Positions 1 to 64,000 of a stretch of DNA of 64,000 nucleotides are shown here, piece by piece. This DNA comes from an uncultured Gammaproteobacteria bacterium (GTDB lineage Bacteria > Patescibacteriota > Patescibacteriia > Patescibacteriales > WJLG01): assembly GCA_964547855.1 (NCBI GenBank), contig CAZJPG010000001.1, positions 1,337 to 65,336 of the forward strand. The letters run 5' to 3'. The position numbers were made by a program, and so were the translations under genes. Under the pieces are notes generated by a model. The model searched no databases, was not told the origin of the DNA, and worked only from the letters and a program-made list of their open reading frames with translations. Every line of letters begins with the position of its first letter. Position 1 is the first letter of the stretch.

Positions 1-238
1 CTGGCGCATATATAAGAGGGTGATTGTCTATTATCTCGTATTGGGCATTTACAGCTCTTCCTATATCTAATGCCCAATAAGCATTATAAGCATTGCTGTG
101 AAATTGGCTATTCGCGACATCGCCGAAGACTGTGTTGGTCTTATAGTATCCGGCCGGCAATGGAACCCTCCAAATTGGTTTGGCAAAAATGGAAAAACAA
201 AAAACAACCAACCATAACAACATTGACAACTTTTTCAC
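1..238 (-). CDS. hypothetical secreted protein, N-terminal part only (runs off left edge)
   Basis: Not in the ORF track because it has no stop in the window. GTG at 238..236 sits 7 nt after AAAGGAG. Translation MKKLSMLLWLVVFCFSIFAKPIWRVPLPAGYYKTNTVFGDVANSQFHSNAYNAYWALDIGRAVNAQYEIIDNHPLIYAP stays open to position 2, with a hydrophobic signal-like N-terminus. Confidence 0.45.
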   Translation of the reverse strand, partial: MKKLSMLLWLVVFCFSIFAKPIWRVPLPAGYYKTNTVFGDVANSQFHSNAYNAYWALDIGRAVNAQYEIIDNHPLIYAP

Positions 239-357
239 AAGAAACTCCTTTGAAAGACGTTTTAGAGAATTTTGAGGGATAGCAGAAAAACAAACTCAAC
301 TATTTACGATTGATTGAGCATAAATATTTCCTCCTTTTTTAAATTTTTAAAGAACAA

Positions 358-1410
358 TTATTCGATAAATTCAATTCTATTCTCAATTTGATTGAATATA
401 TCCTTGAATTCATCTTTTATTTTTCCTGATGCGAAAAAATTCACCTCGTAAACAGAATCTCCTTTTTCCAATAAGGCAGTCTTGGAATAATAATTTTTAA
501 TTTCAATATCATTGAAATACACCTTAGAATTAAAGCAAGCCGCCTCTTTGCCACCAACAGCACAAGCGTAAACTTTGGCACCATTTTCCTGATTGGCTCT
601 TTCTTCGGCCACAGCCAACAAAGACTCATTGCCTGTGCGCTCATGCTTGATCACTGACATCTTGGCTACATCAGCAGGCTCACCTCCATCCTGGCTATAC
701 GGAAATTGAATTTGAAAAATTACACGACCAAATGGATTTTTGCCCGTCTCCTTCACATAAACCAACGGATTTGGGTATTTAATAATAAAACTATCGATTT
801 TATCCTCATAAACATTCCAGCCAGGGTTATTTTCATCCGCTTTTAAAGAATAAGAGGTATTATCAGTATTCTCATTATTTATCGTTGTGGAGGCATGCTC
901 TGTGCCTGCCTTGCTTCCAGCACTGGCACACCGATTAGCCCCAAGAACCCTTACACTTTTAACGATTTTTTCAAAAACATCACCATTGATATCGGAAAAA
1001 TTATTCATTACTGCCACCCACCTACCATCATCATTAAAAAAATACCCCTTTATTGCCACCATATTCTTTGACTCGGTTTGTTTGTAATTTCTTACAATGA
1101 CTTTTACACCATTGATCTCTAAAACATTGGAATCAATGACGTGCTCATCTTTCTTGACATCCTCACTTTCCAAATCTAGAAAACTACCACCCCTCATCAT
1201 TAAGATATTTCCCGATTTACCATTATCGTACAAATAAAAATACCCACTCCTATCTTCCGACATCCAGTCAGATGGATACTTAAATTCTATGCCAAGATTA
1301 TCATTACAACTGACCTTCCAGTTGTCGTCTTTTGCGCCACCCTTAAAACTGCACCCGGAAAGGAATAAAATAAGAAATAATATTGTTGTGATTTTTTTAT
1401 TAGGAAGCAT
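358..1410 (-). CDS. hypothetical lipoprotein
   Basis: 350-aa ORF. The N-terminus MLPNKKITTILFLILFLSGCSF is a signal peptide with an L-S-G-C lipobox. No catalytic motif recognised. Confidence 0.7.
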   Translation of the reverse strand: MLPNKKITTILFLILFLSGCSFKGGAKDDNWKVSCNDNLGIEFKYPSDWMSEDRSGYFYLYDNGKSGNILMMRGGSFLDLESEDVKKDEHVIDSNVLEINGVKVIVRNYKQTESKNMVAIKGYFFNDDGRWVAVMNNFSDINGDVFEKIVKSVRVLGANRCASAGSKAGTEHASTTINNENTDNTSYSLKADENNPGWNVYEDKIDSFIIKYPNPLVYVKETGKNPFGRVIFQIQFPYSQDGGEPADVAKMSVIKHERTGNESLLAVAEERANQENGAKVYACAVGGKEAACFNSKVYFNDIEIKNYYSKTALLEKGDSVYEVNFFASGKIKDEFKDIFNQIENRIEFIE

Positions 1411-1484
1411 ATTTTAATCTTCTAAGCATAACCCAAAACTAACAATGTGTAAACAAGAATGAACACAACCAATTTTAAAGCAGT

Positions 1485-1955
1485 TTACTGATTAATAACA
1501 TCTTTTATCCACCAAAAAGCACTACTGCCTTTTTCAATCAGGGTGTTTGCGAGAATTTTTATTTCGTCCTTAATCTCCTGATCGCCATTTTTCCAAATAA
1601 CCTCCAACGATTTTTTCAGATCATCATCATGTAAAAATGGCGTGCGAAGATTCGAATTTAGTTCTCCGCCAGAGCTAAGCAGATAGTGTTTGATTATTTT
1701 GAATGTTTTTTCACCATTCTTTTCCGCAAAAATTGACAACCTCTTTAACAATCCATAATCCCAGTCAACGTCGCCGTCGGATTTTTCCAATGTAGCGGCC
1801 ATTCTTTCAATAACATCCTCGTCGGATAGAATTTCCACATCCTGATTAATCCAATACCCGCTCGCAAGCTCGCTCTTTGAAGGGTTTCCACCCCTCAATA
1901 CTCCCCAAAAATAAGGGGGAATCCTTCCCCCTTCACCCCCTTTGTTCGAATCCAT
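1485..1955 (-). CDS. hypothetical protein
   Basis: 156-aa ORF with no recognisable motif, lying between the lipoprotein gene and the tRNA-Gln terminator. Confidence 0.5.
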   Translation of the reverse strand: MDSNKGGEGGRIPPYFWGVLRGGNPSKSELASGYWINQDVEILSDEDVIERMAATLEKSDGDVDWDYGLLKRLSIFAEKNGEKTFKIIKHYLLSSGGELNSNLRTPFLHDDDLKKSLEVIWKNGDQEIKDEIKILANTLIEKGSSAFWWIKDVINQ

Positions 1956-1972
1956 GTCTTTCTCGAGATATT

Positions 1973-2008
1973 AAAAACAAGACCGACCAGGAAGGTCAGT
2001 CTTGTTTT
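1973..2008 (-). terminator. hairpin terminator downstream of tRNA-Gln
   Basis: Arms aagaccgacc (1979..1988) and ggtcagtctt (1994..2003) pair with one mismatch. The stem is extended by A/T runs on both sides, so the minus-strand read ends in a T-rich tract. Confidence 0.5.
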
Positions 2009-2012
2009 AATG

Positions 2013-2083
2013 CTGGGAAGCATGGATTCGAACCATGATAAACGGCTTCAAAGGCCGCTGTCCTACCATTGGACGACTTCCCA
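2013..2083 (-). tRNA. tRNA-Gln (anticodon UUG)
   Basis: Minus-strand read TGGGAAG-TC-GTCC-AATGGTA-GGAC-A-GCGGC-CTTTGAA-GCCGT-TTAT-CATGG-TTCGAAT-CCATG-CTTCCCA-G. All four stems pair, the anticodon loop is CTTTGAA, and there is a U1:A72 pair. CCA is not encoded. Confidence 0.9.
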
Positions 2084-2319
2084 AATATCTAACTCTAAAA
2101 ACTACCACTAAAACAATCAAAAAATCCATCGCCCCGCTTACCACACCTACTACACTCTTTAAGCCTGTCCGCCTCGGGCGGACCATTGGACGACTTCCCA
2201 AATATCTAACTCTAAAAACTACCACTAAAACAATCAAAAAATCCATCGCCCCGCTTACCACACCTACTACACTCTTTAAGCCTGTCCGCCTCGGGCGGAC
2301 CATTGGACGACTTCCCAAA
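2065..2319. repeat. perfect 117-bp tandem repeat (2 full units plus 20 nt) that re-duplicates the first 18 nt of tRNA-Gln and its upstream region
   Basis: ccattggacgacttcccaaa occurs at 2066, 2183 and 2300 (period 117). Units 2066..2182 and 2183..2299 read identically. Each unit carries a GC hairpin ccgcctcgggcgg. Confidence 0.9.
2092..2120 (-). promoter_or_regulatory. putative sigma70-type promoter of tRNA-Gln (TTGATT-17-TAGAGT); identical copy at 2209..2237
   Basis: Minus read TTGATTgttttagtggtagttttTAGAGTtagatatt, followed directly by tRNA position 1. The whole element lies inside the 117-bp tandem repeat unit. Confidence 0.4.
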
Positions 2320-2354
2320 ATAATACCAAAAGCCGCTCCTACTCTAGGCGGCTT
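2316..2354 (-). terminator. rho-independent terminator downstream of the PurN-like gene
   Basis: Minus read AAGCCGCctagagtaggaGCGGCTTTTGGTATTATTTT. The stem pairs 2330..2336 with 2348..2354. Confidence 0.65.
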
Positions 2355-2521
2355 CATAACTATGATAATTTATCCGCTTCTTTTTGTCAAAAAACGCGGC
2401 TATACAGTGTATTGCCGCGTCGAGAGCATTAATCGATGGCGTGCGTGATGCCATTACCGGGCAAAATATCGGATATTTCCTTTTTACCGGAAATATATGA
2501 CATCCCGCCACATGAAGAGAG

Positions 2522-3130
2522 TTATACCTTGCCGTTTACCACAAGATTCAAGACCCAAGACTGTATCGCCCGTTCCTTCTCATTGACTCTAGCCGCCAAA
2601 GTATCGACCGTATCATCGGGGCGTATCGCCACTGGCCATTTGACTATTAGCGGGCCTTCGTCATATTCGGCGGTAACGAAGTGTATCGAGACAGCACTTT
2701 GGGTTATGCGGCTCTGGTGATACGCTCTTAGGACGGCTTCATGAACATGACGACCATACAGACCTTTACCGCCAAAATGGTCGACAGCTCCTCTCCTGGA
2801 TAATGGACCAGGATGAATATTTATAGTCCTGCGAGGGTCAAGACCGTCGACTTTTTTTAACCACCCTGAAAGCATGACGAAATCGGCATGAAACTTTCTG
2901 ACCAAAGATCGATAACTTTCACCGTCGAAGGGCCCATTCCAAAAATAAAAAGGAACTTTCAACCGTCCGGCCTTTTTCTGCACTCCTCCGGAAGCATAAT
3001 TGGAAACCACGCCGACTATATCAGCGTCAAGTATTGGAGGATTGAGTCTTGATTGCTCGACTAGCTCCTCGAAACCAGAGCCGCCACCAGAAATACTCCC
3101 AGAAGCGAAAACTAAAACTCTTTTTTTCAA
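2522..3130 (-). CDS. purN: formyltransferase-domain protein, PurN-like (phosphoribosylglycinamide formyltransferase)
   Basis: 202 aa. N-terminal RVLVFASGSISGGGSGFEEL, then ADFVMLSGWLKKV and NIHPGPL, the N-x-H-P-x-x-L formyltransferase signature. TTG start sits 4 nt after AAGGAGGA. Confidence 0.6.
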   Translation of the reverse strand: MKKRVLVFASGSISGGGSGFEELVEQSRLNPPILDADIVGVVSNYASGGVQKKAGRLKVPFYFWNGPFDGESYRSLVRKFHADFVMLSGWLKKVDGLDPRRTINIHPGPLSRRGAVDHFGGKGLYGRHVHEAVLRAYHQSRITQSAVSIHFVTAEYDEGPLIVKWPVAIRPDDTVDTLAARVNEKERAIQSWVLNLVVNGKV

Positions 3131-3262
3131 AACGTCCTCCTTGAATTAAAATGTGCTATTTTATATTTCCTAAGATTTTCACACAGAGAACGACAAAAGT
3201 CAACTTGCAAAATAAATGGCAAAGGTATAAATTTTTATAGTACTTTAAAAAGGAGGTCTTCC

Positions 3263-3781
3263 ATGCTCGATTTCGATGATGACATAAACCTTTTTCGCCA
3301 AGAAGATGCCCTGGAAAGGCTGCGGACAAACTGTGATTCTGAAAGATATCCTAATTCATCAGGAGTAAAGATCATAGACGATCTGCGACATTTCCTAGAG
3401 ACCAAGCTCAATGTCACTATTCTAGAAAAAGGAATTTATGATATCGAGTATTTCCTTTGCTCGACTTACATCGCTGAATTCTTAAGCCGACCAAAAACGA
3501 TCTTTAACCCCAAATGGTACCCGATCGACCAAGAACTAAGACTGGCCGAAAAGAATGGCGGACCATATCTATACGAAGAAGGCGGCAAAAAATGCTTCAT
3601 TGTAGCGGTATTTTTTCCAGGGATACATCCCAAAACCGGATTCTCCACTAAACACTATGTCGATATGAGCGCCAACTTCTTCTATCACTTCTACGCCTCG
3701 TCCGGATTAGAGATCGGCAATCATATGGCCGAGTTATGCGAAGAGATGGTTGGGATGACCAAGGTTGCCATCAAGCCATAG
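3263..3781 (+). CDS. hypothetical protein
   Basis: 172-aa ORF on the plus strand. ATG is preceded by aaaAAGGAGGtcttcc. No recognised motif. Confidence 0.6.
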   Translation: MLDFDDDINLFRQEDALERLRTNCDSERYPNSSGVKIIDDLRHFLETKLNVTILEKGIYDIEYFLCSTYIAEFLSRPKTIFNPKWYPIDQELRLAEKNGGPYLYEEGGKKCFIVAVFFPGIHPKTGFSTKHYVDMSANFFYHFYASSGLEIGNHMAELCEEMVGMTKVAIKP

Positions 3782-3786
3782 AAAAT

Positions 3787-3820
3787 AAAGGCACCTCTCA
3801 AACAAGAGGTGCCTTTTTAA
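3787..3820. terminator. bidirectional rho-independent terminator between convergent genes
   Basis: aaaggcacctct (3787..3798) pairs with agaggtgccttt (3805..3816). T-runs follow the hairpin on both strands. Confidence 0.8.
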
Positions 3821-3847
3821 ATCCTGAATACGATAACAAAATATTCC

Positions 3848-4798
3848 TTAGACTTGCGCATAGCGCCTAACAGCCCACCAAGCGGCAAAAACATTAATGA
3901 AGGCGATGCCGGCAAACTCTAGGCCGAATATCTCTAAGAAATTATGATTGAAATAATCGACGATATTTATATTATAACCGACAAAGAAAGTTTCTAAATA
4001 AGGCTGCAGAAGACCAAGAAAAGGATAGAACAAGAAAACGATGGCAGCTATACCGAACAATGCATAGACTATACCTGATAGCAAAAACGGCCAGAAGATG
4101 AATGAATTAGGCGCACCGACCAAACGCATTATGGCTATTTCCATATTGTGCGTATAGATAGCGACTCTTACCGAATTAAAGATAACTAATATCGTTATCA
4201 AGACGAAAACGATGGACAAGAAAATCCCCGCCTTGGTGACTTTATCGGTCACAGAATCTATCTTGCCCAATAATTGCTTGTGATCAGTGAAGTTTCGTGA
4301 GTCAATAATATCGTTCTCGATCTTATTGAGTTGATTGATCAGATTATCGGAATTCTCAGCGCTCTTGGGTGTTATGACTAATGTGGGTGTCAATGGATTC
4401 TTCCCAAGTTCGCGCAAAGCCTGAAGCACTTCTGGGTTATCACTATTTTTATTTTTGAAAGCCTCCAGGGCAGCGTCTTTAGAGATATATTCTACATTTT
4501 TCACATCACTTATATTTGCGATTTGGGCTTTCAAGGCCAAAACTTCCCTCTCGTCGGAATCAGGATTTATATAAAGACTAATATCAATCTTATCCTTGAC
4601 CGCACCGACTGCTGCTGTGCCAATGACCTTGACCACCAACAACATGTTAACGGAAAACAAAGCCAAGGTGAGAATAATCACCGTGACCATGGACAACCAA
4701 ATATTTCTGGTTATGTCCTGCAGGCTGAATTTGATAATACGATAAAACGAGAGTAAAAACACAAATTCTTCGTGACGATTGGCAAGCTGGCGTTTCAA
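3848..4798 (-). CDS. ftsX: cell-division ABC permease-like protein FtsX
   Basis: 316 aa. Architecture is an N-terminal TM, a ~130-aa extracytoplasmic domain, then three C-terminal TMs, and it lies directly downstream of ftsE. TTG start. Confidence 0.75.
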   Translation of the reverse strand: MKRQLANRHEEFVFLLSFYRIIKFSLQDITRNIWLSMVTVIILTLALFSVNMLLVVKVIGTAAVGAVKDKIDISLYINPDSDEREVLALKAQIANISDVKNVEYISKDAALEAFKNKNSDNPEVLQALRELGKNPLTPTLVITPKSAENSDNLINQLNKIENDIIDSRNFTDHKQLLGKIDSVTDKVTKAGIFLSIVFVLITILVIFNSVRVAIYTHNMEIAIMRLVGAPNSFIFWPFLLSGIVYALFGIAAIVFLFYPFLGLLQPYLETFFVGYNINIVDYFNHNFLEIFGLEFAGIAFINVFAAWWAVRRYAQV

Positions 4799-4930
4799 AA
4801 GCTTTTTTCGACGATTTTGCTAGGATCGCCTAATGGCGAAAAATCGGAGAAAAACACAGCGATGACTCGCCGCCGGAGCGAGTCGATCGTCTTTTGAAAT
4901 GGCTGGTTGCCAATCGTTTTTTAAAAAAAA

Positions 4931-5611
4931 TCACAACGCGTATTTGCCACGCTCACGATCGGATACGACCATGCCGTTATCTATAACTATGACGCGTTTA
5001 TTTAAACGATTGATTATTTCTTTATTGTGACTTACCAAAACGACCGTGGTGCCGAATTTATTGATATGCAATAGCAGGTCGGTTATCTCATTGGCATTGA
5101 TGGCGTCAAGATTGCCGGTCGGCTCATCGGCCAGAAGCACCTTGGGGCTATGCACTAAAGCACGGGCGATGGCCGTCCTCTGTTTCTCTCCACCAGACAC
5201 CTCATGCGGATAACGGTTCATCTTCTCCTCTAAACCGACTATCTTCAAAACATGTGGGACGATCGTCTTTATTCTTTTGGTCGGCTGACCGCAAACCTCC
5301 AAAGCGAAAGCCACATTCTCGAACAAAGTCTTCTTCGGTAATAATTTATAGTCCTGAAAGATGACACCGATCTGGCGCCTAAGATCAGGGACCTCTCGCT
5401 TATTCAAACGAGTTATATCCCAACCTCCGATAACGACCTTTCCATCATCGACACGTTCCTCGCCGATCAAAACCTTGACCAAAGTCGTTTTACCAGAACC
5501 CGACTGACCGACTATGGACACAAATTCTCCCGGCTTAATATGCAGGTTGATGTCTTTCAATACCGGATTGCCAGATTTATATGATTTGTAAGCGTTGAAT
5601 AATTTTATCAT
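4931..5611 (-). CDS. ftsE: cell-division ATP-binding protein FtsE
   Basis: 226 aa. Walker A GQSGSGKTT, ABC signature VSGGEKQR, Walker B LLADEPTGNLD. The N-terminus resembles FtsE, and its start overlaps the upstream stop (ATGA at 5608..5611). Confidence 0.85.
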   Translation of the reverse strand: MIKLFNAYKSYKSGNPVLKDINLHIKPGEFVSIVGQSGSGKTTLVKVLIGEERVDDGKVVIGGWDITRLNKREVPDLRRQIGVIFQDYKLLPKKTLFENVAFALEVCGQPTKRIKTIVPHVLKIVGLEEKMNRYPHEVSGGEKQRTAIARALVHSPKVLLADEPTGNLDAINANEITDLLLHINKFGTTVVLVSHNKEIINRLNKRVIVIDNGMVVSDRERGKYAL

Positions 5612-7329
5612 TTGCCATTACTTTCTTTCAGTCCATAACTAATCAATTCCATAACCTCTTCGGAGCTGTCGGTCTTTGTCGGCGCGCCGAGATTGACTAC
5701 GGTCAAATTCTCTCCGGACGGACCCAAGACGCGCGTCATCAAACAATACATAGCCTCGTCCAAATATCCTGTTTTAGAACCGGTTATTTGAACGTTGTTC
5801 TCCAAAGCGAACAGACCATCGCGCAAAAAGGTATTGGTATTGTAAAGTGTATGAGCCTTCTTAGTGTTGATAGTAGAAAACGTGTACTTAGGCGTCGTGC
5901 TGATCTTTTGGATTATCGGATTCTTATACACTTCTCGTATCATTATAGCATAATCACGGGCCGTGCTCACATTTTGAAAGGCCAATCCCGTAGGTTCGAT
6001 GAACTTACTGCCAGTCGCTCCAACCGAAACGGCAAAATCGTTCATCTGCTTTATAAACTCATCACGATTTATACCGCTAACCCTGACCAATGACTCGACG
6101 GCGTTATTAGCCGAACCGACTAAAGCGGAATAGACCAGATCCTCTATCGTCATCGTCTCGCCATCCTTAACATTCAACTTGGCGTTTCTAGCAGGATCCG
6201 AATAAAGAGCATTATAATCCTCGTCTTGTTTTTTATATTCGACCACCTGGCTTAAAGTCGGATGCTGATCGAAAAAAACTTTTATCGCGACTAATTTAGT
6301 CAAACTGGCTATCGGCAAAGAAGTGGTGGCATTCTTCTCGAAAATAAATTCCCCAGTCTTTTCGTTATATACGGCCAAAGCTCGAGAAGCTGTCTCTGGC
6401 AAGAAAGAAGCCTTGCCGTTAGCAGCTATGCCCATTACCAAGCCGCGAGCATCGGCCTTAACGGACAATGGCTCTATCTTGACGTTTATTATTCCCTCGG
6501 ATAGCGATGCGATCTTGCTAAAGGCGACTTTATCCAAATCGACGACTCGGTCAGGATGTAAACGCCTATCTGGTCCGTAATCGTTGATCTCGACATCAAC
6601 GTATTTTCCATTATCGATATTATAGACTCTCAATATCGATCCTTTAGGGAAATCGGGTGAAGCGGCGAAATTACCGCCCTTATAGGCATACCAACTAGCC
6701 TTACCGCTACCCATGACCGAGTTATCGACAAAAACGGCGATTCTAGCAAAAGGTAAATGTATCAAAGAGCGAACGAATTTCTCGTTCGGATAATCTACGG
6801 TCGGCAACTCTCGCCATCCAGCCACATTCTTGTCATAGAAAAAAACTTTCTTAAGCCCAGTAGAAGCCTCATCATAGGACATCTGAATATAAAAAGGCTT
6901 TTCATCGTCATAGGCGGCCTTATTGCGAAATTCGAATTGATATATCTTGCTTATGCGATCAAAACGCCACGGCGAAGGAATATCCTCATTCAAAATTTCC
7001 GAATCGACCCTAGTCGATTCCGATAATATGCCAGGTACTAAAGACAACTTTAATTCGCCATCGAAAGGCGCCACTGTATAACCCTTGGCGATGGTTTCTT
7101 TATCGAGATTGATGCTGAACTGTTCGTTCAAAGCAGCGACAGGGATCTGCTCTGCCGATGTCACGACCGGCTCAACAGCAACAGGAGACGAGGAAGCGTT
7201 TTGAGCGTCGTCGAAAATTATCGTCTCTGACGGAGCGGCAAATACTATGCTAGAAGAAAAAAATAAAGACAAAAAAGAAAAAATGGCTATTTTCCCAAAA
7301 GTTATCGATAATTTTGAATTTAAACGCAT
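5608..7329 (-). CDS. secreted fusion protein: RlpA-like double-psi beta-barrel domain plus serine-type D-Ala-D-Ala carboxypeptidase (S11-like) domain
   Basis: 573 aa with a signal peptide. ASWYAYKGGNFAASPDFPKGSILRVYNIDNGKYVDVEINDYGP looks like an RlpA/DPBB domain. The C-terminal half carries SxxK (ASLTK), SxN (SANN) and KTG (SKTGY), the penicillin-binding-protein motifs. Confidence 0.75.
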   Translation of the reverse strand: MRLNSKLSITFGKIAIFSFLSLFFSSSIVFAAPSETIIFDDAQNASSSPVAVEPVVTSAEQIPVAALNEQFSINLDKETIAKGYTVAPFDGELKLSLVPGILSESTRVDSEILNEDIPSPWRFDRISKIYQFEFRNKAAYDDEKPFYIQMSYDEASTGLKKVFFYDKNVAGWRELPTVDYPNEKFVRSLIHLPFARIAVFVDNSVMGSGKASWYAYKGGNFAASPDFPKGSILRVYNIDNGKYVDVEINDYGPDRRLHPDRVVDLDKVAFSKIASLSEGIINVKIEPLSVKADARGLVMGIAANGKASFLPETASRALAVYNEKTGEFIFEKNATTSLPIASLTKLVAIKVFFDQHPTLSQVVEYKKQDEDYNALYSDPARNAKLNVKDGETMTIEDLVYSALVGSANNAVESLVRVSGINRDEFIKQMNDFAVSVGATGSKFIEPTGLAFQNVSTARDYAIMIREVYKNPIIQKISTTPKYTFSTINTKKAHTLYNTNTFLRDGLFALENNVQITGSKTGYLDEAMYCLMTRVLGPSGENLTVVNLGAPTKTDSSEEVMELISYGLKESNGK

Positions 7330-7381
7330 AATAATCTTGATTTTATATAAACTTATATGATACCTTTATAATACCAACTTG

Positions 7382-7453
7382 GCCGAAATAGCTCAACGGT
7401 AGAGCAACGGTATCGTAAACCGTAGGTTGTGGGTTCAAATCCCACTTTCGGCT
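7382..7453 (+). tRNA. tRNA-Thr (anticodon CGU)
   Basis: GCCGAAA-TA-GCTC-AACGGTA-GAGC-A-ACGGT-ATCGTAA-ACCGT-AGGTT-GTGGG-TTCAAAT-CCCAC-TTTCGGC-T. All stems pair and the anticodon is CGT. The following bases are CCCA, so CCA is not cleanly encoded. Confidence 0.9.
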
Positions 7454-7460
7454 CCCATGA

Positions 7461-7499
7461 AAACCAATATCGACTCTTTGAGGCGATGTTGGTTTTTTT
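7461..7499. terminator. hairpin terminator after tRNA-Thr (+); may also serve the convergent FtsB-like gene (-)
   Basis: aaccaatatcg (7462..7472) pairs with cgatgttggtt (7484..7494, one G-U pair). TTTTTTT follows on the plus strand and TTTTC on the minus strand. Confidence 0.7.
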
Positions 7500-7519
7500 A
7501 TTTAGACGATCGATGGCGA

Positions 7520-7924
7520 TCATTTCCGACCCCAAAAATATTTCAACCATTTAGCAGGATTGGGCATATCGATCTCAGTATCGTCAGTCACTGAATTAAC
7601 GATCGATAGAGTGTCATCTTCTTTTATGACCACTACTTCCTCCCCCTCCTTCTTCATACCAAAATTCAATCTTGCTTCCTCCTCGGCGAATTGATCCGAC
7701 TGTAAATAAGAGAGTAATTTTTTTAGATCCTGGTTACTTGTCTCCAGTAACGTTATCTCTTTTTTTAAATCATTGATCTCACCATCGATACGATAACGGC
7801 TCGACATATTTTTATACAAAGGAAAAACTATTACCGCCAACAATCCCAAAAGGACTAGCGACAAAAATAACGGGCTAGACAAGAAAATCGATAATATGTT
7901 TTTTTTCTTACGTTCTTTCCACAT
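7520..7924 (-). CDS. septum formation initiator family protein (FtsB/DivIC-like)
   Basis: 134 aa. One N-terminal TM, then a coiled coil EINDLKKEITLLETSNQDLKKLLSYLQSD, then FAEEEARLNFGMKKEGEEVVVI. Confidence 0.65.
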   Translation of the reverse strand: MWKERKKKNILSIFLSSPLFLSLVLLGLLAVIVFPLYKNMSSRYRIDGEINDLKKEITLLETSNQDLKKLLSYLQSDQFAEEEARLNFGMKKEGEEVVVIKEDDTLSIVNSVTDDTEIDMPNPAKWLKYFWGRK

Positions 7925-7927
7925 GCT

Positions 7928-10594
7928 TTATTTTTTTGAATACTCTTTATTGGAATAATATAGTTTAGTCGCCTCCAACAAAATCAAATTAAAAATCGAG
8001 AAGCCCAAAATAGTCATCCAATCTTTTAAGCCGATAGACGCTGTGCCAAGCAATCCCTGAAGTGGCGGTAAATAAATAGCTAAGAGCAACAGGCCAGCGG
8101 ACAGACCAACGGCCAGCCAAATGTAAAGATTACTAAAAGGATTCAGTTGCCATATCGGACGGGAGAGAGAACGCAAGGAGAAAATCGACAACAAAGACTT
8201 GGCTCCCAATATCGAGAACATCAAGGTCCTTAAATGATCTATCTCAACACCAGCTTTAAAAAGATAGAAGAAGAAAATGAAAATAATGACGTTGACTATC
8301 ATGCCGACGAAGAATATTATAGCCTTCATCTCGCCGGTCAACAGAGCCGAGTCGCGCTTCTTCGGCCTTCTATCCATCATGGTCTTAGTCACCTTTTCGA
8401 ATGATAAGGCAAAATTCGGAAAACCGTCGTTTATTATATTGAGCCACAATATCTGCACTGGCAAGATCGGCAACGGAGAAGTCAATAATATGGAGCTAGT
8501 CACTAGAACAATCTCACAAAAAGCATCAGAGGTTAGGTAAGTCACTACTCGGCGCAAAGTCGAATATATCTTACGTCCCTCTTCCACGGCCGCTACGATA
8601 ACTTTGAAATTATTATTGAGCAAAATAATATCGGCCGATTCCTTGGCCACGTCAGTGCCATTGCCCAAAGCAATACCGACATCAGCCGCCTTCAAAGCTG
8701 GAGCATCGTTTATTCCGTCCCCAGTCATAGCTACTACTTCACCGCGCTCTCTTAAGGCATTGATGATGCGTAATTTATGATGCGGGCTGACACGGGCATA
8801 AATATTTATCTTGGTGCAGCGCTTCTTTAATTCGTCATCACTCATCTTATCCAAGTCCTCACCAGAGACCACGCCATCTTTGGTCACCGACAATCCAATT
8901 TCTTTACTTATCGCTAAGGCGATCAACTTATGATCACCAGTAACGATAACTGGCCTAATACCAGCGTCTCGCGCCTGTCTTATTGTCTCCTTGGCGTCTG
9001 GTCGTAATGGGTCTTTTAAAGCGATCAGTCCTACATAGGTCAATTCGTTATCGATCGCATCCCAATCTAGTTTATCTTCTAAGGCTAAGTCGCCTTCAAT
9101 ATCTTTTAGGCCAACGGCGATCAAACGAAATCCGGTAGCGGCCAACTTTTCAAAATTCTTAAGTATCTTATCTTTATGAGAATCAGTTAGAGAAACGATC
9201 TCGCCATGATGATAGAATGTTTTGCTTTTTTCTAAAATAACTTCTGGCGCACCTTTTTCATAAAGCTTTAAGCCTTTTTCTGTTTTATGTAAGGTGGCCA
9301 TGAACTTCGTGGTGCTGGTAAATTGTCGCTCGGCCACTCTAAGCTCTTTCTTTTGCAATTCCCAACTGTCAATTCCTGCTTCATAAGCCGCCTTAAGTAG
9401 GGCCCTTTCAGTAGGAGTGCCAGTAAAACGCCATTTAGCCAAAGGCTCGTCCGGATTATCGATTATGGCATTGTTGCACATGGCGGAAATTTGCATGGCC
9501 AAGGAGACGATCTTGGCCTCCTCCCCTTCTTGGCGCGATCCTGGACTCGATACTTCGAATTCGTTCTCACCGATAATAATGTGAGATACGGCCATATGCC
9601 CCTCGGTCAAGGTGCCAGTCTTATCAGAACAAATGACGGTCGTCGAGCCCAATGTCTCGGCCGACACCAACTTTCTCGTCAAAGCACTGACCTTAAGCAA
9701 ACGCTGCATGCCCAGAGCTAAAATAAAGGTCATGGAGATAAGCAAGCCCTCTGGGATAGAAGACACTGCCAAGGCCACTGAGACCATAAACATCTCATAG
9801 ATGCCTCTACCTTCGACTATGCCAAGTATAAAAACCAATGTGCAAACAGAAAGAAATAATGTGGCCAAAAATTTAGCCAAACCATCTAATTTCTCCTGTA
9901 AAGGAGTTAGACCCTCCTCAGTGGACACTAGATCGGATATTTTACCGACTTCCGTATTTCTGCCAGTGGCAACGACGACTGCCTTACCTCGACCAGACAC
10001 GGCCACTGTCCCGGCATAGATCATGTTATGGCGATCAGGCAAAGAAGCACCTGTTGGAACTTTGTCAGCGGTCTTGCGTGCCGGGTAAGATTCACCGGTA
10101 AGTATAGACTCATTAATAGAAAGCTCGGCAGCTTCCAAAAGGCGACCATCGGCCGGGAGACGGGAGCCGGCTTCCAATATAATTATATCGCCTACCACGA
10201 CTTGGCTAGCATCGATCTTCCTTTCTCTTCCTTGACGCAAGACCACAGCCTGATGTCTGACCATGTTGCGTAATTTCTTAAGAGAATCGTTAGCTTTGTT
10301 CTCCTGGAAAAAACCAATGGCAGTATTCAAAGCCACTGCCACGAATATAACTATGGCATTTCCATTCTCGCGTAAAAGCAAGGAAGCCAATCCGGCCAAC
10401 AATAATATATATATGAATGGACTCTGAAATTGTTTTAAAAGAAGCTTGATCTTGGAAAAATCTTTCTTGGCCGCCAACTCATTTAGGCCATTCTTCTTTA
10501 AACGAGACTCCGCCTCTTTAAGAGTAAGGCCATTCTCCGATGCCTTAAGCTCTTTTAAACAAGTTTTAGCTGATATTGAATGAAAATCGCTCAT
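7928..10594 (-). CDS. cation-transporting P-type ATPase (P2-type, Ca2+-ATPase-like)
   Basis: Motifs TGES, PEGL in TM4, DKTGTLT and TGDGINDAPALK, plus an N-terminal LKELKASENGLTLKEAESRLKKNGLNEL. The track ORF begins at TTG 10690, upstream of a predicted TGTTATAAT -10 element and abutting the upstream terminator, so ATG 10594 (MSDFHSISAK) is preferred. Confidence 0.85.
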   Translation of the reverse strand: MSDFHSISAKTCLKELKASENGLTLKEAESRLKKNGLNELAAKKDFSKIKLLLKQFQSPFIYILLLAGLASLLLRENGNAIVIFVAVALNTAIGFFQENKANDSLKKLRNMVRHQAVVLRQGRERKIDASQVVVGDIIILEAGSRLPADGRLLEAAELSINESILTGESYPARKTADKVPTGASLPDRHNMIYAGTVAVSGRGKAVVVATGRNTEVGKISDLVSTEEGLTPLQEKLDGLAKFLATLFLSVCTLVFILGIVEGRGIYEMFMVSVALAVSSIPEGLLISMTFILALGMQRLLKVSALTRKLVSAETLGSTTVICSDKTGTLTEGHMAVSHIIIGENEFEVSSPGSRQEGEEAKIVSLAMQISAMCNNAIIDNPDEPLAKWRFTGTPTERALLKAAYEAGIDSWELQKKELRVAERQFTSTTKFMATLHKTEKGLKLYEKGAPEVILEKSKTFYHHGEIVSLTDSHKDKILKNFEKLAATGFRLIAVGLKDIEGDLALEDKLDWDAIDNELTYVGLIALKDPLRPDAKETIRQARDAGIRPVIVTGDHKLIALAISKEIGLSVTKDGVVSGEDLDKMSDDELKKRCTKINIYARVSPHHKLRIINALRERGEVVAMTGDGINDAPALKAADVGIALGNGTDVAKESADIILLNNNFKVIVAAVEEGRKIYSTLRRVVTYLTSDAFCEIVLVTSSILLTSPLPILPVQILWLNIINDGFPNFALSFEKVTKTMMDRRPKKRDSALLTGEMKAIIFFVGMIVNVIIFIFFFYLFKAGVEIDHLRTLMFSILGAKSLLSIFSLRSLSRPIWQLNPFSNLYIWLAVGLSAGLLLLAIYLPPLQGLLGTASIGLKDWMTILGFSIFNLILLEATKLYYSNKEYSKK

Positions 10595-10643
10595 GAAATT
10601 GGGTTTGTTCACAAATCGACCCACTTTATATGGGCTCAACATC

Positions 10644-10652
10644 ATTATAACA
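10644..10652 (-). promoter_or_regulatory. extended -10 element TGTTATAAT upstream of the P-type ATPase gene
   Basis: Minus read tcatGTTATAATgatg, located between the terminator at 10700..10736 and ATG 10594. Confidence 0.4.
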
Positions 10653-10699
10653 TGAAACGCTAAACATAGAACATCTATTATTTGAAACAAATAATTAGA

Positions 10700-10736
10700 T
10701 AAAAAAACGGCTCGCTATTCTTTCGAATAGCGAGCC
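10700..10736 (-). terminator. rho-independent terminator of the Zn-ribbon gene
   Basis: Perfect 12-bp stem ggctcgctattc / gaatagcgagcc with loop tttc, followed on the minus strand by GTTTTTTT. Confidence 0.85.
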
Positions 10737-10758
10737 TTGAAAATAAGCTTACCGGATA

Positions 10759-11631
10759 TCAACCGTTGGCGACTTTGGCGTTCCAGCCCTTACCTCGAAA
10801 ACGATTGACTGTCCGACTACGACCGAGGTCAATGGTCTTTTGGACCTCGGCATCGATCTGCTCTTTATGTATTTCTTTGAAGCGCTTGATCGCTTCAGCA
10901 GCACAGGCATAGCAGAAACGACGGAAACCGTCGCCGACTTTTTTGTTTTCATTGTCGCCGATGTAGGCTTCGATGAGGGAGTCGCGCAGGTCTTCCGGCT
11001 TTGTCTTAAGGACATCACCGATGGTCATGCCATCCAGCTCGGACATCGCTTCAGCCACCTTGGCTTCATATGACTGATCTCGTTCCATTTTCGGAATGAT
11101 CACGCAGTATATGGCCGCCTTGGCAACAAAAGACGTGAGTCTTCCATTGGCTTTTTCGGAGATGAACCGATCGACCAGCTGATTGACGTCATCGAAACTG
11201 AGATCGTTTTCCGATGCATATCTCTCGATTTCCGGCGCGAATGTTATCGCTGCCTGTGCATCGACGACCGCCTTTTGACGATCAGCCTCAGGAACCCTGG
11301 AGAATTCATCGTCCTTGGCCATTGCCAAAGGAATAATGCCGCCTTCGGCGCCTTTGACCAGAAGCTCGATTGAGTATGTCACCATATCAACTTTAATACC
11401 GCGCGAAAGCTGCGGCTTTCTTTCTCTCTGTTTTCCGGCGACGATATTTTCGATCGCTCTTTTGACCGCTTTCACGAGCTTTGAGTTATTGGTGTAACAT
11501 TCCTGGCAGATCAGTTTATCGGTAGCCTTGGGCTTACCGCAGACAGGGCAAACGATCTTTTCTTCTGTCTTGCCAAATGCCAAGACATGAAGGACGTCTT
11601 TTCTGAAAACAACACGATTGACTTGATCCAT
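10759..11631 (-). CDS. hypothetical protein with N-terminal CxxC-x10-CxxC zinc ribbon
   Basis: ATG 11631 (MDQVNRVV) sits 6 nt after GGAAAGGGG. The track start TTG 11691 overlaps the predicted -10 element. The zinc ribbon reads CPVCGKPKATDKLICQEC. No family recognised. Confidence 0.6.
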   Translation of the reverse strand: MDQVNRVVFRKDVLHVLAFGKTEEKIVCPVCGKPKATDKLICQECYTNNSKLVKAVKRAIENIVAGKQRERKPQLSRGIKVDMVTYSIELLVKGAEGGIIPLAMAKDDEFSRVPEADRQKAVVDAQAAITFAPEIERYASENDLSFDDVNQLVDRFISEKANGRLTSFVAKAAIYCVIIPKMERDQSYEAKVAEAMSELDGMTIGDVLKTKPEDLRDSLIEAYIGDNENKKVGDGFRRFCYACAAEAIKRFKEIHKEQIDAEVQKTIDLGRSRTVNRFRGKGWNAKVANG

Positions 11632-11679
11632 AGTGGACCCCTTTCCGGTAAAATTATTGGTTGAGAACGAACTGTTATA

Positions 11680-11708
11680 AGCATAGCACAAAATTCATAT
11701 TTTGTCAA
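11680..11708 (-). promoter_or_regulatory. putative promoter TTGACA-17-(TGc)TATGCT
   Basis: Minus read TTGACAaaatatgaattttgTGcTATGCT. Consensus -35, 17-nt spacer and a TG-extended -10. Confidence 0.45.
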
Positions 11709-11820
11709 TATTAAACAAACAACAAAAAATAGCGCCAAAACGCCATTTTTTATACTTAAGCCGAAATTTTTACTATATTTATAACAAAAAGATAGAGGGC
11801 TACGCATTCAGCATTCAGGC

Positions 11821-13413
11821 CTACACCTTTCTTTCCTTTGGAGTTACTAAAAATCCCATATATTTACCAATCATCAAACGAGTCTGTGAATCTAAGGCTG
11901 GTATGGCACCAAAAACGACTATTCCCAGCGGCAAAAGTATCCATTCTAAAACTGCCAAAATACGAGTATAAATCCTCTTCCAAAGACCGACTGACTTGGG
12001 CCTATGAGGTAAAAGCAAAGTCGAAACGATAGACGAAAAAAGCAAGCCAGACATAGCTACGGTCATTAGATTTCTAGTGATTTGGGGAAGATTTCCAGAT
12101 AGAACAGTAGAATTGAAACGGGATCCACCTAAAATTATAGGTAACCAACCTATGCAAGCGATGATCAAAGCATTCGTAGCCCAAGAATGAAAACCATGCA
12201 CCTGGATCATTATTTTACTAATAGCATTCCTCTTCTTGAGAGATTTCCATCTTTTTATGACATTAAAGGCCAAATAAGGAAGATTCTCGACTCCCCAGCC
12301 CCAGCGACGCTGTTGTTTATAGAGACCCGTCACCGTTCTCCAAATGCTCTGGACTTGAATGGAGTCCATCGATACTGGGAAATACAAAGGCTCTACGCGA
12401 TAATTGCAATTATAGTGAAGGTAACAATGCCAAAAAATACGTGAATCCTCACTGACCATATTTGTAGACCAAAAACCGATATCTACCAAAGCCTTCCAAG
12501 TCATAGAGTGAGAAGAATAAGTAGCCAGCTTTTCCACTCTTATCTGCTGCATCATCTGCCAAAAAGTATTGCTCATAGCCGCCACCCTCGAAAAAAACGG
12601 AACCTCCCAAATATTATTATGATAAAGCGGAACTGGTTGATAACTGGCACGATATGGATCGCTGACGGTCAAAAATTTATAGGTCAAGCAACAGAAATAA
12701 CTTGAATAGACCACGGTGTCGCTATCAAAGACGCTAACGACTATCTTGTCATAATCCAAGCCTTGCTTGTCGATTATATCTTTCTTTAAAATTTTAGCGG
12801 CCCAGGCCTGATTGGCACCCTTTCCCTTAAGCTCGCCGGCCATTCCGTCAGGATGAACCGTAACCAAAAATTCCTTAAAAAAATGACCAAATTCTTCTTT
12901 TAATATCCTTCCTTTTTCCAAACCTTTCTCACCTTCTCTTTCTTCCAAAGCCAAAACAAAGATCATTTGTTTAGTAGGAAAACCATCGTTTATTATCGAA
13001 TTAAAACTAGGGCGAAGCACATCGACCGGCTCCACGGCAGTTGGGTCGACTATAACGTGAATGATATCGCTCGACTTCCATCCTTTCTTTGCTAAACAAT
13101 CTTCAGGTAAGCCGCTGATCTTGCCAGCATCAAGCTCTTGGCATTTTTCCATCCAATCGGTCTTCTCGCCTTTACGCATCTTAAAATAAGAAGCAAAAAG
13201 GTGCACACCTAAATACAAGACCAAAAGCAACCAATATATATCGAAGATGATTATGAAATAGGCCACCCAGACAGGTTTAAAATAAGACAAAATCACCAAA
13301 AGCAAAAGCAGACCCCAGGAAAGTATTCCTGGGATCATCTCTAAGATCCTATAAATAACACGATCGCGGCCAGAGAGGTCAGTGGCCTTTCCAACCTTAA
13401 GATAATCGACCAT
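11821..13413 (-). CDS. membrane-embedded family-2 glycosyltransferase, processive (cellulose/chitin-synthase-like) type
   Basis: 530 aa. Two N-terminal and several C-terminal TMs. Motifs are FDSD (DxD), SEDSRIFW (ED) and QQRRWGWG (QxxRW). The start lies 10 nt after the upstream stop. Confidence 0.65.
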   Translation of the reverse strand: MVDYLKVGKATDLSGRDRVIYRILEMIPGILSWGLLLLLVILSYFKPVWVAYFIIIFDIYWLLLVLYLGVHLFASYFKMRKGEKTDWMEKCQELDAGKISGLPEDCLAKKGWKSSDIIHVIVDPTAVEPVDVLRPSFNSIINDGFPTKQMIFVLALEEREGEKGLEKGRILKEEFGHFFKEFLVTVHPDGMAGELKGKGANQAWAAKILKKDIIDKQGLDYDKIVVSVFDSDTVVYSSYFCCLTYKFLTVSDPYRASYQPVPLYHNNIWEVPFFSRVAAMSNTFWQMMQQIRVEKLATYSSHSMTWKALVDIGFWSTNMVSEDSRIFWHCYLHYNCNYRVEPLYFPVSMDSIQVQSIWRTVTGLYKQQRRWGWGVENLPYLAFNVIKRWKSLKKRNAISKIMIQVHGFHSWATNALIIACIGWLPIILGGSRFNSTVLSGNLPQITRNLMTVAMSGLLFSSIVSTLLLPHRPKSVGLWKRIYTRILAVLEWILLPLGIVVFGAIPALDSQTRLMIGKYMGFLVTPKERKV

Positions 13414-13422
13414 AATTGGCTT

Positions 13423-14379
13423 TTATTCGAATATAATATCCTCCCCTTCTTCTAACTCTTTTTCATGCGCGGTCTTGGGTTTTTCCTCTTCTTTAGGGGA
13501 TTCTTTATGATTATGGGCGTTTTTTGAAAAATTTACAAGGTTAGTGCCGCTAAGCGCCGAAAGTGATAAGGCTGGCGGTTTAACCGGCTCAACGGAAGAC
13601 GATGAGGCAAGCGCCGATGGCGAGATAGAAGAAAAATCAGGCCGAGACGAATTGGCCTTGTTCTTTGCCATATCCTCCTTCTTTTTTTTCTTTAATTCCG
13701 ATAAACATTTCTTACAATAAACCGGCCTGGTACCATCTGGTTTAAACGGAACCTTGGTCTGCTCGCCGCAACTGGAACAAACTGCGTCGTTTAAGCCATA
13801 ACCACTTACAACCTCTTCGCTGTCATCTCCTAATATGTCTTTTTTAAAAGACTGCGCTTGCTCGATCGCCGGAACCTCGACTTTATCCTCGACCTTAGGG
13901 GCAACACCAGAGATCATGTTAATGACTTGTGGGTCAATTACTGGTTTATGAAATTCTTGAGCCACTGGTTTTGAGGATGGCGGTTTTTGAACTGGCGCCT
14001 TGGGCGCGAATTGCGCTCCAGGAATACGATTAAAAGACGGAGCACCAGAACTGACATTAATGACCTTCCCTGGTTTTGGTTCTGGCGGCTGTTCCTCTTG
14101 AAAATGAGAATGCATTATTTCTTCTTCGACGATCTCTCTTTTCTTGGCATAATTTTGTCTTGTCCATTCCACTGCTTTTTCAAAATTATGAGTCTTTTCA
14201 TCTTCGCGCAAAGGCATCAGACCACGAGCTGAGAATGGTGTCGAGGCCACGCCATCGATCATCAACTTTATATAGAACTCAAACTTAGGAAGATTAAGAA
14301 TATCCTCCTCCATGAAAGTCGGGGCTAGTTCCTTGACCAATTCTTCGGCATCGGTGGCGCCTACGCGAAAATTGACCAA
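13423..14379 (-). CDS. C-terminal fragment of VirD4/TraD-like coupling ATPase (same frame as 14428..15375, separated by one TAG)
   Basis: The frame is open from 14427 (QLSDEVKAAVFGNVGTLVNFRVGATDAEEL). The track start 14379 is an internal TTG. The tail is Pro/Lys-rich and carries CSSCGEQTKVPFKPDGTRPVYCKKC, a CxxC-x17-CxxC motif. Confidence 0.7.
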   Translation of the reverse strand: MVNFRVGATDAEELVKELAPTFMEEDILNLPKFEFYIKLMIDGVASTPFSARGLMPLREDEKTHNFEKAVEWTRQNYAKKREIVEEEIMHSHFQEEQPPEPKPGKVINVSSGAPSFNRIPGAQFAPKAPVQKPPSSKPVAQEFHKPVIDPQVINMISGVAPKVEDKVEVPAIEQAQSFKKDILGDDSEEVVSGYGLNDAVCSSCGEQTKVPFKPDGTRPVYCKKCLSELKKKKKEDMAKNKANSSRPDFSSISPSALASSSSVEPVKPPALSLSALSGTNLVNFSKNAHNHKESPKEEEKPKTAHEKELEEGEDIIFE

Positions 14380-14427
14380 AGTGCCGACGTTGCCGAAGAC
14401 GGCCGCCTTGACCTCATCGGAGAGCTG

Positions 14428-15375
14428 CTATATATAATGATGAGCGATGATCAAGTTAAGATGATATTTTCTGGCCTCGGATAAAATATTGGCGAAAGAG
14501 TCAGTGGAAAAATTTTGAAACTCATCGATATAAAGATAAAAATCTTTACGTTCGTTTTCCGGTATGTCGACACGACTCATGGCCGCTAACTGAATTTTAG
14601 TGATCATCATGGCTCCTAAAAGCGCGGAATTATCTTCTCCGATATGTCCTTTGGAAAGATTCATGATCAAAATCTTTCTATCATCCATGACTTTTCTGAC
14701 GTCGATCGATGATTTCGTCTGCCCAACGATATTACGAATAAGAGAGCTGGAAAGGAATTGGCCGACTTTGTTTTGTATAGGAGATACGGCTTCGGAGGCG
14801 AACTTATCGGCATAACCAGCAAATTCTTTCTGCCAGAAAGATTTGACCACCGGATCCTGAACCATGTCGACGATCTTCTTGCGATAGTTTTTGTCCGACA
14901 ACATCCTGATGACCGACAACAAATTTGAATTTGGATAGTCAAGGACGGCTAAAATGGCATTGCGTAAAATATATTCCAAACGAGGTCCCCAAGAATCGGC
15001 CCAAAGTTTTTTAAAGACGCCGATCAAACCTGAAGCGACCAAATGACGAACTTTTATATCGACCTGCTCGACTATATTAAAAGCTATTGGATAGTCAGAG
15101 TCCGAAGGATTGAAATAAATAATGTCCTTAATTCTTTCCGAGGGAATGAATTGCATTATCTTCTCAGCCAAATCACCGTGCGGATCGACCACGGCCACTC
15201 CTCGACCGGCGCGGATATCGGCCACGATCATGTTCTCCAATATGGTCGATTTGCCCATACCAGTCTTCCCGATCAAATACATGTGACGACGCCGATCGTC
15301 GGTCTTGATGCCGAACTTCAATCGCTTATTGCGAAAAGTTGTTTCGGCGAACACTGTTATCTCACTGTTTATCAT
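14428..15375 (-). CDS. N-terminal fragment of VirD4/TraD-like type-IV coupling-protein-family ATPase
   Basis: 315 aa. Walker A GKTGMGKST, DPHGDL, Walker B-like FYLYIDEFQNF. It ends IIAHHYI and then TAG at 14428..14430. Confidence 0.75.
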   Translation of the reverse strand: MINSEITVFAETTFRNKRLKFGIKTDDRRRHMYLIGKTGMGKSTILENMIVADIRAGRGVAVVDPHGDLAEKIMQFIPSERIKDIIYFNPSDSDYPIAFNIVEQVDIKVRHLVASGLIGVFKKLWADSWGPRLEYILRNAILAVLDYPNSNLLSVIRMLSDKNYRKKIVDMVQDPVVKSFWQKEFAGYADKFASEAVSPIQNKVGQFLSSSLIRNIVGQTKSSIDVRKVMDDRKILIMNLSKGHIGEDNSALLGAMMITKIQLAAMSRVDIPENERKDFYLYIDEFQNFSTDSFANILSEARKYHLNLIIAHHYI

Positions 15376-15387
15376 AAAAATTGAGGA

Positions 15388-16941
15388 TTATACGAATGGT
15401 AAATTAGAAGGCGGCGCCCCTTTATCATTGGCCTCATCAAGGTCATTGGCCACATCGGCAATGTCCGTCTCTTTGACATCCTCTGGCAGCGAAGACTGAA
15501 CAACTGGCGTCTCCTTTACCTCCTCTGACATGAATAATGGGTCATTCTCGTCCTCCTCGTCTATATCACCCAAGAACAAAGGCTCGGCCTTGTACTCGCC
15601 AACCTCCTCTTCGGCTTGTGGCAAAGTCATTGGCGGTTCCGATTTCTTTCCAGCGGTCTTCTGAATTAGCGGAGCCTTGACTACGCCCTCTATTGGGAAA
15701 TGCCACAAAGTAGCTAATTCTTCGACGTTCAAATAACTAGGGGTGCGGCCGCTAGAAACACTTCGTTTAATATAGTTTTTCAGTATTTTATTCTTCTTAG
15801 AATTCAAATGTGAGTTCTTGAACAAATACGCGGTCGAAGTACCAGTCCTATCCATGTCAGGCTTAAGACCATTAAGGTCTGTGGCGGTGAATTGTTTGAT
15901 AAAGCCAACGAAACCTCCAAAGCCCTTAGCCTTGTTCATAACCTCCTTTTCTGCCAAATATATACCACGGATTTTAAACTTAAACGGCATCTTAGCCGAT
16001 TTCTCGTGGATGGCCTCGACTTGCTTCTTCTGTTTAGGCTTAAGATTCATCATCTTCAGCGAGTCGTCTTTCTTCTCTTCTTTTTTGGCCTCGGCCGCTT
16101 CGCCACCAGTGATCATTGTTGCTCCAGTATTTATAAGACCAAGGAGTTGATCGGCGCCCTGATTGAAAATATTTGGTTTGGCCTTTGGTTTTTCTTTTAA
16201 GATCTCCGAGACTTTATTTTCTATAAAATCTGGCCAAGCCATTTCCGTCGGCACCACCAATATCTGATACCACAACTGCTCACCAGACTTCAAAGAGGAA
16301 CAAAGGTCCATTAAAGCCGCCATGGGGTCACGGAACGTAGTCTCTGGTTCGCCGAATTGGTGTTCAAAATCCGGATAAGTCTTTATCGGTAATGCCGGAT
16401 CTGTCACTAAAACGAATTCTGAGCCAGCGAGGTCATATTTATCATGAGGAAAACTAATGTTGGCATAAGGGGTAGTATAATCTTCCACTTCGGTTATTTC
16501 GGCGTCTGGGTACTGTGAATAGATCGCCGACTCCACCATATCGCGATTAGCGATCGGGGTGCGAACTAAAAATTGCGTATAGCCGCCAACAGATATGATC
16601 TCAAAACTAAAAGCTAACTGCAATTTACCCTCCCAATAAGTATCAATAAGATTGTTAGTGCTATGAGCGCCGCCAAGGTAGGTGAACATATTCTCGACCG
16701 CCCTCATCGACTGGGCGTTGCCGCGTGGGATATCTATGGCCAACAAGGTAAATTTGGCATTTTTGGCCAACCAAAGATTCTGTCTGTAGTCCAGCCACAG
16801 AAGACGAGCCCCCCAAAGGAAAGTGAAACTTATCGGTATCCAGCCAAAATAAAACAGCATCTTCGCTAAAAGAATGTCAGGATAGCGTGAAGCCTCAAGT
16901 ATCGAGTTTATAATAGCCGGAAAATCAATGACTATATCCAT
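15388..16941 (-). CDS. membrane protein of unknown function, partner of the coupling-type ATPase
   Basis: 517 aa. An N-terminal TM pair (LLAKMLFYFGWIPISFTFLWGARLLWL), a globular middle and an acidic disordered tail. It lies 12 nt upstream of the ATPase gene. Confidence 0.65.
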   Translation of the reverse strand: MDIVIDFPAIINSILEASRYPDILLAKMLFYFGWIPISFTFLWGARLLWLDYRQNLWLAKNAKFTLLAIDIPRGNAQSMRAVENMFTYLGGAHSTNNLIDTYWEGKLQLAFSFEIISVGGYTQFLVRTPIANRDMVESAIYSQYPDAEITEVEDYTTPYANISFPHDKYDLAGSEFVLVTDPALPIKTYPDFEHQFGEPETTFRDPMAALMDLCSSLKSGEQLWYQILVVPTEMAWPDFIENKVSEILKEKPKAKPNIFNQGADQLLGLINTGATMITGGEAAEAKKEEKKDDSLKMMNLKPKQKKQVEAIHEKSAKMPFKFKIRGIYLAEKEVMNKAKGFGGFVGFIKQFTATDLNGLKPDMDRTGTSTAYLFKNSHLNSKKNKILKNYIKRSVSSGRTPSYLNVEELATLWHFPIEGVVKAPLIQKTAGKKSEPPMTLPQAEEEVGEYKAEPLFLGDIDEEDENDPLFMSEEVKETPVVQSSLPEDVKETDIADVANDLDEANDKGAPPSNLPFV

Positions 16942-17023
16942 AGTAGAATCCTCGAAATGAAAATCTTTTCACATCGAGGCATAGTTGCTTGCCGATTGCT
17001 ATCGGCAACATATTCATATTGAT

Positions 17024-17052
17024 ATTTTACCATTTTAACGAACTTGCGGCAA
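17024..17052 (-). promoter_or_regulatory. putative promoter TTGCCG-17-(TGG)TAAAAT for the 16941..11821 operon
   Basis: Minus read TTGCCGcaagttcgttaaaaTGGTAAAAT, immediately downstream of the 17054..17079 terminator. Confidence 0.5.
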
Positions 17053-17053
17053 A

Positions 17054-17079
17054 CTAAAAAAACTGCCTAAACAGGCAGA
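17054..17079 (-). terminator. rho-independent terminator of the Cys-rich lipoprotein gene
   Basis: Minus read CTGCCTgtttAGGCAGTTTTTTT. Confidence 0.7.
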
Positions 17080-17102
17080 CTTTTAGTGCAAAAACCTACT
17101 TA

Positions 17103-17780
17103 TTATTTTTTAGAGCAAAATCCTAGTTTGCACTCCAAATCATCTTTTGGATCGCAAACATATGCGGACGAAGACGAGGAACAGCATGGGTTATTAGCCT
17201 CTCCGCACCTTTCACAGCGACCTCCAGTCAAAAGCTGACCATCAAGACAAATACTACCACCAGAACACGCTGGAGCCCCATCAAAACCGCAACTGCGGCA
17301 ATATCCTTCATAACATTCATTATTCTCGCCCTTACCGATTACGCAAGGCTCAGAACCAACACAACAAGGATTGCCCAAAAGACCACATTGCACACACTCA
17401 TCTTCAGAACAGACTAAACCAGGAGAACAAGGAGCTTCGGAAGGACAACAGACATCGCCTTCGTCACCGCAATGCGAACAAACCCCGTCGCGACAAGCCA
17501 AACCCTCGGAACATTGGTCACCTTCGCAGCAAAACTGATCCTCACCACCGCAAGCACAAGAATCCGCACAATGATTCCTGTTGTGATTATTCGGATCGAC
17601 GCAACACTGTTGACCAAAATTACAGGTCGGATCGGAGGCACAACAAGGCAAAAGATCCAGGCCACAATCTTGAGCCAGGAGTATCTCTGGTTGTTCATTT
17701 TTTGGTGTTTTTTTACCACCAGAGCAACCAGAAACTGTCAAAACCACCAATAAACTAAGTAAAATAAGCCTCTTCTTCAT
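17103..17780 (-). CDS. cysteine-rich repeat lipoprotein
   Basis: 225 aa. Signal peptide with lipobox LTVSGC. After that, about 40 Cys arranged in roughly five ~33-aa repeats of the pattern CG-x(3-5)-CC-x(4-6)-C-x(3)-G-x(2)-C-x(3-5)-C-x(2). Confidence 0.7.
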   Translation of the reverse strand: MKKRLILLSLLVVLTVSGCSGGKKTPKNEQPEILLAQDCGLDLLPCCASDPTCNFGQQCCVDPNNHNRNHCADSCACGGEDQFCCEGDQCSEGLACRDGVCSHCGDEGDVCCPSEAPCSPGLVCSEDECVQCGLLGNPCCVGSEPCVIGKGENNECYEGYCRSCGFDGAPACSGGSICLDGQLLTGGRCERCGEANNPCCSSSSSAYVCDPKDDLECKLGFCSKK

Positions 17781-17863
17781 AAAAACATATAAATCATGCT
17801 ATTATTATAGTATAAACAAAAATAAAAACAAAATAATAAATTACTAAATGGTTTAAAAGATCA

Positions 17864-18373
17864 TTGTCGGTCGTTGCCATATCGTCTTGTTTGATTGCAC
17901 CATGCTTGTCTACGGCACAAGCTGAAAACGATGATATATATCGGGAAATAAAAGCTAACCCATCCCCTAAGACAGCTTCCCTATTTATTACACCCATCAA
18001 AGATCGTTCAGGAGAAAAACTGATCATCGATTTAGTAGTCGACCCTGGCGGAGAGGATGTGAATGCCATCGACACTGAAATAAGTTTCGACAAAGACAGA
18101 CTTAAACTAATAGACATAAGTCACGATAAATCATTTTGCGAATTCTTCATCGAAGAAGATGTTTCTGTCGACGGAAAAATTAAATTGAGTTGTCTAGCTC
18201 CTTTTCCAGGAATCAAAGAAATACGCAATGTCTACACTTTAACCTTTGAGAAAAAAGACAAAGGAGAGACAGAGATAAGATTATCACCTCGATCCATGGT
18301 TCTAGCCAACGACGGCTATGGCACGAATATAGTAAGGGAAATAAAGAATCAAAAAATAAATTTAGAACAATAG
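17864..18373 (+). CDS. small cohesin-like domain protein
   Basis: 169 aa with a TTG start. IIDLVVDPGGEDVNAIDTEISFDKDRLKLIDIS...YTLTFEKKDKGETEIRLSPRSMVLANDGYGTNIV parallels the N-terminal domains of the genes at 18501, 20332 and 48677. Confidence 0.5.
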   Translation: MSVVAISSCLIAPCLSTAQAENDDIYREIKANPSPKTASLFITPIKDRSGEKLIIDLVVDPGGEDVNAIDTEISFDKDRLKLIDISHDKSFCEFFIEEDVSVDGKIKLSCLAPFPGIKEIRNVYTLTFEKKDKGETEIRLSPRSMVLANDGYGTNIVREIKNQKINLEQ

Positions 18374-18389
18374 AAGTAGGTATCTCTAT

Positions 18390-18417
18390 AAAACCTCGGT
18401 ACTAGACCGAGGTTTTT
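18390..18417 (+). terminator. rho-independent terminator (+)
   Basis: AAACCTCGGTactaGACCGAGGTTTTTAA. Confidence 0.75.
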
Positions 18418-18445
18418 AATAACCAAGTATTCGCTCCGATCAGAT

Positions 18446-18478
18446 AAACCAAAACCACCAGCTTTAAGCTGGTGGTGG
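18446..18478 (-). terminator. rho-independent terminator (-) of the 586-aa cohesin-like gene
   Basis: Minus read CCACCAGCttaaaGCTGGTGGTTTTGGTTTAT. Confidence 0.7.
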
Positions 18479-18500
18479 ATCATATATTTCTTCTATCTAA

Positions 18501-20261
18501 CTATTTCAATATCTTTTCGACATCCTTAACTTCTTTCATTATCTTTTTACCAGTATCGATAATGCGCTCCTCTAATCTCTGTTTCAAGCCAACGATCTCC
18601 CTGGAAACGTCCCCCTTAGCGCCTCTTCCTGCCCTATCTCTGGACAGTCTAGCCAGAGCAGCGGCCTCGCTAGTCAGTGATGCCTTTAATATCTCTAGAT
18701 TCTTTTCTAAAACTTCTTCTATCTCTATAGTTTCTTTTCTTAAGCGCTTCCTAAGCAGTCTTGCTATCAATACTGACAAAAATATTATCAAAACGACCAT
18801 GAAGATCAAAGAAACAAAAACAGTGAAATAATTGATCACGAAAGACCCGAAACGAGCGAAGACAGGAGGAGACACCAAAAAGCTGGCTATACTCGAAGGA
18901 CGGCTGAACAAACCATTGACATTGACCGCCTCCGCCCAAAACACATAGCGACCATTTGCCAAATTATTAGGCGAAACGAAAGACCAAGAACCATCCTTAT
19001 CAGAATTGACTGAATAAATATTTGTTTTATCAGAATCCTCTCCTTTAATGAATATCTTTATCGAGGCATTAGGAATTGACGTGCCAGAAACGAAAAATTT
19101 ATCATCAGAAGACAATTCTGCGGAATAATTATCTATCTTTGGTTCTAAGATTGGTTTTATCTCTAAATTGACAGTGGACACAGTCTCATTACCAGCCTCA
19201 TCGACCGCCCTGACCATGACCGTATGCTCGCCGGTCTCAAGATCCGAAAGCTTCAAAGAACCCTTATCAGAAGAAACTACGAATGGCTCTGATTTCAAGC
19301 TATTCAAAACTAAAGAATATTTAGTAAGACCAGAGAGTTTATCTATAGTCTTAAAATACACAGTTGGCCAATCGTTCGGATCTTGCTGCTCACTCCAAGC
19401 CTCAAATGCCTCTGGTGGCGTCGTATCAATCCTTATAGGACGATTAACGACAGTTCCCCACTCCTTTCCTTTTTTGGCTTTGATATGAAAATACCAAACA
19501 CCATCGGAGTCGGCTATATATTCCTTACTGTCAAAAAGCCCATCTGAAGTATCACCTGGATCAGCTATCGGATTTTTATCGAACGACACACTTACGCCAT
19601 CCGCTCCATCGGGTAGTTTCCAAGACAATTTTATCTGTCGATCGCGATACCACTTATCGGGGTCAGGATTGGTCTCTGAAGAGACTACTGGTTCCAAAAA
19701 AGGCATTTCTTCGCCCTCTTGGCTAGATATTTTAATTGCCGTATTTTCCACTCCTGGAACTATGACCGCTGGATTTATCGAGAAACTAGCCCCGCCCATA
19801 GCAGTTAAAATATTCGTTCCTTTCCCATCATTGGCCAAAACCGAGCCTGAAACGAAAGTAACCTCAGCCGTCCCGGCTTGCAGAGCTTCAAAGACGATAG
19901 AGAAAACAGAACCACCATTACCGTCATAACCAGGGCGCGGAATTCCCCCTCCAAAATTTATAGCCCCCTCGGAATTAGAAAACGATGGCTCGTCCGTCCA
20001 AAAAGCCAGCACAGAGCCATTCTTTGAGACTCCAACTACCTTTAAAGATTTCTTATCAAAACTTATAGTGCCCTGAGTAGCATTGATCGCCTGTCCTCCA
20101 GTATTCATCTTAACCGATACCGTAAACCTTGAGCCAACGCTTTGTGTGCTAGCCGATGGGCTAAAATAAAGAGAGGCGCCGGCAGCAAAAACACCCTTAG
20201 CTGGCAAAAATACTACCAGTAAAAGTAAAGTGAGAAGGAAAAACGATATCCTTTTTTTCAT
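18501..20261 (-). CDS. cohesin-like domain surface protein with C-terminal TM anchor and cytoplasmic coiled-coil tail
   Basis: 586 aa. Signal peptide (VFAAG), then the domain SLYFSPSASTQSVGSRFTVSVKMNTGGQAINATQGTISFDKKSLKVV...VLANDGKGTNIL. Ig-like middle, a TM (FTVFVSLIFMVVLIIFLSVLI), and a tail ending EVKDVEKILK. Paralogue of 48677..50488. Confidence 0.6.
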   Translation of the reverse strand: MKKRISFFLLTLLLLVVFLPAKGVFAAGASLYFSPSASTQSVGSRFTVSVKMNTGGQAINATQGTISFDKKSLKVVGVSKNGSVLAFWTDEPSFSNSEGAINFGGGIPRPGYDGNGGSVFSIVFEALQAGTAEVTFVSGSVLANDGKGTNILTAMGGASFSINPAVIVPGVENTAIKISSQEGEEMPFLEPVVSSETNPDPDKWYRDRQIKLSWKLPDGADGVSVSFDKNPIADPGDTSDGLFDSKEYIADSDGVWYFHIKAKKGKEWGTVVNRPIRIDTTPPEAFEAWSEQQDPNDWPTVYFKTIDKLSGLTKYSLVLNSLKSEPFVVSSDKGSLKLSDLETGEHTVMVRAVDEAGNETVSTVNLEIKPILEPKIDNYSAELSSDDKFFVSGTSIPNASIKIFIKGEDSDKTNIYSVNSDKDGSWSFVSPNNLANGRYVFWAEAVNVNGLFSRPSSIASFLVSPPVFARFGSFVINYFTVFVSLIFMVVLIIFLSVLIARLLRKRLRKETIEIEEVLEKNLEILKASLTSEAAALARLSRDRAGRGAKGDVSREIVGLKQRLEERIIDTGKKIMKEVKDVEKILK

Positions 20262-20298
20262 ACTCCTTGTTTATTCGAAGAATAACTAACTTGTTATT

Positions 20299-20328
20299 AT
20301 TATACTACGGTCACCTGACATAAGGCAA
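20299..20328 (-). promoter_or_regulatory. putative promoter TTGCCT-18-TATAAT
   Basis: Minus read TTGCCTtatgtcaggtgaccgtagTATAAT, then AAGGAGt before ATG 20261. Confidence 0.5.
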
Positions 20329-20331
20329 CTT

Positions 20332-21357
20332 TTATTTTCTTCTCACCTTGGCGAATGTCAACCAAACTATCGAAGCCAAGACAAAAGCTAAAGCCACTCC
20401 GGCCGCCCATGGCCACACCGGCGGACGATTTTGAAGCTTGACGAAATCTTCTAGGGCGTCGTTATGATATTCTATCACTCTTTCATTCCCAACCCTATCC
20501 ACTGCTTTGACCTTAATCACGCTATTCAAGGACTGATCTTTCAACACATAAGGAGAGGACGTCTTCTCGTAAGAGATTGATTCGTTCGACTTAAAGACGC
20601 CACGACGAATAGAGTCCCAAAACGATTTATTCTTATTGCTCACGAGATCGTTTGGCTTAGCTTCCAATACTTCGTAGTGATCTATTCCGGTCTGTTTATC
20701 AGTAGTAGAAAAAACTATGAAATATTTTCCTCCTGCGACTTTATCGTCGTGACTTATCTCTATGACAAAAGGCTCTGGAGGTACCTTGTCTTCGATCATT
20801 TTTTGACTCCAGTCATCCCTAACCTCCGATATTTGCTCATCTATAGTAGTGTTCATGCCCTGTGTCTCCATCTTAGCCAGTGTTCCCTGTCCATCACTAA
20901 GATAAACCTCGGTATTAACACCGAAATCTACACCAGCTTTATGAAAAAGCACTGGATTTTTCACGGCAAAAACTACAGAACCAAGGACATTGCTATCACC
21001 AGGATCGCCAGATATCCTGCCACAATAACCGCCAGGCAACCCCCCGGAAAAACTTATCTCCCCTTTGGAGTTTATAGCGTCCATATCCTCTCTGGTCGGC
21101 CTATCTATCCACAATGAAAAAATCGAATCTCCAGTATCGAAATCCTTGGCCTCTAGCGCCTCCGAAGGAAACAACAGCGATATATTGGCAGCATTGATGC
21201 ACTCTCCATCACCAACACCGACTTTGACTTTAACCTCGAATATGTCGTTTGGTCCGACCGTATCAGTCGGAGGGTCTAAATACAAAGTAGCCGCCCGTGC
21301 CGACAGTGGTAATAGCAACAGCGATAAGAAAATAAAAGATAACCTACTGAAATTCAT
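20332..21357 (-). CDS. cohesin-like domain surface protein with C-terminal TM anchor
   Basis: 341 aa. Signal peptide (SARAAT), then LYLDPPTDTVGPNDIFEVKVKVGVGDGECINAANISLLFPSEALEAKDF...YLSDGQGTLA, and a C-terminal TM WPWAAGVALAFVLASIVWLTF followed by KVRRK. Confidence 0.55.
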   Translation of the reverse strand: MNFSRLSFIFLSLLLLPLSARAATLYLDPPTDTVGPNDIFEVKVKVGVGDGECINAANISLLFPSEALEAKDFDTGDSIFSLWIDRPTREDMDAINSKGEISFSGGLPGGYCGRISGDPGDSNVLGSVVFAVKNPVLFHKAGVDFGVNTEVYLSDGQGTLAKMETQGMNTTIDEQISEVRDDWSQKMIEDKVPPEPFVIEISHDDKVAGGKYFIVFSTTDKQTGIDHYEVLEAKPNDLVSNKNKSFWDSIRRGVFKSNESISYEKTSSPYVLKDQSLNSVIKVKAVDRVGNERVIEYHNDALEDFVKLQNRPPVWPWAAGVALAFVLASIVWLTFAKVRRK

Positions 21358-21378
21358 ATTTCTTAATTCATAATTAAT

Positions 21379-22686
21379 TTATCCAGTCCAATAGAACATC
21401 ATAATGGAAAAATCTGGCAAACCAACTTTTCCATCACTATTAATATCGGCTGTTTTCTCTGTGGTGTTCCAGTGATAAAGGAGAATAGAAAAATCGACCA
21501 AATTTACCGACCCATCACAATTTAAGTCAGCGATACCGCAATTACCCTCTTCTGGGACATTATTGCCAACATAAAAACTTACCGTACGAGAAAAGTTACT
21601 CTCGATCACCCCCTCTGGGCTTTTAAGCCTGATCATGGCTTTGGCGGTATGAAAATCCTCTTCTAGCTCTTTAGTGTTAAACAACAACGTCCAATCGCCA
21701 ACGGCGTTACTGGTGGTTGTGCTTATATTCTCCTTTAAAGAGTTAACATTTATCTGAAGATCCACAGTCGGAGAACTCTTGCCGAATATTTTAATGTCCT
21801 CGCCTTTATTAACTTTCTTCTTGTCGACATCGATCGTAGGCGAAAGATATATGTTCGATATGGTCGTTACGGATTTAGACGCTATACGAAAAGTCAATGT
21901 AACTAAAGTGGACTTTAAGCCCCTATCATCTTCGGTCCAGAGACCAAAAGTCGATATGCCAGGGGTCACATCATCCTCCTGAAAGCGAAAATCACCACTA
22001 GCATCAGCCTTAACTATGCCAACGACTTTACCATCGATCAAAACCCTAACATCGGAGTTAGGATAAGACTTTCCTTTAATAATAACGACCGTCTTATCTG
22101 GCTCTATTTTTTGTCCAGGAAAATAACCATTAGTAGACCCGCTGGATCCTCCGCCGCCACCAGTCGTTGGTGTCTCTCCGTCTTTTGGTTCGGTCGTACC
22201 AACAATAACACAATCACTGAGATCTAAACGACAACCAGGCGCACAATGCAAGTCGCCACTTGTATAACCATAATCGGCACAAGAAGTACCACCACCAAAA
22301 TCAGTACCATCGCACTCCTCGACAGGGCCTTCCTTAAAGCCATCACCACAAGTATAACAAGTGCTAGTGCTATAAGCCGAACAATCCTCTGTGCAAGCCA
22401 ATGTTCCAGAGATATAAGGAACTCCGGTATGGGGATTTATAAAATCTTGGCAGGTCGTAGTTCCAGTGTTCACTGGGTTGCCAGCCAAGATATCACCCTT
22501 GTCACAAAACTCATACATCGGATCGACGACTCCATCACCGCAAATCAAAAGTATTTCCAAATGAGTCAAGACGCTATCACTGGCATCGGCATACCTAAAA
22601 GACGGCGCGGTCCAAGAGCCGGGAAATGTTATAGCCAGCAGGCACAAAAAACAAACCAAAATTGATATCTTTCTAATTTTTAACAT
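21379..22686 (-). CDS. secreted protein with CGDG/EECD-type Cys-rich repeats, Ig-like domains and a C-terminal dockerin-like module
   Basis: 435 aa. Cys-rich repeats CGDGVVDPMYEFCDKG and CGDGFKEGPVEECDG. The C-terminus DLNCDGSVNLVDFSILLYHW...DINSDGKVGLPDFSIMMFYWTG is two EF-hand-like D-x-N-x-D-G-x-V-x-x-x-D-F segments. Confidence 0.65.
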   Translation of the reverse strand: MLKIRKISILVCFLCLLAITFPGSWTAPSFRYADASDSVLTHLEILLICGDGVVDPMYEFCDKGDILAGNPVNTGTTTCQDFINPHTGVPYISGTLACTEDCSAYSTSTCYTCGDGFKEGPVEECDGTDFGGGTSCADYGYTSGDLHCAPGCRLDLSDCVIVGTTEPKDGETPTTGGGGGSSGSTNGYFPGQKIEPDKTVVIIKGKSYPNSDVRVLIDGKVVGIVKADASGDFRFQEDDVTPGISTFGLWTEDDRGLKSTLVTLTFRIASKSVTTISNIYLSPTIDVDKKKVNKGEDIKIFGKSSPTVDLQINVNSLKENISTTTSNAVGDWTLLFNTKELEEDFHTAKAMIRLKSPEGVIESNFSRTVSFYVGNNVPEEGNCGIADLNCDGSVNLVDFSILLYHWNTTEKTADINSDGKVGLPDFSIMMFYWTG

Positions 22687-22727
22687 AAGAAATTACGCCT
22701 TTTAAAAACAACCTTTCGGAAATTTCT

Positions 22728-23786
22728 TTAGTGATTACCATCCTTATGCTTCTCCGCTTGCTTCACTACCCAGCGCCAAAAATTCTTATTAGCCGACTTT
22801 GCCGCACTCTTAACCCCCTTGCCAACAGGCTTCGTTGGCAACAACAAGATCAACATTATATAACGCCAGAATCTTATCCTCACCAAAACAACGACCACAA
22901 GCACAGACAACAATATCAAAGCAGCCAAGACCAACCACGGACCAGCGCCAAGAGACCTTGCGCTAGCACCAAGCACTCCTGGTTTTTCTACTGAGAAAGC
23001 TATTTCATAGAAATTAACGACTTCATTCTCTTTATAAACCTTTATCTTGCCCCAATACTGTCCTGGCGGTAGCTTGGTTGGAAAATCAGCGACCACTTCA
23101 CCCACCGAAAAAGGCTTAACCTTCTTCATCGTCTTGTCCTCTCCTTCTTGTATCAACTTAGTTTTAGTTATGTCATAAACTTCCAAAGAAACTTTAGAAG
23201 GGGCGGTCTCCACATTGCCAGTATTCTCCACATTCATCACTACCCTAGTTCGATAAAATATCTTATCGAACACCTTGGACCAAATTTTCCAATTCCAAGG
23301 TGGGCCGAGTTTTTCAAAGTCAGGAATAGACACCATGCGCACCAAAAAATTGGCATTAGAAACATTTGTTAATGCCAAATCGATGTCTATCCTAGCGCCC
23401 AAAGCAATTGAGACGCCGCTGGCCTTGTCGCCATCAGGAAGGACCTTAATATTTATGTTACCAGAATAATTGCCCAACTCAGCGCTCTTCGGAATCTCAA
23501 AGGTAACTGTCATTGGAACCTGCAATTCACCTTTGGGCAATATAAACTCCTCGCCTTTATCTATTTTTATCCACGACTCCATTTCAGTGGCATTCACCTT
23601 GATAGTGGCTTTTAGATCTTCTTCAGCCGAAGATCTAAGGAGCATTATCTTTACTGGATAGGTGGCACCAGGAGTCAATTGGTGGTTTTTGATACGCGGC
23701 GGAGATACACCAAAGCCGGCATGAGCAGCGTTCGCCCAACCAAAAAATAACAATAAAAATAGGAAAGGCGCTAATTTTCTTAGCAT
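22728..23786 (-). CDS. two-domain beta-sandwich surface protein with C-terminal TM and basic tail (DUF916/DUF3324-like, CscA-like)
   Basis: 352 aa with a signal peptide (ANAAHAG). It has the same architecture and motifs as the genes at 55183, 56235 and 57242, for example NVENTGNVETAP versus ENLGNVHIQP. Confidence 0.45.
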   Translation of the reverse strand: MLRKLAPFLFLLLFFGWANAAHAGFGVSPPRIKNHQLTPGATYPVKIMLLRSSAEEDLKATIKVNATEMESWIKIDKGEEFILPKGELQVPMTVTFEIPKSAELGNYSGNINIKVLPDGDKASGVSIALGARIDIDLALTNVSNANFLVRMVSIPDFEKLGPPWNWKIWSKVFDKIFYRTRVVMNVENTGNVETAPSKVSLEVYDITKTKLIQEGEDKTMKKVKPFSVGEVVADFPTKLPPGQYWGKIKVYKENEVVNFYEIAFSVEKPGVLGASARSLGAGPWLVLAALILLSVLVVVVLVRIRFWRYIMLILLLPTKPVGKGVKSAAKSANKNFWRWVVKQAEKHKDGNH

Positions 23787-23942
23787 TTCCTTTTACCACA
23801 AAACACCCTTAATAGGCATTTGAATGGGTATATTATCACATCCTAAATCATACAATATAAGACCAACAATTGCAACTTGATTTTCTGGGGAAAAAATGGG
23901 TATTTCTATTAATCTCTTAAAAGGTCTTAATTTGACATCAAC

Positions 23943-23972
23943 TAAAAAAGAGGGCGTAATGAACGCCCTCTT
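23943..23972 (-). terminator. rho-independent terminator of the 596-aa gene
   Basis: Minus read AAGAGGGCGttcattaCGCCCTCTTTTTTAG. Confidence 0.8.
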
Positions 23973-23988
23973 CAAAGAAATCTATTTA

Positions 23989-25758
23989 TCACGGATAATT
24001 CCAGTTTCCATCAAGATCTTCGACAACTGTAAAAGTATTTTCTCCGTCATAATCAGCTGATGGTATTCCCAGAGGCACTAATATGCCCCAATAAATATCA
24101 TCCGTCACATCCACTCCACTCGTTGGTCTACCAACAACTACATCAGCCGTGGCTGGGGTGGTTGAAGACATATTGGTTCCGACGCCATAAGCGAAGTTAT
24201 TTATGCCCCACTCTTGGTTCTCTATGCCGATCAACTCCGGGCCAACTCCATTACGCAACATGTCTGTACCAGAAACATCCGCGTCTATCGGAGTGTTACC
24301 AAAATTAACTATGGTGGTCGTGCTATTATTTGTTCCAGTATCTAAACCGGCCTGAATTATGCCGTAATCGATCATGGTTTCTGTAACCTCCAAAGCGGCC
24401 GTAGAAATAACTTCTACTCCATCGACTGTTGTATAACTACCTGAACCGAAAGCTGCCTCATCCCAAGCGGTTATTCTGGCGAACCAAGATGTGGCAGCGG
24501 CAGCTGAATCAGCATCGGTTGGAACAGTATGGAACGCCATCGTAGTACTGCAAACAAAAGTAGCTGTAGCGTCATTGTCCGGATCGCCGGTACAACCACT
24601 CAAAAAACAATACGTAGCGGTTGTATGATAGCAATCATTATCATCGGCTGTGCAGTTAGCACCACCAGAAACCGTACCTAAATATATAGTACTAGTAGCG
24701 CTAACCAAATCTGAACATCCATTATTATCCGTTATACTCGTCGAGCTCGCAAGCACGTCTGTGCCTGGGGCATTCTTGAGCCCAAGACCTATATTCTGCC
24801 CACCATTCAACGTTACATTGGAAACCGTTGGGGCCACATTTGTTATCGTATAAGTAGAAGTATCGCCATTGGCCGTACCAGCGAGATCATGCCAGTCTTT
24901 TATAAATACCCAGTAATTATAGGCCCTGTCTTTAGTTGGTGCAGTGTCTGTATAATCACAGCTCACATCTGGAGCACTCGAAGACCCAGTACAGAGAGTC
25001 GTACTAGCGCAACCAGAAGCTAATGTCCAACTATTAGTAGAACAAACATACATCTCTATGTCGTCTGCCCCGCCAGTTATATCAGTATCTGTGGATTCTG
25101 CGAATATAGTAAAAGTTCCTCCGGGGTCTTGATTATCGACCGAAGTATAAGCATCTACCAGTGTTGGTGGGTGATTCACATAAAAAGGACTTCCACCGTC
25201 GCCGGACCCTTGAGCGCCAATCTTTGAACAACGCGGATCACCAAGATGATTATCGCAGACGAAGGCGTACCACTCCTGGGTTTCGCTTGCCACGTTCTTG
25301 ACATCATTATACGTACAAGTAGCCTGTACGGTAGAGCTTGATTTGGCCGAACGACAAAGGCCAGAACCGCCTATACACCAAGGTTCTGGAGTAGCTATCG
25401 TCGAAGTCGCGGCGCTGCTAGTGCAAACTATCAACCAATAGTCATCGTCCTCTCCGTCGGTGGCAGTTCCCTGAAAACCTATACTAGCCCCAACATTGAC
25501 TGGGGTGGTTGAAGTTGATGTCGGATTTTCGGTCGGACCAGCCGTAAACCATGGAGGAGCGTTCATGACGGTGACGGTCGTGGATGCTTGGTCGGCCTTA
25601 GCGTCTAGGCCGAAATCTATGAAGCCTTTATTTTGATTCAAGCCAACTAGATCGAAATTCAAATTAAAAGAAAACCCGACAAAGAAAAGATTGACGAGAC
25701 AGATAATCACGAAAACCGGTAGTGAACGTTTGGCTTTTTCTTTTAATATTTTACCCAT
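23989..25758 (-). CDS. secreted Cys-containing beta-rich protein; stand-alone paralogue of the C-terminal ~520 aa of the giant protein
   Basis: The track ORF starts at GTG 25779. ATG 25758 (MGKILKEKAKRSLPVFVIICLVNLFF) gives a better signal anchor. Blocks WYAFVCD, VNHPPT, DPGGTFTI, YTITNVAPTV, GCSDLVSATSTIY and DVTDDIYWGI align with the giant protein's C-terminus. Confidence 0.7.
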   Translation of the reverse strand: MGKILKEKAKRSLPVFVIICLVNLFFVGFSFNLNFDLVGLNQNKGFIDFGLDAKADQASTTVTVMNAPPWFTAGPTENPTSTSTTPVNVGASIGFQGTATDGEDDDYWLIVCTSSAATSTIATPEPWCIGGSGLCRSAKSSSTVQATCTYNDVKNVASETQEWYAFVCDNHLGDPRCSKIGAQGSGDGGSPFYVNHPPTLVDAYTSVDNQDPGGTFTIFAESTDTDITGGADDIEMYVCSTNSWTLASGCASTTLCTGSSSAPDVSCDYTDTAPTKDRAYNYWVFIKDWHDLAGTANGDTSTYTITNVAPTVSNVTLNGGQNIGLGLKNAPGTDVLASSTSITDNNGCSDLVSATSTIYLGTVSGGANCTADDNDCYHTTATYCFLSGCTGDPDNDATATFVCSTTMAFHTVPTDADSAAAATSWFARITAWDEAAFGSGSYTTVDGVEVISTAALEVTETMIDYGIIQAGLDTGTNNSTTTIVNFGNTPIDADVSGTDMLRNGVGPELIGIENQEWGINNFAYGVGTNMSSTTPATADVVVGRPTSGVDVTDDIYWGILVPLGIPSADYDGENTFTVVEDLDGNWNYP

Positions 25759-25779
25759 ATTCTTAAAAGCGCATGGCAC

Positions 25780-25788
25780 TTATCCACA
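25780..25788 (+). promoter_or_regulatory. perfect TTATCCACA 9-mer (DnaA-box consensus) in the leader of the 596-aa gene; function unknown
   Basis: Read directly from the sequence (cacTTATCCACAgcc). It lies between the -10 element at 25808..25816 and the start codon. Confidence 0.3.
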
Positions 25789-25807
25789 GCCTATTATAAC
25801 TTTTATA

Positions 25808-25816
25808 ATTATACCA
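25808..25816 (-). promoter_or_regulatory. extended -10 element TGGTATAAT
   Basis: Minus read aaaaTGGTATAATtataaaag, located ~50 nt upstream of ATG 25758. Confidence 0.5.
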
Positions 25817-25881
25817 TTTTTGATGGCAATAAAAAAGAATGTAGACCCTTTTTCTATTAAACAGCTGATATTAAATCAAAA

Positions 25882-26511
25882 TTAAACCTGATAAAAATAC
25901 ACATTGTCATCTCTGGTGTTTTCTTTCTCTTTTATAGTCAAAACCTTTTTATGGCGTATGAGAAAACCATACCAGACCTTTTTTGGTTCGACTTTAATAG
26001 TCTTTATTGGATCCAAATAAGGAATAATAAAACCAACGCTTATTATTACGGCATCGACACGTGGCTCGATCTTCAACTTGCGATAAAGCTCTCTTAAATC
26101 CTCTGGCGACAAGTAACAATAAACCACATTCGCCCTTTTAATATTTACCCTGTAATAATCACTGTGCAATATTCTCAACTTCTCCCTTTTCAATAAAGCT
26201 TGTAGCTTTGAAAGCCAAGCGCTAATAAGCCCACAATCCGCACCTATATATTCACCATCTGGCCATTTCTTTCTGGCCAAAGGCAAAAAACCAGAGCGCC
26301 CATACCCCAAAGAATAAAATACGGGTTTTTCTGGTGGATCCAACTCCTTAAGTATTCTCTCAATGACCTCCGGACGATGCGGAATGAACGGGACAAAGCC
26401 AAAAAATAAAAGATGCCGCAATATTAGCAATAAGCAAGTAAAGAACGTTGATACTATAACTATAATGATTATTTCTAAAATTCCCATTGTTTTCAGTTCC
26501 GAGAACGACAC
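25882..26511 (-). CDS. membrane-anchored hypothetical protein (weak class-I methyltransferase-like pattern)
   Basis: 209 aa. An N-terminal TM, then VFYSLGYGRSGF, which loosely resembles SAM-binding motif I. It is the last gene of the tightly packed run that begins with the giant gene. Confidence 0.5.
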   Translation of the reverse strand: MSFSELKTMGILEIIIIVIVSTFFTCLLLILRHLLFFGFVPFIPHRPEVIERILKELDPPEKPVFYSLGYGRSGFLPLARKKWPDGEYIGADCGLISAWLSKLQALLKREKLRILHSDYYRVNIKRANVVYCYLSPEDLRELYRKLKIEPRVDAVIISVGFIIPYLDPIKTIKVEPKKVWYGFLIRHKKVLTIKEKENTRDDNVYFYQV

Positions 26512-27068
26512 TCAAAGTATCCGTCGTTACTTAAAAAATAATTCAAATCATAAATAGCCTGCGAAAAAGCATCCTTATCTTGTCCATTATAAGAATCACC
26601 TGATGCTAGCTTGTACGTAAACCTATACCCTTTACAATCAGAAGACAGATCAGTCTCACCATCATCAAGTTTATACGTACCATCAGTAAAAACCTTTATA
26701 TGCAGCATTTCTACCGGATTGGAAGGATCTTTTATGTACAGAAAAGTAGCCTGATCCGGACCCTTTACTAAACGATAATTACCTTCTAAATAGTCCGGCA
26801 TGGCAAAAGTCGCGTTTATGGGCAGTGACTCAAAAAAACTAATGCGCGACCAAGATGCCGCCGACATCCTCATTTGCCTCGACTCCTCTACTTTTTGTTT
26901 CTGTATTTCAACTTTCTTCTCAGCTCCATTCTTAATAACAACGACCAATGTCGCAATGATTGCTAACACTAAAATTAAAACACCAGCCACTAACAGCTTC
27001 TTTTTGCTCCCATTAAAAGATTGACTTGAAAATGCTCCCCCTTTTTTATTCCAGGATTGAATGCCCAT
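26493..27068 (-). CDS. membrane-anchored hypothetical protein
   Basis: 191 aa. A single TM (LLVAGVLILVLAIIATLVVVI) and an extracytoplasmic domain. It overlaps the next gene by 19 nt. Confidence 0.55.
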   Translation of the reverse strand: MGIQSWNKKGGAFSSQSFNGSKKKLLVAGVLILVLAIIATLVVVIKNGAEKKVEIQKQKVEESRQMRMSAASWSRISFFESLPINATFAMPDYLEGNYRLVKGPDQATFLYIKDPSNPVEMLHIKVFTDGTYKLDDGETDLSSDCKGYRFTYKLASGDSYNGQDKDAFSQAIYDLNYFLSNDGYFECRSRN

Positions 27069-27105
27069 AAAAAGGTTTATTCTTAATTCTTAATTCTTAA
27101 TTTGA

Positions 27106-28299
27106 TTAACTATATCTAATAGCATCTAAAGGATTTAACAACGCCGCGCGTTTAGCCGGGAAATACCCAGTCAATGCTCCCAATAAAGCGGAGAATACCA
27201 CCATAAAAGTTAAAAACCATAGTGGGAAATAGAAAAGATCGACAGCCACTCCGCCCATCCTCTTAGCTATCAAGCCTAAAGCAATATTAAAACCAACGCC
27301 ACCGCCAACGCCGATCACCACACCAGATAAACCTCCAAAAAATCCCATAATAACAGCCTCGGCCAAAAACAATATCTCAATAGTCGCATTGGATGCACCA
27401 ATAGTGCGCATAATGCCGATCTCTTTAGTACGCTCAAGCAAGGTAACGGTCATAGTGTTAAACATGCCAATGGCCGAAACGATAAGGGCTATACCACCAA
27501 ACACGGCCAACATGACCTGAATACCAGTAAATATCTTATTAGCTTGTTCGACTGTCTTAGACAAAGCATTAACTATAAATCCCTTATCCAAAAACTCCTT
27601 TTCCGCCTGATTTATAACTTCACGGCTAGTGACTTTGACGCGTACTCTTTCGTAATAAGGTATCGATATTTGACCAGAGAGTTCTTTCAATGGAATATAA
27701 GCGAATAAAGACGTCTCGTCATCGACTATGCCTTTAACCCTATACTGCTTATTTAGTGGAGTCTCTTGAACCTTGCCATCACTAGTCGGAACCAAAACTT
27801 TTATCGAGATATATTCCCCTACTATATCCTTGGCTTCTTTGTCAAAGAGTTTAAGGACAGCAGAAGATAGCACGATGCGATCGGCCTCATTGTCACTAAA
27901 TAACTCACCATCGGAAACCTGAACACCGGCATAACGAAAATAATTAGAGTTGACGCTTTTTAACATTATACTGGCTGTAAGGTCGCCATAAGTGACGGAC
28001 GAGCTAAAACTGGCCAAGGGAGAGACATCGTCAACATTGTTCATATCTTTAAAATCTTCGACTGCCTGATTATCGATCACGATTATTTGTGAAGGAGGCG
28101 TAACGACATCAAGAGACAACATGGCCTCTCCGAAAACGATCTTCTCCAAGAGAATCTTCTGCAAACCATAACCAAGACCGACCAAGACCACAACAGCCGA
28201 AATGCCGACGCCGATACCTAAAATCGTCAACCAGGTTCTCATCGGTCTGGTGCGGAACATTCTAGTCGCCAAGGCGAATGTATCACTTGGTTTTATCAT
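27106..28299 (-). CDS. ABC transporter permease, MacB/FtsX type
   Basis: 397 aa. TM1, then a ~220-aa extracytoplasmic domain, then three TMs. Contains the FtsX-family segment LERTKEIGIMRTIGASN. Confidence 0.8.
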   Translation of the reverse strand: MIKPSDTFALATRMFRTRPMRTWLTILGIGVGISAVVVLVGLGYGLQKILLEKIVFGEAMLSLDVVTPPSQIIVIDNQAVEDFKDMNNVDDVSPLASFSSSVTYGDLTASIMLKSVNSNYFRYAGVQVSDGELFSDNEADRIVLSSAVLKLFDKEAKDIVGEYISIKVLVPTSDGKVQETPLNKQYRVKGIVDDETSLFAYIPLKELSGQISIPYYERVRVKVTSREVINQAEKEFLDKGFIVNALSKTVEQANKIFTGIQVMLAVFGGIALIVSAIGMFNTMTVTLLERTKEIGIMRTIGASNATIEILFLAEAVIMGFFGGLSGVVIGVGGGVGFNIALGLIAKRMGGVAVDLFYFPLWFLTFMVVFSALLGALTGYFPAKRAALLNPLDAIRYS

Positions 28300-28300
28300 A

Positions 28301-29620
28301 TTATGATTTATTGGCAGTATCCACTCCCTGTGTCAAAAGTTTTTCAAAATAAGAGACGATACTAAAAATTTGATCCGGCTTAAAACCAAGACCTTTCTTA
28401 TCTACTGGTGCCTTTAATATTTCTTCAAGTTCTTCTTTGCGCAAAAGACCAGAGACACGATCTCGGACGAGCTGCTTTAACCTCATCTTCTTCTCGCGAG
28501 TCAACGCTACTTTAGTCTCTTCCATTATATAAAAAAGTATATCACTTATCACCTTGTCTTCGCGATTATAGAAAACACCAGCGTTCATGCGACGACGATA
28601 ACGGCGAACATCCTCTGACTGCTTTAATATCTGCTCGATCTTGTCAGACATCGCCTTAGCTCGATCATCTGGAAGCCCTACTCCACCCTTAAGTATTGGG
28701 ACTTTTAAATACTCATAAAAAGTGTCCCTACTAACTTTGCGTGAAAGCATTCTGGCGGTGGCCTTCTCTAGCCTGTCTAATTGCAAAAAATCCAAATCTT
28801 GAGTTAAATAATTGATTATGCTTTTCACCTTAAGTTCTTCTGGTTGGGAATAGGGATATATTTTTGATAATATTTCGATCTCTGTGACCAATACTTTTTG
28901 TTTATCAAACTTAGCGATCTGTGGTCTGTCGGGATTTGGCACCACACGAAGCAAACGCCCGTCCTTCATATAGAAAACGCGATGGCAATAATGCAACTGA
29001 GCAGCATTATGGGTGATCATAATAACCGTTTTCTTATCGCGATCGCTCAACTCCCTTAAATAATCCATGACCTGATCGGATGATTTTGAATCAAGATTTC
29101 CGGTCGGCTCATCTGCCAAAAGAATGTCTGGGTTATTTACCATGGCGCGAGCGACGGAGACTCTTTGGCTCTGTCCTCCAGAGAGCAAAGCAGGATAAGT
29201 ATCGGACTTCGTTCCCACACCAAAACGATCTAAAAGTTCCTGCGACCTTTTACGACGCTTTGGATAAGGAGATCCCATGAATGTCTGGGGCAAGGCTACA
29301 TTATCTATGACCGACAAAGAAGGTATCAAGAAAAACGCCTGATAAATAATACCTATGGTCTTAGCTTGATAGGTTACCATCTCGGCCGGAGAAAAAGCGT
29401 AAGGATTTTCACCCTTAACCAAAAGCTCGCCAGAAGACGGCTTTAAAACACCTAAAATAGCGTAAAATATAGTCGATTTTCCACATCCAGACGGACCGAA
29501 AAACGAAACGAATTCGCCAGGGAACACCTCCAAAGAGAAATCAGAAATCGCCTTGAATTCATTCTTTTTTCCAAGGTTATAGACGACTTCTGCGTTTTTT
29601 ATTTTGATTATTGGATCCAT
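28301..29620 (-). CDS. ABC transporter ATP-binding protein (MacB/LolD-like) with a ~210-aa C-terminal extension
   Basis: 439 aa. Walker A GPSGCGKST, signature LSGGQSQR, Walker B LLADEPTGNLD. The extension carries two similar segments, LKVPILKGGVGLPDDRAKAMSDKIEQIL and LKAPVDKKGLGFKPDQIFSIVSYFEKLL. Confidence 0.8.
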   Translation of the reverse strand: MDPIIKIKNAEVVYNLGKKNEFKAISDFSLEVFPGEFVSFFGPSGCGKSTIFYAILGVLKPSSGELLVKGENPYAFSPAEMVTYQAKTIGIIYQAFFLIPSLSVIDNVALPQTFMGSPYPKRRKRSQELLDRFGVGTKSDTYPALLSGGQSQRVSVARAMVNNPDILLADEPTGNLDSKSSDQVMDYLRELSDRDKKTVIMITHNAAQLHYCHRVFYMKDGRLLRVVPNPDRPQIAKFDKQKVLVTEIEILSKIYPYSQPEELKVKSIINYLTQDLDFLQLDRLEKATARMLSRKVSRDTFYEYLKVPILKGGVGLPDDRAKAMSDKIEQILKQSEDVRRYRRRMNAGVFYNREDKVISDILFYIMEETKVALTREKKMRLKQLVRDRVSGLLRKEELEEILKAPVDKKGLGFKPDQIFSIVSYFEKLLTQGVDTANKS

Positions 29621-29624
29621 TCTT

Positions 29625-31238
29625 TTATTTACCCATTTTTTTGACCCAGCCGAAGGTACCTTCGAAGTTCTTCAAGATAATGTCGATGATATTCTCCTCT
29701 CTGCTTGGGGTCAATATTATGAAATCACTGGAACGAGCCTTGTTCTCTACATCGTCATAGCATTCCACCCAAAACTTATATACGGTAGACGGCAAAAGAT
29801 TGGTCGTTACTTGAGTATGCTTTTGAGTATAATCGGTCTCGATAGGCAATTCATCCACCTTGTCTGGGGCGGTCAATCCCTGATGAAAGAAAAACTTACA
29901 AACAGCCTGCTCGTCCGTTTCCCAAGAAACAATGGTCTGAACTTTATTATCCGACCCAGCATACAAAGTAGACTCGGTCTTGACTTTAGATACGACCGGC
30001 GGTATCTCGTCTTTTATGGTCAAAAAGGTTATTGGTGCGCTTTTGGTCTTATCTCCGTGCTCATTCTCTACGGTTATGACAGCCGAATAATAAGTATCGT
30101 ATTTCAAACTAGTCAAGCGGACGTTATGAATCGTCGTAAAAGCGGACGAGCCCTCCATTCTAGTGTCGTTATTGTCCAGATTGGTGTACTCGACCAAAGA
30201 GGAGCAAGGAATGTTCGTGGTAAAAGTTATAGTCGCTGCATCCTCCTCTATCTTGGCTATACTAATATTATATATCTCCGGCAAAACCGCCTTGGTCACG
30301 AAGACATGATCGGTCGAAGCACTCTTTTGACCAAGAGTTGTTTCCGAAGAGACCATAAAATGGTAAGTCGTGGCAGCATTTAAGCCGGTGACGGCAACTT
30401 CGTGATCAGTGACGGAATCTTCGAATTTACCCTCGGACCAACGGTAGGGATCTTCAACGGTCTCATTGTACTCGCCTTCCTGAACTAAAGACACTACAGA
30501 ATTAGCTTCCTTATTCGTTCTCCACTTTATGATAGCGTAATCCACGCCGGTCTCGACATCGATCTGATCAAGTATTATCTCCAACTTATCGGTCGCCGAC
30601 TCGGCTTGTTGCTCTATTTGCTGTTGAATTATCTCCAGAACTTTCTCGCTCTGTACTTGATTTATTTGCTGTAATATTTGAGTCAATTGTTCGGTTGTTA
30701 TCTCTTCGTTGACCGGCATCTCGAATTGGCCTTCCGTGGTCGATGGTCCAGGATACTGCCCTTCCTGCTCCGAAGGACCAGGGGATTTGCCCTCTTGCTC
30801 GCTTATGTTTTCCTCTTTAATCACCCCCACCGTCGTAAATGTATAATCACTGGAAATCGTCTGATTGCCATCTTGATCTGTCGATACCATACGAAAATAA
30901 TACGTAGTATCAGGAGCTAAGTCATCTAATAATATTTCATGAACCTTTTTGTCATAAAAAGGATCCCTAGCTATTCCATAATTACGATTCAAACCATAGT
31001 TGACCATCGAATCTGATTCTTCGTCGGTATTCCAGGTGATTATAGCCGAAGTGGCTGTCACCGACTCTACCCGAGAATTATATATCTGCGGCGGGATCTT
31101 ATCGTTCGATGCCGCTTCGGCGCGGTTAAAATCGAATGCCATCAAAACAAAGAAGGCTGTGACGAAACAAATCGCCAAAGAAAGAATGAAAACTACGCTA
31201 TTCGCCCAAAAAATATTCTTATTCATCTTTGATACCAA
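29625..31238 (-). CDS. membrane-anchored protein with about four FN3-like domains
   Basis: 537 aa with an N-terminal TM. Repeated pattern ...SAIITWNTDEESDSMVNYG...PDTTYYFRMVSTDQDGN. Linker SEQEGKSPGPSEQEGQYPGPS. TTG start sits 9 nt after GGGGAG. Confidence 0.7.
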   Translation of the reverse strand: MVSKMNKNIFWANSVVFILSLAICFVTAFFVLMAFDFNRAEAASNDKIPPQIYNSRVESVTATSAIITWNTDEESDSMVNYGLNRNYGIARDPFYDKKVHEILLDDLAPDTTYYFRMVSTDQDGNQTISSDYTFTTVGVIKEENISEQEGKSPGPSEQEGQYPGPSTTEGQFEMPVNEEITTEQLTQILQQINQVQSEKVLEIIQQQIEQQAESATDKLEIILDQIDVETGVDYAIIKWRTNKEANSVVSLVQEGEYNETVEDPYRWSEGKFEDSVTDHEVAVTGLNAATTYHFMVSSETTLGQKSASTDHVFVTKAVLPEIYNISIAKIEEDAATITFTTNIPCSSLVEYTNLDNNDTRMEGSSAFTTIHNVRLTSLKYDTYYSAVITVENEHGDKTKSAPITFLTIKDEIPPVVSKVKTESTLYAGSDNKVQTIVSWETDEQAVCKFFFHQGLTAPDKVDELPIETDYTQKHTQVTTNLLPSTVYKFWVECYDDVENKARSSDFIILTPSREENIIDIILKNFEGTFGWVKKMGK

Positions 31239-31295
31239 TAAAAACTTCTCCCCTTCTTAATTATTATATACTAAATCGGAAAAAACCGGAAAGAA

Positions 31296-34200
31296 TTACC
31301 AATCAAGATCGTCCAAGGCTGCACTTAAAGTCGTAGAACCCTCGAATGTTCCAGCAGTGGTCGTCGCCGGCAAGCCGATTCCCCAATAAATATTATCAGT
31401 GACATCCGTGTCAGATATCGGTTTACCAAGAGCCAAGTTGACCAAAACAGGAATCGGCGACAAAGGATTGCCAGAGGAATAATTAAACCCAGAAGTTAAA
31501 CTCCACTCAACGTTATTAGCTGATATATAGCTATTAATGGCATTTCTCAAAGAAGATCCGTCCAAATCGCCGTTCAACGGAGAATTACCATTATTAACTA
31601 TGGTCACTTCTTGATTGGTCGCACCAGTATTATCACCAGGGCCCATGCCAGAACCGAAATCGATCAAATTTTCCGTAATATCCAAAGCTGAGTTAGTATT
31701 AAGCTCGACGCCAGCCGAAGATGTGGCTGAGTAGTTTGACCCATCATAGACTTGCAAACGAGACAACCAATTGTCCGCCTCCCATGGATTATTGGTCGAG
31801 TCGTCAGTAGGGATGGCGTAAAACTTCATGTTGGCTGTACAAGTGTAAGTAGCCACGTAATCGTCTGCTCCTGTGCAATTACTAACCACACAGTTAGCGG
31901 TACTTATCGGGTAACAATTATTTCCATTAGAGGAACAGTTATACCCACCGGAAACGCTAGAAAGATAGATCACGCCAGTGGCCGAAACCAATGACTGGCA
32001 ACCATTTTGATCGGTGACCGAAGCGCCTATTATCTGTACTTGTTTATCAGCTGCGCCTTTAATATTAACCGTTATCGGATTGCCATTATTTAAAGTTATG
32101 TTGCCGAGTACTGGTGCAACATTATTAATGGTATAAGTACTGCTGCGAGAGGCAGGAGAAGAAGCCGCGCCATGGCTATCAAAGACATATCCATAATAAG
32201 TATTGGCGCCTGGTGGGGTTGGGGCGGTATCGACAAAATCACAAGAAGGGTTGGATGACGTCAATCCAGTCGAAGAACACACTGTCTGACCAGAGGCACA
32301 ACCAGTACCGAAGGTCGCTGAATTCGTGCGACATACATAAAAATACATGGAATCATCAGGTCCATCGACATCCGTATCGGCTCCGGTCGCACTTATAGTG
32401 AATGTTCCTCCTGGGTCGCGGAAATTGACCGTGGTGCTTAGTGCTGTGTATGTCGGACGATGATTGACCTTAACTGGCGATGAGCTAGCTTCTTGCGGAG
32501 ATTCTCCTTGGCTGACGGTAGAGCATTTTGAAACGCCAGCGCCCCACTTCAAGTCGCAAGCAAAGGCATACCAATCCAAAGATTCCGTACTCGTCGATAC
32601 AGCATAAGAACAACTGGCCCAATCCGATGAGGAGGCTAAGCCGGAAATACAGTATGCTCCACCGGCACAAGTCGGGGCAGTGCCATTACCAGTAATAATT
32701 TGATCTGTCTTACAAACAGCCAGATAATACTCATTTAATTGAGCATCGGTGGCCATGGCCGAGAACGTGACATTCGTACCATTTAAAGTCGGAGTCGATG
32801 TCGCCGACCCACCATCGCTTGGCAAATAAGTGAACGTTGGGGCGGTATTAGTATTACCAGCTAAAGTAAGCTCGGCATAACGATCATAATAATCCAAAAG
32901 CGAACCAGAGGAATCGACGGCGCGGAAGCAATAAGTCGCTCCCTCACCAGCATTATCATTGGCGTTCAACACCCATTCTAATTCAGTATATTGATCCTCC
33001 TTTAAAGTAGACTGGGCGGAGCTAGTGCTAGGATCCTCAACGGCTGAACCAGTTATAAAATAATATCCTTCACTGTCCGAGAACTCTTGAGATGTCGGCT
33101 CGCCATTATTTATATAACTACTGGCGGACATCTCGAAGTGTTCGGTCGTAGCACTAACAGGAACGTCATGCCAATCTCCGATACCAGTCGAACAATTGAT
33201 CGAAGTAGAGGCATATTGCAAGCCAAAACGATATCCAGAGGCAGTACCGCCCGAAGTATTGGCAACCGACAAACGTAAGCGAATATTATTATTTTTAGTT
33301 ATATATGTACCAGTGGTCGGATCTCCTGTGTCCTCTGCCTCTCTCCAAGTGGCGATATTATTGTATTCGGTTTGTTGCGGCGTGATCGACTTAATGAATT
33401 TTCCGCTACCAACACCAATACTGGCCTGACTATTATAATTAGCCATAACCCAGTCTTTAGTGGCCTTGGAACTCATCAATCTCACTTCATCCATCTTACC
33501 ATCGAACAAGTATCCAATCCTTAATGGAAGAGTGTTGGCCGATGGTCCGGAAGAGAAAGTAGTGGAAGCTCGAGAAGATCCACCAAGATACAAATTCAAT
33601 CCTGATGTATCGCCAGTTAAAGTGAAATACTGCCAAGAGGTCGAAGCTACTGAATAATCGACGGTGCTAGTGCCATAGAAAGCTGATAGATATCCGGCCT
33701 TCAATGAAACTTGATACTCCTGCTTATCGATCAAAATCCTTGGATTAGACGTATATCTCATTCCCTCCGTAGTGGAAGATATGCGCCACTGTGCCTGATA
33801 ATCGGCTGCGCCATTAGAGACGAACATCACGAAAGTATTCCATCCTTGCTTAACGGTGTAATTAAAAGATTGATCGTCCACGACCATAGCTTGAGCGGCT
33901 GACTCGAAATGAACTTGATGTCCATTGATCCAAATGACCCTCGAATCGTCTGAACCGCAAGAGAAAGTCACTTGCTTTTCCCGCGGCGAATATATATAAG
34001 TCACCAAATAAGACTCGGCATTGTCAGCTGTACCATTCCAAAGGTCCGTGTTGGCGAAATTCACAGTGTACTGCGTTCCCGTATAAACACTAGCCAAACT
34101 AGTATCAATAACCTTCCAGAATCCTCCCGTGGCCCAAGTCGATTGTCCATACAAAGCCCCAGCGTAAGGATTTATGGCGGCAGGAGAGAAGCCGCCTGAC

Positions 34201-37200
34201 GGAGTGATATCCGTGCCGCCGGTAGAAGTCCAGTACATTCCAGCGATCTGATAGCGAGCGTAGCCACCAGTCTCAAAAGCCAAAGGCTTAGCTGTTGTAT
34301 CAGGGTTAAACCAACCGGAAGCAGTAAAATTACCGGTCATATCTAAAGAATTGGCATCGACCACCGATAAGTGATCATTGGTGCCGTCGAAATCGTCGGT
34401 GCCGTCTATATTGGTCGAACCATCTTCATCACCATCATACCCTTCAGTAGAAGCATTGTTAGCGTTGGAAGTGGAATCTAACCGCGTAGTCGAAGCACCT
34501 GCCTCATCAAGATGCCAAACCGCTTTGTAATTAGAATTCCACGTTCCAGCATTATTAGCTTGCGAGGAGCTGGTTGTGGCGTTGCCATAATATATGAATA
34601 GCTGAGTGTCTTTTTCAGCATAAAGATTTGGAACTTCTACCCAGGCTACCAACTCTCCAGTAGTGCGATCATATTTCTCTATTTGATGGTCCATTTTGAC
34701 TTGAGTACCAGAAGCATTGGTGAAAATTATATCCCAGCCAAAGCTGCCTTGTACATAACCGCCCGAGGAGGTTCCTCTTAAATCGGTGTCCGTAAAAGCT
34801 ATTAATACTGGGAAATTAGACAAAGAGGCCGTGCCAGGTATCTTATCTGGGTCAAGGACCATTTCCTTGCGATATAAGTAGTCATTGTCATACCAAGACT
34901 CTTGCCCAACATATCCATTGTCATTGCGCCAACGATAGTGCTTCTGACCAATAGAAGAAACCATGGTCGAGGTGGACACATAATATTGATCAGTCCTAAG
35001 AGTAGCACTGCCGGTGGTTTGATAAACTCGCCAATAGACATAGCCATTAGTGTCATAATATTCATTCATCTTATAGCCGACCGAACCTGTCAAAGTAAAA
35101 TCGGTGTTGGCCGCGGCACTATTATTATAAGAGACCGTTACCCAAGAATTTGTGCTTCCAAAATGATATACCTGCAAGTACACGGGATTACTGCTTGGAG
35201 CCAATGATGACTGGCCATTCCAATTGGCAGTGACAGCATAGTTATGGTCTTTGTGTTTAGTAGCGAAATTATAGATCGTATAGGCAGGGGTTGCTGTCAT
35301 GGTGTCATACGAAGAGTCATCAACAGAAACCGCAGTATAACCTGGATTATCAAGGAAATACGTCAAGTCATTATTGTTCGATGGCAACGAAGAAGGATTA
35401 TTCTTGGAATATTTTCTAGAAGCGGATCCGTTTATGGTCAATGTCGGATATACCGTATAGCCATCAAACGTCGAACTACCAGTACCATCGATCAATCGTA
35501 GTCTGTAAGTTTTACCAGCGATCGTATTGACCGTCTGCAAAGCAAAGGCTAGCTCGCTATAAGTATTCAACGGGAGATTGTAATTATTGGAAAGGTTAGT
35601 CCCCTCTTGCCACAAACCATTGGCCCAAGCATTGCCATTGACCGCACATTTGCGACCAGTCAAAGCATCACCGTTCGCACCAGACAAGCCATAAGAATAG
35701 CTTATGGCAGTACTACCACCGACATCGACCCAGACCCCTGGGGCGTCGGTGTTATTCTCGAACTGGACCTTATAACGCTTATTATAAGTTTGATCGGTGC
35801 CGACGTTCTCTATCTGGAAGCGAGCGACGAAACGCTGACCTTTTTCCATGTTATTCAATGGCACATCGGCTAAACCCGGAGAAGTGTTAAGATTCACCGA
35901 AGCTCCGTCGTCATTCTCTATCAAATACGATGTTTGATTGATGACATAACCGGCTGTCGTCGACGATATCATCATTGGCGTAGCGCTAGCCTTATTTCCG
36001 GCGCGATCGTAAGCCCAAATATTAAAGGTGTAATCCGAAGACTTAGCAAGACCAGCGACTGTTCCAGTGGAAGCTCCATTGAAATCGATCGCCAAAAGAT
36101 TCGTATCGCTATATTCGGAATCGTATTCGGTGACAGCGGTCGTAGAGCTCTTGGTATAGAAGATGCGATAACGATAGAAATTGGTCTCGACAGTGCTAGT
36201 TCCGAAACCGACGGTTATCGAACCACTGGTATTACTAACATAACTCAACCAACCAGGTGCCGTTGGCGGAGTCGTATCAACACGAAGGTGTGTGCTAGTG
36301 GCAGAAGAGAAATTAACCCAGCTCGCCGAACAAATATCATCATCATCGCAAACTAAAGCCTGCCAATGATAGGAGCCATCTGGGATGCCAGTTACCGAAG
36401 ATGTCGCGATGAACGGCGTAGCACTGAAATCGCTTGGAGCACCGACATAGTTCACCAACCAAACCTTAGAAGCACATGAATTATAAGCCGTTCCAGAGAT
36501 ACATGCTCCAACTGGGGCAGTCGTCGTCGTTATATAAGCCGTGCTCGTCGGAACAAACTGGAAAAAGACTGTCGGCATCTCCGCCGTATCTGGATCGCGA
36601 GCCTCGGCATACAAAACAACGGAATCCTGATTAGACCAATAATTTGCCGGCAAGGTGGTGGTGCCATTAACAAGACTTTGGGAAAGATTCTCTGCTAACT
36701 CTGGATAAGAATCGACTGAAACGCGCAACCGTATCTGATCGACATAGGCCGTAATATCAGTAGTGGAAGAATTCAGTGCATGGACGCGAGCATCAAGATT
36801 TATTATGTCATTCCAAGTCCAGCTAACCGGGGCATTCGAATCGTCGGTTATGTCTACATAATATGTGCCATCGCCATCGACACTGCCGAAATTAGTACCA
36901 TCGATAGTGGAAGTGGCTCCCCAATTTATTCCAGAGAAGATCGGTATTATCTTATAATCGACGAAATCTGGCCCATTAGTGTAACCCTCTATGCCAAGTT
37001 CGACGCCAAATATGGTCTTAGTCGAAGCCGGAGCATTATTAGCCGTGCCCAAAAGATAATTACCAGAATCGTTGGCAGAATTGCCAGGAACCAATCTATA
37101 AGCATAAGTATTATCGACTACATCCCAGGCGTAAGGAGAATCGATCCACCCAGAGGTAACTCCAGTAGTGTAGACATAAGTTTCTGTGACCGTATTAGAA

Positions 37201-40200
37201 GTTTGGAAAGTCACAGCAGTGGCGCTTGCTTTCTGTCCTGATTGATCATAGGCCCAAATATTGAAAGTGTATTCGGTGTTAGGCAACAATCCAGAAATAA
37301 CCGTCGACGTTCCATTGCTATAAGTCCTTGATCCAAGCCTTGGCTCACTGCTTGACCCGTAAAGAATGCTGCCCTCCGTCGGGATCGTCGCACCCTGAAC
37401 ATAGAAAATCTTATACTCTTGGAAATTAGCTTCTGTGGATGCCGAGCCAAAGCCCAAAGTCAAACTACTAGAGCGACGGCTGATCAAAGTTAAATTGCCA
37501 GGAGCAGTAGGTTTTATGGTATCGACACGGAAATTCGGAGTCGAGGCATTGAATTGCTCCCAACCAGAGCAAGCATATTGATTACAGGCTATGGCTTGCC
37601 ATTTATATCCAGTCGAAGACTCTGGGAAAGATTTGACCACGATAGCCTTATCGATCGCGCCCCTCTCTTCTTCGTTAGACAATGAAGTCTCTTCTTTATC
37701 CGAGGTCGTCAATGTGACCTTTATCCAGTCATACCAAACGTCGCTCAATGTCCCGTTGGCATGAGAAGATGTGAAGATACCTAAGTTTTGCGTATGATTA
37801 ACGCCTACTGGCTGGAATGTCGGCATGCTAGTAAAGGTAGCACAATCAGCCGAATAATAACCCTGGAATACGCCATCGTTCTTTACTAAACGAACACAAT
37901 CAGGATAAGCAGTCGCTCCAGCACCGTTATAATCATCCAAGTAACCATCGCCATCACTATCCCATTGTTCGGCAAAGTCGTTGGAAGGAGTCACTACCAT
38001 AATGGCATAACCATTATTAGATTGGGTCAACGGCAGATTATTCTTAACCATAATACCAGCCTTAGCCCAACCATTGGGATTGCCTTGGGCTATAATCCTG
38101 AGAGTGGCGTCGAAATTACCAGGGACAGTGCGATAAATCGCACCAAAGTAGTCATCTGGAGCGATCCAGACATCGGAACCATTAGCATGTATGCGTAGGG
38201 TCGAAGTCTCTGTAAAAGTAGTGCCGGCAGTACCGTCGTTATCCGCTAAACTCCACTCCGAACCTATAGAGCTATTATTGAAATCATCATACTCATAAAA
38301 AACATTGGAAGACGAAGCTTTAGGAAGACCGGCTAAAGGATTATTGTAATAAATATAATAAGAACCGAGGGCCGCTTCATTAGAGCTAGTTGCTATATCA
38401 GTTTGCAAGCGGAATTGAATGTTGGTCGAAGCATTATTCCAAACACTACCAATACGATCTATTTCCGTTGGCGTACCTCCGGCCAATTGCCAAACAACGC
38501 GCACATCATCACCAGAAGAGAGCGAGACATTGGTCGAACCAGTCCTAGTATCCATTGTTGTGGAGGCGGTATATCCAGCTGGCAAGAGGGAATGATTGGT
38601 GCCGAAATTTATCTTACGTCGATACTTCCAGTCAGTATTCCACCAAGAAGGCTCGGCATTCTTCCATATCTTGCTTGAACAGCTATTGTAAGTGGTATTC
38701 GTAAAACAAGGGTTCGCTGGCGTAGAAGTCGCTGTCGAGAAAGACGATCCATTACTAATCACCTGATAATAAAGATAGGTCTCTCCTCCAGAATTAGATG
38801 AAGTGGCATAGAAGCTAACAGTGCTCGAATTGGTCCAATCGCCATTGATCAAGTCAGTTGAAGTAGCATAGCGATATTGCGCCAAAGAAGTTGGATTAAA
38901 TAATCCACCACTGGTAGTGGTCGATGTTTCTGTAACTGCCTTGGCGGAGTTACCAGCTAGATCATAAGCCCAAATATTGAAATAATAAGTAGTCGAAGCC
39001 GACAAATTCAACACGGTCGTAGAAGCCGAACCATTGAAATTCATGGCTAATAGATCGGCATCCGACGATGATCCCCAAAGACTATTGGCTTCAGTGACTC
39101 CTGCGGTATTGGCCTTGTAAAATATCTTATACTCGGCGAAATTAGCATCATATGAAGTTGCACCCAAATTCAACGTGACATCGGTTGGATTCTTGCTATC
39201 GACCGTCATGCTTCCAGGGACACTAGGAGCTACTGTGTCGACACGGAAATTCGGAGTCGAAGCATTGAAAACTGCCCAATTTTTCGAGCAACCATCCTCA
39301 TTACAAACCAAAGTCTGCCATCTATAACCATCGGCGGAGTCCGGTATGTTCGTGACGTAGGCCAAAGAAGATGCTCCCAAGAATTCCGAACTGGACGTCG
39401 AGAAGAAAGCGGCGTTATTGTTCATATTCTTATATTCCGTCGATATCCAAGTAGAGCTACGAGTCGTGGAAGAGATTCTGACCTCGTCCATATAACCAGT
39501 GAAATAACGTTCGCTAGTGCCTGGGCGACCGAAGCGCATGGCAGTATCCCAACCGCGAGTAACGGCAGTGCCAGAATCGGAAGCCACAAAACCACCATCA
39601 AGATAGAAGGAACCGGTCGGAGCAGTATTTAGATTAGAGAAAGTGGCAGCTGCATAATGCCATGAAGTAGTATCAGTAAAGGCATTATAAGTGATAACAC
39701 TATTGGCTTCCGTATCGCCGAAATACATACCGATATAATTAGGATTAGTGGTATAACCCAAGCTCATGTGCATTTCCTGCCCAGTTCCCCAACCATTTTG
39801 AGAGACGTCTCCTTCCCAAATCAACATGCTCGAAACAGTGGAATCGGCATCGAACCAAAGCGACACCGTATAATTGGCGATAGCGGTCGAGTCAAGTTGC
39901 GCAGAATCCGTCTGAACATAATCTCCGGTACCATCGAAGTGGTGAGAATATCCAAATCTAGTGCTTCGCGGATCCGGAAGGTCGCCATTAAATGCACCGG
40001 TATTACCGCTGGCCGAATCTAACAACGAACCAGATGTCTGATTAAAATGCCAAACGGTAACATATTCATTCGACCAAACAGCGCGACTACCATAAGTGGC
40101 AGTGGCCGCTGGCTGCGAAGCTGTCGACGAACCGTAATAAAGGTAGAAATCCGTGGAGGTGGAATTTTCGACAAGGTCGGCGCGGAAATATATTTCACCG

Positions 40201-43200
40201 GTCTTTGAAGAAGTAGACACTGAGACCACCTCCAATGGCAATCTAGTTCCAGAGGCGTTCGCCACTAATAAGTCTCCTCCGTCTTCTCTCATTTTCGTCC
40301 AAATATTATTATTTGGACCCAAGTGAGACATATCAAAATACAAAGGATAATAGGTTAGATCGCCATCGACTTGAGATGCTTGAGCGGTCAACTTAACACG
40401 ATAAGGGAAGCTATGATCAGCCCAATTCACTCCTGAACGCCAGATCTTCGAAGCACAGCCAGCATACGAGGTGCCACTATTACAAAATGATTGCGGTGTT
40501 GAGGTAGAAGTAGTAAAAGAGGATGTCGTTCCTATTACCTGATAATACATAGAGACGACACCTTGAGCACCGGACGATGTCGCGGTAAAACCGACCGTCG
40601 AAGAGTTCGTCCAAAAACCGTTAGGCATGATCGTCGCCCCCTTCCACTGGTTTAGGTCGGTTGGGTTAGAGACTAAATAGCTAGTCCTAGCCGATAACTC
40701 GACCGTTCCGCTGGCCTTATTGCCAGCCAAATCGTAAGCCCAAATATTGAATACGTAATTAGTGTTGCCAGAAAGACCGGTTATGGTAGTCGAGCCAATT
40801 CCGCTATAAGTACGTGATGAAAGATTAGAGTCAGACGAAGAACTCCAAAGCATGTCCGACTCAGAGACTCCACTAGTATCGGCGCGATAGAATATTTTAT
40901 ACTCGGCGAAATTAGCTTCAGTCGAAGCCGAACCGAAATTAATAGTTATCGAATTCGGAGACTTAGAATCGAATGTCAAACTACCAGGATTTGTCGGCTT
41001 GGTGGTATCCACGACGAAATTTGGAGTAGATGCGTTAAACCCAACCCAATCACTGCAACCATCCGAATTGCAAGCCAAAGCTTGCCACTTATAGCCCGTT
41101 GAAGAATCTGGTATCCCGCTCAAAGGAATACTATTTACCGATACTGATGATCTTATTGTTTCCGAAGAGGTCGCAAAGAAAGTCTTTGGTGATGACAAAT
41201 TATTATACTGCGTCGATAGCCAGGTAGAGCTTCTCTCGGTGCGAGCTACGCGTAATTCGTCTATAGTTCCAGGCCAATTTGTCCCTCCACCGACGTTAGC
41301 GCACAAAGTCAGATCATTGGAAATATTGTCAAAAGGTCGCGCCGCGATCACAGCATTAAGAGCTGTATGATTATCGATATAAAAATTTTGAGACGTCTGA
41401 GTGTTGTTCATAGTGGCGGCCAAAGAATACCAAACACCGGCCGTCTGAGCAGTGGTAGTGGACAAGTTCAACCAAGTGGCATTGGCATTATTGCGAACGC
41501 CGAATTGTATATTGGTCGAACGCTGCCAAAGGCGCCAACCAGTGACATCCTTATGCAACATGTAACCAGCCTCCGTACCAAGACCTTGTTTACCCCAAGC
41601 TGAGACAGTAAAGCCAGCAGAGTTATCCTCAAAAGGAGATCTTATCGCAGCAGAATCTGTAATAACAGCGTATTGAGTCGCTCCATCGCAAGTCAATCCA
41701 TCACCTAAAACACCAACGCCAACCGTGGCCCCGTAATTAACGCCATTCCACGAAGACGACGCTGAATTCTTAAGACTGCCATTCTCAAAATGATAGACCG
41801 CGCCGAAAGGTTTACTCCAAACGCTATACACACCATAAGCAGAAGACGAAGCTGGCTGGGAAGCGGTCGAGGAACCGTAATAAAGATAAAAATCGGTAGA
41901 GGTCGAATTCTCGATCAAATCAGCTTTGAAATGAACTTCGCCGGTTTTAGCGGAAGTATCAACAGAAACTACTTCGACCGGCAACCTAGTACCAGAAGAA
42001 TTGGTAATGATTATATCGCCGCCGTTCGATTTAACATGATTCCAAAAAGAATGGCTAGAACCCAAAACGGAAAGGTCGACTGATATTGGGAAATTAGTAA
42101 GATCAGCATTTACAAAAGAAGATTGCGTCGTGATCTTAGCGCGATATAAGAAATCATTGTCATACCAAGACAAAGAATTCTTCCAAATCTTACCAGCGCA
42201 ATCACTATAAGAAACGTTATATGCGCAAGCGATCGGTGGTGTAGTAGTGGTCGTATTAAAAGCGCTAGCGATCGGTACTAATTGAAAATAAACATCGTCG
42301 GCTGTGGAGCTGGCTGACAAATTAACCGTACTCGAATCGCTCCAACCACCATTGTCTATTTGAATGGAAGTATGTCGATATTGCGCAAGATCTTCTGGGT
42401 CGCGAGGATAACCAGCGGTAGTGACGGTTAATTCCGATAAGGACGGAGTTCCATGCCCATATGCATCATAGGCCCATATTCTGAAAACATATTGGGTTCC
42501 GGCAGAAAGACCATTTATCGTGGTGGTAGCCTTGCCGTCGAACAATATATTTCCAAGACTAGCATCGGAAGAAGATCCTAGTAAGTTATCGGACTCCGTA
42601 ACTCCAGAAGAACCAGCTTTCCAATATATCTTATATTCGGCAAAATTCGATTCGGTCGTGGTAGCGCCAAAAGACAGGACCAATGAAGTCTCATTTCTTC
42701 TATTGATCGACAGGTCACCAGGAGCGGTAGGGCTTATGGTGTCGACTCTAAAATTAGGGACAGTGGTATTGAATGGCACCCACATTGAACATGAATTTTT
42801 GGAATCGCAAGAAATCGCCTGCCACTTATAACCATTTCCCGATTCTGGAACGCTCGTAATATTAACTGAGTCAGAGACGTAGCTAGTATAATTCTCCTCA
42901 GTGCTTGTCGACAAGAAGCTAGCTGGCGCATTCTGATTCTTATACTCCGTAGACAACCAAGTGGCCGAACGAGTGGAACTAGAAAGCCTGACTTCGTCCA
43001 TATCTCCATTAAAATCTTCGTTAGGATTAACATCGGTGGAAATACGGCGACCCAAATAGAGATTCCAAGTGTTGGTATCGGCGGTATTGCTAGTATTATA
43101 GTTTCCAGTCAATGGAACAGAAGTATTATTTATATATATAGCTTTAGTATTGGAAGAATCGACGCGACTATAAACAAGATTGTTCCAAGAACCAGAAGTT

Positions 43201-46200
43201 ACAGTATTGCCAGCTGTAGCACTCTGCCAATCGCAAGCATAACCGACTAAAATCGGGATAAGACCGTTTCCAGCGGCTCCAGCATTATTAGTGAAGAAAA
43301 ATTGTTTCTCATTAGAGCTCCAAGTCGTATCATTAGTGCCTTTAGACATAAGAGCACCAGCCGTGGTGTCAGTTGGCCTGACCCAGAAACTAGCAGTGAA
43401 ATTAGAGTTACCGAAATCGATAGTATTGGATCCGAACACGCCCATGTCTATATAATCGCCTGCTCCGTCAAAAGCTATCGATCCTCCCAATTTACCAGTA
43501 GCATAGTTGGTCGGATTGCCATAATAAGTTCCATTATGAGCATTACCAGTCGAATCTTTGATGCTGGTTATACTGCTAAGATGCCAAACTGCTTCGAAGC
43601 CATTGGTCCAAACGGCGCGAGCGCCATAAGCAGTGGTGGAGGCCGGTTGTGTAGCGGTGGATGAGCCGTAGTAGAGATAAAAATCTGTATTAACAGTATC
43701 TTTCAGTGAGCTCGCTTTAAAATAAACTTCACCGGTCTTAGTCGATGTAGATATAGAAACTATCTCCAATGGCAATCTATTTCCGCGGACATCAGTTATG
43801 AGCAAGTCGCCACCACTGCTATCTTTTTTAGTGTGAGACCAAAAACCGCTATTAACTCCCAAATGAGACAAATCGATGTACACCGGGAAATTAGCGAGAT
43901 CGGCGTCGACCTGCGAAGAATTAGCTTTAAGTTTGACACGATACGGATATTCAGTGTCATACCAACTTATTGTCTCTTGTGAAGATGTAGAAATAAAAGC
44001 GCCTACATTGACCTGATTGTTATATTCGGTCGATACCCATTCCGGTGAACGCACACCAGGATATATTCTAACTTCATCGATTCTTCCGTTAAACCAAGAA
44101 CCAGCGGCATTTCCATTGGCACCGAACGACAAACCATAATTATCATAAACCGTAGGAGTGTTTATTCCGGCCGAGGTATTGGCGCGATTCACGCCATTTA
44201 TATATAAAATACTATCTGAATAAAAATCATAGACACCGGTCATATAAGACCAAGTTCCGGTGGCGAAATTAGTGGCAGTTATAGCTTCCCAGGTTGATTT
44301 ACCGACTTGGAATTGAGTCTGTGATTCGTCAGCATTGTTTATCTGGAACATATACGCACCATAAGGAGCGATGCCGTCTTGACCATAATGCACAGGCTTA
44401 GACCAAGCGCTAGTTTGATTGCCCCACCAAACCCAAGCTGACAAAGTAAAATCTCCAGCTGGCTCCATTGAGCTGCTCTTTTCAAAACGAATTACGTTAT
44501 TGGTTCCATTGAATTGTTGACCATATCCCAATGGGCCAGCCACGCGAGTCGGCGCACTGGCCGTGGTCGAACTGTAATTAGAATTGGCCGTAGAATCGCG
44601 CCAATCGCCTTGAGCTCCAGTGCCATTGTAATCCAAATGCCAAACACCGCCATATCCAGACCAAACGTTGCGTGATCCATACTCAGTGGTAGAGGCTGGC
44701 TGAGAGGCAGTCGAAGATCCGTAGTACAAATAAAAATCAGTATCGGTTAGATCATAAAGAGCATCGGCCTTGAAATATATCTGGCCAGATTTGGTCGAAG
44801 TCGAAAAGCCAACGACCTCCAATGGTAAACGTTGACCAACTGAATTTGTGACAACAAGGTCCCCGCCATTTGCAGAACGCACGCTCTGCCAAAAAGAATT
44901 CGAAGACCCCAAGCGAGCTAGATCGATAAAGACTGGGAAATCATTAAGATCCGAATCGACCTTAGAAGACAAGATAGTGATCTTAGAACGGAATAGGAAA
45001 TCAGGATCATACCAATTCGACAAGAACGAACCGCGATTAGACCAAATCTTCGAAGAGCAAGAATCAAAGGCAGTGCCACTGTAACAATAGACACCTGGGA
45101 CGGAAGTGGCAGTAGCGAAAGAAGTACTAGTCGTTACGAGTTGATAGTAAATAGTCGCATCATCGCCGTCCTTGTCCGTAGAGGTAGCGGAAAGATATAT
45201 ATTTTGTGAATTTGCCCACTCACCGTTAGAAAGGGCTGTGGAAGTGTTCACTTGATATTGAAACAGGGAGGTCGGATCTGTCGGCGGATGATTAGCTATC
45301 AATATCTCGCTAGCCAAAGAAGTGTTGATGGAGCTAGTGGCCATCTTGCGGATGCGATAGTTATCCCAGTAATCATAGTCTTGAGCGGCCACTCCATATT
45401 CACCGTCGCTATACGACAAATCAGTCGTAGAACAATAAGCTAGCGCCGTAGTGGAAGTGGAATTTTGATACAAATAAGCGCTTAAAAGACCATCCTTGCG
45501 CCAATCGAAACGCAAGAAATACCACTGACCGATACTTACGGTATAAGAACTATAAGAAGCTAATATCTGACCGCTGTCATAATCTTTTCTAATCCCGAGG
45601 TCGATGCCGCCACGAGTATCAAGATAGGCGGTATAACCACTGGTATCATTATTCCCATTAGGGTGAGCGATTTGAATTCCTGGCAATGGAACAGTAGAGC
45701 TGGATAAAGCCTGAACATTACTCTCCCAAATCAAATTGCGACCAGAGTTCACGCCATCTCTAACAGCTATCCTATTCGATCCGCCAGTCACAGTGGAAGA
45801 CAATCCATAGCTGCCATTTTTAGCGGCTACACCCTTGCGATTAACGGTCAAGCTACCAGTGTTAAAATCATTGTTCGATTCAAAGCCTTGGAAGTAAACG
45901 AAAGTATCGCTACCACTTGAAGCTCCAACAGCGGCGGCGTTTCCGTAGTACATGTATATCGTTTTGTTGCCATTGATAGATGGGATCTTTACCCAAATCT
46001 TAGTATTAGCACGACCGCAAGATCCTGGTTCGAGATAATACGATAATTCGTTGCCAACCGACCAACGATTGGAATCGGCGAAACGGATATCATCGCAATC
46101 GCTCTGCATCTTACCAGCAGATATCAAAGAGGCGGTGTCGACAGAGATCGAAACCTGATAATCGGTCAAAGCGCTGCCAGAATACGTTATGTTGATCGGT

Positions 46201-48521
46201 CTTTCATAATCCCAAGAAGCATTCCACCATGGGTCGAGAAGTCCATAACCATTATTCGAACCGATCGTCTCGACATAGAATTCACCGCTCGAACCCTTAG
46301 GGAACTCTATTCTCATCTTAAAGAACTTGGTCTCTCCAGGTTTTATAGAATAAGCCTCTTCGTTAGTGCTTTTCTTGGCCACAAAACTGCCTTCGACTTT
46401 TTTCTTTTTAGGGCCTATGCCAAATATCTTTTTTAAGATATTACGACGATCGGCTAATTTGCCGTTCTTCAATTCATTCTTATCCCAATAGTCGCTGACC
46501 GAAACATCGTTCGTGCTTCCAATTTTGTCGTTCTCGACAAAACATGTCAGACCGCCATCCTCCAAATGCAAGCAACGGCGCTCATCTTTATCGTCCTCAC
46601 AAACATAACTGTTGTTTTCAGTAGTGGTCGATACAGAGATCCAACTACTGGAGCAATGATAAAAAGTATTACCGAATAAAGGTCTGCTAACGACCTCATT
46701 CATTCTCCTGAAACTCTCCAAAGACACCACATCGCCAGTACCATTTGGGAAATAGGCTTGCAAACCGAATTTTTCATCTTCATCTCCAGAGTTGGTGACG
46801 CTTAAATAAACATCAGTTTGAGACAAGCCAATATAATTGGCTCGATCGGTCTTTATGATGAGTGTTTCGTTGCTGTTATCGTCGCTATATTGAAAATCGA
46901 TCGTCTTATCACCGATCTCCAATTCATCCTGATCATAAAAGCTCTTCTCGCCAAAATCACCCATCTCATCTTTAAACTCCTCCTCGCCCTTAACGTCGCC
47001 TTTAACCGCATAATCGACTTCTAGCCAAACCGAATCGAGCAAAACCTTCACGCCGCCAGCGGAAAGATCTGTGGAAGTCGAAATAGATGGATTGAGGTAA
47101 CTAACCCTAACTCTCAAAGAGCTTATATCTCTCCAGGACTGAAACACTGGAAGGGCGTAGAGAAAATATCCATCATTGGAAGCATCTGACGCTTCCCTGA
47201 AAAGAGGCAGGCGCCCAGCCTCTTCCCAAGAAGTGGAATTACCCAGAGAATATTCGATCAAAAGCTCATCGTCGTTGAAGTTGCTGGCGGCGGCCAAAGA
47301 TAAGCGCAATTGAGCGTTAAGTATCTCATTTTTTTCCAACGGTTTGTCGACAACGAAGTCGGTAAAGGTCACGGAATCCTTTAAACCAGCATAAGGTTCC
47401 TCGATCATAACAACCTTATCACCAGAAGCGGTTTCGGCAACGACATTGTTTCCCAATAATTCATCGGCCGTCGACGTTACGTTTTCATCGCTATTTTCTA
47501 CCACATCAGCAACTATTTGATCGTCAGCACCAATCTCTTGCGCCAAGGCTTGCCCAGGTCCATAGAGTCTGGCAAAAAGAGCTGCCGTATTAAATCTAAA
47601 ATCATCCCAAAAGCTAACATCGCCAGATGCTTGGCTGCTTGACTCACCAGAATCAGACGACTGGGAGCTATCAGAAGATGGAGACGCAGATTGTGAATCA
47701 CTGGAAGAATCGGACGAAGAATCGTTTGAAGGAGATGAACTTTCTGCTGGTGCGGCAGAAGACCCTGAATCTTCTACAGGACTTTGGGAATTTTCGAAGC
47801 TCGTCGACGAATCGTTCGTCGAAGCGTCCTCATTGGAATCTTGAGCAGCTGATTCGTCAATATTGGCATCAGCACCCTGCTCCTGATCTTCAGAGGAATT
47901 GGAATTATTTATCACATCAGAAGAATCGCTATTTTCTTCTTCGCTGATATTTTGGTCTTCATTGGAAACATCTTGCCCATCAGTGTTTTCGACAACCGGA
48001 TCTATTGGTTCGCCAGATTCAATGACAACAGCCCCGCTATCGCCATCAACCACATCGTCGCTCTCTTGTCCCTGATCAGCGTCGGCTTGCTCGTCGTTGT
48101 TCTGATCACCAGAGGACTCTGTTTCTAAATCTTCCGCTCCAGCCCCAGAAGAGCCGCCACCGATCGTTTCGGTATTATCTTCCGGCTCAAAGATGACGCC
48201 GGACAAAGCCTGAAAATTACCGAACGACAAAGAAGCCGACCAGTCGACTTTGAAATCAGAAAGAGAGGCACCTGGCATAGCTTCGACGATCTTTGTTCTG
48301 TCGATGTCGGCCCAAAGAGAAGAAGTCCCCAAAGCATCAAAGCCTGAATCGCTGGCATTGGTATAAGACCCCACGGAATGAGGGAAAACACTCACCCTCT
48401 CTTCAGAGGCTCTAACCGCGACATCGGTTCTAAAATGGGAAAAAATAAAAACCAGGACCAATGTCAAAATGGCCACCTTAGGGATTGGATGCGAAATGAT
48501 TTTTCCTATCGTTTTTGACAT
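31296..48521 (-). CDS. giant (5,741-aa) secreted modular surface protein: acidic Ser/Asp-rich N-region, about 7 DUF2341-like, several LamG-like and 5 FN3 modules, plus the shared C-terminal module
   Basis: One uninterrupted ORF with ATG after AAAAGGA and an N-terminal signal anchor. DUF2341 signature: WDYERPINITY...DDIRFADS...TKIWVKIPSINGNKTIYMYYGN. LamG signature: FNGRIDEVRIYPGVRSPEWVSTEYNNQ. FN3 signature: NFRVDTxxPTAPG...FAEYKIFY...GTxYxFxIWAYDxxGN. Confidence 0.9.
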   Translation of the reverse strand: MSKTIGKIISHPIPKVAILTLVLVFIFSHFRTDVAVRASEERVSVFPHSVGSYTNASDSGFDALGTSSLWADIDRTKIVEAMPGASLSDFKVDWSASLSFGNFQALSGVIFEPEDNTETIGGGSSGAGAEDLETESSGDQNNDEQADADQGQESDDVVDGDSGAVVIESGEPIDPVVENTDGQDVSNEDQNISEEENSDSSDVINNSNSSEDQEQGADANIDESAAQDSNEDASTNDSSTSFENSQSPVEDSGSSAAPAESSSPSNDSSSDSSSDSQSASPSSDSSQSSDSGESSSQASGDVSFWDDFRFNTAALFARLYGPGQALAQEIGADDQIVADVVENSDENVTSTADELLGNNVVAETASGDKVVMIEEPYAGLKDSVTFTDFVVDKPLEKNEILNAQLRLSLAAASNFNDDELLIEYSLGNSTSWEEAGRLPLFREASDASNDGYFLYALPVFQSWRDISSLRVRVSYLNPSISTSTDLSAGGVKVLLDSVWLEVDYAVKGDVKGEEEFKDEMGDFGEKSFYDQDELEIGDKTIDFQYSDDNSNETLIIKTDRANYIGLSQTDVYLSVTNSGDEDEKFGLQAYFPNGTGDVVSLESFRRMNEVVSRPLFGNTFYHCSSSWISVSTTTENNSYVCEDDKDERRCLHLEDGGLTCFVENDKIGSTNDVSVSDYWDKNELKNGKLADRRNILKKIFGIGPKKKKVEGSFVAKKSTNEEAYSIKPGETKFFKMRIEFPKGSSGEFYVETIGSNNGYGLLDPWWNASWDYERPINITYSGSALTDYQVSISVDTASLISAGKMQSDCDDIRFADSNRWSVGNELSYYLEPGSCGRANTKIWVKIPSINGNKTIYMYYGNAAAVGASSGSDTFVYFQGFESNNDFNTGSLTVNRKGVAAKNGSYGLSSTVTGGSNRIAVRDGVNSGRNLIWESNVQALSSSTVPLPGIQIAHPNGNNDTSGYTAYLDTRGGIDLGIRKDYDSGQILASYSSYTVSIGQWYFLRFDWRKDGLLSAYLYQNSTSTTALAYCSTTDLSYSDGEYGVAAQDYDYWDNYRIRKMATSSINTSLASEILIANHPPTDPTSLFQYQVNTSTALSNGEWANSQNIYLSATSTDKDGDDATIYYQLVTTSTSFATATSVPGVYCYSGTAFDSCSSKIWSNRGSFLSNWYDPDFLFRSKITILSSKVDSDLNDFPVFIDLARLGSSNSFWQSVRSANGGDLVVTNSVGQRLPLEVVGFSTSTKSGQIYFKADALYDLTDTDFYLYYGSSTASQPASTTEYGSRNVWSGYGGVWHLDYNGTGAQGDWRDSTANSNYSSTTASAPTRVAGPLGYGQQFNGTNNVIRFEKSSSMEPAGDFTLSAWVWWGNQTSAWSKPVHYGQDGIAPYGAYMFQINNADESQTQFQVGKSTWEAITATNFATGTWSYMTGVYDFYSDSILYINGVNRANTSAGINTPTVYDNYGLSFGANGNAAGSWFNGRIDEVRIYPGVRSPEWVSTEYNNQVNVGAFISTSSQETISWYDTEYPYRVKLKANSSQVDADLANFPVYIDLSHLGVNSGFWSHTKKDSSGGDLLITDVRGNRLPLEIVSISTSTKTGEVYFKASSLKDTVNTDFYLYYGSSTATQPASTTAYGARAVWTNGFEAVWHLSSITSIKDSTGNAHNGTYYGNPTNYATGKLGGSIAFDGAGDYIDMGVFGSNTIDFGNSNFTASFWVRPTDTTAGALMSKGTNDTTWSSNEKQFFFTNNAGAAGNGLIPILVGYACDWQSATAGNTVTSGSWNNLVYSRVDSSNTKAIYINNTSVPLTGNYNTSNTADTNTWNLYLGRRISTDVNPNEDFNGDMDEVRLSSSTRSATWLSTEYKNQNAPASFLSTSTEENYTSYVSDSVNITSVPESGNGYKWQAISCDSKNSCSMWVPFNTTVPNFRVDTISPTAPGDLSINRRNETSLVLSFGATTTESNFAEYKIYWKAGSSGVTESDNLLGSSSDASLGNILFDGKATTTINGLSAGTQYVFRIWAYDAYGHGTPSLSELTVTTAGYPRDPEDLAQYRHTSIQIDNGGWSDSSTVNLSASSTADDVYFQLVPIASAFNTTTTTPPIACAYNVSYSDCAGKIWKNSLSWYDNDFLYRAKITTQSSFVNADLTNFPISVDLSVLGSSHSFWNHVKSNGGDIIITNSSGTRLPVEVVSVDTSAKTGEVHFKADLIENSTSTDFYLYYGSSTASQPASSSAYGVYSVWSKPFGAVYHFENGSLKNSASSSWNGVNYGATVGVGVLGDGLTCDGATQYAVITDSAAIRSPFEDNSAGFTVSAWGKQGLGTEAGYMLHKDVTGWRLWQRSTNIQFGVRNNANATWLNLSTTTAQTAGVWYSLAATMNNTQTSQNFYIDNHTALNAVIAARPFDNISNDLTLCANVGGGTNWPGTIDELRVARTERSSTWLSTQYNNLSSPKTFFATSSETIRSSVSVNSIPLSGIPDSSTGYKWQALACNSDGCSDWVGFNASTPNFVVDTTKPTNPGSLTFDSKSPNSITINFGSASTEANFAEYKIFYRADTSGVSESDMLWSSSSDSNLSSRTYSGIGSTTITGLSGNTNYVFNIWAYDLAGNKASGTVELSARTSYLVSNPTDLNQWKGATIMPNGFWTNSSTVGFTATSSGAQGVVSMYYQVIGTTSSFTTSTSTPQSFCNSGTSYAGCASKIWRSGVNWADHSFPYRVKLTAQASQVDGDLTYYPLYFDMSHLGPNNNIWTKMREDGGDLLVANASGTRLPLEVVSVSTSSKTGEIYFRADLVENSTSTDFYLYYGSSTASQPAATATYGSRAVWSNEYVTVWHFNQTSGSLLDSASGNTGAFNGDLPDPRSTRFGYSHHFDGTGDYVQTDSAQLDSTAIANYTVSLWFDADSTVSSMLIWEGDVSQNGWGTGQEMHMSLGYTTNPNYIGMYFGDTEANSVITYNAFTDTTSWHYAAATFSNLNTAPTGSFYLDGGFVASDSGTAVTRGWDTAMRFGRPGTSERYFTGYMDEVRISSTTRSSTWISTEYKNMNNNAAFFSTSSSEFLGASSLAYVTNIPDSADGYRWQTLVCNEDGCSKNWAVFNASTPNFRVDTVAPSVPGSMTVDSKNPTDVTLNLGATSYDANFAEYKIFYKANTAGVTEANSLWGSSSDADLLAMNFNGSASTTVLNLSASTTYYFNIWAYDLAGNSAKAVTETSTTTSGGLFNPTSLAQYRYATSTDLINGDWTNSSTVSFYATSSNSGGETYLYYQVISNGSSFSTATSTPANPCFTNTTYNSCSSKIWKNAEPSWWNTDWKYRRKINFGTNHSLLPAGYTASTTMDTRTGSTNVSLSSGDDVRVVWQLAGGTPTEIDRIGSVWNNASTNIQFRLQTDIATSSNEAALGSYYIYYNNPLAGLPKASSSNVFYEYDDFNNSSIGSEWSLADNDGTAGTTFTETSTLRIHANGSDVWIAPDDYFGAIYRTVPGNFDATLRIIAQGNPNGWAKAGIMVKNNLPLTQSNNGYAIMVVTPSNDFAEQWDSDGDGYLDDYNGAGATAYPDCVRLVKNDGVFQGYYSADCATFTSMPTFQPVGVNHTQNLGIFTSSHANGTLSDVWYDWIKVTLTTSDKEETSLSNEEERGAIDKAIVVKSFPESSTGYKWQAIACNQYACSGWEQFNASTPNFRVDTIKPTAPGNLTLISRRSSSLTLGFGSASTEANFQEYKIFYVQGATIPTEGSILYGSSSEPRLGSRTYSNGTSTVISGLLPNTEYTFNIWAYDQSGQKASATAVTFQTSNTVTETYVYTTGVTSGWIDSPYAWDVVDNTYAYRLVPGNSANDSGNYLLGTANNAPASTKTIFGVELGIEGYTNGPDFVDYKIIPIFSGINWGATSTIDGTNFGSVDGDGTYYVDITDDSNAPVSWTWNDIINLDARVHALNSSTTDITAYVDQIRLRVSVDSYPELAENLSQSLVNGTTTLPANYWSNQDSVVLYAEARDPDTAEMPTVFFQFVPTSTAYITTTTAPVGACISGTAYNSCASKVWLVNYVGAPSDFSATPFIATSSVTGIPDGSYHWQALVCDDDDICSASWVNFSSATSTHLRVDTTPPTAPGWLSYVSNTSGSITVGFGTSTVETNFYRYRIFYTKSSTTAVTEYDSEYSDTNLLAIDFNGASTGTVAGLAKSSDYTFNIWAYDRAGNKASATPMMISSTTAGYVINQTSYLIENDDGASVNLNTSPGLADVPLNNMEKGQRFVARFQIENVGTDQTYNKRYKVQFENNTDAPGVWVDVGGSTAISYSYGLSGANGDALTGRKCAVNGNAWANGLWQEGTNLSNNYNLPLNTYSELAFALQTVNTIAGKTYRLRLIDGTGSSTFDGYTVYPTLTINGSASRKYSKNNPSSLPSNNNDLTYFLDNPGYTAVSVDDSSYDTMTATPAYTIYNFATKHKDHNYAVTANWNGQSSLAPSSNPVYLQVYHFGSTNSWVTVSYNNSAAANTDFTLTGSVGYKMNEYYDTNGYVYWRVYQTTGSATLRTDQYYVSTSTMVSSIGQKHYRWRNDNGYVGQESWYDNDYLYRKEMVLDPDKIPGTASLSNFPVLIAFTDTDLRGTSSGGYVQGSFGWDIIFTNASGTQVKMDHQIEKYDRTTGELVAWVEVPNLYAEKDTQLFIYYGNATTSSSQANNAGTWNSNYKAVWHLDEAGASTTRLDSTSNANNASTEGYDGDEDGSTNIDGTDDFDGTNDHLSVVDANSLDMTGNFTASGWFNPDTTAKPLAFETGGYARYQIAGMYWTSTGGTDITPSGGFSPAAINPYAGALYGQSTWATGGFWKVIDTSLASVYTGTQYTVNFANTDLWNGTADNAESYLVTYIYSPREKQVTFSCGSDDSRVIWINGHQVHFESAAQAMVVDDQSFNYTVKQGWNTFVMFVSNGAADYQAQWRISSTTEGMRYTSNPRILIDKQEYQVSLKAGYLSAFYGTSTVDYSVASTSWQYFTLTGDTSGLNLYLGGSSRASTTFSSGPSANTLPLRIGYLFDGKMDEVRLMSSKATKDWVMANYNSQASIGVGSGKFIKSITPQQTEYNNIATWREAEDTGDPTTGTYITKNNNIRLRLSVANTSGGTASGYRFGLQYASTSINCSTGIGDWHDVPVSATTEHFEMSASSYINNGEPTSQEFSDSEGYYFITGSAVEDPSTSSAQSTLKEDQYTELEWVLNANDNAGEGATYCFRAVDSSGSLLDYYDRYAELTLAGNTNTAPTFTYLPSDGGSATSTPTLNGTNVTFSAMATDAQLNEYYLAVCKTDQIITGNGTAPTCAGGAYCISGLASSSDWASCSYAVSTSTESLDWYAFACDLKWGAGVSKCSTVSQGESPQEASSSPVKVNHRPTYTALSTTVNFRDPGGTFTISATGADTDVDGPDDSMYFYVCRTNSATFGTGCASGQTVCSSTGLTSSNPSCDFVDTAPTPPGANTYYGYVFDSHGAASSPASRSSTYTINNVAPVLGNITLNNGNPITVNIKGAADKQVQIIGASVTDQNGCQSLVSATGVIYLSSVSGGYNCSSNGNNCYPISTANCVVSNCTGADDYVATYTCTANMKFYAIPTDDSTNNPWEADNWLSRLQVYDGSNYSATSSAGVELNTNSALDITENLIDFGSGMGPGDNTGATNQEVTIVNNGNSPLNGDLDGSSLRNAINSYISANNVEWSLTSGFNYSSGNPLSPIPVLVNLALGKPISDTDVTDNIYWGIGLPATTTAGTFEGSTTLSAALDDLDW
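34800..46215 (-). repeat. intragenic protein-module repeats within the giant gene
   Basis: The junction SWYDxD[FY]x[YF]R is decoded at about 45000, 43945, 42150 and 34880, with variants at about 40405 and 38630. The first DUF2341 module starts near 46210. FN3 junctions (NF[RV]VDTxxPxxPG) lie at about 42745, 41010, 39240, 37525 and 36270, with a central period of ~1.75 kb. Confidence 0.75.
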
Positions 48522-48582
48522 TCCTTTTTGGCTCTAAAAACCTTATATTATCGCCCAAAAAGCGTATGTTGATTACCTCTAA

Positions 48583-48591
48583 ATTATATCA
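48583..48591 (-). promoter_or_regulatory. extended -10 element TGATATAAT upstream of the giant gene
   Basis: Minus read ctgTGATATAATttagagg, ~60 nt upstream of ATG 48521 and just downstream of the terminator. Confidence 0.45.
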
Positions 48592-48605
48592 CAGAGTATA
48601 TATAT

Positions 48606-48636
48606 TAAAAAAGAATAGGACCCCTCTTGGGCCCTA
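48606..48636 (-). terminator. rho-independent terminator of the 614-aa cohesin-like gene
   Basis: Minus read AGGGCCCaagaGGGTCCTATTCTTTTTT. The stem is 7 bp with one G-U pair. Confidence 0.6.
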
Positions 48637-48676
48637 CTCTTTCTTGGCTATTTTAAGCTATTTTTTAACCTCGTTT

Positions 48677-50488
48677 TTATTCTATCTCTTTTTCCACATC
48701 CTTTACCTCCTTACTTAAGAATTCTTGAGAAATATCAAGGGCTTCATTGATCTTCTCCTTGACTCGTTTTTCAGAATCAGAGAGACCTGGTTTCTTGTCG
48801 GCGACCTCCATGAGCTCGTTGACCTCCTCTTTCAAAGCAGAGAAAATCTCATTAAGACGACGCTCTAATTCGTGCGATTCACGAATAGCGCGATTCCTTT
48901 GTAAACGATTTACGTGACGTAAGTAGAATATGAAAACTATCAAAGAGACAATGATCATCAACAAGCCGAACACTATCCACCAACCATAAGCACAAACAAT
49001 GGATTTAGCTTGAACAGATAAAGTCTTCTTCATGCTCTCATAACTCTCTGCTCCGCGATAGTCTATGACCTTAGCCCAAACACGATAGACGCCTCTGTCC
49101 AATTCATTTTTTTGGAAATATGTCCAATTACCATCTGGGTCTGTCTTGGTCTCAACCACCTTAGCGTCCTTACCATCCTTGTCGGAGTCCTTGGCTATAT
49201 AAAGCCTGATCGTTGCATCTGGATAGAACGACGTTCCTTGTATCGGCAGATCATCACCCTTATCGATGATACCTGGCATCTCTGTAATAACTGGCGCTTT
49301 TAAGGCCTCAACGATAAATTCTTTGGTCGAGCTTGAAGTATTGCCGGCTCGATCAGTAGCAGCAACGGAAATTTTATGTAATCCTGGCTTTAAAACAGGG
49401 AATACATAGGGCGACTTATCATAATCGTCGGCCATCATATCCTTCATTTCTCCATCAAGTATGAAGCGATATTTTTCCAAACCAGAAGTAGCGTCAGATG
49501 TCTGGAATGACAGTCTTGGAGTCGGGTTAGTCTTATCTCCTTCATCATCAACAGAGACCATGACATCCTCCGGAGGAGTAACATCTACTAAGGTTCTAAA
49601 ATGCGTCGTTGGTCCCCAACCATTTTTATTTTGGAATTTAATATGAAAATAATTCTCTCCGTCAGGAACGTTTTCGAATTTCTTTAACTCGACTATACCG
49701 TCTGATTTGTTTCCCGGATCAGAACTACTTGAAGTGTCTAAAAGAAAGCTAACACTTGAAACATCAGCTAAAAGTTTCCAATCGTATTCTGGACTAGAAT
49801 TGCTATACCAAACTCCCTCTTCCGGGTGAGTTGAAGATTTTACCTTTGGCGGAGGAGGTATTATTCCAGAATTAGCCTCCGTTGGCTTAGTCTCTGTCGT
49901 TGGTTTATTTTCTGTCGTTGGCTTAGTCGTCGGCTTAGTCTCTGGTTTTTGTTCGACCGGTTTTTCGGATATGGTTATTTTGGCCTGTGATGTACCAGAA
50001 AGCACATTAGTCCCTTGCCCATCAGCCGCTAAAACGCTAGCTGCGGAGAATTTGACGACCGCCTCGCCCGCTTTCAGTGCGGTGAAGTTTATGGTCATCA
50101 AAGTTCCGGCCGTACCGGTATACGCCGGCGGAGTCTTGCCTCCGGAATAATTGGCAGTTCCATTAGTGTTGGAAACAGGACTTGCTTGGCCTGGTTCAAC
50201 TGGATAAGTCGGGTCGGTTTGCCACATATTAAAAATGGATCCACTAGTTGTAACACTTTTAATGGCAAGCAAATTTTTGTCGAAAGTGATGGTGGCGTCG
50301 GAAGCATTGATGCCTTGTCCTCCTCCGGAATTGACCATGACCTTGATGCTGAAATTGTCGCCGACATTCTTAGCGGACGATGATGGGGAAAACGACAAAG
50401 ACGCACCAGCCGCTTGGACCGCGCTCAATGGTGCAATCAATAAACAACAAAAAAATATTGCTAAAACAAGAGTCGAAACTCTTTTCAT
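48677..50488 (-). CDS. cohesin-like domain surface protein with C-terminal TM anchor and coiled-coil tail (paralogue of 18501..20261)
   Basis: The track start 50521 lies inside hsp20. ATG 50488 gives the canonical signal peptide MKRVSTLVLAIFFCCLLIAPLSAVQAAG. The domain reads SLSFSPSSSAKNVGDNFSIKVMVNSGGGQGINASDATITFDKNLLAI...VLAADGQGTNVL. A TKP-rich linker, a TM, and a tail ending EVKDVEKEIE follow. Confidence 0.6.
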   Translation of the reverse strand: MKRVSTLVLAIFFCCLLIAPLSAVQAAGASLSFSPSSSAKNVGDNFSIKVMVNSGGGQGINASDATITFDKNLLAIKSVTTSGSIFNMWQTDPTYPVEPGQASPVSNTNGTANYSGGKTPPAYTGTAGTLMTINFTALKAGEAVVKFSAASVLAADGQGTNVLSGTSQAKITISEKPVEQKPETKPTTKPTTENKPTTETKPTEANSGIIPPPPKVKSSTHPEEGVWYSNSSPEYDWKLLADVSSVSFLLDTSSSSDPGNKSDGIVELKKFENVPDGENYFHIKFQNKNGWGPTTHFRTLVDVTPPEDVMVSVDDEGDKTNPTPRLSFQTSDATSGLEKYRFILDGEMKDMMADDYDKSPYVFPVLKPGLHKISVAATDRAGNTSSSTKEFIVEALKAPVITEMPGIIDKGDDLPIQGTSFYPDATIRLYIAKDSDKDGKDAKVVETKTDPDGNWTYFQKNELDRGVYRVWAKVIDYRGAESYESMKKTLSVQAKSIVCAYGWWIVFGLLMIIVSLIVFIFYLRHVNRLQRNRAIRESHELERRLNEIFSALKEEVNELMEVADKKPGLSDSEKRVKEKINEALDISQEFLSKEVKDVEKEIE

Positions 50489-50495
50489 AAAAATT

Positions 50496-50972
50496 CTATA
50501 CCAATACATCATCCTCCTCATTCAATTTAACTTCAATCCTCTTTTTGCCTCTCGTCTGAATCCTTAATAAAGGCAATTTCAATATCAAAACACCGTTCTC
50601 CATGATCGATTCGATCTTGGAAACGTTTATTTCCTCTGGCAAAATTATTTGGCGATAGAAGTCACCCCAACGATTTTCCTGGCAAAGATATTCTTTTTCT
50701 TCATCATCCTCTCTTACGGCCTTAGGTATTTCCTTTTTGCCGGAAATCGTGATGACATCGTTCTCGCTTTCAACAAAAATATCCAGCTTGTCAATCTTAA
50801 CACCGGCTATGGGTGCATAGACGACGATTTTGGAAGAGGTGTGATAGATATCGACATCGAGTTGCAGGTGATCGCCTATGTCTTCGCGAGATGCCTGCCT
50901 CTTGGGAAGTTTAGACTCTTGTTCGATATCTATAGACTCAGTCCTCTTCTTAATTTTACTTAAGAACGACAT
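50496..50972 (-). CDS. small heat-shock protein (Hsp20/alpha-crystallin family)
   Basis: 158 aa. LDVDIYHTSSKIVVYAPIAGVKIDKLDIFVESENDVITISGKKE...FYRQIILPEEINVSKIESIMENGVLILKLP. ATG follows AAGGAGat. Confidence 0.85.
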   Translation of the reverse strand: MSFLSKIKKRTESIDIEQESKLPKRQASREDIGDHLQLDVDIYHTSSKIVVYAPIAGVKIDKLDIFVESENDVITISGKKEIPKAVREDDEEKEYLCQENRWGDFYRQIILPEEINVSKIESIMENGVLILKLPLLRIQTRGKKRIEVKLNEEDDVLV

Positions 50973-51022
50973 ATCTCCTTGTTATATGTTGAAGTTATTA
51001 ACAGTTAAATTGGTTCTTTTAA

Positions 51023-51031
51023 ATTATAACA
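51023..51031 (-). promoter_or_regulatory. extended -10 element TGTTATAAT upstream of hsp20
   Basis: Minus read tttgTGTTATAATttaaaag, in a very AT-rich 124-nt spacer. Confidence 0.45.
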
Positions 51032-51096
51032 CAAAAATAAAACAACAACAAAACAATATTTTATTTATTTCTTATTTTTTATTTTTCATTTAAAAA

Positions 51097-52857
51097 TTAG
51101 CCAGTCCAACAATACATCATAATGGAAAAATCGACCAAGTTGACTTTGCCATCTTTGTTAATGTCCGATGTGGCGTTGGTTGTTCCCCAGTAATACATTA
51201 AAATGGAAAAATCGACCAAGTTGACTTTGCCATCGTTATTAAGATCGGATCTAGCACAAGGACTTTCTTCTGTGGCGTTCTCGCCCACACCACATCTTAC
51301 GGTATCACCATAGAGACTCCAACCATATTTATCATGTAGCGTTCTAGCCTTGAATTCATATGTTCCTTTTTCCAAGCCAGCTGTTGACACCGACATAGTC
51401 CATCTACCATCGGCGCCACTAGACGTATCTTGTGTCCCAATGGTCTTTTTCTGTGATGGCATATAGATCAAAACTTCGACCTTCTTCCCGGGAATCGATT
51501 GACCAAACAAGCCAACATTAGTACCTAAGTCGACGTAATCGCTCTGCAATCTTATTGTCGGTGGTATCAGAATATTTGATATTATGGTCTGCGTATTATC
51601 CTCCATCCAAAAAGTCGAAGTTTGCGGAGCAGATTTTATGCCATCACTATCCCTAGCCCAAACCACGTAAGTATACAACCCTTTGGTCAGATCTTGGGCT
51701 GTGTACATAAAAGATCCATCGGCCCCAGCACTGACATCACCAGCTTTCTTGTCATTCTGCAAAACAGTTATCAGCGACGATGGATATGCCCATCCTGATA
51801 AAGTCAAATCAGGCGGGTAAGGCTCATCTACAGGGAATTTTTGAAAACGCCCAGCACCGCTTCCACTTCCACCACCGCTTCCACCACTAGAGCTACCTCC
51901 GGCAGTACCGCCACCAGTGCCTGTGCCTGTGCCGCCACCCTCACCACCACCTGTGCCGCTGCCTCGGGCCGCAATGAAAAAATCTATAACATAATCAGTC
52001 GAGTCTTGAATCAACGTAGAGGTCTCTCGGCAACGAACATAATAAGTATAGTGCATAGCGCTCATAAGTCCGGTCAAAAGGACTGTATGATAAACACCAT
52101 CACTGGTAAAAAAAACGTCTGTCATCGAACTCCAAGCTGTTCCAGAAGCAGTCGAATAACGACAAGCGGCCGGATAGTTGGTCGTAAGAGACATGATAGT
52201 CGTGACCGTCCAAGACTCCAAAACGCCATTAGGCAAACCGTTCCCCCTTATCTTTGGCATATACGTAGTAACCGCTACTGGGTTTATCATCACCACAAAA
52301 GTCTTTCCGCGATCAAGAAGACTACTGCCGGAATCGTAAGTTTTAATCTCGACAGGATAAGAACCGGTTGACGTCGCATTGATTATCTTAGTGTCTCCAG
52401 CCTCACCAAAAGTAGCATTAGTTCCTAAATCTAGTCTTATCCTACTCCCGGCCGGTATACCAGACATGGAATTCAAAACTATATCAAGCCCGCCCCCAGT
52501 ACCAGTGGCTACAGAAACTCCGTCATCCCAAGCACCAACCGAAGAAGCTAGGCTGCGGTCGAAAAAATTTAACGTTCCAGAAGCGGCTGAAGCTAGATCG
52601 ACATCGCTGTAATCAAAGGCAGCCGGCACTGTCAGGCCATAGGGAAAAACGACCGATATCATACCTGATGGCGGAATGGCGTTAGGGGTTATAAAATTGA
52701 TGCTTTGGTTGGAAGACGTCGCCGGATGCGAATACTCGAGCTGGTCGTAAACTCTATATAGTCCAGCTTGAGCATTATTGGTAAAAAACAAAAAAAATGA
52801 GACCAAAAGACAAGCTGCTCTCAAAATCTTCTTCTTATTGGCAAAAACATGGAGCAT
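51097..52857 (-). CDS. secreted beta-rich protein with Gly-rich linker and C-terminal dockerin-like module
   Basis: 586 aa with a signal peptide (NNAQAG). The linker is GSGTGGGEGGGTGTGTGGGTAGGSSSGGSGGGSGSGAG. The C-terminus is DLNNDGKVNLVDFSILMYYW...DINKDGKVNLVDFSIMMYCWTG. Confidence 0.65.
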   Translation of the reverse strand: MLHVFANKKKILRAACLLVSFFLFFTNNAQAGLYRVYDQLEYSHPATSSNQSINFITPNAIPPSGMISVVFPYGLTVPAAFDYSDVDLASAASGTLNFFDRSLASSVGAWDDGVSVATGTGGGLDIVLNSMSGIPAGSRIRLDLGTNATFGEAGDTKIINATSTGSYPVEIKTYDSGSSLLDRGKTFVVMINPVAVTTYMPKIRGNGLPNGVLESWTVTTIMSLTTNYPAACRYSTASGTAWSSMTDVFFTSDGVYHTVLLTGLMSAMHYTYYVRCRETSTLIQDSTDYVIDFFIAARGSGTGGGEGGGTGTGTGGGTAGGSSSGGSGGGSGSGAGRFQKFPVDEPYPPDLTLSGWAYPSSLITVLQNDKKAGDVSAGADGSFMYTAQDLTKGLYTYVVWARDSDGIKSAPQTSTFWMEDNTQTIISNILIPPTIRLQSDYVDLGTNVGLFGQSIPGKKVEVLIYMPSQKKTIGTQDTSSGADGRWTMSVSTAGLEKGTYEFKARTLHDKYGWSLYGDTVRCGVGENATEESPCARSDLNNDGKVNLVDFSILMYYWGTTNATSDINKDGKVNLVDFSIMMYCWTG

Positions 52858-52901
52858 GGAGCATGGAACAAAAAACTCTTACTCCCTACTCTTTACTCCT
52901 T

Positions 52902-53309
52902 TTATTGTCTTTTTTCTAACTTCTCAAGCTCTCTAGACCTCTTTGAGTCAAAATAAAAGTTAGCCAACACTAAACAGAACATTAAAACTAGACCGATTAT
53001 TATTCCAAGAGTGACCCGGCTTCTCCAAACACTATTCTCTCGCTCCATCGCCAAGGCTCTTTCATCCAAAAACTTTTCCTTCTCATTCAATTGCTTCTCT
53101 TTTTCATCTAGCTGCATAGCCAGCTTGTTTATAGGATTGACTGGAACAGAGGCTGAATTCGTTATCGATGTGGCTGCTTGAAGTTTTTCGCCTAAAAAGA
53201 AAACGGGGCGCAAAGGATTGAGGAACATAGCAAAAAGACAAAAAGAAAAGACCACAGCCAGAAAAAAGACTACGGTGTTGCGCCAAATTTTTTTTAATAA
53301 TCTGATCAT
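52902..53309 (-). CDS. small membrane protein with coiled coil
   Basis: 135 aa. A TM, then QLDEKEKQLNEKEKFLDERALAMERE, then a second TM. Confidence 0.5.
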   Translation of the reverse strand: MIRLLKKIWRNTVVFFLAVVFSFCLFAMFLNPLRPVFFLGEKLQAATSITNSASVPVNPINKLAMQLDEKEKQLNEKEKFLDERALAMERENSVWRSRVTLGIIIGLVLMFCLVLANFYFDSKRSRELEKLEKRQ

Positions 53310-53344
53310 GGTTGCGTTTTTTATCCCTCCTCGATCAAATAACT

Positions 53345-54223
53345 TTATTTTTTAGCGTCCTTAACACAGCGAAATCCGACACCTGTTCCAGAGAACGTCG
53401 GCTCCGTAACGGCATAGAAAGAATATTGCCCAGCCTCAGAACCATTACCCCAATACCCGCCGCGAGCTATGCCGCGAACACCTTTGGTCTTAAGCCAAAC
53501 ATAATCATTATTATATGATTCACTGGGATTATCCGGATCGACCTCCAGTGGTAAACCATCGACAGAAACGACTTTAACATAACCATTCTCTGGCATAGTG
53601 ACGTCTTTATATACACCATCACTAACCTCTCCTTTGACCCACTCCCAAACATTGCCGATCATGTCATAAGCCCCAGAATATGAAAAGCAACTAGCAGCTG
53701 AGCCGCTTAAGCCAGGCTGTGATGTCCAATTATTTTTAACCTGGCAATCATCTTCATTCCAGCCACTGGTCTTATCAGGTGTCCCCATGGCCGCAGCGAA
53801 CCATTCCTCATTAGTAGGCAAACGCTTACCAGCTTTAGCGCAAATATTCACTGCTTGGATCTGGGTCAAATTACGCCAAGGCATGCGACCATCGGCAGAT
53901 TCTGCCTGGCAATCAGGCTGGTTTAAATTAAGTGCCGTCTCTTTTTCATTAGAAGGATCATTGTATGAACATTTTGCACCAGCCGAATCCTCATATTTAT
54001 CTATGCAAAACCCACCACCCTCATATTCGACCAAGACCATATCCGAAGGGCAAGGACCTTCTTTCTCTCCAGCAAAAACACGACCGACGATCGATTGGCC
54101 AAAATCGCCGCGATGATCGGCCGCATCCACAGCCAAAGACACCATCAAAACTGATAGCACTATCACTAAAGCGAATTTAAAAGCCTTACCGAACATAGAC
54201 ACTGTTAAATCATTAAATACCAA
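53345..54223 (-). CDS. membrane-anchored FGE-sulfatase (SUMF1/EgtB/PvdO) domain protein
   Basis: 292 aa. GAYDMIGNVWEWV, RGGYWGNGSEAGQYS and GFRCVK. An N-terminal TM. TTG start; ATG 54196 is an alternative. Confidence 0.7.
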   Translation of the reverse strand: MVFNDLTVSMFGKAFKFALVIVLSVLMVSLAVDAADHRGDFGQSIVGRVFAGEKEGPCPSDMVLVEYEGGGFCIDKYEDSAGAKCSYNDPSNEKETALNLNQPDCQAESADGRMPWRNLTQIQAVNICAKAGKRLPTNEEWFAAAMGTPDKTSGWNEDDCQVKNNWTSQPGLSGSAASCFSYSGAYDMIGNVWEWVKGEVSDGVYKDVTMPENGYVKVVSVDGLPLEVDPDNPSESYNNDYVWLKTKGVRGIARGGYWGNGSEAGQYSFYAVTEPTFSGTGVGFRCVKDAKK

Positions 54224-54243
54224 ACATCAAATAAATAGGGCTA

Positions 54244-55179
54244 TTATTTAACACATCGAAAGCCTACTCCAACACCAGCATAGGACGGCTCCGTAACTAC
54301 ATACATCGAATATTGCCCAGCCTCGGAGCCATTGCCCCAGTACCCACCGCGAGCTATACCACGACTACCGGTCTTTTTCAGCCAGACATAATCGTGATAA
54401 TAATTTTCATCACCTATCTCTGGATCTGTTTCGGTCGGGAATCCATTTGAATCGAAACCCTTAACATATCCTTCTGACGGCAACTCCCTGCCATCTATCA
54501 TACCATCGCTAACGACCCCATCGACCCACTCCCATACATTACCTATCATATCATAAACCCCAGAGGCCGATACACAGTTCTTACCGCTACCAGACGCTCC
54601 AGGCTGCGCTTCCCAATTATTTTTCACTTGGCAATCGCTATCCTTCCATCCAGTCAATTTATCTGGCGTGCCCAAGGCCGCCCTCACCCATTCGTCATTG
54701 GTCGGTAAGCGTTTTCCGGCCTTAGCGCAAGCTACGGCAGCTTGATTTTGCGATATATTACGCCATGGTAACTTGCCAGCCTCGGAGACTGGGCGACAAT
54801 CTGGATTTTCTATGTTTTTAAAAGTTTCGTTTTGATTAGCAGGATCGACATTGTTGCAACCGACACCGGCTGAATTCTCATATTTATCCATACAAAAACC
54901 ACCGGTCGGAGATGATACGAAGACCATGCCTGAAGGACACAAGGATCCTTCGCCTTGATCGTCTTTACCGCCAAACAAACGATCACTGGCTTTTATTCCG
55001 GCCGTAGTCAAACAGATGGCGAACACGACCACCAAAACAGTCTTCCACCAACCACTCTTTTTTTTCAATGGCAATTCACGCTGCCTCCTGCTAACCTCAG
55101 CATACACAAAATCATCGGATTGATCCTCGGTCCGAGTCGAGACTCTTATTCTTTTTCTTAAATCTATTACATCACTCAT
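54244..55179 (-). CDS. membrane-anchored FGE-sulfatase (SUMF1/EgtB/PvdO) domain protein, tandem paralogue
   Basis: 311 aa. GVYDMIGNVWEWV, RGGYWGNGSEAGQYS and GFRCVK. A ~45-aa cytoplasmic N-tail precedes the TM. It starts 3 nt after the upstream stop. Confidence 0.7.
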   Translation of the reverse strand: MSDVIDLRKRIRVSTRTEDQSDDFVYAEVSRRQRELPLKKKSGWWKTVLVVVFAICLTTAGIKASDRLFGGKDDQGEGSLCPSGMVFVSSPTGGFCMDKYENSAGVGCNNVDPANQNETFKNIENPDCRPVSEAGKLPWRNISQNQAAVACAKAGKRLPTNDEWVRAALGTPDKLTGWKDSDCQVKNNWEAQPGASGSGKNCVSASGVYDMIGNVWEWVDGVVSDGMIDGRELPSEGYVKGFDSNGFPTETDPEIGDENYYHDYVWLKKTGSRGIARGGYWGNGSEAGQYSMYVVTEPSYAGVGVGFRCVK

Positions 55180-55182
55180 GGT

Positions 55183-56238
55183 TTATTTCTTTTTTCTCAA
55201 ATCGACGGTACCAGAACGCCTTGGAGTTGGGCGTCTACTTATCGGCCCCCTAGTGACTTTTTTATCCATAACACCCATCTCCTTTTGCAGACTCCTGACA
55301 GATTGTCTTACGTATAATTTGATCACAAACAACAATAACAATATCAAGCCCACTAACGAAGCCACGGCTACGGACAGCCACTTCCAATCAACCGACCAAA
55401 AATATACGAACCTATTGTCGGTTTGAATGGCCTCTTGCCCAAAAGAAACCGCTAGCTCGGCTTTATACCTATTAAAGAGAAAAAAATCATCGTCCTTCCA
55501 AGGAATATCCCATTCCCTCTCTCCATTAGGCAAAACATTCCCGTAGTCCTTTTTATTATTGAATTCAAGCACTTCGCCCTTTTGCTTTCCGAACATATCG
55601 ACCACTTTAATAGTGCCTTGAGGACGAAGGTGAATATTGCCAAGATTTTCGAATTTAACTTTGAATATATTTTCAGCCGTACCAGCTATCGCCTTTTGAG
55701 TGGAGAACTCCCTGATCATTCCTTTTTCCTTAACCTCCCCCTCGACCCTGGCCAATATAAGACATGATATTTTCGAAGCTATTTTGACCACAGAGCCTTG
55801 CTCCTGATCGTCCGGCGGATTGGTGCCCACCAACAAGGCGGCATAGTGGCCACCCGGATTCGCACCCTCTGGCACACTGATTACAAAAGGTATTTTTTCG
55901 CTACGATACGGGGCCAAATCGACCTCGGTCTTTGTCAATGTCACCCATCTACTCATGTACATATTATATGAATCCGGATCATTCCCGATGTCTTCTGAAT
56001 ATAAAAATTCAACACCATTGCCGTTGTCTTGAAAATCGACCGCCTCAATATACACCTTGAGTGGCCGGCTATTGTTGTTGACGACACTTATCTCGGTCGC
56101 CACCTCTTGCTTCGGCGTTAAATTTATATTGATCAATGGCGGAGTGACGCTTAAAGCCAAAGAATCGGCCTGAGCTAAAGCTGTGGCCGGAATGGCTAAA
56201 AACAAAAAAAATAAGTTTATTACAAATAAACGCCTCAT
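55183..56238 (-). CDS. DUF916/DUF3324-like (CscA-like) surface protein, paralogue 3
   Basis: 351 aa. Signal peptide, LSVTPPLININLTPKQEVATEISVVNNNSRPLKVYIEAVDF, GANPGGHYAALLVG, ENLGNIHLRPQG, a C-terminal TM and a basic tail. Its ATG overlaps the upstream TGA (ATGA at 56235..56238). Confidence 0.5.
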   Translation of the reverse strand: MRRLFVINLFFLFLAIPATALAQADSLALSVTPPLININLTPKQEVATEISVVNNNSRPLKVYIEAVDFQDNGNGVEFLYSEDIGNDPDSYNMYMSRWVTLTKTEVDLAPYRSEKIPFVISVPEGANPGGHYAALLVGTNPPDDQEQGSVVKIASKISCLILARVEGEVKEKGMIREFSTQKAIAGTAENIFKVKFENLGNIHLRPQGTIKVVDMFGKQKGEVLEFNNKKDYGNVLPNGEREWDIPWKDDDFFLFNRYKAELAVSFGQEAIQTDNRFVYFWSVDWKWLSVAVASLVGLILLLLFVIKLYVRQSVRSLQKEMGVMDKKVTRGPISRRPTPRRSGTVDLRKKK

Positions 56239-57230
56239 TTTTTAAGGTTTATCACGTAACCGTTGCGGCCTTTTTCAGCCGTATCATTATCGCCCCCCTC
56301 TTTTCTCATTCTTCTTTTATTTATCAAAACAGCTAAATACCCAATCAACGACAGTAAAAGAACGATTAGTATCGTCAATACGACAGCTGGCAAGTACAAG
56401 ACATAAATTATGTCCTGTAACTCCTTATTACCATCGCCATATTCGCCTAAAAATTTAACTTTATACCTTCCAGGGGTCCCTAAAAATTTTATTTCGACCG
56501 AATAATCCCCAACTTGGTCCGGTTTAATCGTTTGTCCGCCGATCGAAACGGATGATAGCTCCTTGCCGTTCTTAGTATAAAGAAGTACATCCCCTTTGGG
56601 TGTTACGGGGCGATTGCCTATGTTCTTTATCTTCAAAGAAAAACCAAGAGGTGATTTTGTCAAAATAGGCGAAATCGGCTTAAATTCTGAAACCTCCGCC
56701 CTTTCAATGATGTGGGCCTTGATAGTAAGATTTATCGTTATTTTAGCCTCGTTATATTTTTCGGCCGCCTCTGCCGCACCCAACTGCGTCGATCCGCGAC
56801 TAAGGATTATCACAGCCTGATAAGAACCCTCCTTGGCATTAGGGGATGGTCTAACCCTAAGCTTTTGAATATTTTCTTGTCCAGGAGCCAATTCTATGAC
56901 TGAACGCTTGAAATCTATCCATTTAGCCAAAGAAGAATCTTGATTCAACGATTGATCGTCGTAATATTTATAGACTCCGTCGACGCCCACCTCGTACACT
57001 AAAGGATATAGCCCCACATTACCCGACTCAAGGTTGTTTTTTATCTTAATATCATATTCGGCGACATCGACCTTCTCCATCTCCCTAATTATCGTCGGCG
57101 AGACTGGCGGGGTGGACAAGATGACAGTATAATCGGAATCACCGTTACTAGCGGCTAATAACGTCGTCGGCCAAACGCAAAATACGGCCATCAAAACTAG
57201 AAATATTTTTTTTATTCCGATCTTATGCAT
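56235..57230 (-). CDS. DUF916/DUF3324-like (CscA-like) surface protein, paralogue 2
   Basis: 331 aa. Signal peptide, two beta-rich halves (KNIGNRPVTPKG), a C-terminal TM and the tail KRRMRKEGG. Confidence 0.5.
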   Translation of the reverse strand: MHKIGIKKIFLVLMAVFCVWPTTLLAASNGDSDYTVILSTPPVSPTIIREMEKVDVAEYDIKIKNNLESGNVGLYPLVYEVGVDGVYKYYDDQSLNQDSSLAKWIDFKRSVIELAPGQENIQKLRVRPSPNAKEGSYQAVIILSRGSTQLGAAEAAEKYNEAKITINLTIKAHIIERAEVSEFKPISPILTKSPLGFSLKIKNIGNRPVTPKGDVLLYTKNGKELSSVSIGGQTIKPDQVGDYSVEIKFLGTPGRYKVKFLGEYGDGNKELQDIIYVLYLPAVVLTILIVLLLSLIGYLAVLINKRRMRKEGGDNDTAEKGRNGYVINLKK

Positions 57231-57241
57231 GGCTATTATCC

Positions 57242-58393
57242 TTAGAAAAGAAGGAAATACATTATAGACATTATAACGGCGGCGATAGCCAACAACAGGA
57301 AGAAGGTCGAGAAATATCCACCAGATTTGGAATGTCTGGAATGGCTCGCCCTATGACCACCACCCATTCTCTCTATGGCCTCTTTTATAGCTCGGCGCTT
57401 ATACATCTTCAATATGAACACGAAGAGAATGACGACCAACGCCACGCTCAAAACGAAAGTCGCGACCATCTTCATAGGCAAGACCCAAAAATAACGCACC
57501 ATAGTCATACTCTTTCTTCCTTCGCCCCCCTTATCCGCGGACAATCCGTAACTTAAAGCCAAAGACGCCTCATATTTTCCGAAACCGAAATTCTCTTCCC
57601 AAGAGTTCTTATACTCTCTATTGCTATTTGGCAAAACATTATTGCGATCCTCATTGACCATCAACGAAGCCACCTTTTTCCCGAACATATTCTTTATTTC
57701 GATCAAACCGGCCGGCTGAATGTGGACATTCCCCAAGTTCTCTATCTTAGTCGTGAAATCGACCTTAAAAGGAGCTGAATAAACACCTTTGTCGGTCTTA
57801 AACTCTCTTATATCAGCCCGCTCGTCGGTCTCGCCTTCCACTCGCAATAAAATCAAAGAGGTCGCTTGCTGCGCTATACCGACCGCGGCTCCTTTTTCGG
57901 CCTCTCCCGGCTTAGTCTTCGGCGCCTGCGTTCCAAAAACGATCGCTCCATAATAACCTCCTGGTCCGACATTGTCAGGAACGCTTATAGTGAAAGGAAC
58001 GGAAATCTCTTCTCCGGGAGCGAACTTTATCGGTTCGCTGGTGATATTTATCCATGAAGAGATGTAATTGCCGGACTCGGTTCCGGGAACTATGAGCTCC
58101 GGAGAACCCTTTTCGTCGGCCGCTCGAAAATCTCTCAAGTAAGCATACATCTCCAACTCTTGACCAGATTTATTCGTCACCCTCAATTCGCGACTTATGA
58201 AGTCTCCTGGCTTTACCAAGAAGGGGCCATCGCCACCTAGGACAGCCGGCACTATCTTGATTCCGATCTGCGACTGCGCTTGAGCTGTTGGCGCTAAGTT
58301 AAAAGAGATTATGGCCGTCAGACCGATAACCAAAAGAGCTGCCTTTTTCCACTTGTGCATACAAAAAATCAAAATCCTGTCGCAAGCTCCCAT
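57242..58393 (-). CDS. DUF916/DUF3324-like (CscA-like) surface protein, paralogue 1
   Basis: 383 aa. IKIVPAVLGGDGPFLVKPGDFISRELRVTNKSGQELEMYAYLRDF, NVGPGGYYGAIVFG, ENLGNVHIQPAG, and two C-terminal hydrophobic segments. ATG sits 4 nt after AAGGAC. Confidence 0.5.
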   Translation of the reverse strand: MGACDRILIFCMHKWKKAALLVIGLTAIISFNLAPTAQAQSQIGIKIVPAVLGGDGPFLVKPGDFISRELRVTNKSGQELEMYAYLRDFRAADEKGSPELIVPGTESGNYISSWINITSEPIKFAPGEEISVPFTISVPDNVGPGGYYGAIVFGTQAPKTKPGEAEKGAAVGIAQQATSLILLRVEGETDERADIREFKTDKGVYSAPFKVDFTTKIENLGNVHIQPAGLIEIKNMFGKKVASLMVNEDRNNVLPNSNREYKNSWEENFGFGKYEASLALSYGLSADKGGEGRKSMTMVRYFWVLPMKMVATFVLSVALVVILFVFILKMYKRRAIKEAIERMGGGHRASHSRHSKSGGYFSTFFLLLAIAAVIMSIMYFLLF

Positions 58394-58438
58394 TTCGTCC
58401 TTACAACAGGTATTTAGTTTTACTTTTTATTTAATATT

Positions 58439-58467
58439 ATTTTACCAATTTTCACTGGTTTACTCAA
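58439..58467 (-). promoter_or_regulatory. putative promoter TTGAGT-17-(TGG)TAAAAT
   Basis: Minus read TTGAGTaaaccagtgaaaatTGGTAAAAT, ~45 nt upstream of ATG 58393. Confidence 0.5.
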
Positions 58468-58486
58468 CACTTTTCTGTTGGCTAAT

Positions 58487-58495
58487 TGTGGATAA
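58487..58495 (-). promoter_or_regulatory. perfect TTATCCACA 9-mer (DnaA-box consensus) 19 nt upstream of the -35; function unknown
   Basis: Minus read ctttTTATCCACAATTAGcc. It shares 13 of 14 nt with the copy at 59984..59997. Confidence 0.3.
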
Positions 58496-58528
58496 AAAGA
58501 TACTTCTCCCACTTTTGATGATTATTAT

Positions 58529-58567
58529 TAAAAAAACACCCCTCCCGGGTTACCCTGGGAGGGGTGT
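58529..58567 (-). terminator. strong rho-independent terminator of the 346-aa gene
   Basis: Minus read ACACCCCTCCCagggtaaccCGGGAGGGGTGTTTTTTT, with an 11-bp GC-rich stem. Confidence 0.85.
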
Positions 58568-58624
58568 TATAGATATATCCAATATATCTACAAATTGGAT
58601 TAACCTAATATCCTAGCCCAAACC

Positions 58625-59665
58625 TTAATAGGTCGGAGTGCAGATATAGGTTAGAGTGTTGCTATAATCACCAGCTTCCTGCAAGGCATTGATCTCAATC
58701 CTATACGCTACGGTAGTCAAACCGATATCATCGGCCGCTCCATCAGCCGGACCATCGTGATACATAACCTGGATCGGATTAGTACCATTAAAGCCCATCC
58801 ACTCATCAGCTCCGAACAAATCGCCACCAGTCAAGGTGCTATCATCGGAACTTAAGCCGAAATGACCATAGGTGTTCTCACTTCCGAGAGTCCCGGTAGG
58901 AGACGCCCAAGCCGTTCCGACGGCAGCGGGTGTGCCGTCCACGAAGGAGTCAATGTCTGCCCCGTTGTTAGCAAGAAGATTATGATCCTGGAAGACAGTT
59001 ACCGTGTAACCATAGTAGGCGTTAGTAGTAACCCTAAGCTGCTGACCGAGCGTAGAAGGTGTTCCGACCTCCAAAGTGCCGAATGGCAAAGTTTGAGAAG
59101 TGGAAGAACCAGTTGTCAACTCATCATTAATCTCCGAAGACGTGGCTAGACCACCGACGAAGAACGTCAAAGTGGCTTCGACAGTCGCCGTTACGGTCAC
59201 ATCATTGACAATGGCTATTCTAACCGTAGAATGCTCTATTTCCGCAGCTGAACCATCTCTGGTATAAATATGTACTAAATAACTACCTATGGCTCCAGGA
59301 TTGGTAGTGCCAGTCAAAGTGATGGTGTATGAACCAGCGTCCAAAGGACTCGCATACGTACACGTAACCGTATTACCCGAACCTCCAGCAACTCCGGAGG
59401 AAGGACAAGTCAGGTTAGCCGAGTTAATTCCAGTTATGTTGTCATCGAAAACGATTTCAAAATAACCAGTGGCCGGGATCGTCGCAGTCGTAGCCGCTAA
59501 AATGGTGTGGGTAACAGAACCGACACCAACATCTGAATCACTAATCGTGTCCTGCGCCAACTCAAAAGAAGCTGCCTCACCGACAGACGGAACGACCAAA
59601 GCCTGAACGAAGACCAACGAGAACATCACTATAGCAACGATAAACTTCTGCCTTTTTAGTTTCAT
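58625..59665 (-). CDS. secreted beta-rich protein carrying the shared C-terminal module with a WxL-like terminal motif
   Basis: 346 aa with a signal peptide (SVGEAAS). Module ATLTFFVGG...LPFGTLEVG...LRVTTNAYYGYTVTVF...QEAGDYSNTLTYICTPTY. Compare QQAGSFQTNIVYILVPEY at the end of the 60042 gene. Confidence 0.6.
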   Translation of the reverse strand: MKLKRQKFIVAIVMFSLVFVQALVVPSVGEAASFELAQDTISDSDVGVGSVTHTILAATTATIPATGYFEIVFDDNITGINSANLTCPSSGVAGGSGNTVTCTYASPLDAGSYTITLTGTTNPGAIGSYLVHIYTRDGSAAEIEHSTVRIAIVNDVTVTATVEATLTFFVGGLATSSEINDELTTGSSTSQTLPFGTLEVGTPSTLGQQLRVTTNAYYGYTVTVFQDHNLLANNGADIDSFVDGTPAAVGTAWASPTGTLGSENTYGHFGLSSDDSTLTGGDLFGADEWMGFNGTNPIQVMYHDGPADGAADDIGLTTVAYRIEINALQEAGDYSNTLTYICTPTY

Positions 59666-59808
59666 AATTTATTTTGCTTTTAACCTAAGACAAATAGTTA
59701 AAGCGGCATTCAATAAGGACTGCCGATGATTCGACCTTTCAAGCCCCAAGGGCCCGTTAACTAGAAACGGGGCTATCCGGAGTTTTTCTTATATCCTGCT
59801 TATCTACA

Positions 59809-59837
59809 ATTATACCATATTTCAAGACAGTTGTTAA
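59809..59837 (-). promoter_or_regulatory. putative strong promoter TTAACA-17-(TGG)TATAAT with a ~140-nt leader
   Basis: Minus read TTAACAactgtcttgaaataTGGTATAAT. Confidence 0.55.
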
Positions 59838-59988
59838 CAATCTGCAATTTTGTCAAATAAGCGGATAAATTCTTAATAACTTTTTCTTGCAATCAATCTA
59901 TTAGCCAATTTTAAATAAAAAATGGCAATGAGCAAAACTGAATCAGCCAGCAGATAACCCCCTTAACTAGCAACCGTCCTGTTCTAGT

Positions 59989-59997
59989 TGTGGATAA
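59989..59997 (-). promoter_or_regulatory. perfect TTATCCACA 9-mer (DnaA-box consensus); function unknown
   Basis: Minus read ggacTTATCCACAACTAGaa, located 45 nt after the stop of the 60042 gene. A TTATCCGCT variant (59867..59875) lies 23 nt upstream of the -35. Confidence 0.3.
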
Positions 59998-60041
59998 GTC
60001 CACTCGACCATCTTAAGTAAGAAATTACCAATTAAGGACTA

Positions 60042-63000
60042 CTAATATTCAGGAACAAGAATATAGACTATGTTAGTCTGGAAGCTGCCGGCCTGCTGCT
60101 GACTACCGATCTCAGTCCTAAAGACAAGATCAGAGATATCATTATCTACTGGTATAGCGCTGTAAGCCACTTCTTTCATGCTTTGCTCGAATCTCGCATA
60201 GGTGTTGTTAGCCGCAAAGCGGGATGGGGCATTCCCAGACAAAGTATCATCACCGACATGGTAGCCAAAATTCGATGGGCTTGGCACGGCCGGCCATGCC
60301 GCTGGAGACTCATTGGTAGCCGTGACTGGCTGTATCTGCGAACCATTATTGCTGATAAATCCTGTGCGACTATAAGCATATAACCTATACCCATACTCCG
60401 CATTAGTACTGATCGAGAAGCGCTGAGCAGCTATCACTTGATCGTTTGGCAATAACTGGCCAAAATCTACAGCCTGTTCTGTCGTAGTGGCGTTAGTGAC
60501 GACTCCCTCTGTTGTGGTTCCAGATGGTAAGCCAAAGACAGTCATAGATAAGCTGCCAGCCGATGTTAAAAGCGACGGATAAGTCTGTCCAACTTCAAGG
60601 TCCACTGGTTCATTTATGTTAACGTCAAAAGCCCTGAAATAATAGATCGTGCCAGTGGCCGCGCCATTATTCCTAATGGTGAATTCCCATTCCGCCCAAC
60701 TCGATGCCGGTTGATCGAAGGTCGTAGTGCTGATACCGGATTCATTATGTCCCATGGCCACGGTAGATGTAGGGGTTATCAGGAGAGTGGTTATTGGATC
60801 ATCGTCCTGATCGACGCCATCCCCATAGGTCCAAATAGAAGTCGAGCCTATTTCTCCCACATAGTTGACATCGGAAGCAAAGGTTGGAGAGGTGGAATAT
60901 TGCAACCTTAACTTGGTGTTTATCGCGGTAATTCCCTCGGTTTCCTTAAGCGTCATTCTCAATTTCAAAATACGACCAGTTACCACATCACTAGCAGTGG
61001 TATTCAGTCCGAACGACAAATTAGGGGTTTCGTTATATTGATCTTGGTACCAAATCCATTCCGCTGGAACTTTCTTACTCCAAAGAGTGGCAGTCACCTC
61101 GCCGGAAGAAGATGCGAAATTACCATACTGGTCATAAGCAAAGATCCTGAAGACGTACTGTTTATTTATGGATAAGCCGGTCACAGTCGTCGAAGCATAG
61201 CCGTTGAAGTTGATGTTAGACAAATTCGAATCGGAAGATGACCCCCAAAGCTGATCTGACGGCGTAACACCAGAAGATCCTTCTTTGTAGAATATCTTGT
61301 ACTCGGAAAAATTAGCGTCGGTCGAGACTGAGCCAAAATTCAACGTGACCGAAGCGCTAGTTTTGGCGTCGACGGTCAAATCACCAGGCGTGGACGGCTT
61401 CTTGCGATCGACAACCACAGTAGTTGTGGCTGGGATGACTTGATTGTCATAACCATCATAGGCCGTCGAGCGCAAACAATAAGTCGTCTCCACATTGCCA
61501 AGATCATTGGCTGTTGGCCAGGTGAAATTAACAGTATTCTCCCCAAAAGCCGTTAATATTTGATTGCCAGTGGTCGAACCTATTTGATATTCGGATTCAT
61601 TGTCTATGTCGGGGTCGCCATATGTGGCGGTGACGTTGGCATCGGAAGCGTCAAAGGTCAGATCGGTCGAAGGAGTAAAATCACAATGACCGGAAGTCGA
61701 TGTGCCAATCTCCATCTTAAGACGAATTGGATCTCCAGAGGCCATCGCAGCTTTAACCGATATGTCGACTATATGAGACCCATCCCCTCTCTGCATCACA
61801 GAAACGAAAGTCGAAGTCGGAGCCGGCGACAATGTCAATTCTGGATAACGACTATACTGATCAAGAACCGAACCATTGCGCAGTACTCTGAAGCAATAAG
61901 GCACGCCAGCCAAAGCATTGGTAGTTCCCTCAAAGGCATACTCCAACTCCGTGTATTCTCCGCCCGACAAAGTCGTCGAAGCGCTCTGATTGGACGGCGA
62001 CTCTATCATTCGACCAGGAACATAAGAATAACCCTCGGAATTGCTAAGTCGTTGTACAGAGAACTCTTGATCTAATATATTCTCACTGTCGACCATAATG
62101 AAATCATCAGAAGCGGTAGTGGTCGGGATATCGGCCCAACCGGAAGCCGAAGCGCACCCAGCACCCTTTAACACATATTGTATCTTGAACTTATCTTCAC
62201 TTGTCCAATCTCCCAAGTTGGCCACACTAATACGCACACGAACTGGTTTTTCCTTACCTAAATACTTGCTAACGGTCGGATCTATCGTATCTTCGGCCTC
62301 GCGCCAAGTAGCTGGAGGTATTTCTCCAGTGGAGGTAGAAACATATCCGGATGACTCTGATTTATTTCCATAAGAGTCGTAAGACCAAATCTTGAAAGAA
62401 TAATCACTTAATTGAGCCAAGGAAGTTATAACTGTCGTGGCAGTACCACCAAAATTAATATCATCGAGGTCTGGGTCGTTCAATTTGTCGAATTTGGTAT
62501 CAGCTTCGGTTGGAGCAGTCGTGCTTCCCAAGGCATAGAATATCTTATATTGATCGAAGTTGAGATCGGTCGATGGCAAACCGAAGGCCAAAACAACATC
62601 ATCGCCATTGACTCGCGATACAGTTAGATCACCAGGTACCGATGGCGCCTTATTATCGACCATTATAGTCGTAGTGGCGCTAACAGCCTGATCGGAAATG
62701 CCATCGTTGGCAGTAAGCCTTAAGCAATAAACACCTTCACTAGAAGACAGATCAAGACCAGAAAGCCAATCTAAGTTAACAGTGTTAGACCCTGAGGTCG
62801 TAATGATATAGCCAGTAGTAGAACCGATCTGATAATTTTCATTGTTATCTATCTTAGGATCGCCAAAGTCGGCCGTAGTATTGGCATCGGTCGTATCAAT
62901 AGTCGGATCGGAAGAAGGAGAGAAATTACAAAGACCGCCGCTATATGTTCCGTATTCCAACTTGGCCTTGACGTTATCGCCGTCCAAATCATAAACCTCG

Positions 63001-64000
63001 ATCGAAACATCGACGCGCCCACTTCCATCAGTCCTTTGCCCTGCAGAATTAAAATGAGCCGTAGGCAAACGATTGGTCGTGAAAGTAACCTGGGTCGAGC
63101 TGGACTTATGTCCATAATCATCATAGGCGTACACGACAAAACTATATTGAGTACCAGCCGAAAGCCCGGTGACAGTGGTCGTGGCAGTTCCATTGTAATT
63201 TATATAATCGAGATCGGTGTCATCGAATTCCGTCGAATTATACTCGGTTATCGGCGATACTCCTTGTTTGTAATAAAGCCTATAATCTTTAAAATTGGTC
63301 TCCGTGGTTTGAGCGCCAAAAGACAAGGTTATATTATCACTGCCACGTCTAACGAAACTTAAAGCACCAGGCTTGGTCGGAGAGACATTGTCGATCGTCA
63401 AAGTCGTGGTAGCTGGTGTTATTTGATCATCAACCCCATCATTAGCGGTCAAACGCAAACAATAAGTATCATTACCGCTGGACAAATTCAAGGTCGACAG
63501 CCAATCGAAACTAACGGTATTCTCCCCTCCCGACGTAACTATCCATCCAGTGGAGGAACCTATCTGATAGTTCTCGCTATTATCGATCTTCGCATCCCCC
63601 TGAGTAGAAGTAGCGTTATAATCAGCCTCATCGAGTGTTGGGTCGGCTGCGGAACCAAAATTACAAGCCCCACCAGAATAAGGGGCATATTCGATCTTAG
63701 CCTTAAGATCATCGGAATTGACGTCGGCAAAAGTAGCAGAGATATCGACGCGTCCAGTCCCATCTACGCGCTGTGACGCATAGACAAAAGTCGAAGTAGG
63801 CGCGAAATTAGTGAAACCGGAAACCTCTCCAGTGGAGCTAGACACGCGACCAAGTTGATCGTAGGAGAAAATCTTAAAGACATACTGCGTTCCATTATCA
63901 AGTCCTGTCACTATCGTCGAACCAGATCCGTTAAAATCGGCATATCCCAAATCAGCATCAGAAGTCGTGCTCCAGAGGGTGTCCGCTTCGGTTACACCAG
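60042..64000 (-). CDS. large secreted modular surface protein, C-terminal >1,300 aa (runs off right edge)
   Basis: The frame stays open beyond the track start (63950 is an internal TTG; upstream reads ..DADLGYADF). It has at least three units of a beta-domain ending YCLRLTANDG followed by FN3 (PxxPGxL...F..YKIFY...Y.F.I.AYD..G). It also has a WREAEDT domain shared with the giant protein and the C-terminal module SISTNAEYGYRLYAY...QQAGSFQTNIVYILVPEY. Confidence 0.8.
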   Translation of the reverse strand, partial: GVTEADTLWSTTSDADLGYADFNGSGSTIVTGLDNGTQYVFKIFSYDQLGRVSSSTGEVSGFTNFAPTSTFVYASQRVDGTGRVDISATFADVNSDDLKAKIEYAPYSGGACNFGSAADPTLDEADYNATSTQGDAKIDNSENYQIGSSTGWIVTSGGENTVSFDWLSTLNLSSGNDTYCLRLTANDGVDDQITPATTTLTIDNVSPTKPGALSFVRRGSDNITLSFGAQTTETNFKDYRLYYKQGVSPITEYNSTEFDDTDLDYINYNGTATTTVTGLSAGTQYSFVVYAYDDYGHKSSSTQVTFTTNRLPTAHFNSAGQRTDGSGRVDVSIEVYDLDGDNVKAKLEYGTYSGGLCNFSPSSDPTIDTTDANTTADFGDPKIDNNENYQIGSTTGYIITTSGSNTVNLDWLSGLDLSSSEGVYCLRLTANDGISDQAVSATTTIMVDNKAPSVPGDLTVSRVNGDDVVLAFGLPSTDLNFDQYKIFYALGSTTAPTEADTKFDKLNDPDLDDINFGGTATTVITSLAQLSDYSFKIWSYDSYGNKSESSGYVSTSTGEIPPATWREAEDTIDPTVSKYLGKEKPVRVRISVANLGDWTSEDKFKIQYVLKGAGCASASGWADIPTTTASDDFIMVDSENILDQEFSVQRLSNSEGYSYVPGRMIESPSNQSASTTLSGGEYTELEYAFEGTTNALAGVPYCFRVLRNGSVLDQYSRYPELTLSPAPTSTFVSVMQRGDGSHIVDISVKAAMASGDPIRLKMEIGTSTSGHCDFTPSTDLTFDASDANVTATYGDPDIDNESEYQIGSTTGNQILTAFGENTVNFTWPTANDLGNVETTYCLRSTAYDGYDNQVIPATTTVVVDRKKPSTPGDLTVDAKTSASVTLNFGSVSTDANFSEYKIFYKEGSSGVTPSDQLWGSSSDSNLSNINFNGYASTTVTGLSINKQYVFRIFAYDQYGNFASSSGEVTATLWSKKVPAEWIWYQDQYNETPNLSFGLNTTASDVVTGRILKLRMTLKETEGITAINTKLRLQYSTSPTFASDVNYVGEIGSTSIWTYGDGVDQDDDPITTLLITPTSTVAMGHNESGISTTTFDQPASSWAEWEFTIRNNGAATGTIYYFRAFDVNINEPVDLEVGQTYPSLLTSAGSLSMTVFGLPSGTTTEGVVTNATTTEQAVDFGQLLPNDQVIAAQRFSISTNAEYGYRLYAYSRTGFISNNGSQIQPVTATNESPAAWPAVPSPSNFGYHVGDDTLSGNAPSRFAANNTYARFEQSMKEVAYSAIPVDNDISDLVFRTEIGSQQQAGSFQTNIVYILVPEY

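Follow-up and report, generated by a model that had tools for sequence, protein, structure and literature searches.

A C-terminal beta-sandwich module common to giant secreted proteins and a stand-alone paralogue in Patescibacteria: a candidate assembly and attachment end

Patescibacteria (CPR) are thought to live on host cells, and their largest genes encode giant LamG/DUF2341 proteins that are assumed to be adhesins. Giant FhaB/DUF2341 proteins of >4,000 aa have likewise been inferred to be adhesins in the ABY1-type Patescibacterium danicum (PMC11809585). The CPR Pam pilus, described mainly in Saccharimonadia and Microgenomatia, comprises the pilins PamA/B/E, the tip PamT, the membrane-anchored chaperones PamC/D, which are proposed to bind Pam subunits by beta-strand complementation, and the anchor PamR (10.64898/2026.03.03.709456; NCBIfam NF058581). 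WxL/WxLIP (Csc) clusters are found among Lactobacillales and Bacillales (PMC9772566, PMC10599100, PMC1534035). For their WxLIP partner, composed of DUF916 (PGBD), DUF3324 (HBD) and a TM helix, insertion of a beta-strand into the C-terminal WxL domain has been proposed (PMC9772566, PMC10599100).

The locus reported here lies in a window of 64,000 nucleotides (the whole stretch of DNA that was analysed), and all features described below are on its minus strand. It encodes a giant protein, a stand-alone ('free') protein that repeats the giant's C-terminal module, and a membrane-anchored protein, F352. Our best reading is that they would belong to a sequence-distinct, undescribed family, analogous to the CPR Pam pili and to the Firmicutes WxL/WxLIP clusters. 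No description of the module was found in the literature on giant CPR proteins and on cohesin/dockerin in Falkowbacteria, and the P. danicum giants differ in having no described conserved C-terminal module, free paralogue or F352 partner.

The giant protein and its stand-alone paralogue

The giant secreted protein has 5741 aa (31296..48521), as delimited by the ORF list, translation, Pfam and the conserved N-terminus of orthologous giants. From N- to C-terminus, it consists of a signal peptide (AVRA, followed by SE), a small conserved N-domain, an acidic S/D-rich linker, repeated DUF2341 + LamG + fn3 units recognised by Pfam and, lastly, a four-domain tail. The free protein (ORF list, BLASTP, domain HMMs) has 596 aa when read from a GTG (23989..25779); it likely starts at the ATG at 25758, which gives 589 aa as in the homologues P0002/P0003. 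Its N-terminal hydrophobic signal or anchor is followed by the same four domains, D1-D4.

An earlier note on this DNA, made by reading the sequence, had claimed that the C-terminal ~520 aa of the giant were a paralogue of the 596-aa protein. BLASTP with composition-based statistics bore this out: residues 18-533 of a 534-aa giant-tail query aligned with residues 73-590 of the free protein at 39% identity (205/529; positives 57%, E=3e-101). The six motif blocks quoted at the time were all found in the two sequences, and the extent given for the tail, 31296-32860, agrees with a start at GNTNTAPTF... (aa 5222 = nt 32856-32858). The objection that the resemblance might be confined to Cys/Gly-rich low-complexity stretches was answered by the same pairwise alignment, as identity spans all four domains (D1 35%, D2 46%, D3 41%, D4 41%) and each copy holds 16 cysteines, 14 of them conserved across 59 homologues; the similarity is therefore no low-complexity artefact. 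Exactly two copies of the module were detected within the window by tblastn.

Structure prediction, which the note had proposed as a check, yielded an all-beta model of the giant tail, a rigid stalk built from four tandem beta-sandwich domains (AF2, pLDDT 93.2). D1 (aa 5225-5348, 32478..32849; model pLDDT 93, domain HMMs) is a Cys-rich beta-sandwich, and D2 (aa 5349-5466, 32124..32477) is a repeat of it, the D2 HMM matching D1 regions at E 2e-6 / 5e-9 and the D1 HMM matching D2. D3, also Cys-rich (aa 5467-5603, 31713..32123; AF2 model, domain HMMs, synteny), and D4 (aa 5604-5741, 31299..31712; AF2, Foldseek, C-terminal clusters), a pilin/TasA/GH123_N-like beta-sandwich that ends in ...LDDLDW-COOH, are each unique. 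Domain HMMs placed the counterparts in the free protein at 25189-25563 (D1), 24841-25188 (D2), 24421-24840 (D3) and 23992-24420 (D4). A shared module of ~520 aa is thus correct for this giant/free pair, but the unit universally common to large and free proteins is D3-D4, of ~275 aa.

The module had no sequence match in Pfam, NCBIfam or PDB, and Foldseek with the whole module retrieved generic Ig arrays only (mastigoneme, alpha-2-macroglobulin, titin). D4 modelled alone formed a complete-looking seven-strand sandwich (AF2, pLDDT 94.3). Its top Foldseek match in PDB was the GH123 N-domain, a glycosidase accessory domain (1e-4), and others were the TasA fibre 8aur (E 8e-4, TM 0.47), CsuA/B, FimG, FimA (TMq 0.60) and the PapGII pilin domain. 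The matches to pilins are weak (TM 0.45-0.6, rmsd 4-8 A), at the level of generic beta-sandwiches.

The N-termini of the two proteins differ. Before D1 of the free protein lies an 'orphan' beta-strand, AKA followed by DQASTTVTVMNAPP (25552..25593), located by its conservation in free proteins. Its consensus, TTxVTV, stands just past the AxA site at the mature N-terminus; a strand of this kind follows an AxA-type site in 45/45 free proteins, 40/45 by a strict regular expression. We regard it as a candidate for a donor strand or an N-terminal extension. The equivalent segment of the giant is, in the AF2 model, the last strand of the preceding domain, outside D1. In the free proteins of Falkowbacteria, ~25-30 residues separate the hydrophobic segment from the AxA site, so that the protein may stay membrane-anchored instead of being released.

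As for the giants, they carry a conserved, cleavable-looking signal peptide with AxA sites conserved in orthologues, and neither LPXTG nor a C-terminal TM helix was seen in the translations, including those of orthologous giants. The hydrophobic N-terminal segment is followed by a ~200-aa acidic low-complexity linker, which could alternatively mark the N-terminus as the wall-proximal end. The module would then be a Cys-rich, Ig-like receptor-binding head at the distal tip of an N-terminally tethered giant, and the free protein a short-range version or competitor of the same specificity. Such linkers are typical of wall-spanning regions near an anchor, the disulfide-rich Ig-like D1-D3 resemble parts of many adhesins, and the Falkowbacteria free proteins may keep an N-terminal anchor. 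Nevertheless, we regard this arrangement as unlikely: the signal peptides of the giants have conserved AxA sites, large proteins of most lineages have D3-D4 only, and an obligatory membrane-anchored F352 neighbour (see below) is hard to account for. Furthermore, a domain whose profile retrieves 2256 clusters from different classes, and which has invariant motifs and a conserved C-terminal Trp, does not behave like a fast-evolving receptor-binding tip.

Distribution of the terminal domain and its genomic neighbours

A search for the module in other genomes had been proposed in the earlier note. With a cut-off of E<=1e-3, the D4 profile retrieved 2256 protein clusters in which D4 stands at the extreme C-terminus of proteins of 560 to 7,200 aa, with DUF2341/LamG as cargo. 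Among complete D4 domains, 301/303 end <=9 residues from the C-terminus and 161/303 exactly on Trp; an aromatic residue at the extreme C-terminus and a Gly ~14 residues upstream are conserved. All named organisms with D4 proteins were Patescibacteria, and the module family was hosted by Falkowbacteria/Parcubacteria, Nealson-, Dojka-, Doudna-, Shapiro-, Adler- and Saccharibacteria. By size, 201 D4 proteins were of 500-660 aa (free-like), 61 were longer and 61 were fragments; in most lineages the large proteins have D3-D4 only. The claim that the module exists both behind cargo and as a free protein was thus borne out, both forms being conserved together across Patescibacteria, and the meaning then given to this pattern, an anchoring or polymerisation domain of pilin-like or surface-complex subunits, is partly supported, being compatible with all results obtained here.

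It could be argued that the tail is a duplicated, reusable Ig-like spacer and that giant and free protein are functionally independent. The generic Ig arrays found by whole-module Foldseek agree with this, as does sequence conservation: the idea of stronger conservation in the module than elsewhere in the giant had to be rejected, the values being 46-52% for the module vs 42-56% for the preceding 600 aa. However, the strict C-terminal position and the C-terminal Trp are unexpected for a mere spacer, and both forms are kept with F352 across several Patescibacteria classes, which makes this explanation very improbable.

In F352 (22728..23786; synteny, family HMM, Pfam), a signal peptide is followed by two beta-sandwich domains and, at the C-terminus, a TM helix; the mature N-terminus bears the invariant motif GFG(V/I)SPP. 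In related loci, gathered with the close 15-sequence alignment, the F352 gene directly follows the free gene in 36/36 testable cases across 45 genomes (33 by script and 3 with overlapping ORFs). A large D4-tailed (D3-D4) protein is encoded upstream of the free gene in 23/29 loci; in two cases the giant and the free-F352 pair are on separate contigs of the same MAG (L018/L039, L019/L033). From its position and architecture, F352 may serve the module as a membrane-anchored chaperone or as an anchor. Searches of PDB with its profile gave nothing significant, and comparison with the D4 profile revealed no match beyond the common G-x-Y-x-G last-strand motif.

Downstream of F352, the accessory genes 18501..22686 are conserved in Falkowbacteria and Nealsonbacteria cassettes; according to Pfam, synteny and paralogy, they encode a Cys-rich Big_6 + dockerin protein (21379-22686), a cohesin-like protein with a C-terminal TM helix (20332-21357) and a cohesin + Big_13 protein (18501-20261). 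The module itself contains neither cohesin nor dockerin according to Pfam; both are on these other cassette genes. Between giant and free gene (25882..31238), Pfam and synteny identified an fn3 protein (29625-31238), an ABC ATPase (28301-29620), a MacB/FtsX-type permease (27106-28299), a small TM protein (26493-27068) and a second small TM protein that is methyltransferase-like (25882-26511). This block is restricted to Falkowbacteria, being present in loci L001/L003 and absent from L005, L006 and L008; a MacB-type ABC transporter was consequently rejected as a core component, since it is confined to Falkowbacteria-type loci.

The ABC ATPase and permease bear on another explanation, namely that D4 is a C-terminal sorting or secretion signal, comparable to the T9SS C-terminal domain, read by an export or processing machine such as the adjacent transporter and perhaps removed. 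D4 is indeed strictly C-terminal on diverse cargo, and in Falkowbacteria loci these genes lie between giant and free gene. However, an N-terminal Sec signal is present in all these proteins, the cassettes L005, L006, L008 and L043-L049 lack the ABC genes, and free forms are about as many as cargo forms, whereas a sorting signal would be expected on many cargos per genome; in the window, only two proteins carry D4. No T9SS CTD model of NCBIfam matched, and a conserved protein made of a 'signal' and three Ig domains alone makes little sense. Of the explanations weighed here, this is the least probable.

Comparison with Pam pili, WxL clusters and chaperone-usher pili

The module system and the Pam pilus occur in the same superphylum and both rely on Sec-exported Ig-like subunits with paired cysteines (here, AxA sites and 16 cysteines, 14 of them conserved), with no trans-envelope machine. 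In both, a C-terminal Ig-like assembly domain is common to subunits of very different size, and neighbouring genes encode proteins in which a signal peptide precedes two beta domains and a TM helix at the C-terminus; in architecture, F352 is such a PamC/D-like partner. The window itself contains a pam-like pilus operon (55183..63950; blastp, NCBIfam NF058581 below cutoff, Pfam WxLIP_PGBD, sequences), 7 kb upstream of the giant, with which it has a 177-aa domain in common. Its 1302-aa and 346-aa proteins have a common Pam-pilin-type C-terminal domain (blastp), and its 383-, 331- and 351-aa proteins all combine a signal peptide with two beta-sandwiches and a TM helix, so that the operon repeats the layout large + small + chaperone-like of the giant/free/F352 set. 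A search of the fetched related loci brought up no additional homologue of the Pam C-domain.

The F352 HMM matched the 383-aa protein at E 6e-8. The 351-aa protein, a paralogue of the latter, passes Pfam WxLIP_PGBD, and its match to F352 was weak (hhalign, E 1e-3, probability 19%). Against Pfam directly, F352 members gave a weak WxLIP_HBD match (E 0.006, 3/37 members), and PGBD was detected in none. For the module, in contrast to the layout, sequence comparison with Pam was negative: model NF058581 of the Pam pilin C-domain had no match at E<=1 in the giant tail or the free protein, and the D4 profile aligned to the window's two Pam-type C-domains with hhalign probability <1%, as single-sequence and as two-sequence profile. 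Module subunits also have four domains vs two in Pam, the candidate donor strand is N-terminal instead of being an inter-domain linker, and the cargo subunit is, unlike in Pam, a LamG/DUF2341 protein of 3,000-7,000 aa; donor-strand exchange stays putative here.

WxL clusters resemble the module system in another respect. A small and a large protein share a C-terminal domain, which in the large one stands behind adhesive domains, and they are accompanied by a two-Ig TM partner, all being Sec-secreted, and the set of large protein, free protein and F352 reproduces the combination of WxLIP, small and large WxL protein, in architecture only. D4 was rejected as a WxL domain at sequence level: none of the 59 module members matched WxL (PF13731) at E<=1, and of the dual WxL motif only the distal part has a counterpart, an invariant Trp in YWG(I/L), the proximal position being W, Y, F or H. 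The shared unit is moreover of 275-520 aa with two to four domains vs a single WxL domain of 160-190 aa, small and large copies have the same fold, unlike in WxL, and the phylum is different.

This resemblance nevertheless suggests a static, WxL-like platform, in which membrane-anchored F352 would hold the D3-D4 units of giant and free protein side by side without polymerisation, the free protein stabilising a platform from which the giant projects. The conserved triad of a large protein, a small protein and a protein with signal peptide, two Ig domains and TM helix is that of a minimal WxL cluster (PMC9772566, PMC10599100), and the F352 superfamily is tied to Pfam WxLIP_PGBD through the 383/351-aa paralogues. 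The comparable numbers of free-like and large D4 proteins (201 and 61, with 61 fragments) also fit a partner present in few copies better than a major shaft pilin. Against such a platform stand the lack of any WxL Pfam match in the 59 members, the non-conserved first WxL motif and the equal fold and four domains of the giant and free copies, at odds with the differing small and large WxL domains; the conserved orphan N-terminal strand is also left unexplained. A platform of this type seems to us rather unlikely, though less so than a distal binding tip.

Chaperone-usher pilins have a conserved C-terminal aromatic residue and a Gly ~14 residues upstream, as does D4. Like the module system, Fim/Pap/Csu pili combine an N-terminal cargo adhesin with a C-terminal pilin-type Ig domain, and their donor strand is just past the signal-peptide cleavage site, where the candidate strand lies here. 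However, the module's host is monoderm, its fold matches to these pili and to TasA fibres are weak, no usher or PapD-family Pfam match was obtained among the window ORFs scanned, and neither Peptidase_M73 nor SipW, expected for TasA/camelysin, was matched in window or module (Pfam, NCBIfam).

Proposed assembly and its significance

Taken with slightly less than even confidence, our preferred reading takes the module for the end through which a Patescibacteria-specific surface structure is assembled and attached, with F352 acting on it by beta-strand complementation. In its favour are the strictly C-terminal D4 on diverse cargo, fold matches that include donor-strand pilins and TasA, the obligatory F352 neighbour, the orphan strand of the free protein and the pam-like operon in the window. 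After Sec export, F352 would bind the C-terminal D3-D4 of giant and free protein, its binding mode being suggested by likeness to PamC/PamD and WxLIP. The N-terminal strand of a free protein may then slot into the D4 domain of either the giant or a second free subunit. Having no such free strand, the giant would be the distal, cargo-bearing, tip adhesin-like subunit, and free subunits would form the proximal stalk linking it to the cell. Several observations count against this assembly-end reading. The D4 monomer model is complete and of high confidence, so that an open acceptor groove stays putative; the D4-pilin matches are generic, with a glycosidase accessory domain on top; neither sequence nor profile comparison linked D4 to the Pam pilin C-domain or to WxL; the likeness of F352 to WxLIP is weak; and both the possible membrane retention of the Falkowbacteria free proteins and the acidic linker near the giant's N-terminus would fit another arrangement.

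A more specific proposal, possible but doubtful, is that giant, free protein and F352 constitute an undescribed, Patescibacteria-wide donor-strand-assembled fibre, with LamG/DUF2341 giants as tips, the four-Ig-domain protein as stalk or adaptor, and an F352 homologous to PamC/D and WxLIP (DUF916/DUF3324).

The module system offers a testable answer to the question of how giants without sortase motifs or membrane anchors stay on a wall-bounded cell. D1/D2, D3-D4 and F352 become available as three new families for domain annotation. The system would also show the principle of the Pam pilus at work in further CPR classes and on giant cargo, and it hints at a link by homology with the WxL/WxLIP surface clusters that lactic acid bacteria possess. 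If the proposed fibre is true, Pam pili, WxL clusters and the module system would be united as one ancient monoderm counterpart of chaperone-usher assembly.

Two copies of a four-domain module

With a GC content of about 43%, the window is AT-rich; almost all of its genes lie on the minus strand. The earlier note had taken the C-terminal tail of a giant secreted protein (ORF of 5,741 aa, 31296..48521, minus strand) for a paralogue of a stand-alone protein (ORF of 596 aa, 23989..25779, minus strand), hereafter the free protein. This was correct, far beyond chance: in BLASTP, the giant's final 516 residues aligned with residues 73-590 of the free protein at 39% identity (205/529) and 57% positives, reaching E=3e-101 with composition-based statistics. 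Identity was even over the whole module (D1 35%, D2 46%, D3 41%, D4 41%) and each copy held 16 cysteines. Exactly two copies were found in the window by tblastn, and domain HMMs detected D1-D4 nowhere else in it. Judging from the closest homologues, the free gene most likely starts at ATG 25758 (589 aa); since these begin at the MGKILKEK methionine, which is this ATG, the GTG listed at 25779 is probably wrong (start region 25756-25779, minus strand).

AlphaFold2, with a 59-sequence alignment as input, gave a confident all-beta model of the giant tail (pLDDT 93.2) with four tandem beta-sandwich domains: D1 (tail residues 14-137), D2 (138-255), D3 (256-392) and D4 (393-530). According to domain HMMs, D1 and D2 are repeats of each other while D3 and D4 are unique, and 14 cysteines of D1-D3 are invariant or nearly so. 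The module had no match in Pfam, NCBIfam or PDB sequences; judged by sequence or profile comparison, it belongs neither to the Pam pilin C-domain family nor to the WxL family. Against the PDB, the whole-tail model retrieved generic Ig arrays only. D4 alone (pLDDT 94.3) resembled the N-terminal sandwich of GH123 glycosidases (E 1e-4), the TasA fibre (E 8e-4) and the donor-strand pilins CsuA/B, FimG, FimA and the PapGII pilin domain, all at TM 0.45-0.60, which is near noise level for beta-sandwiches; the predicted likeness to pilins and TasA is suggestive but weak.

Distribution and the two ends of D4-tailed proteins

The module, described from the window as both free and cargo-bearing, was found in other genomes in both forms. 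The free-form family comprised more than 150 matches, nearly all of 560-620 aa, whose named members were all Patescibacteria (Falkowbacteria, Parcubacteria, Dojka-, Doudna- and Peregrinibacteria). The nearest matches to the giant tail were contig-truncated pieces of orthologous giants. Mid-size carriers, one annotated as Nealsonbacteria, combined DUF2341/LamG with the D3-D4 pair, and further N-terminal cargos were CBM96/DNRLRE with a disaggregatase repeat (protein P0130) and LamG (P0167). It is worth noting that the MAGs of loci L014, L015, L017, L022, L024, L030, L035-L037 and L050 bear the GTDB/ENA title 'uncultured Gammaproteobacteria', probably a mislabelling because these MAGs are Patescibacteria by gene content and nearest relatives.

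The D4 profile matched 2,256 proteins at E<=1e-3 among 1.84 billion representatives, with lengths from about 560 to 7,203 aa. In 301 of 303 complete D4 domains, the domain ended at most 9 residues from the C-terminus; a conserved tryptophan was the final residue in 161 of the 303 and lay within the last five in 248, and a G-x-[YFW]-x-G motif stood 11-14 residues upstream in 165/275. The window's own D4 C-termini lie at 31299-31360 and 23992-24050 (minus strand). With D4 strictly C-terminal on diverse cargo, a mere spacer is a highly improbable reading, and a C-terminal sorting signal, although the position would be the expected one, is the least probable of those considered. The Pam-type C-domains of the window have a similar ending, ...P(T/E)Y-COOH.

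At its other end, the giant starts with a hydrophobic segment bearing an AVRA|SE site, followed by an acidic Ser/Asp-rich linker and a body of repeated DUF2341, Laminin_G_3 and fn3 units. In full-length giants the signal peptide looks cleavable and the mature N-terminus, (K)INIYPGxY, is conserved. These proteins carry neither LPXTG nor a C-terminal TM helix, and once exported need another means of attachment. In giants and mid-size D4-tailed proteins, the pattern (K)INIYPGxY...W.N...QDL...NSAYI directly follows the AxA site and precedes an acidic low-complexity linker (48300-48521, minus strand; also in P0324, P0336, P0348, P0351, P0354 and P0399); it is a second conserved end of these proteins. 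A block of ~510 aa of DUF2341/LamG type (giant aa ~4545-5056, window ~33354-34890, minus strand) is present in the closest orthologue (L050), and most other orthologous giants lack it, aa ~4545 being joined straight to ~5057.

A conserved triad and its neighbours

Synteny was assessed, using domain and family HMMs, in six loci recovered by exact protein match and in 45 others taken from GTDB species genomes. A member of the F352 family (in the window 22728-23786, minus strand: signal peptide, two beta-sandwich domains, C-terminal TM helix) directly followed the free gene in 36/36 loci with sufficient downstream sequence, 33 counted automatically and three being overlapping ORFs. A large D4-ending protein was encoded upstream, within the flank, in 23/29; where the giant and the free-F352 pair occupied separate contigs, these belonged to the same MAG (L018/L039; L019/L033). 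The mature N-terminus of F352, GFG(V/I)SPP, is invariant, and some lineages add an SH3_3 domain past the TM helix. Free proteins comprised D1-D4 in every lineage group. The C-terminus of the large protein was D1-D4 in Falkowbacteria and Parcubacteria, and D3-D4 alone in Dojka-, Saccharibacteria, Shapiro-, Doudna-, Nealson- and Adlerbacteria. In a rough neighbour-joining tree of D3-D4, without support values, tails and free proteins formed separate clades inside each lineage group; the duplication must thus date far back, with both copies retained since. The free gene may have been the source of the D1-D4 tail of Falkowbacteria giants.

The segment (D/E)x(A/V)TT(S/T)V(T/E)VxN(A/S)xP preceded D1 in 45/45 free proteins, directly after an AxA-type signal-peptidase site. 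Its counterpart in the giant, AELTLAGNTNTAP, is modelled outside D1, as the final strand of the domain before it, so that the mature free protein would begin with an 'orphan' beta-strand. The donor strand of chaperone-usher pilins and of TasA has the same position, at the mature N-terminus. So has the extra N-terminal strand of PamR from Pam pili (10.64898/2026.03.03.709456).

Other neighbours were less constant. An ABC ATPase, a MacB/FtsX permease and an fn3 protein separated giant and free genes in Falkowbacteria-type loci only; in the window, the ATPase beside the MacB/FtsX-type permease (27106-29620, minus strand) bears a helical C-terminal extension of ~200 aa. A 209-aa protein (25882-26511, minus strand) that combines a TM helix at its N-terminus with a methyltransferase-like domain, kept beside the free gene in Falkowbacteria loci, weakly matched an NCBIfam archaeal protein-lysine N-methyltransferase (E 4.5e-4) and may modify surface proteins. 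Downstream dockerin and cohesin proteins were common to Nealsonbacteria but missing in some lineages. Paralogous gene pairs lie on both sides of the giant (18501-22686 and 48677-52857, minus strand): cohesin+Big_13 proteins of 586 and 614 aa (31% identical) and dockerin proteins of 435 and 586 aa (43% identity across 245 aa). Among them lies the gene of a 341-aa cohesin-like protein whose C-terminus forms a TM helix, and the whole set suggests that a CPR bacterium has a cohesin-dockerin scaffold on its surface. Between the surface-protein clusters, two tandem genes (53345-55179, minus strand) encode FGE-sulfatase (SUMF1-like) domain proteins with 56% identity. Genes at 13423-16941 (minus strand), including a TrwB/VirD4-like coupling ATPase and a treble-clef zinc-finger protein, are found again on the downstream side of the L001 cassette and probably belong to the Patescibacteria type IV secretion/conjugation-like system.

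The pam-like operon and the reading of function

A second system, resembling a pam pilus operon, occupies 55183-63950 (minus strand), an assignment based on paralogy and on matches to NCBIfam NF058581 (CPR_Pam_pilin_C, 'Pam pilus system pilin subunit') below its 55-bit cutoff. These lie at the C-termini of a 346-aa ORF (58625-59665, minus strand; E 5e-9, 36 bits) and a 1,302-aa fn3 ORF (60042-63950, minus strand; E 3e-7, 31 bits). The two share this C-terminal domain (27% identity), so the logic of a large and a small protein with a common C-terminus occurs twice in the window. The domain of the giant that directly adjoins the module (aa 5057-5233; 32850-33353, minus strand) shares 43% identity with aa 547-716 of the 1,302-aa protein, so domains are exchanged between the two systems. 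Pam having been recorded so far mainly in Saccharimonadia and Microgenomatia, this operon would widen its range to include a Falkowbacteria-like genome.

According to a 2026 preprint, Pam pilins of CPR bacteria have Ig-like domains with disulfides and assemble by donor-strand exchange into a truncated C-terminal Ig domain; besides the tip subunit PamT, the operon encodes PamC/D, which are FimC/PapD-like chaperones with a TM helix at the C-terminus, and PamR, a membrane anchor that has an additional N-terminal strand (10.64898/2026.03.03.709456). Adjoining the 346- and 1,302-aa genes are those of three paralogues (383, 331 and 351 aa), all of which combine a signal peptide with two beta-sandwiches and a TM helix. 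The F352 HMM matched the 383-aa protein (E 6e-8), and the 351-aa protein (55183-56238, minus strand) scored above the Pfam gathering score for WxLIP_PGBD/DUF916. Such profile matches suggest that Firmicutes WxLIP, the membrane-anchored chaperones of CPR PamC/D type and F352 form one superfamily. WxLIP is predicted to put a beta-hairpin into WxL (PMC9772566, PMC10599100), and a non-polymerising, WxL-like platform made of the giant, the free protein and F352 is a rather unlikely alternative.

A Pam/chaperone-usher-like assembly is tentatively preferred, at somewhat under even chances; a role of the module as distal binding tip is improbable. F352 would bind D3-D4 through strand complementation, as chaperone, anchor or both, and the N-terminal strand of a free subunit would dock into the D4 domain of either the giant or a second free subunit, thereby making the giant the distal, cargo-bearing subunit. 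No usher or PapD-type partner of the module was detectable by Pfam. A description of the module, its free paralogue or F352 was not found in the literature searched, where the nearest mention concerns giant DUF2341/FhaB proteins of Patescibacteria, presumed adhesins (PMC11809585). The module is best described as new and unannotated, within a type of system of which Pam pili and WxL clusters are examples, and it probably serves for assembly or attachment, with F352 servicing it.
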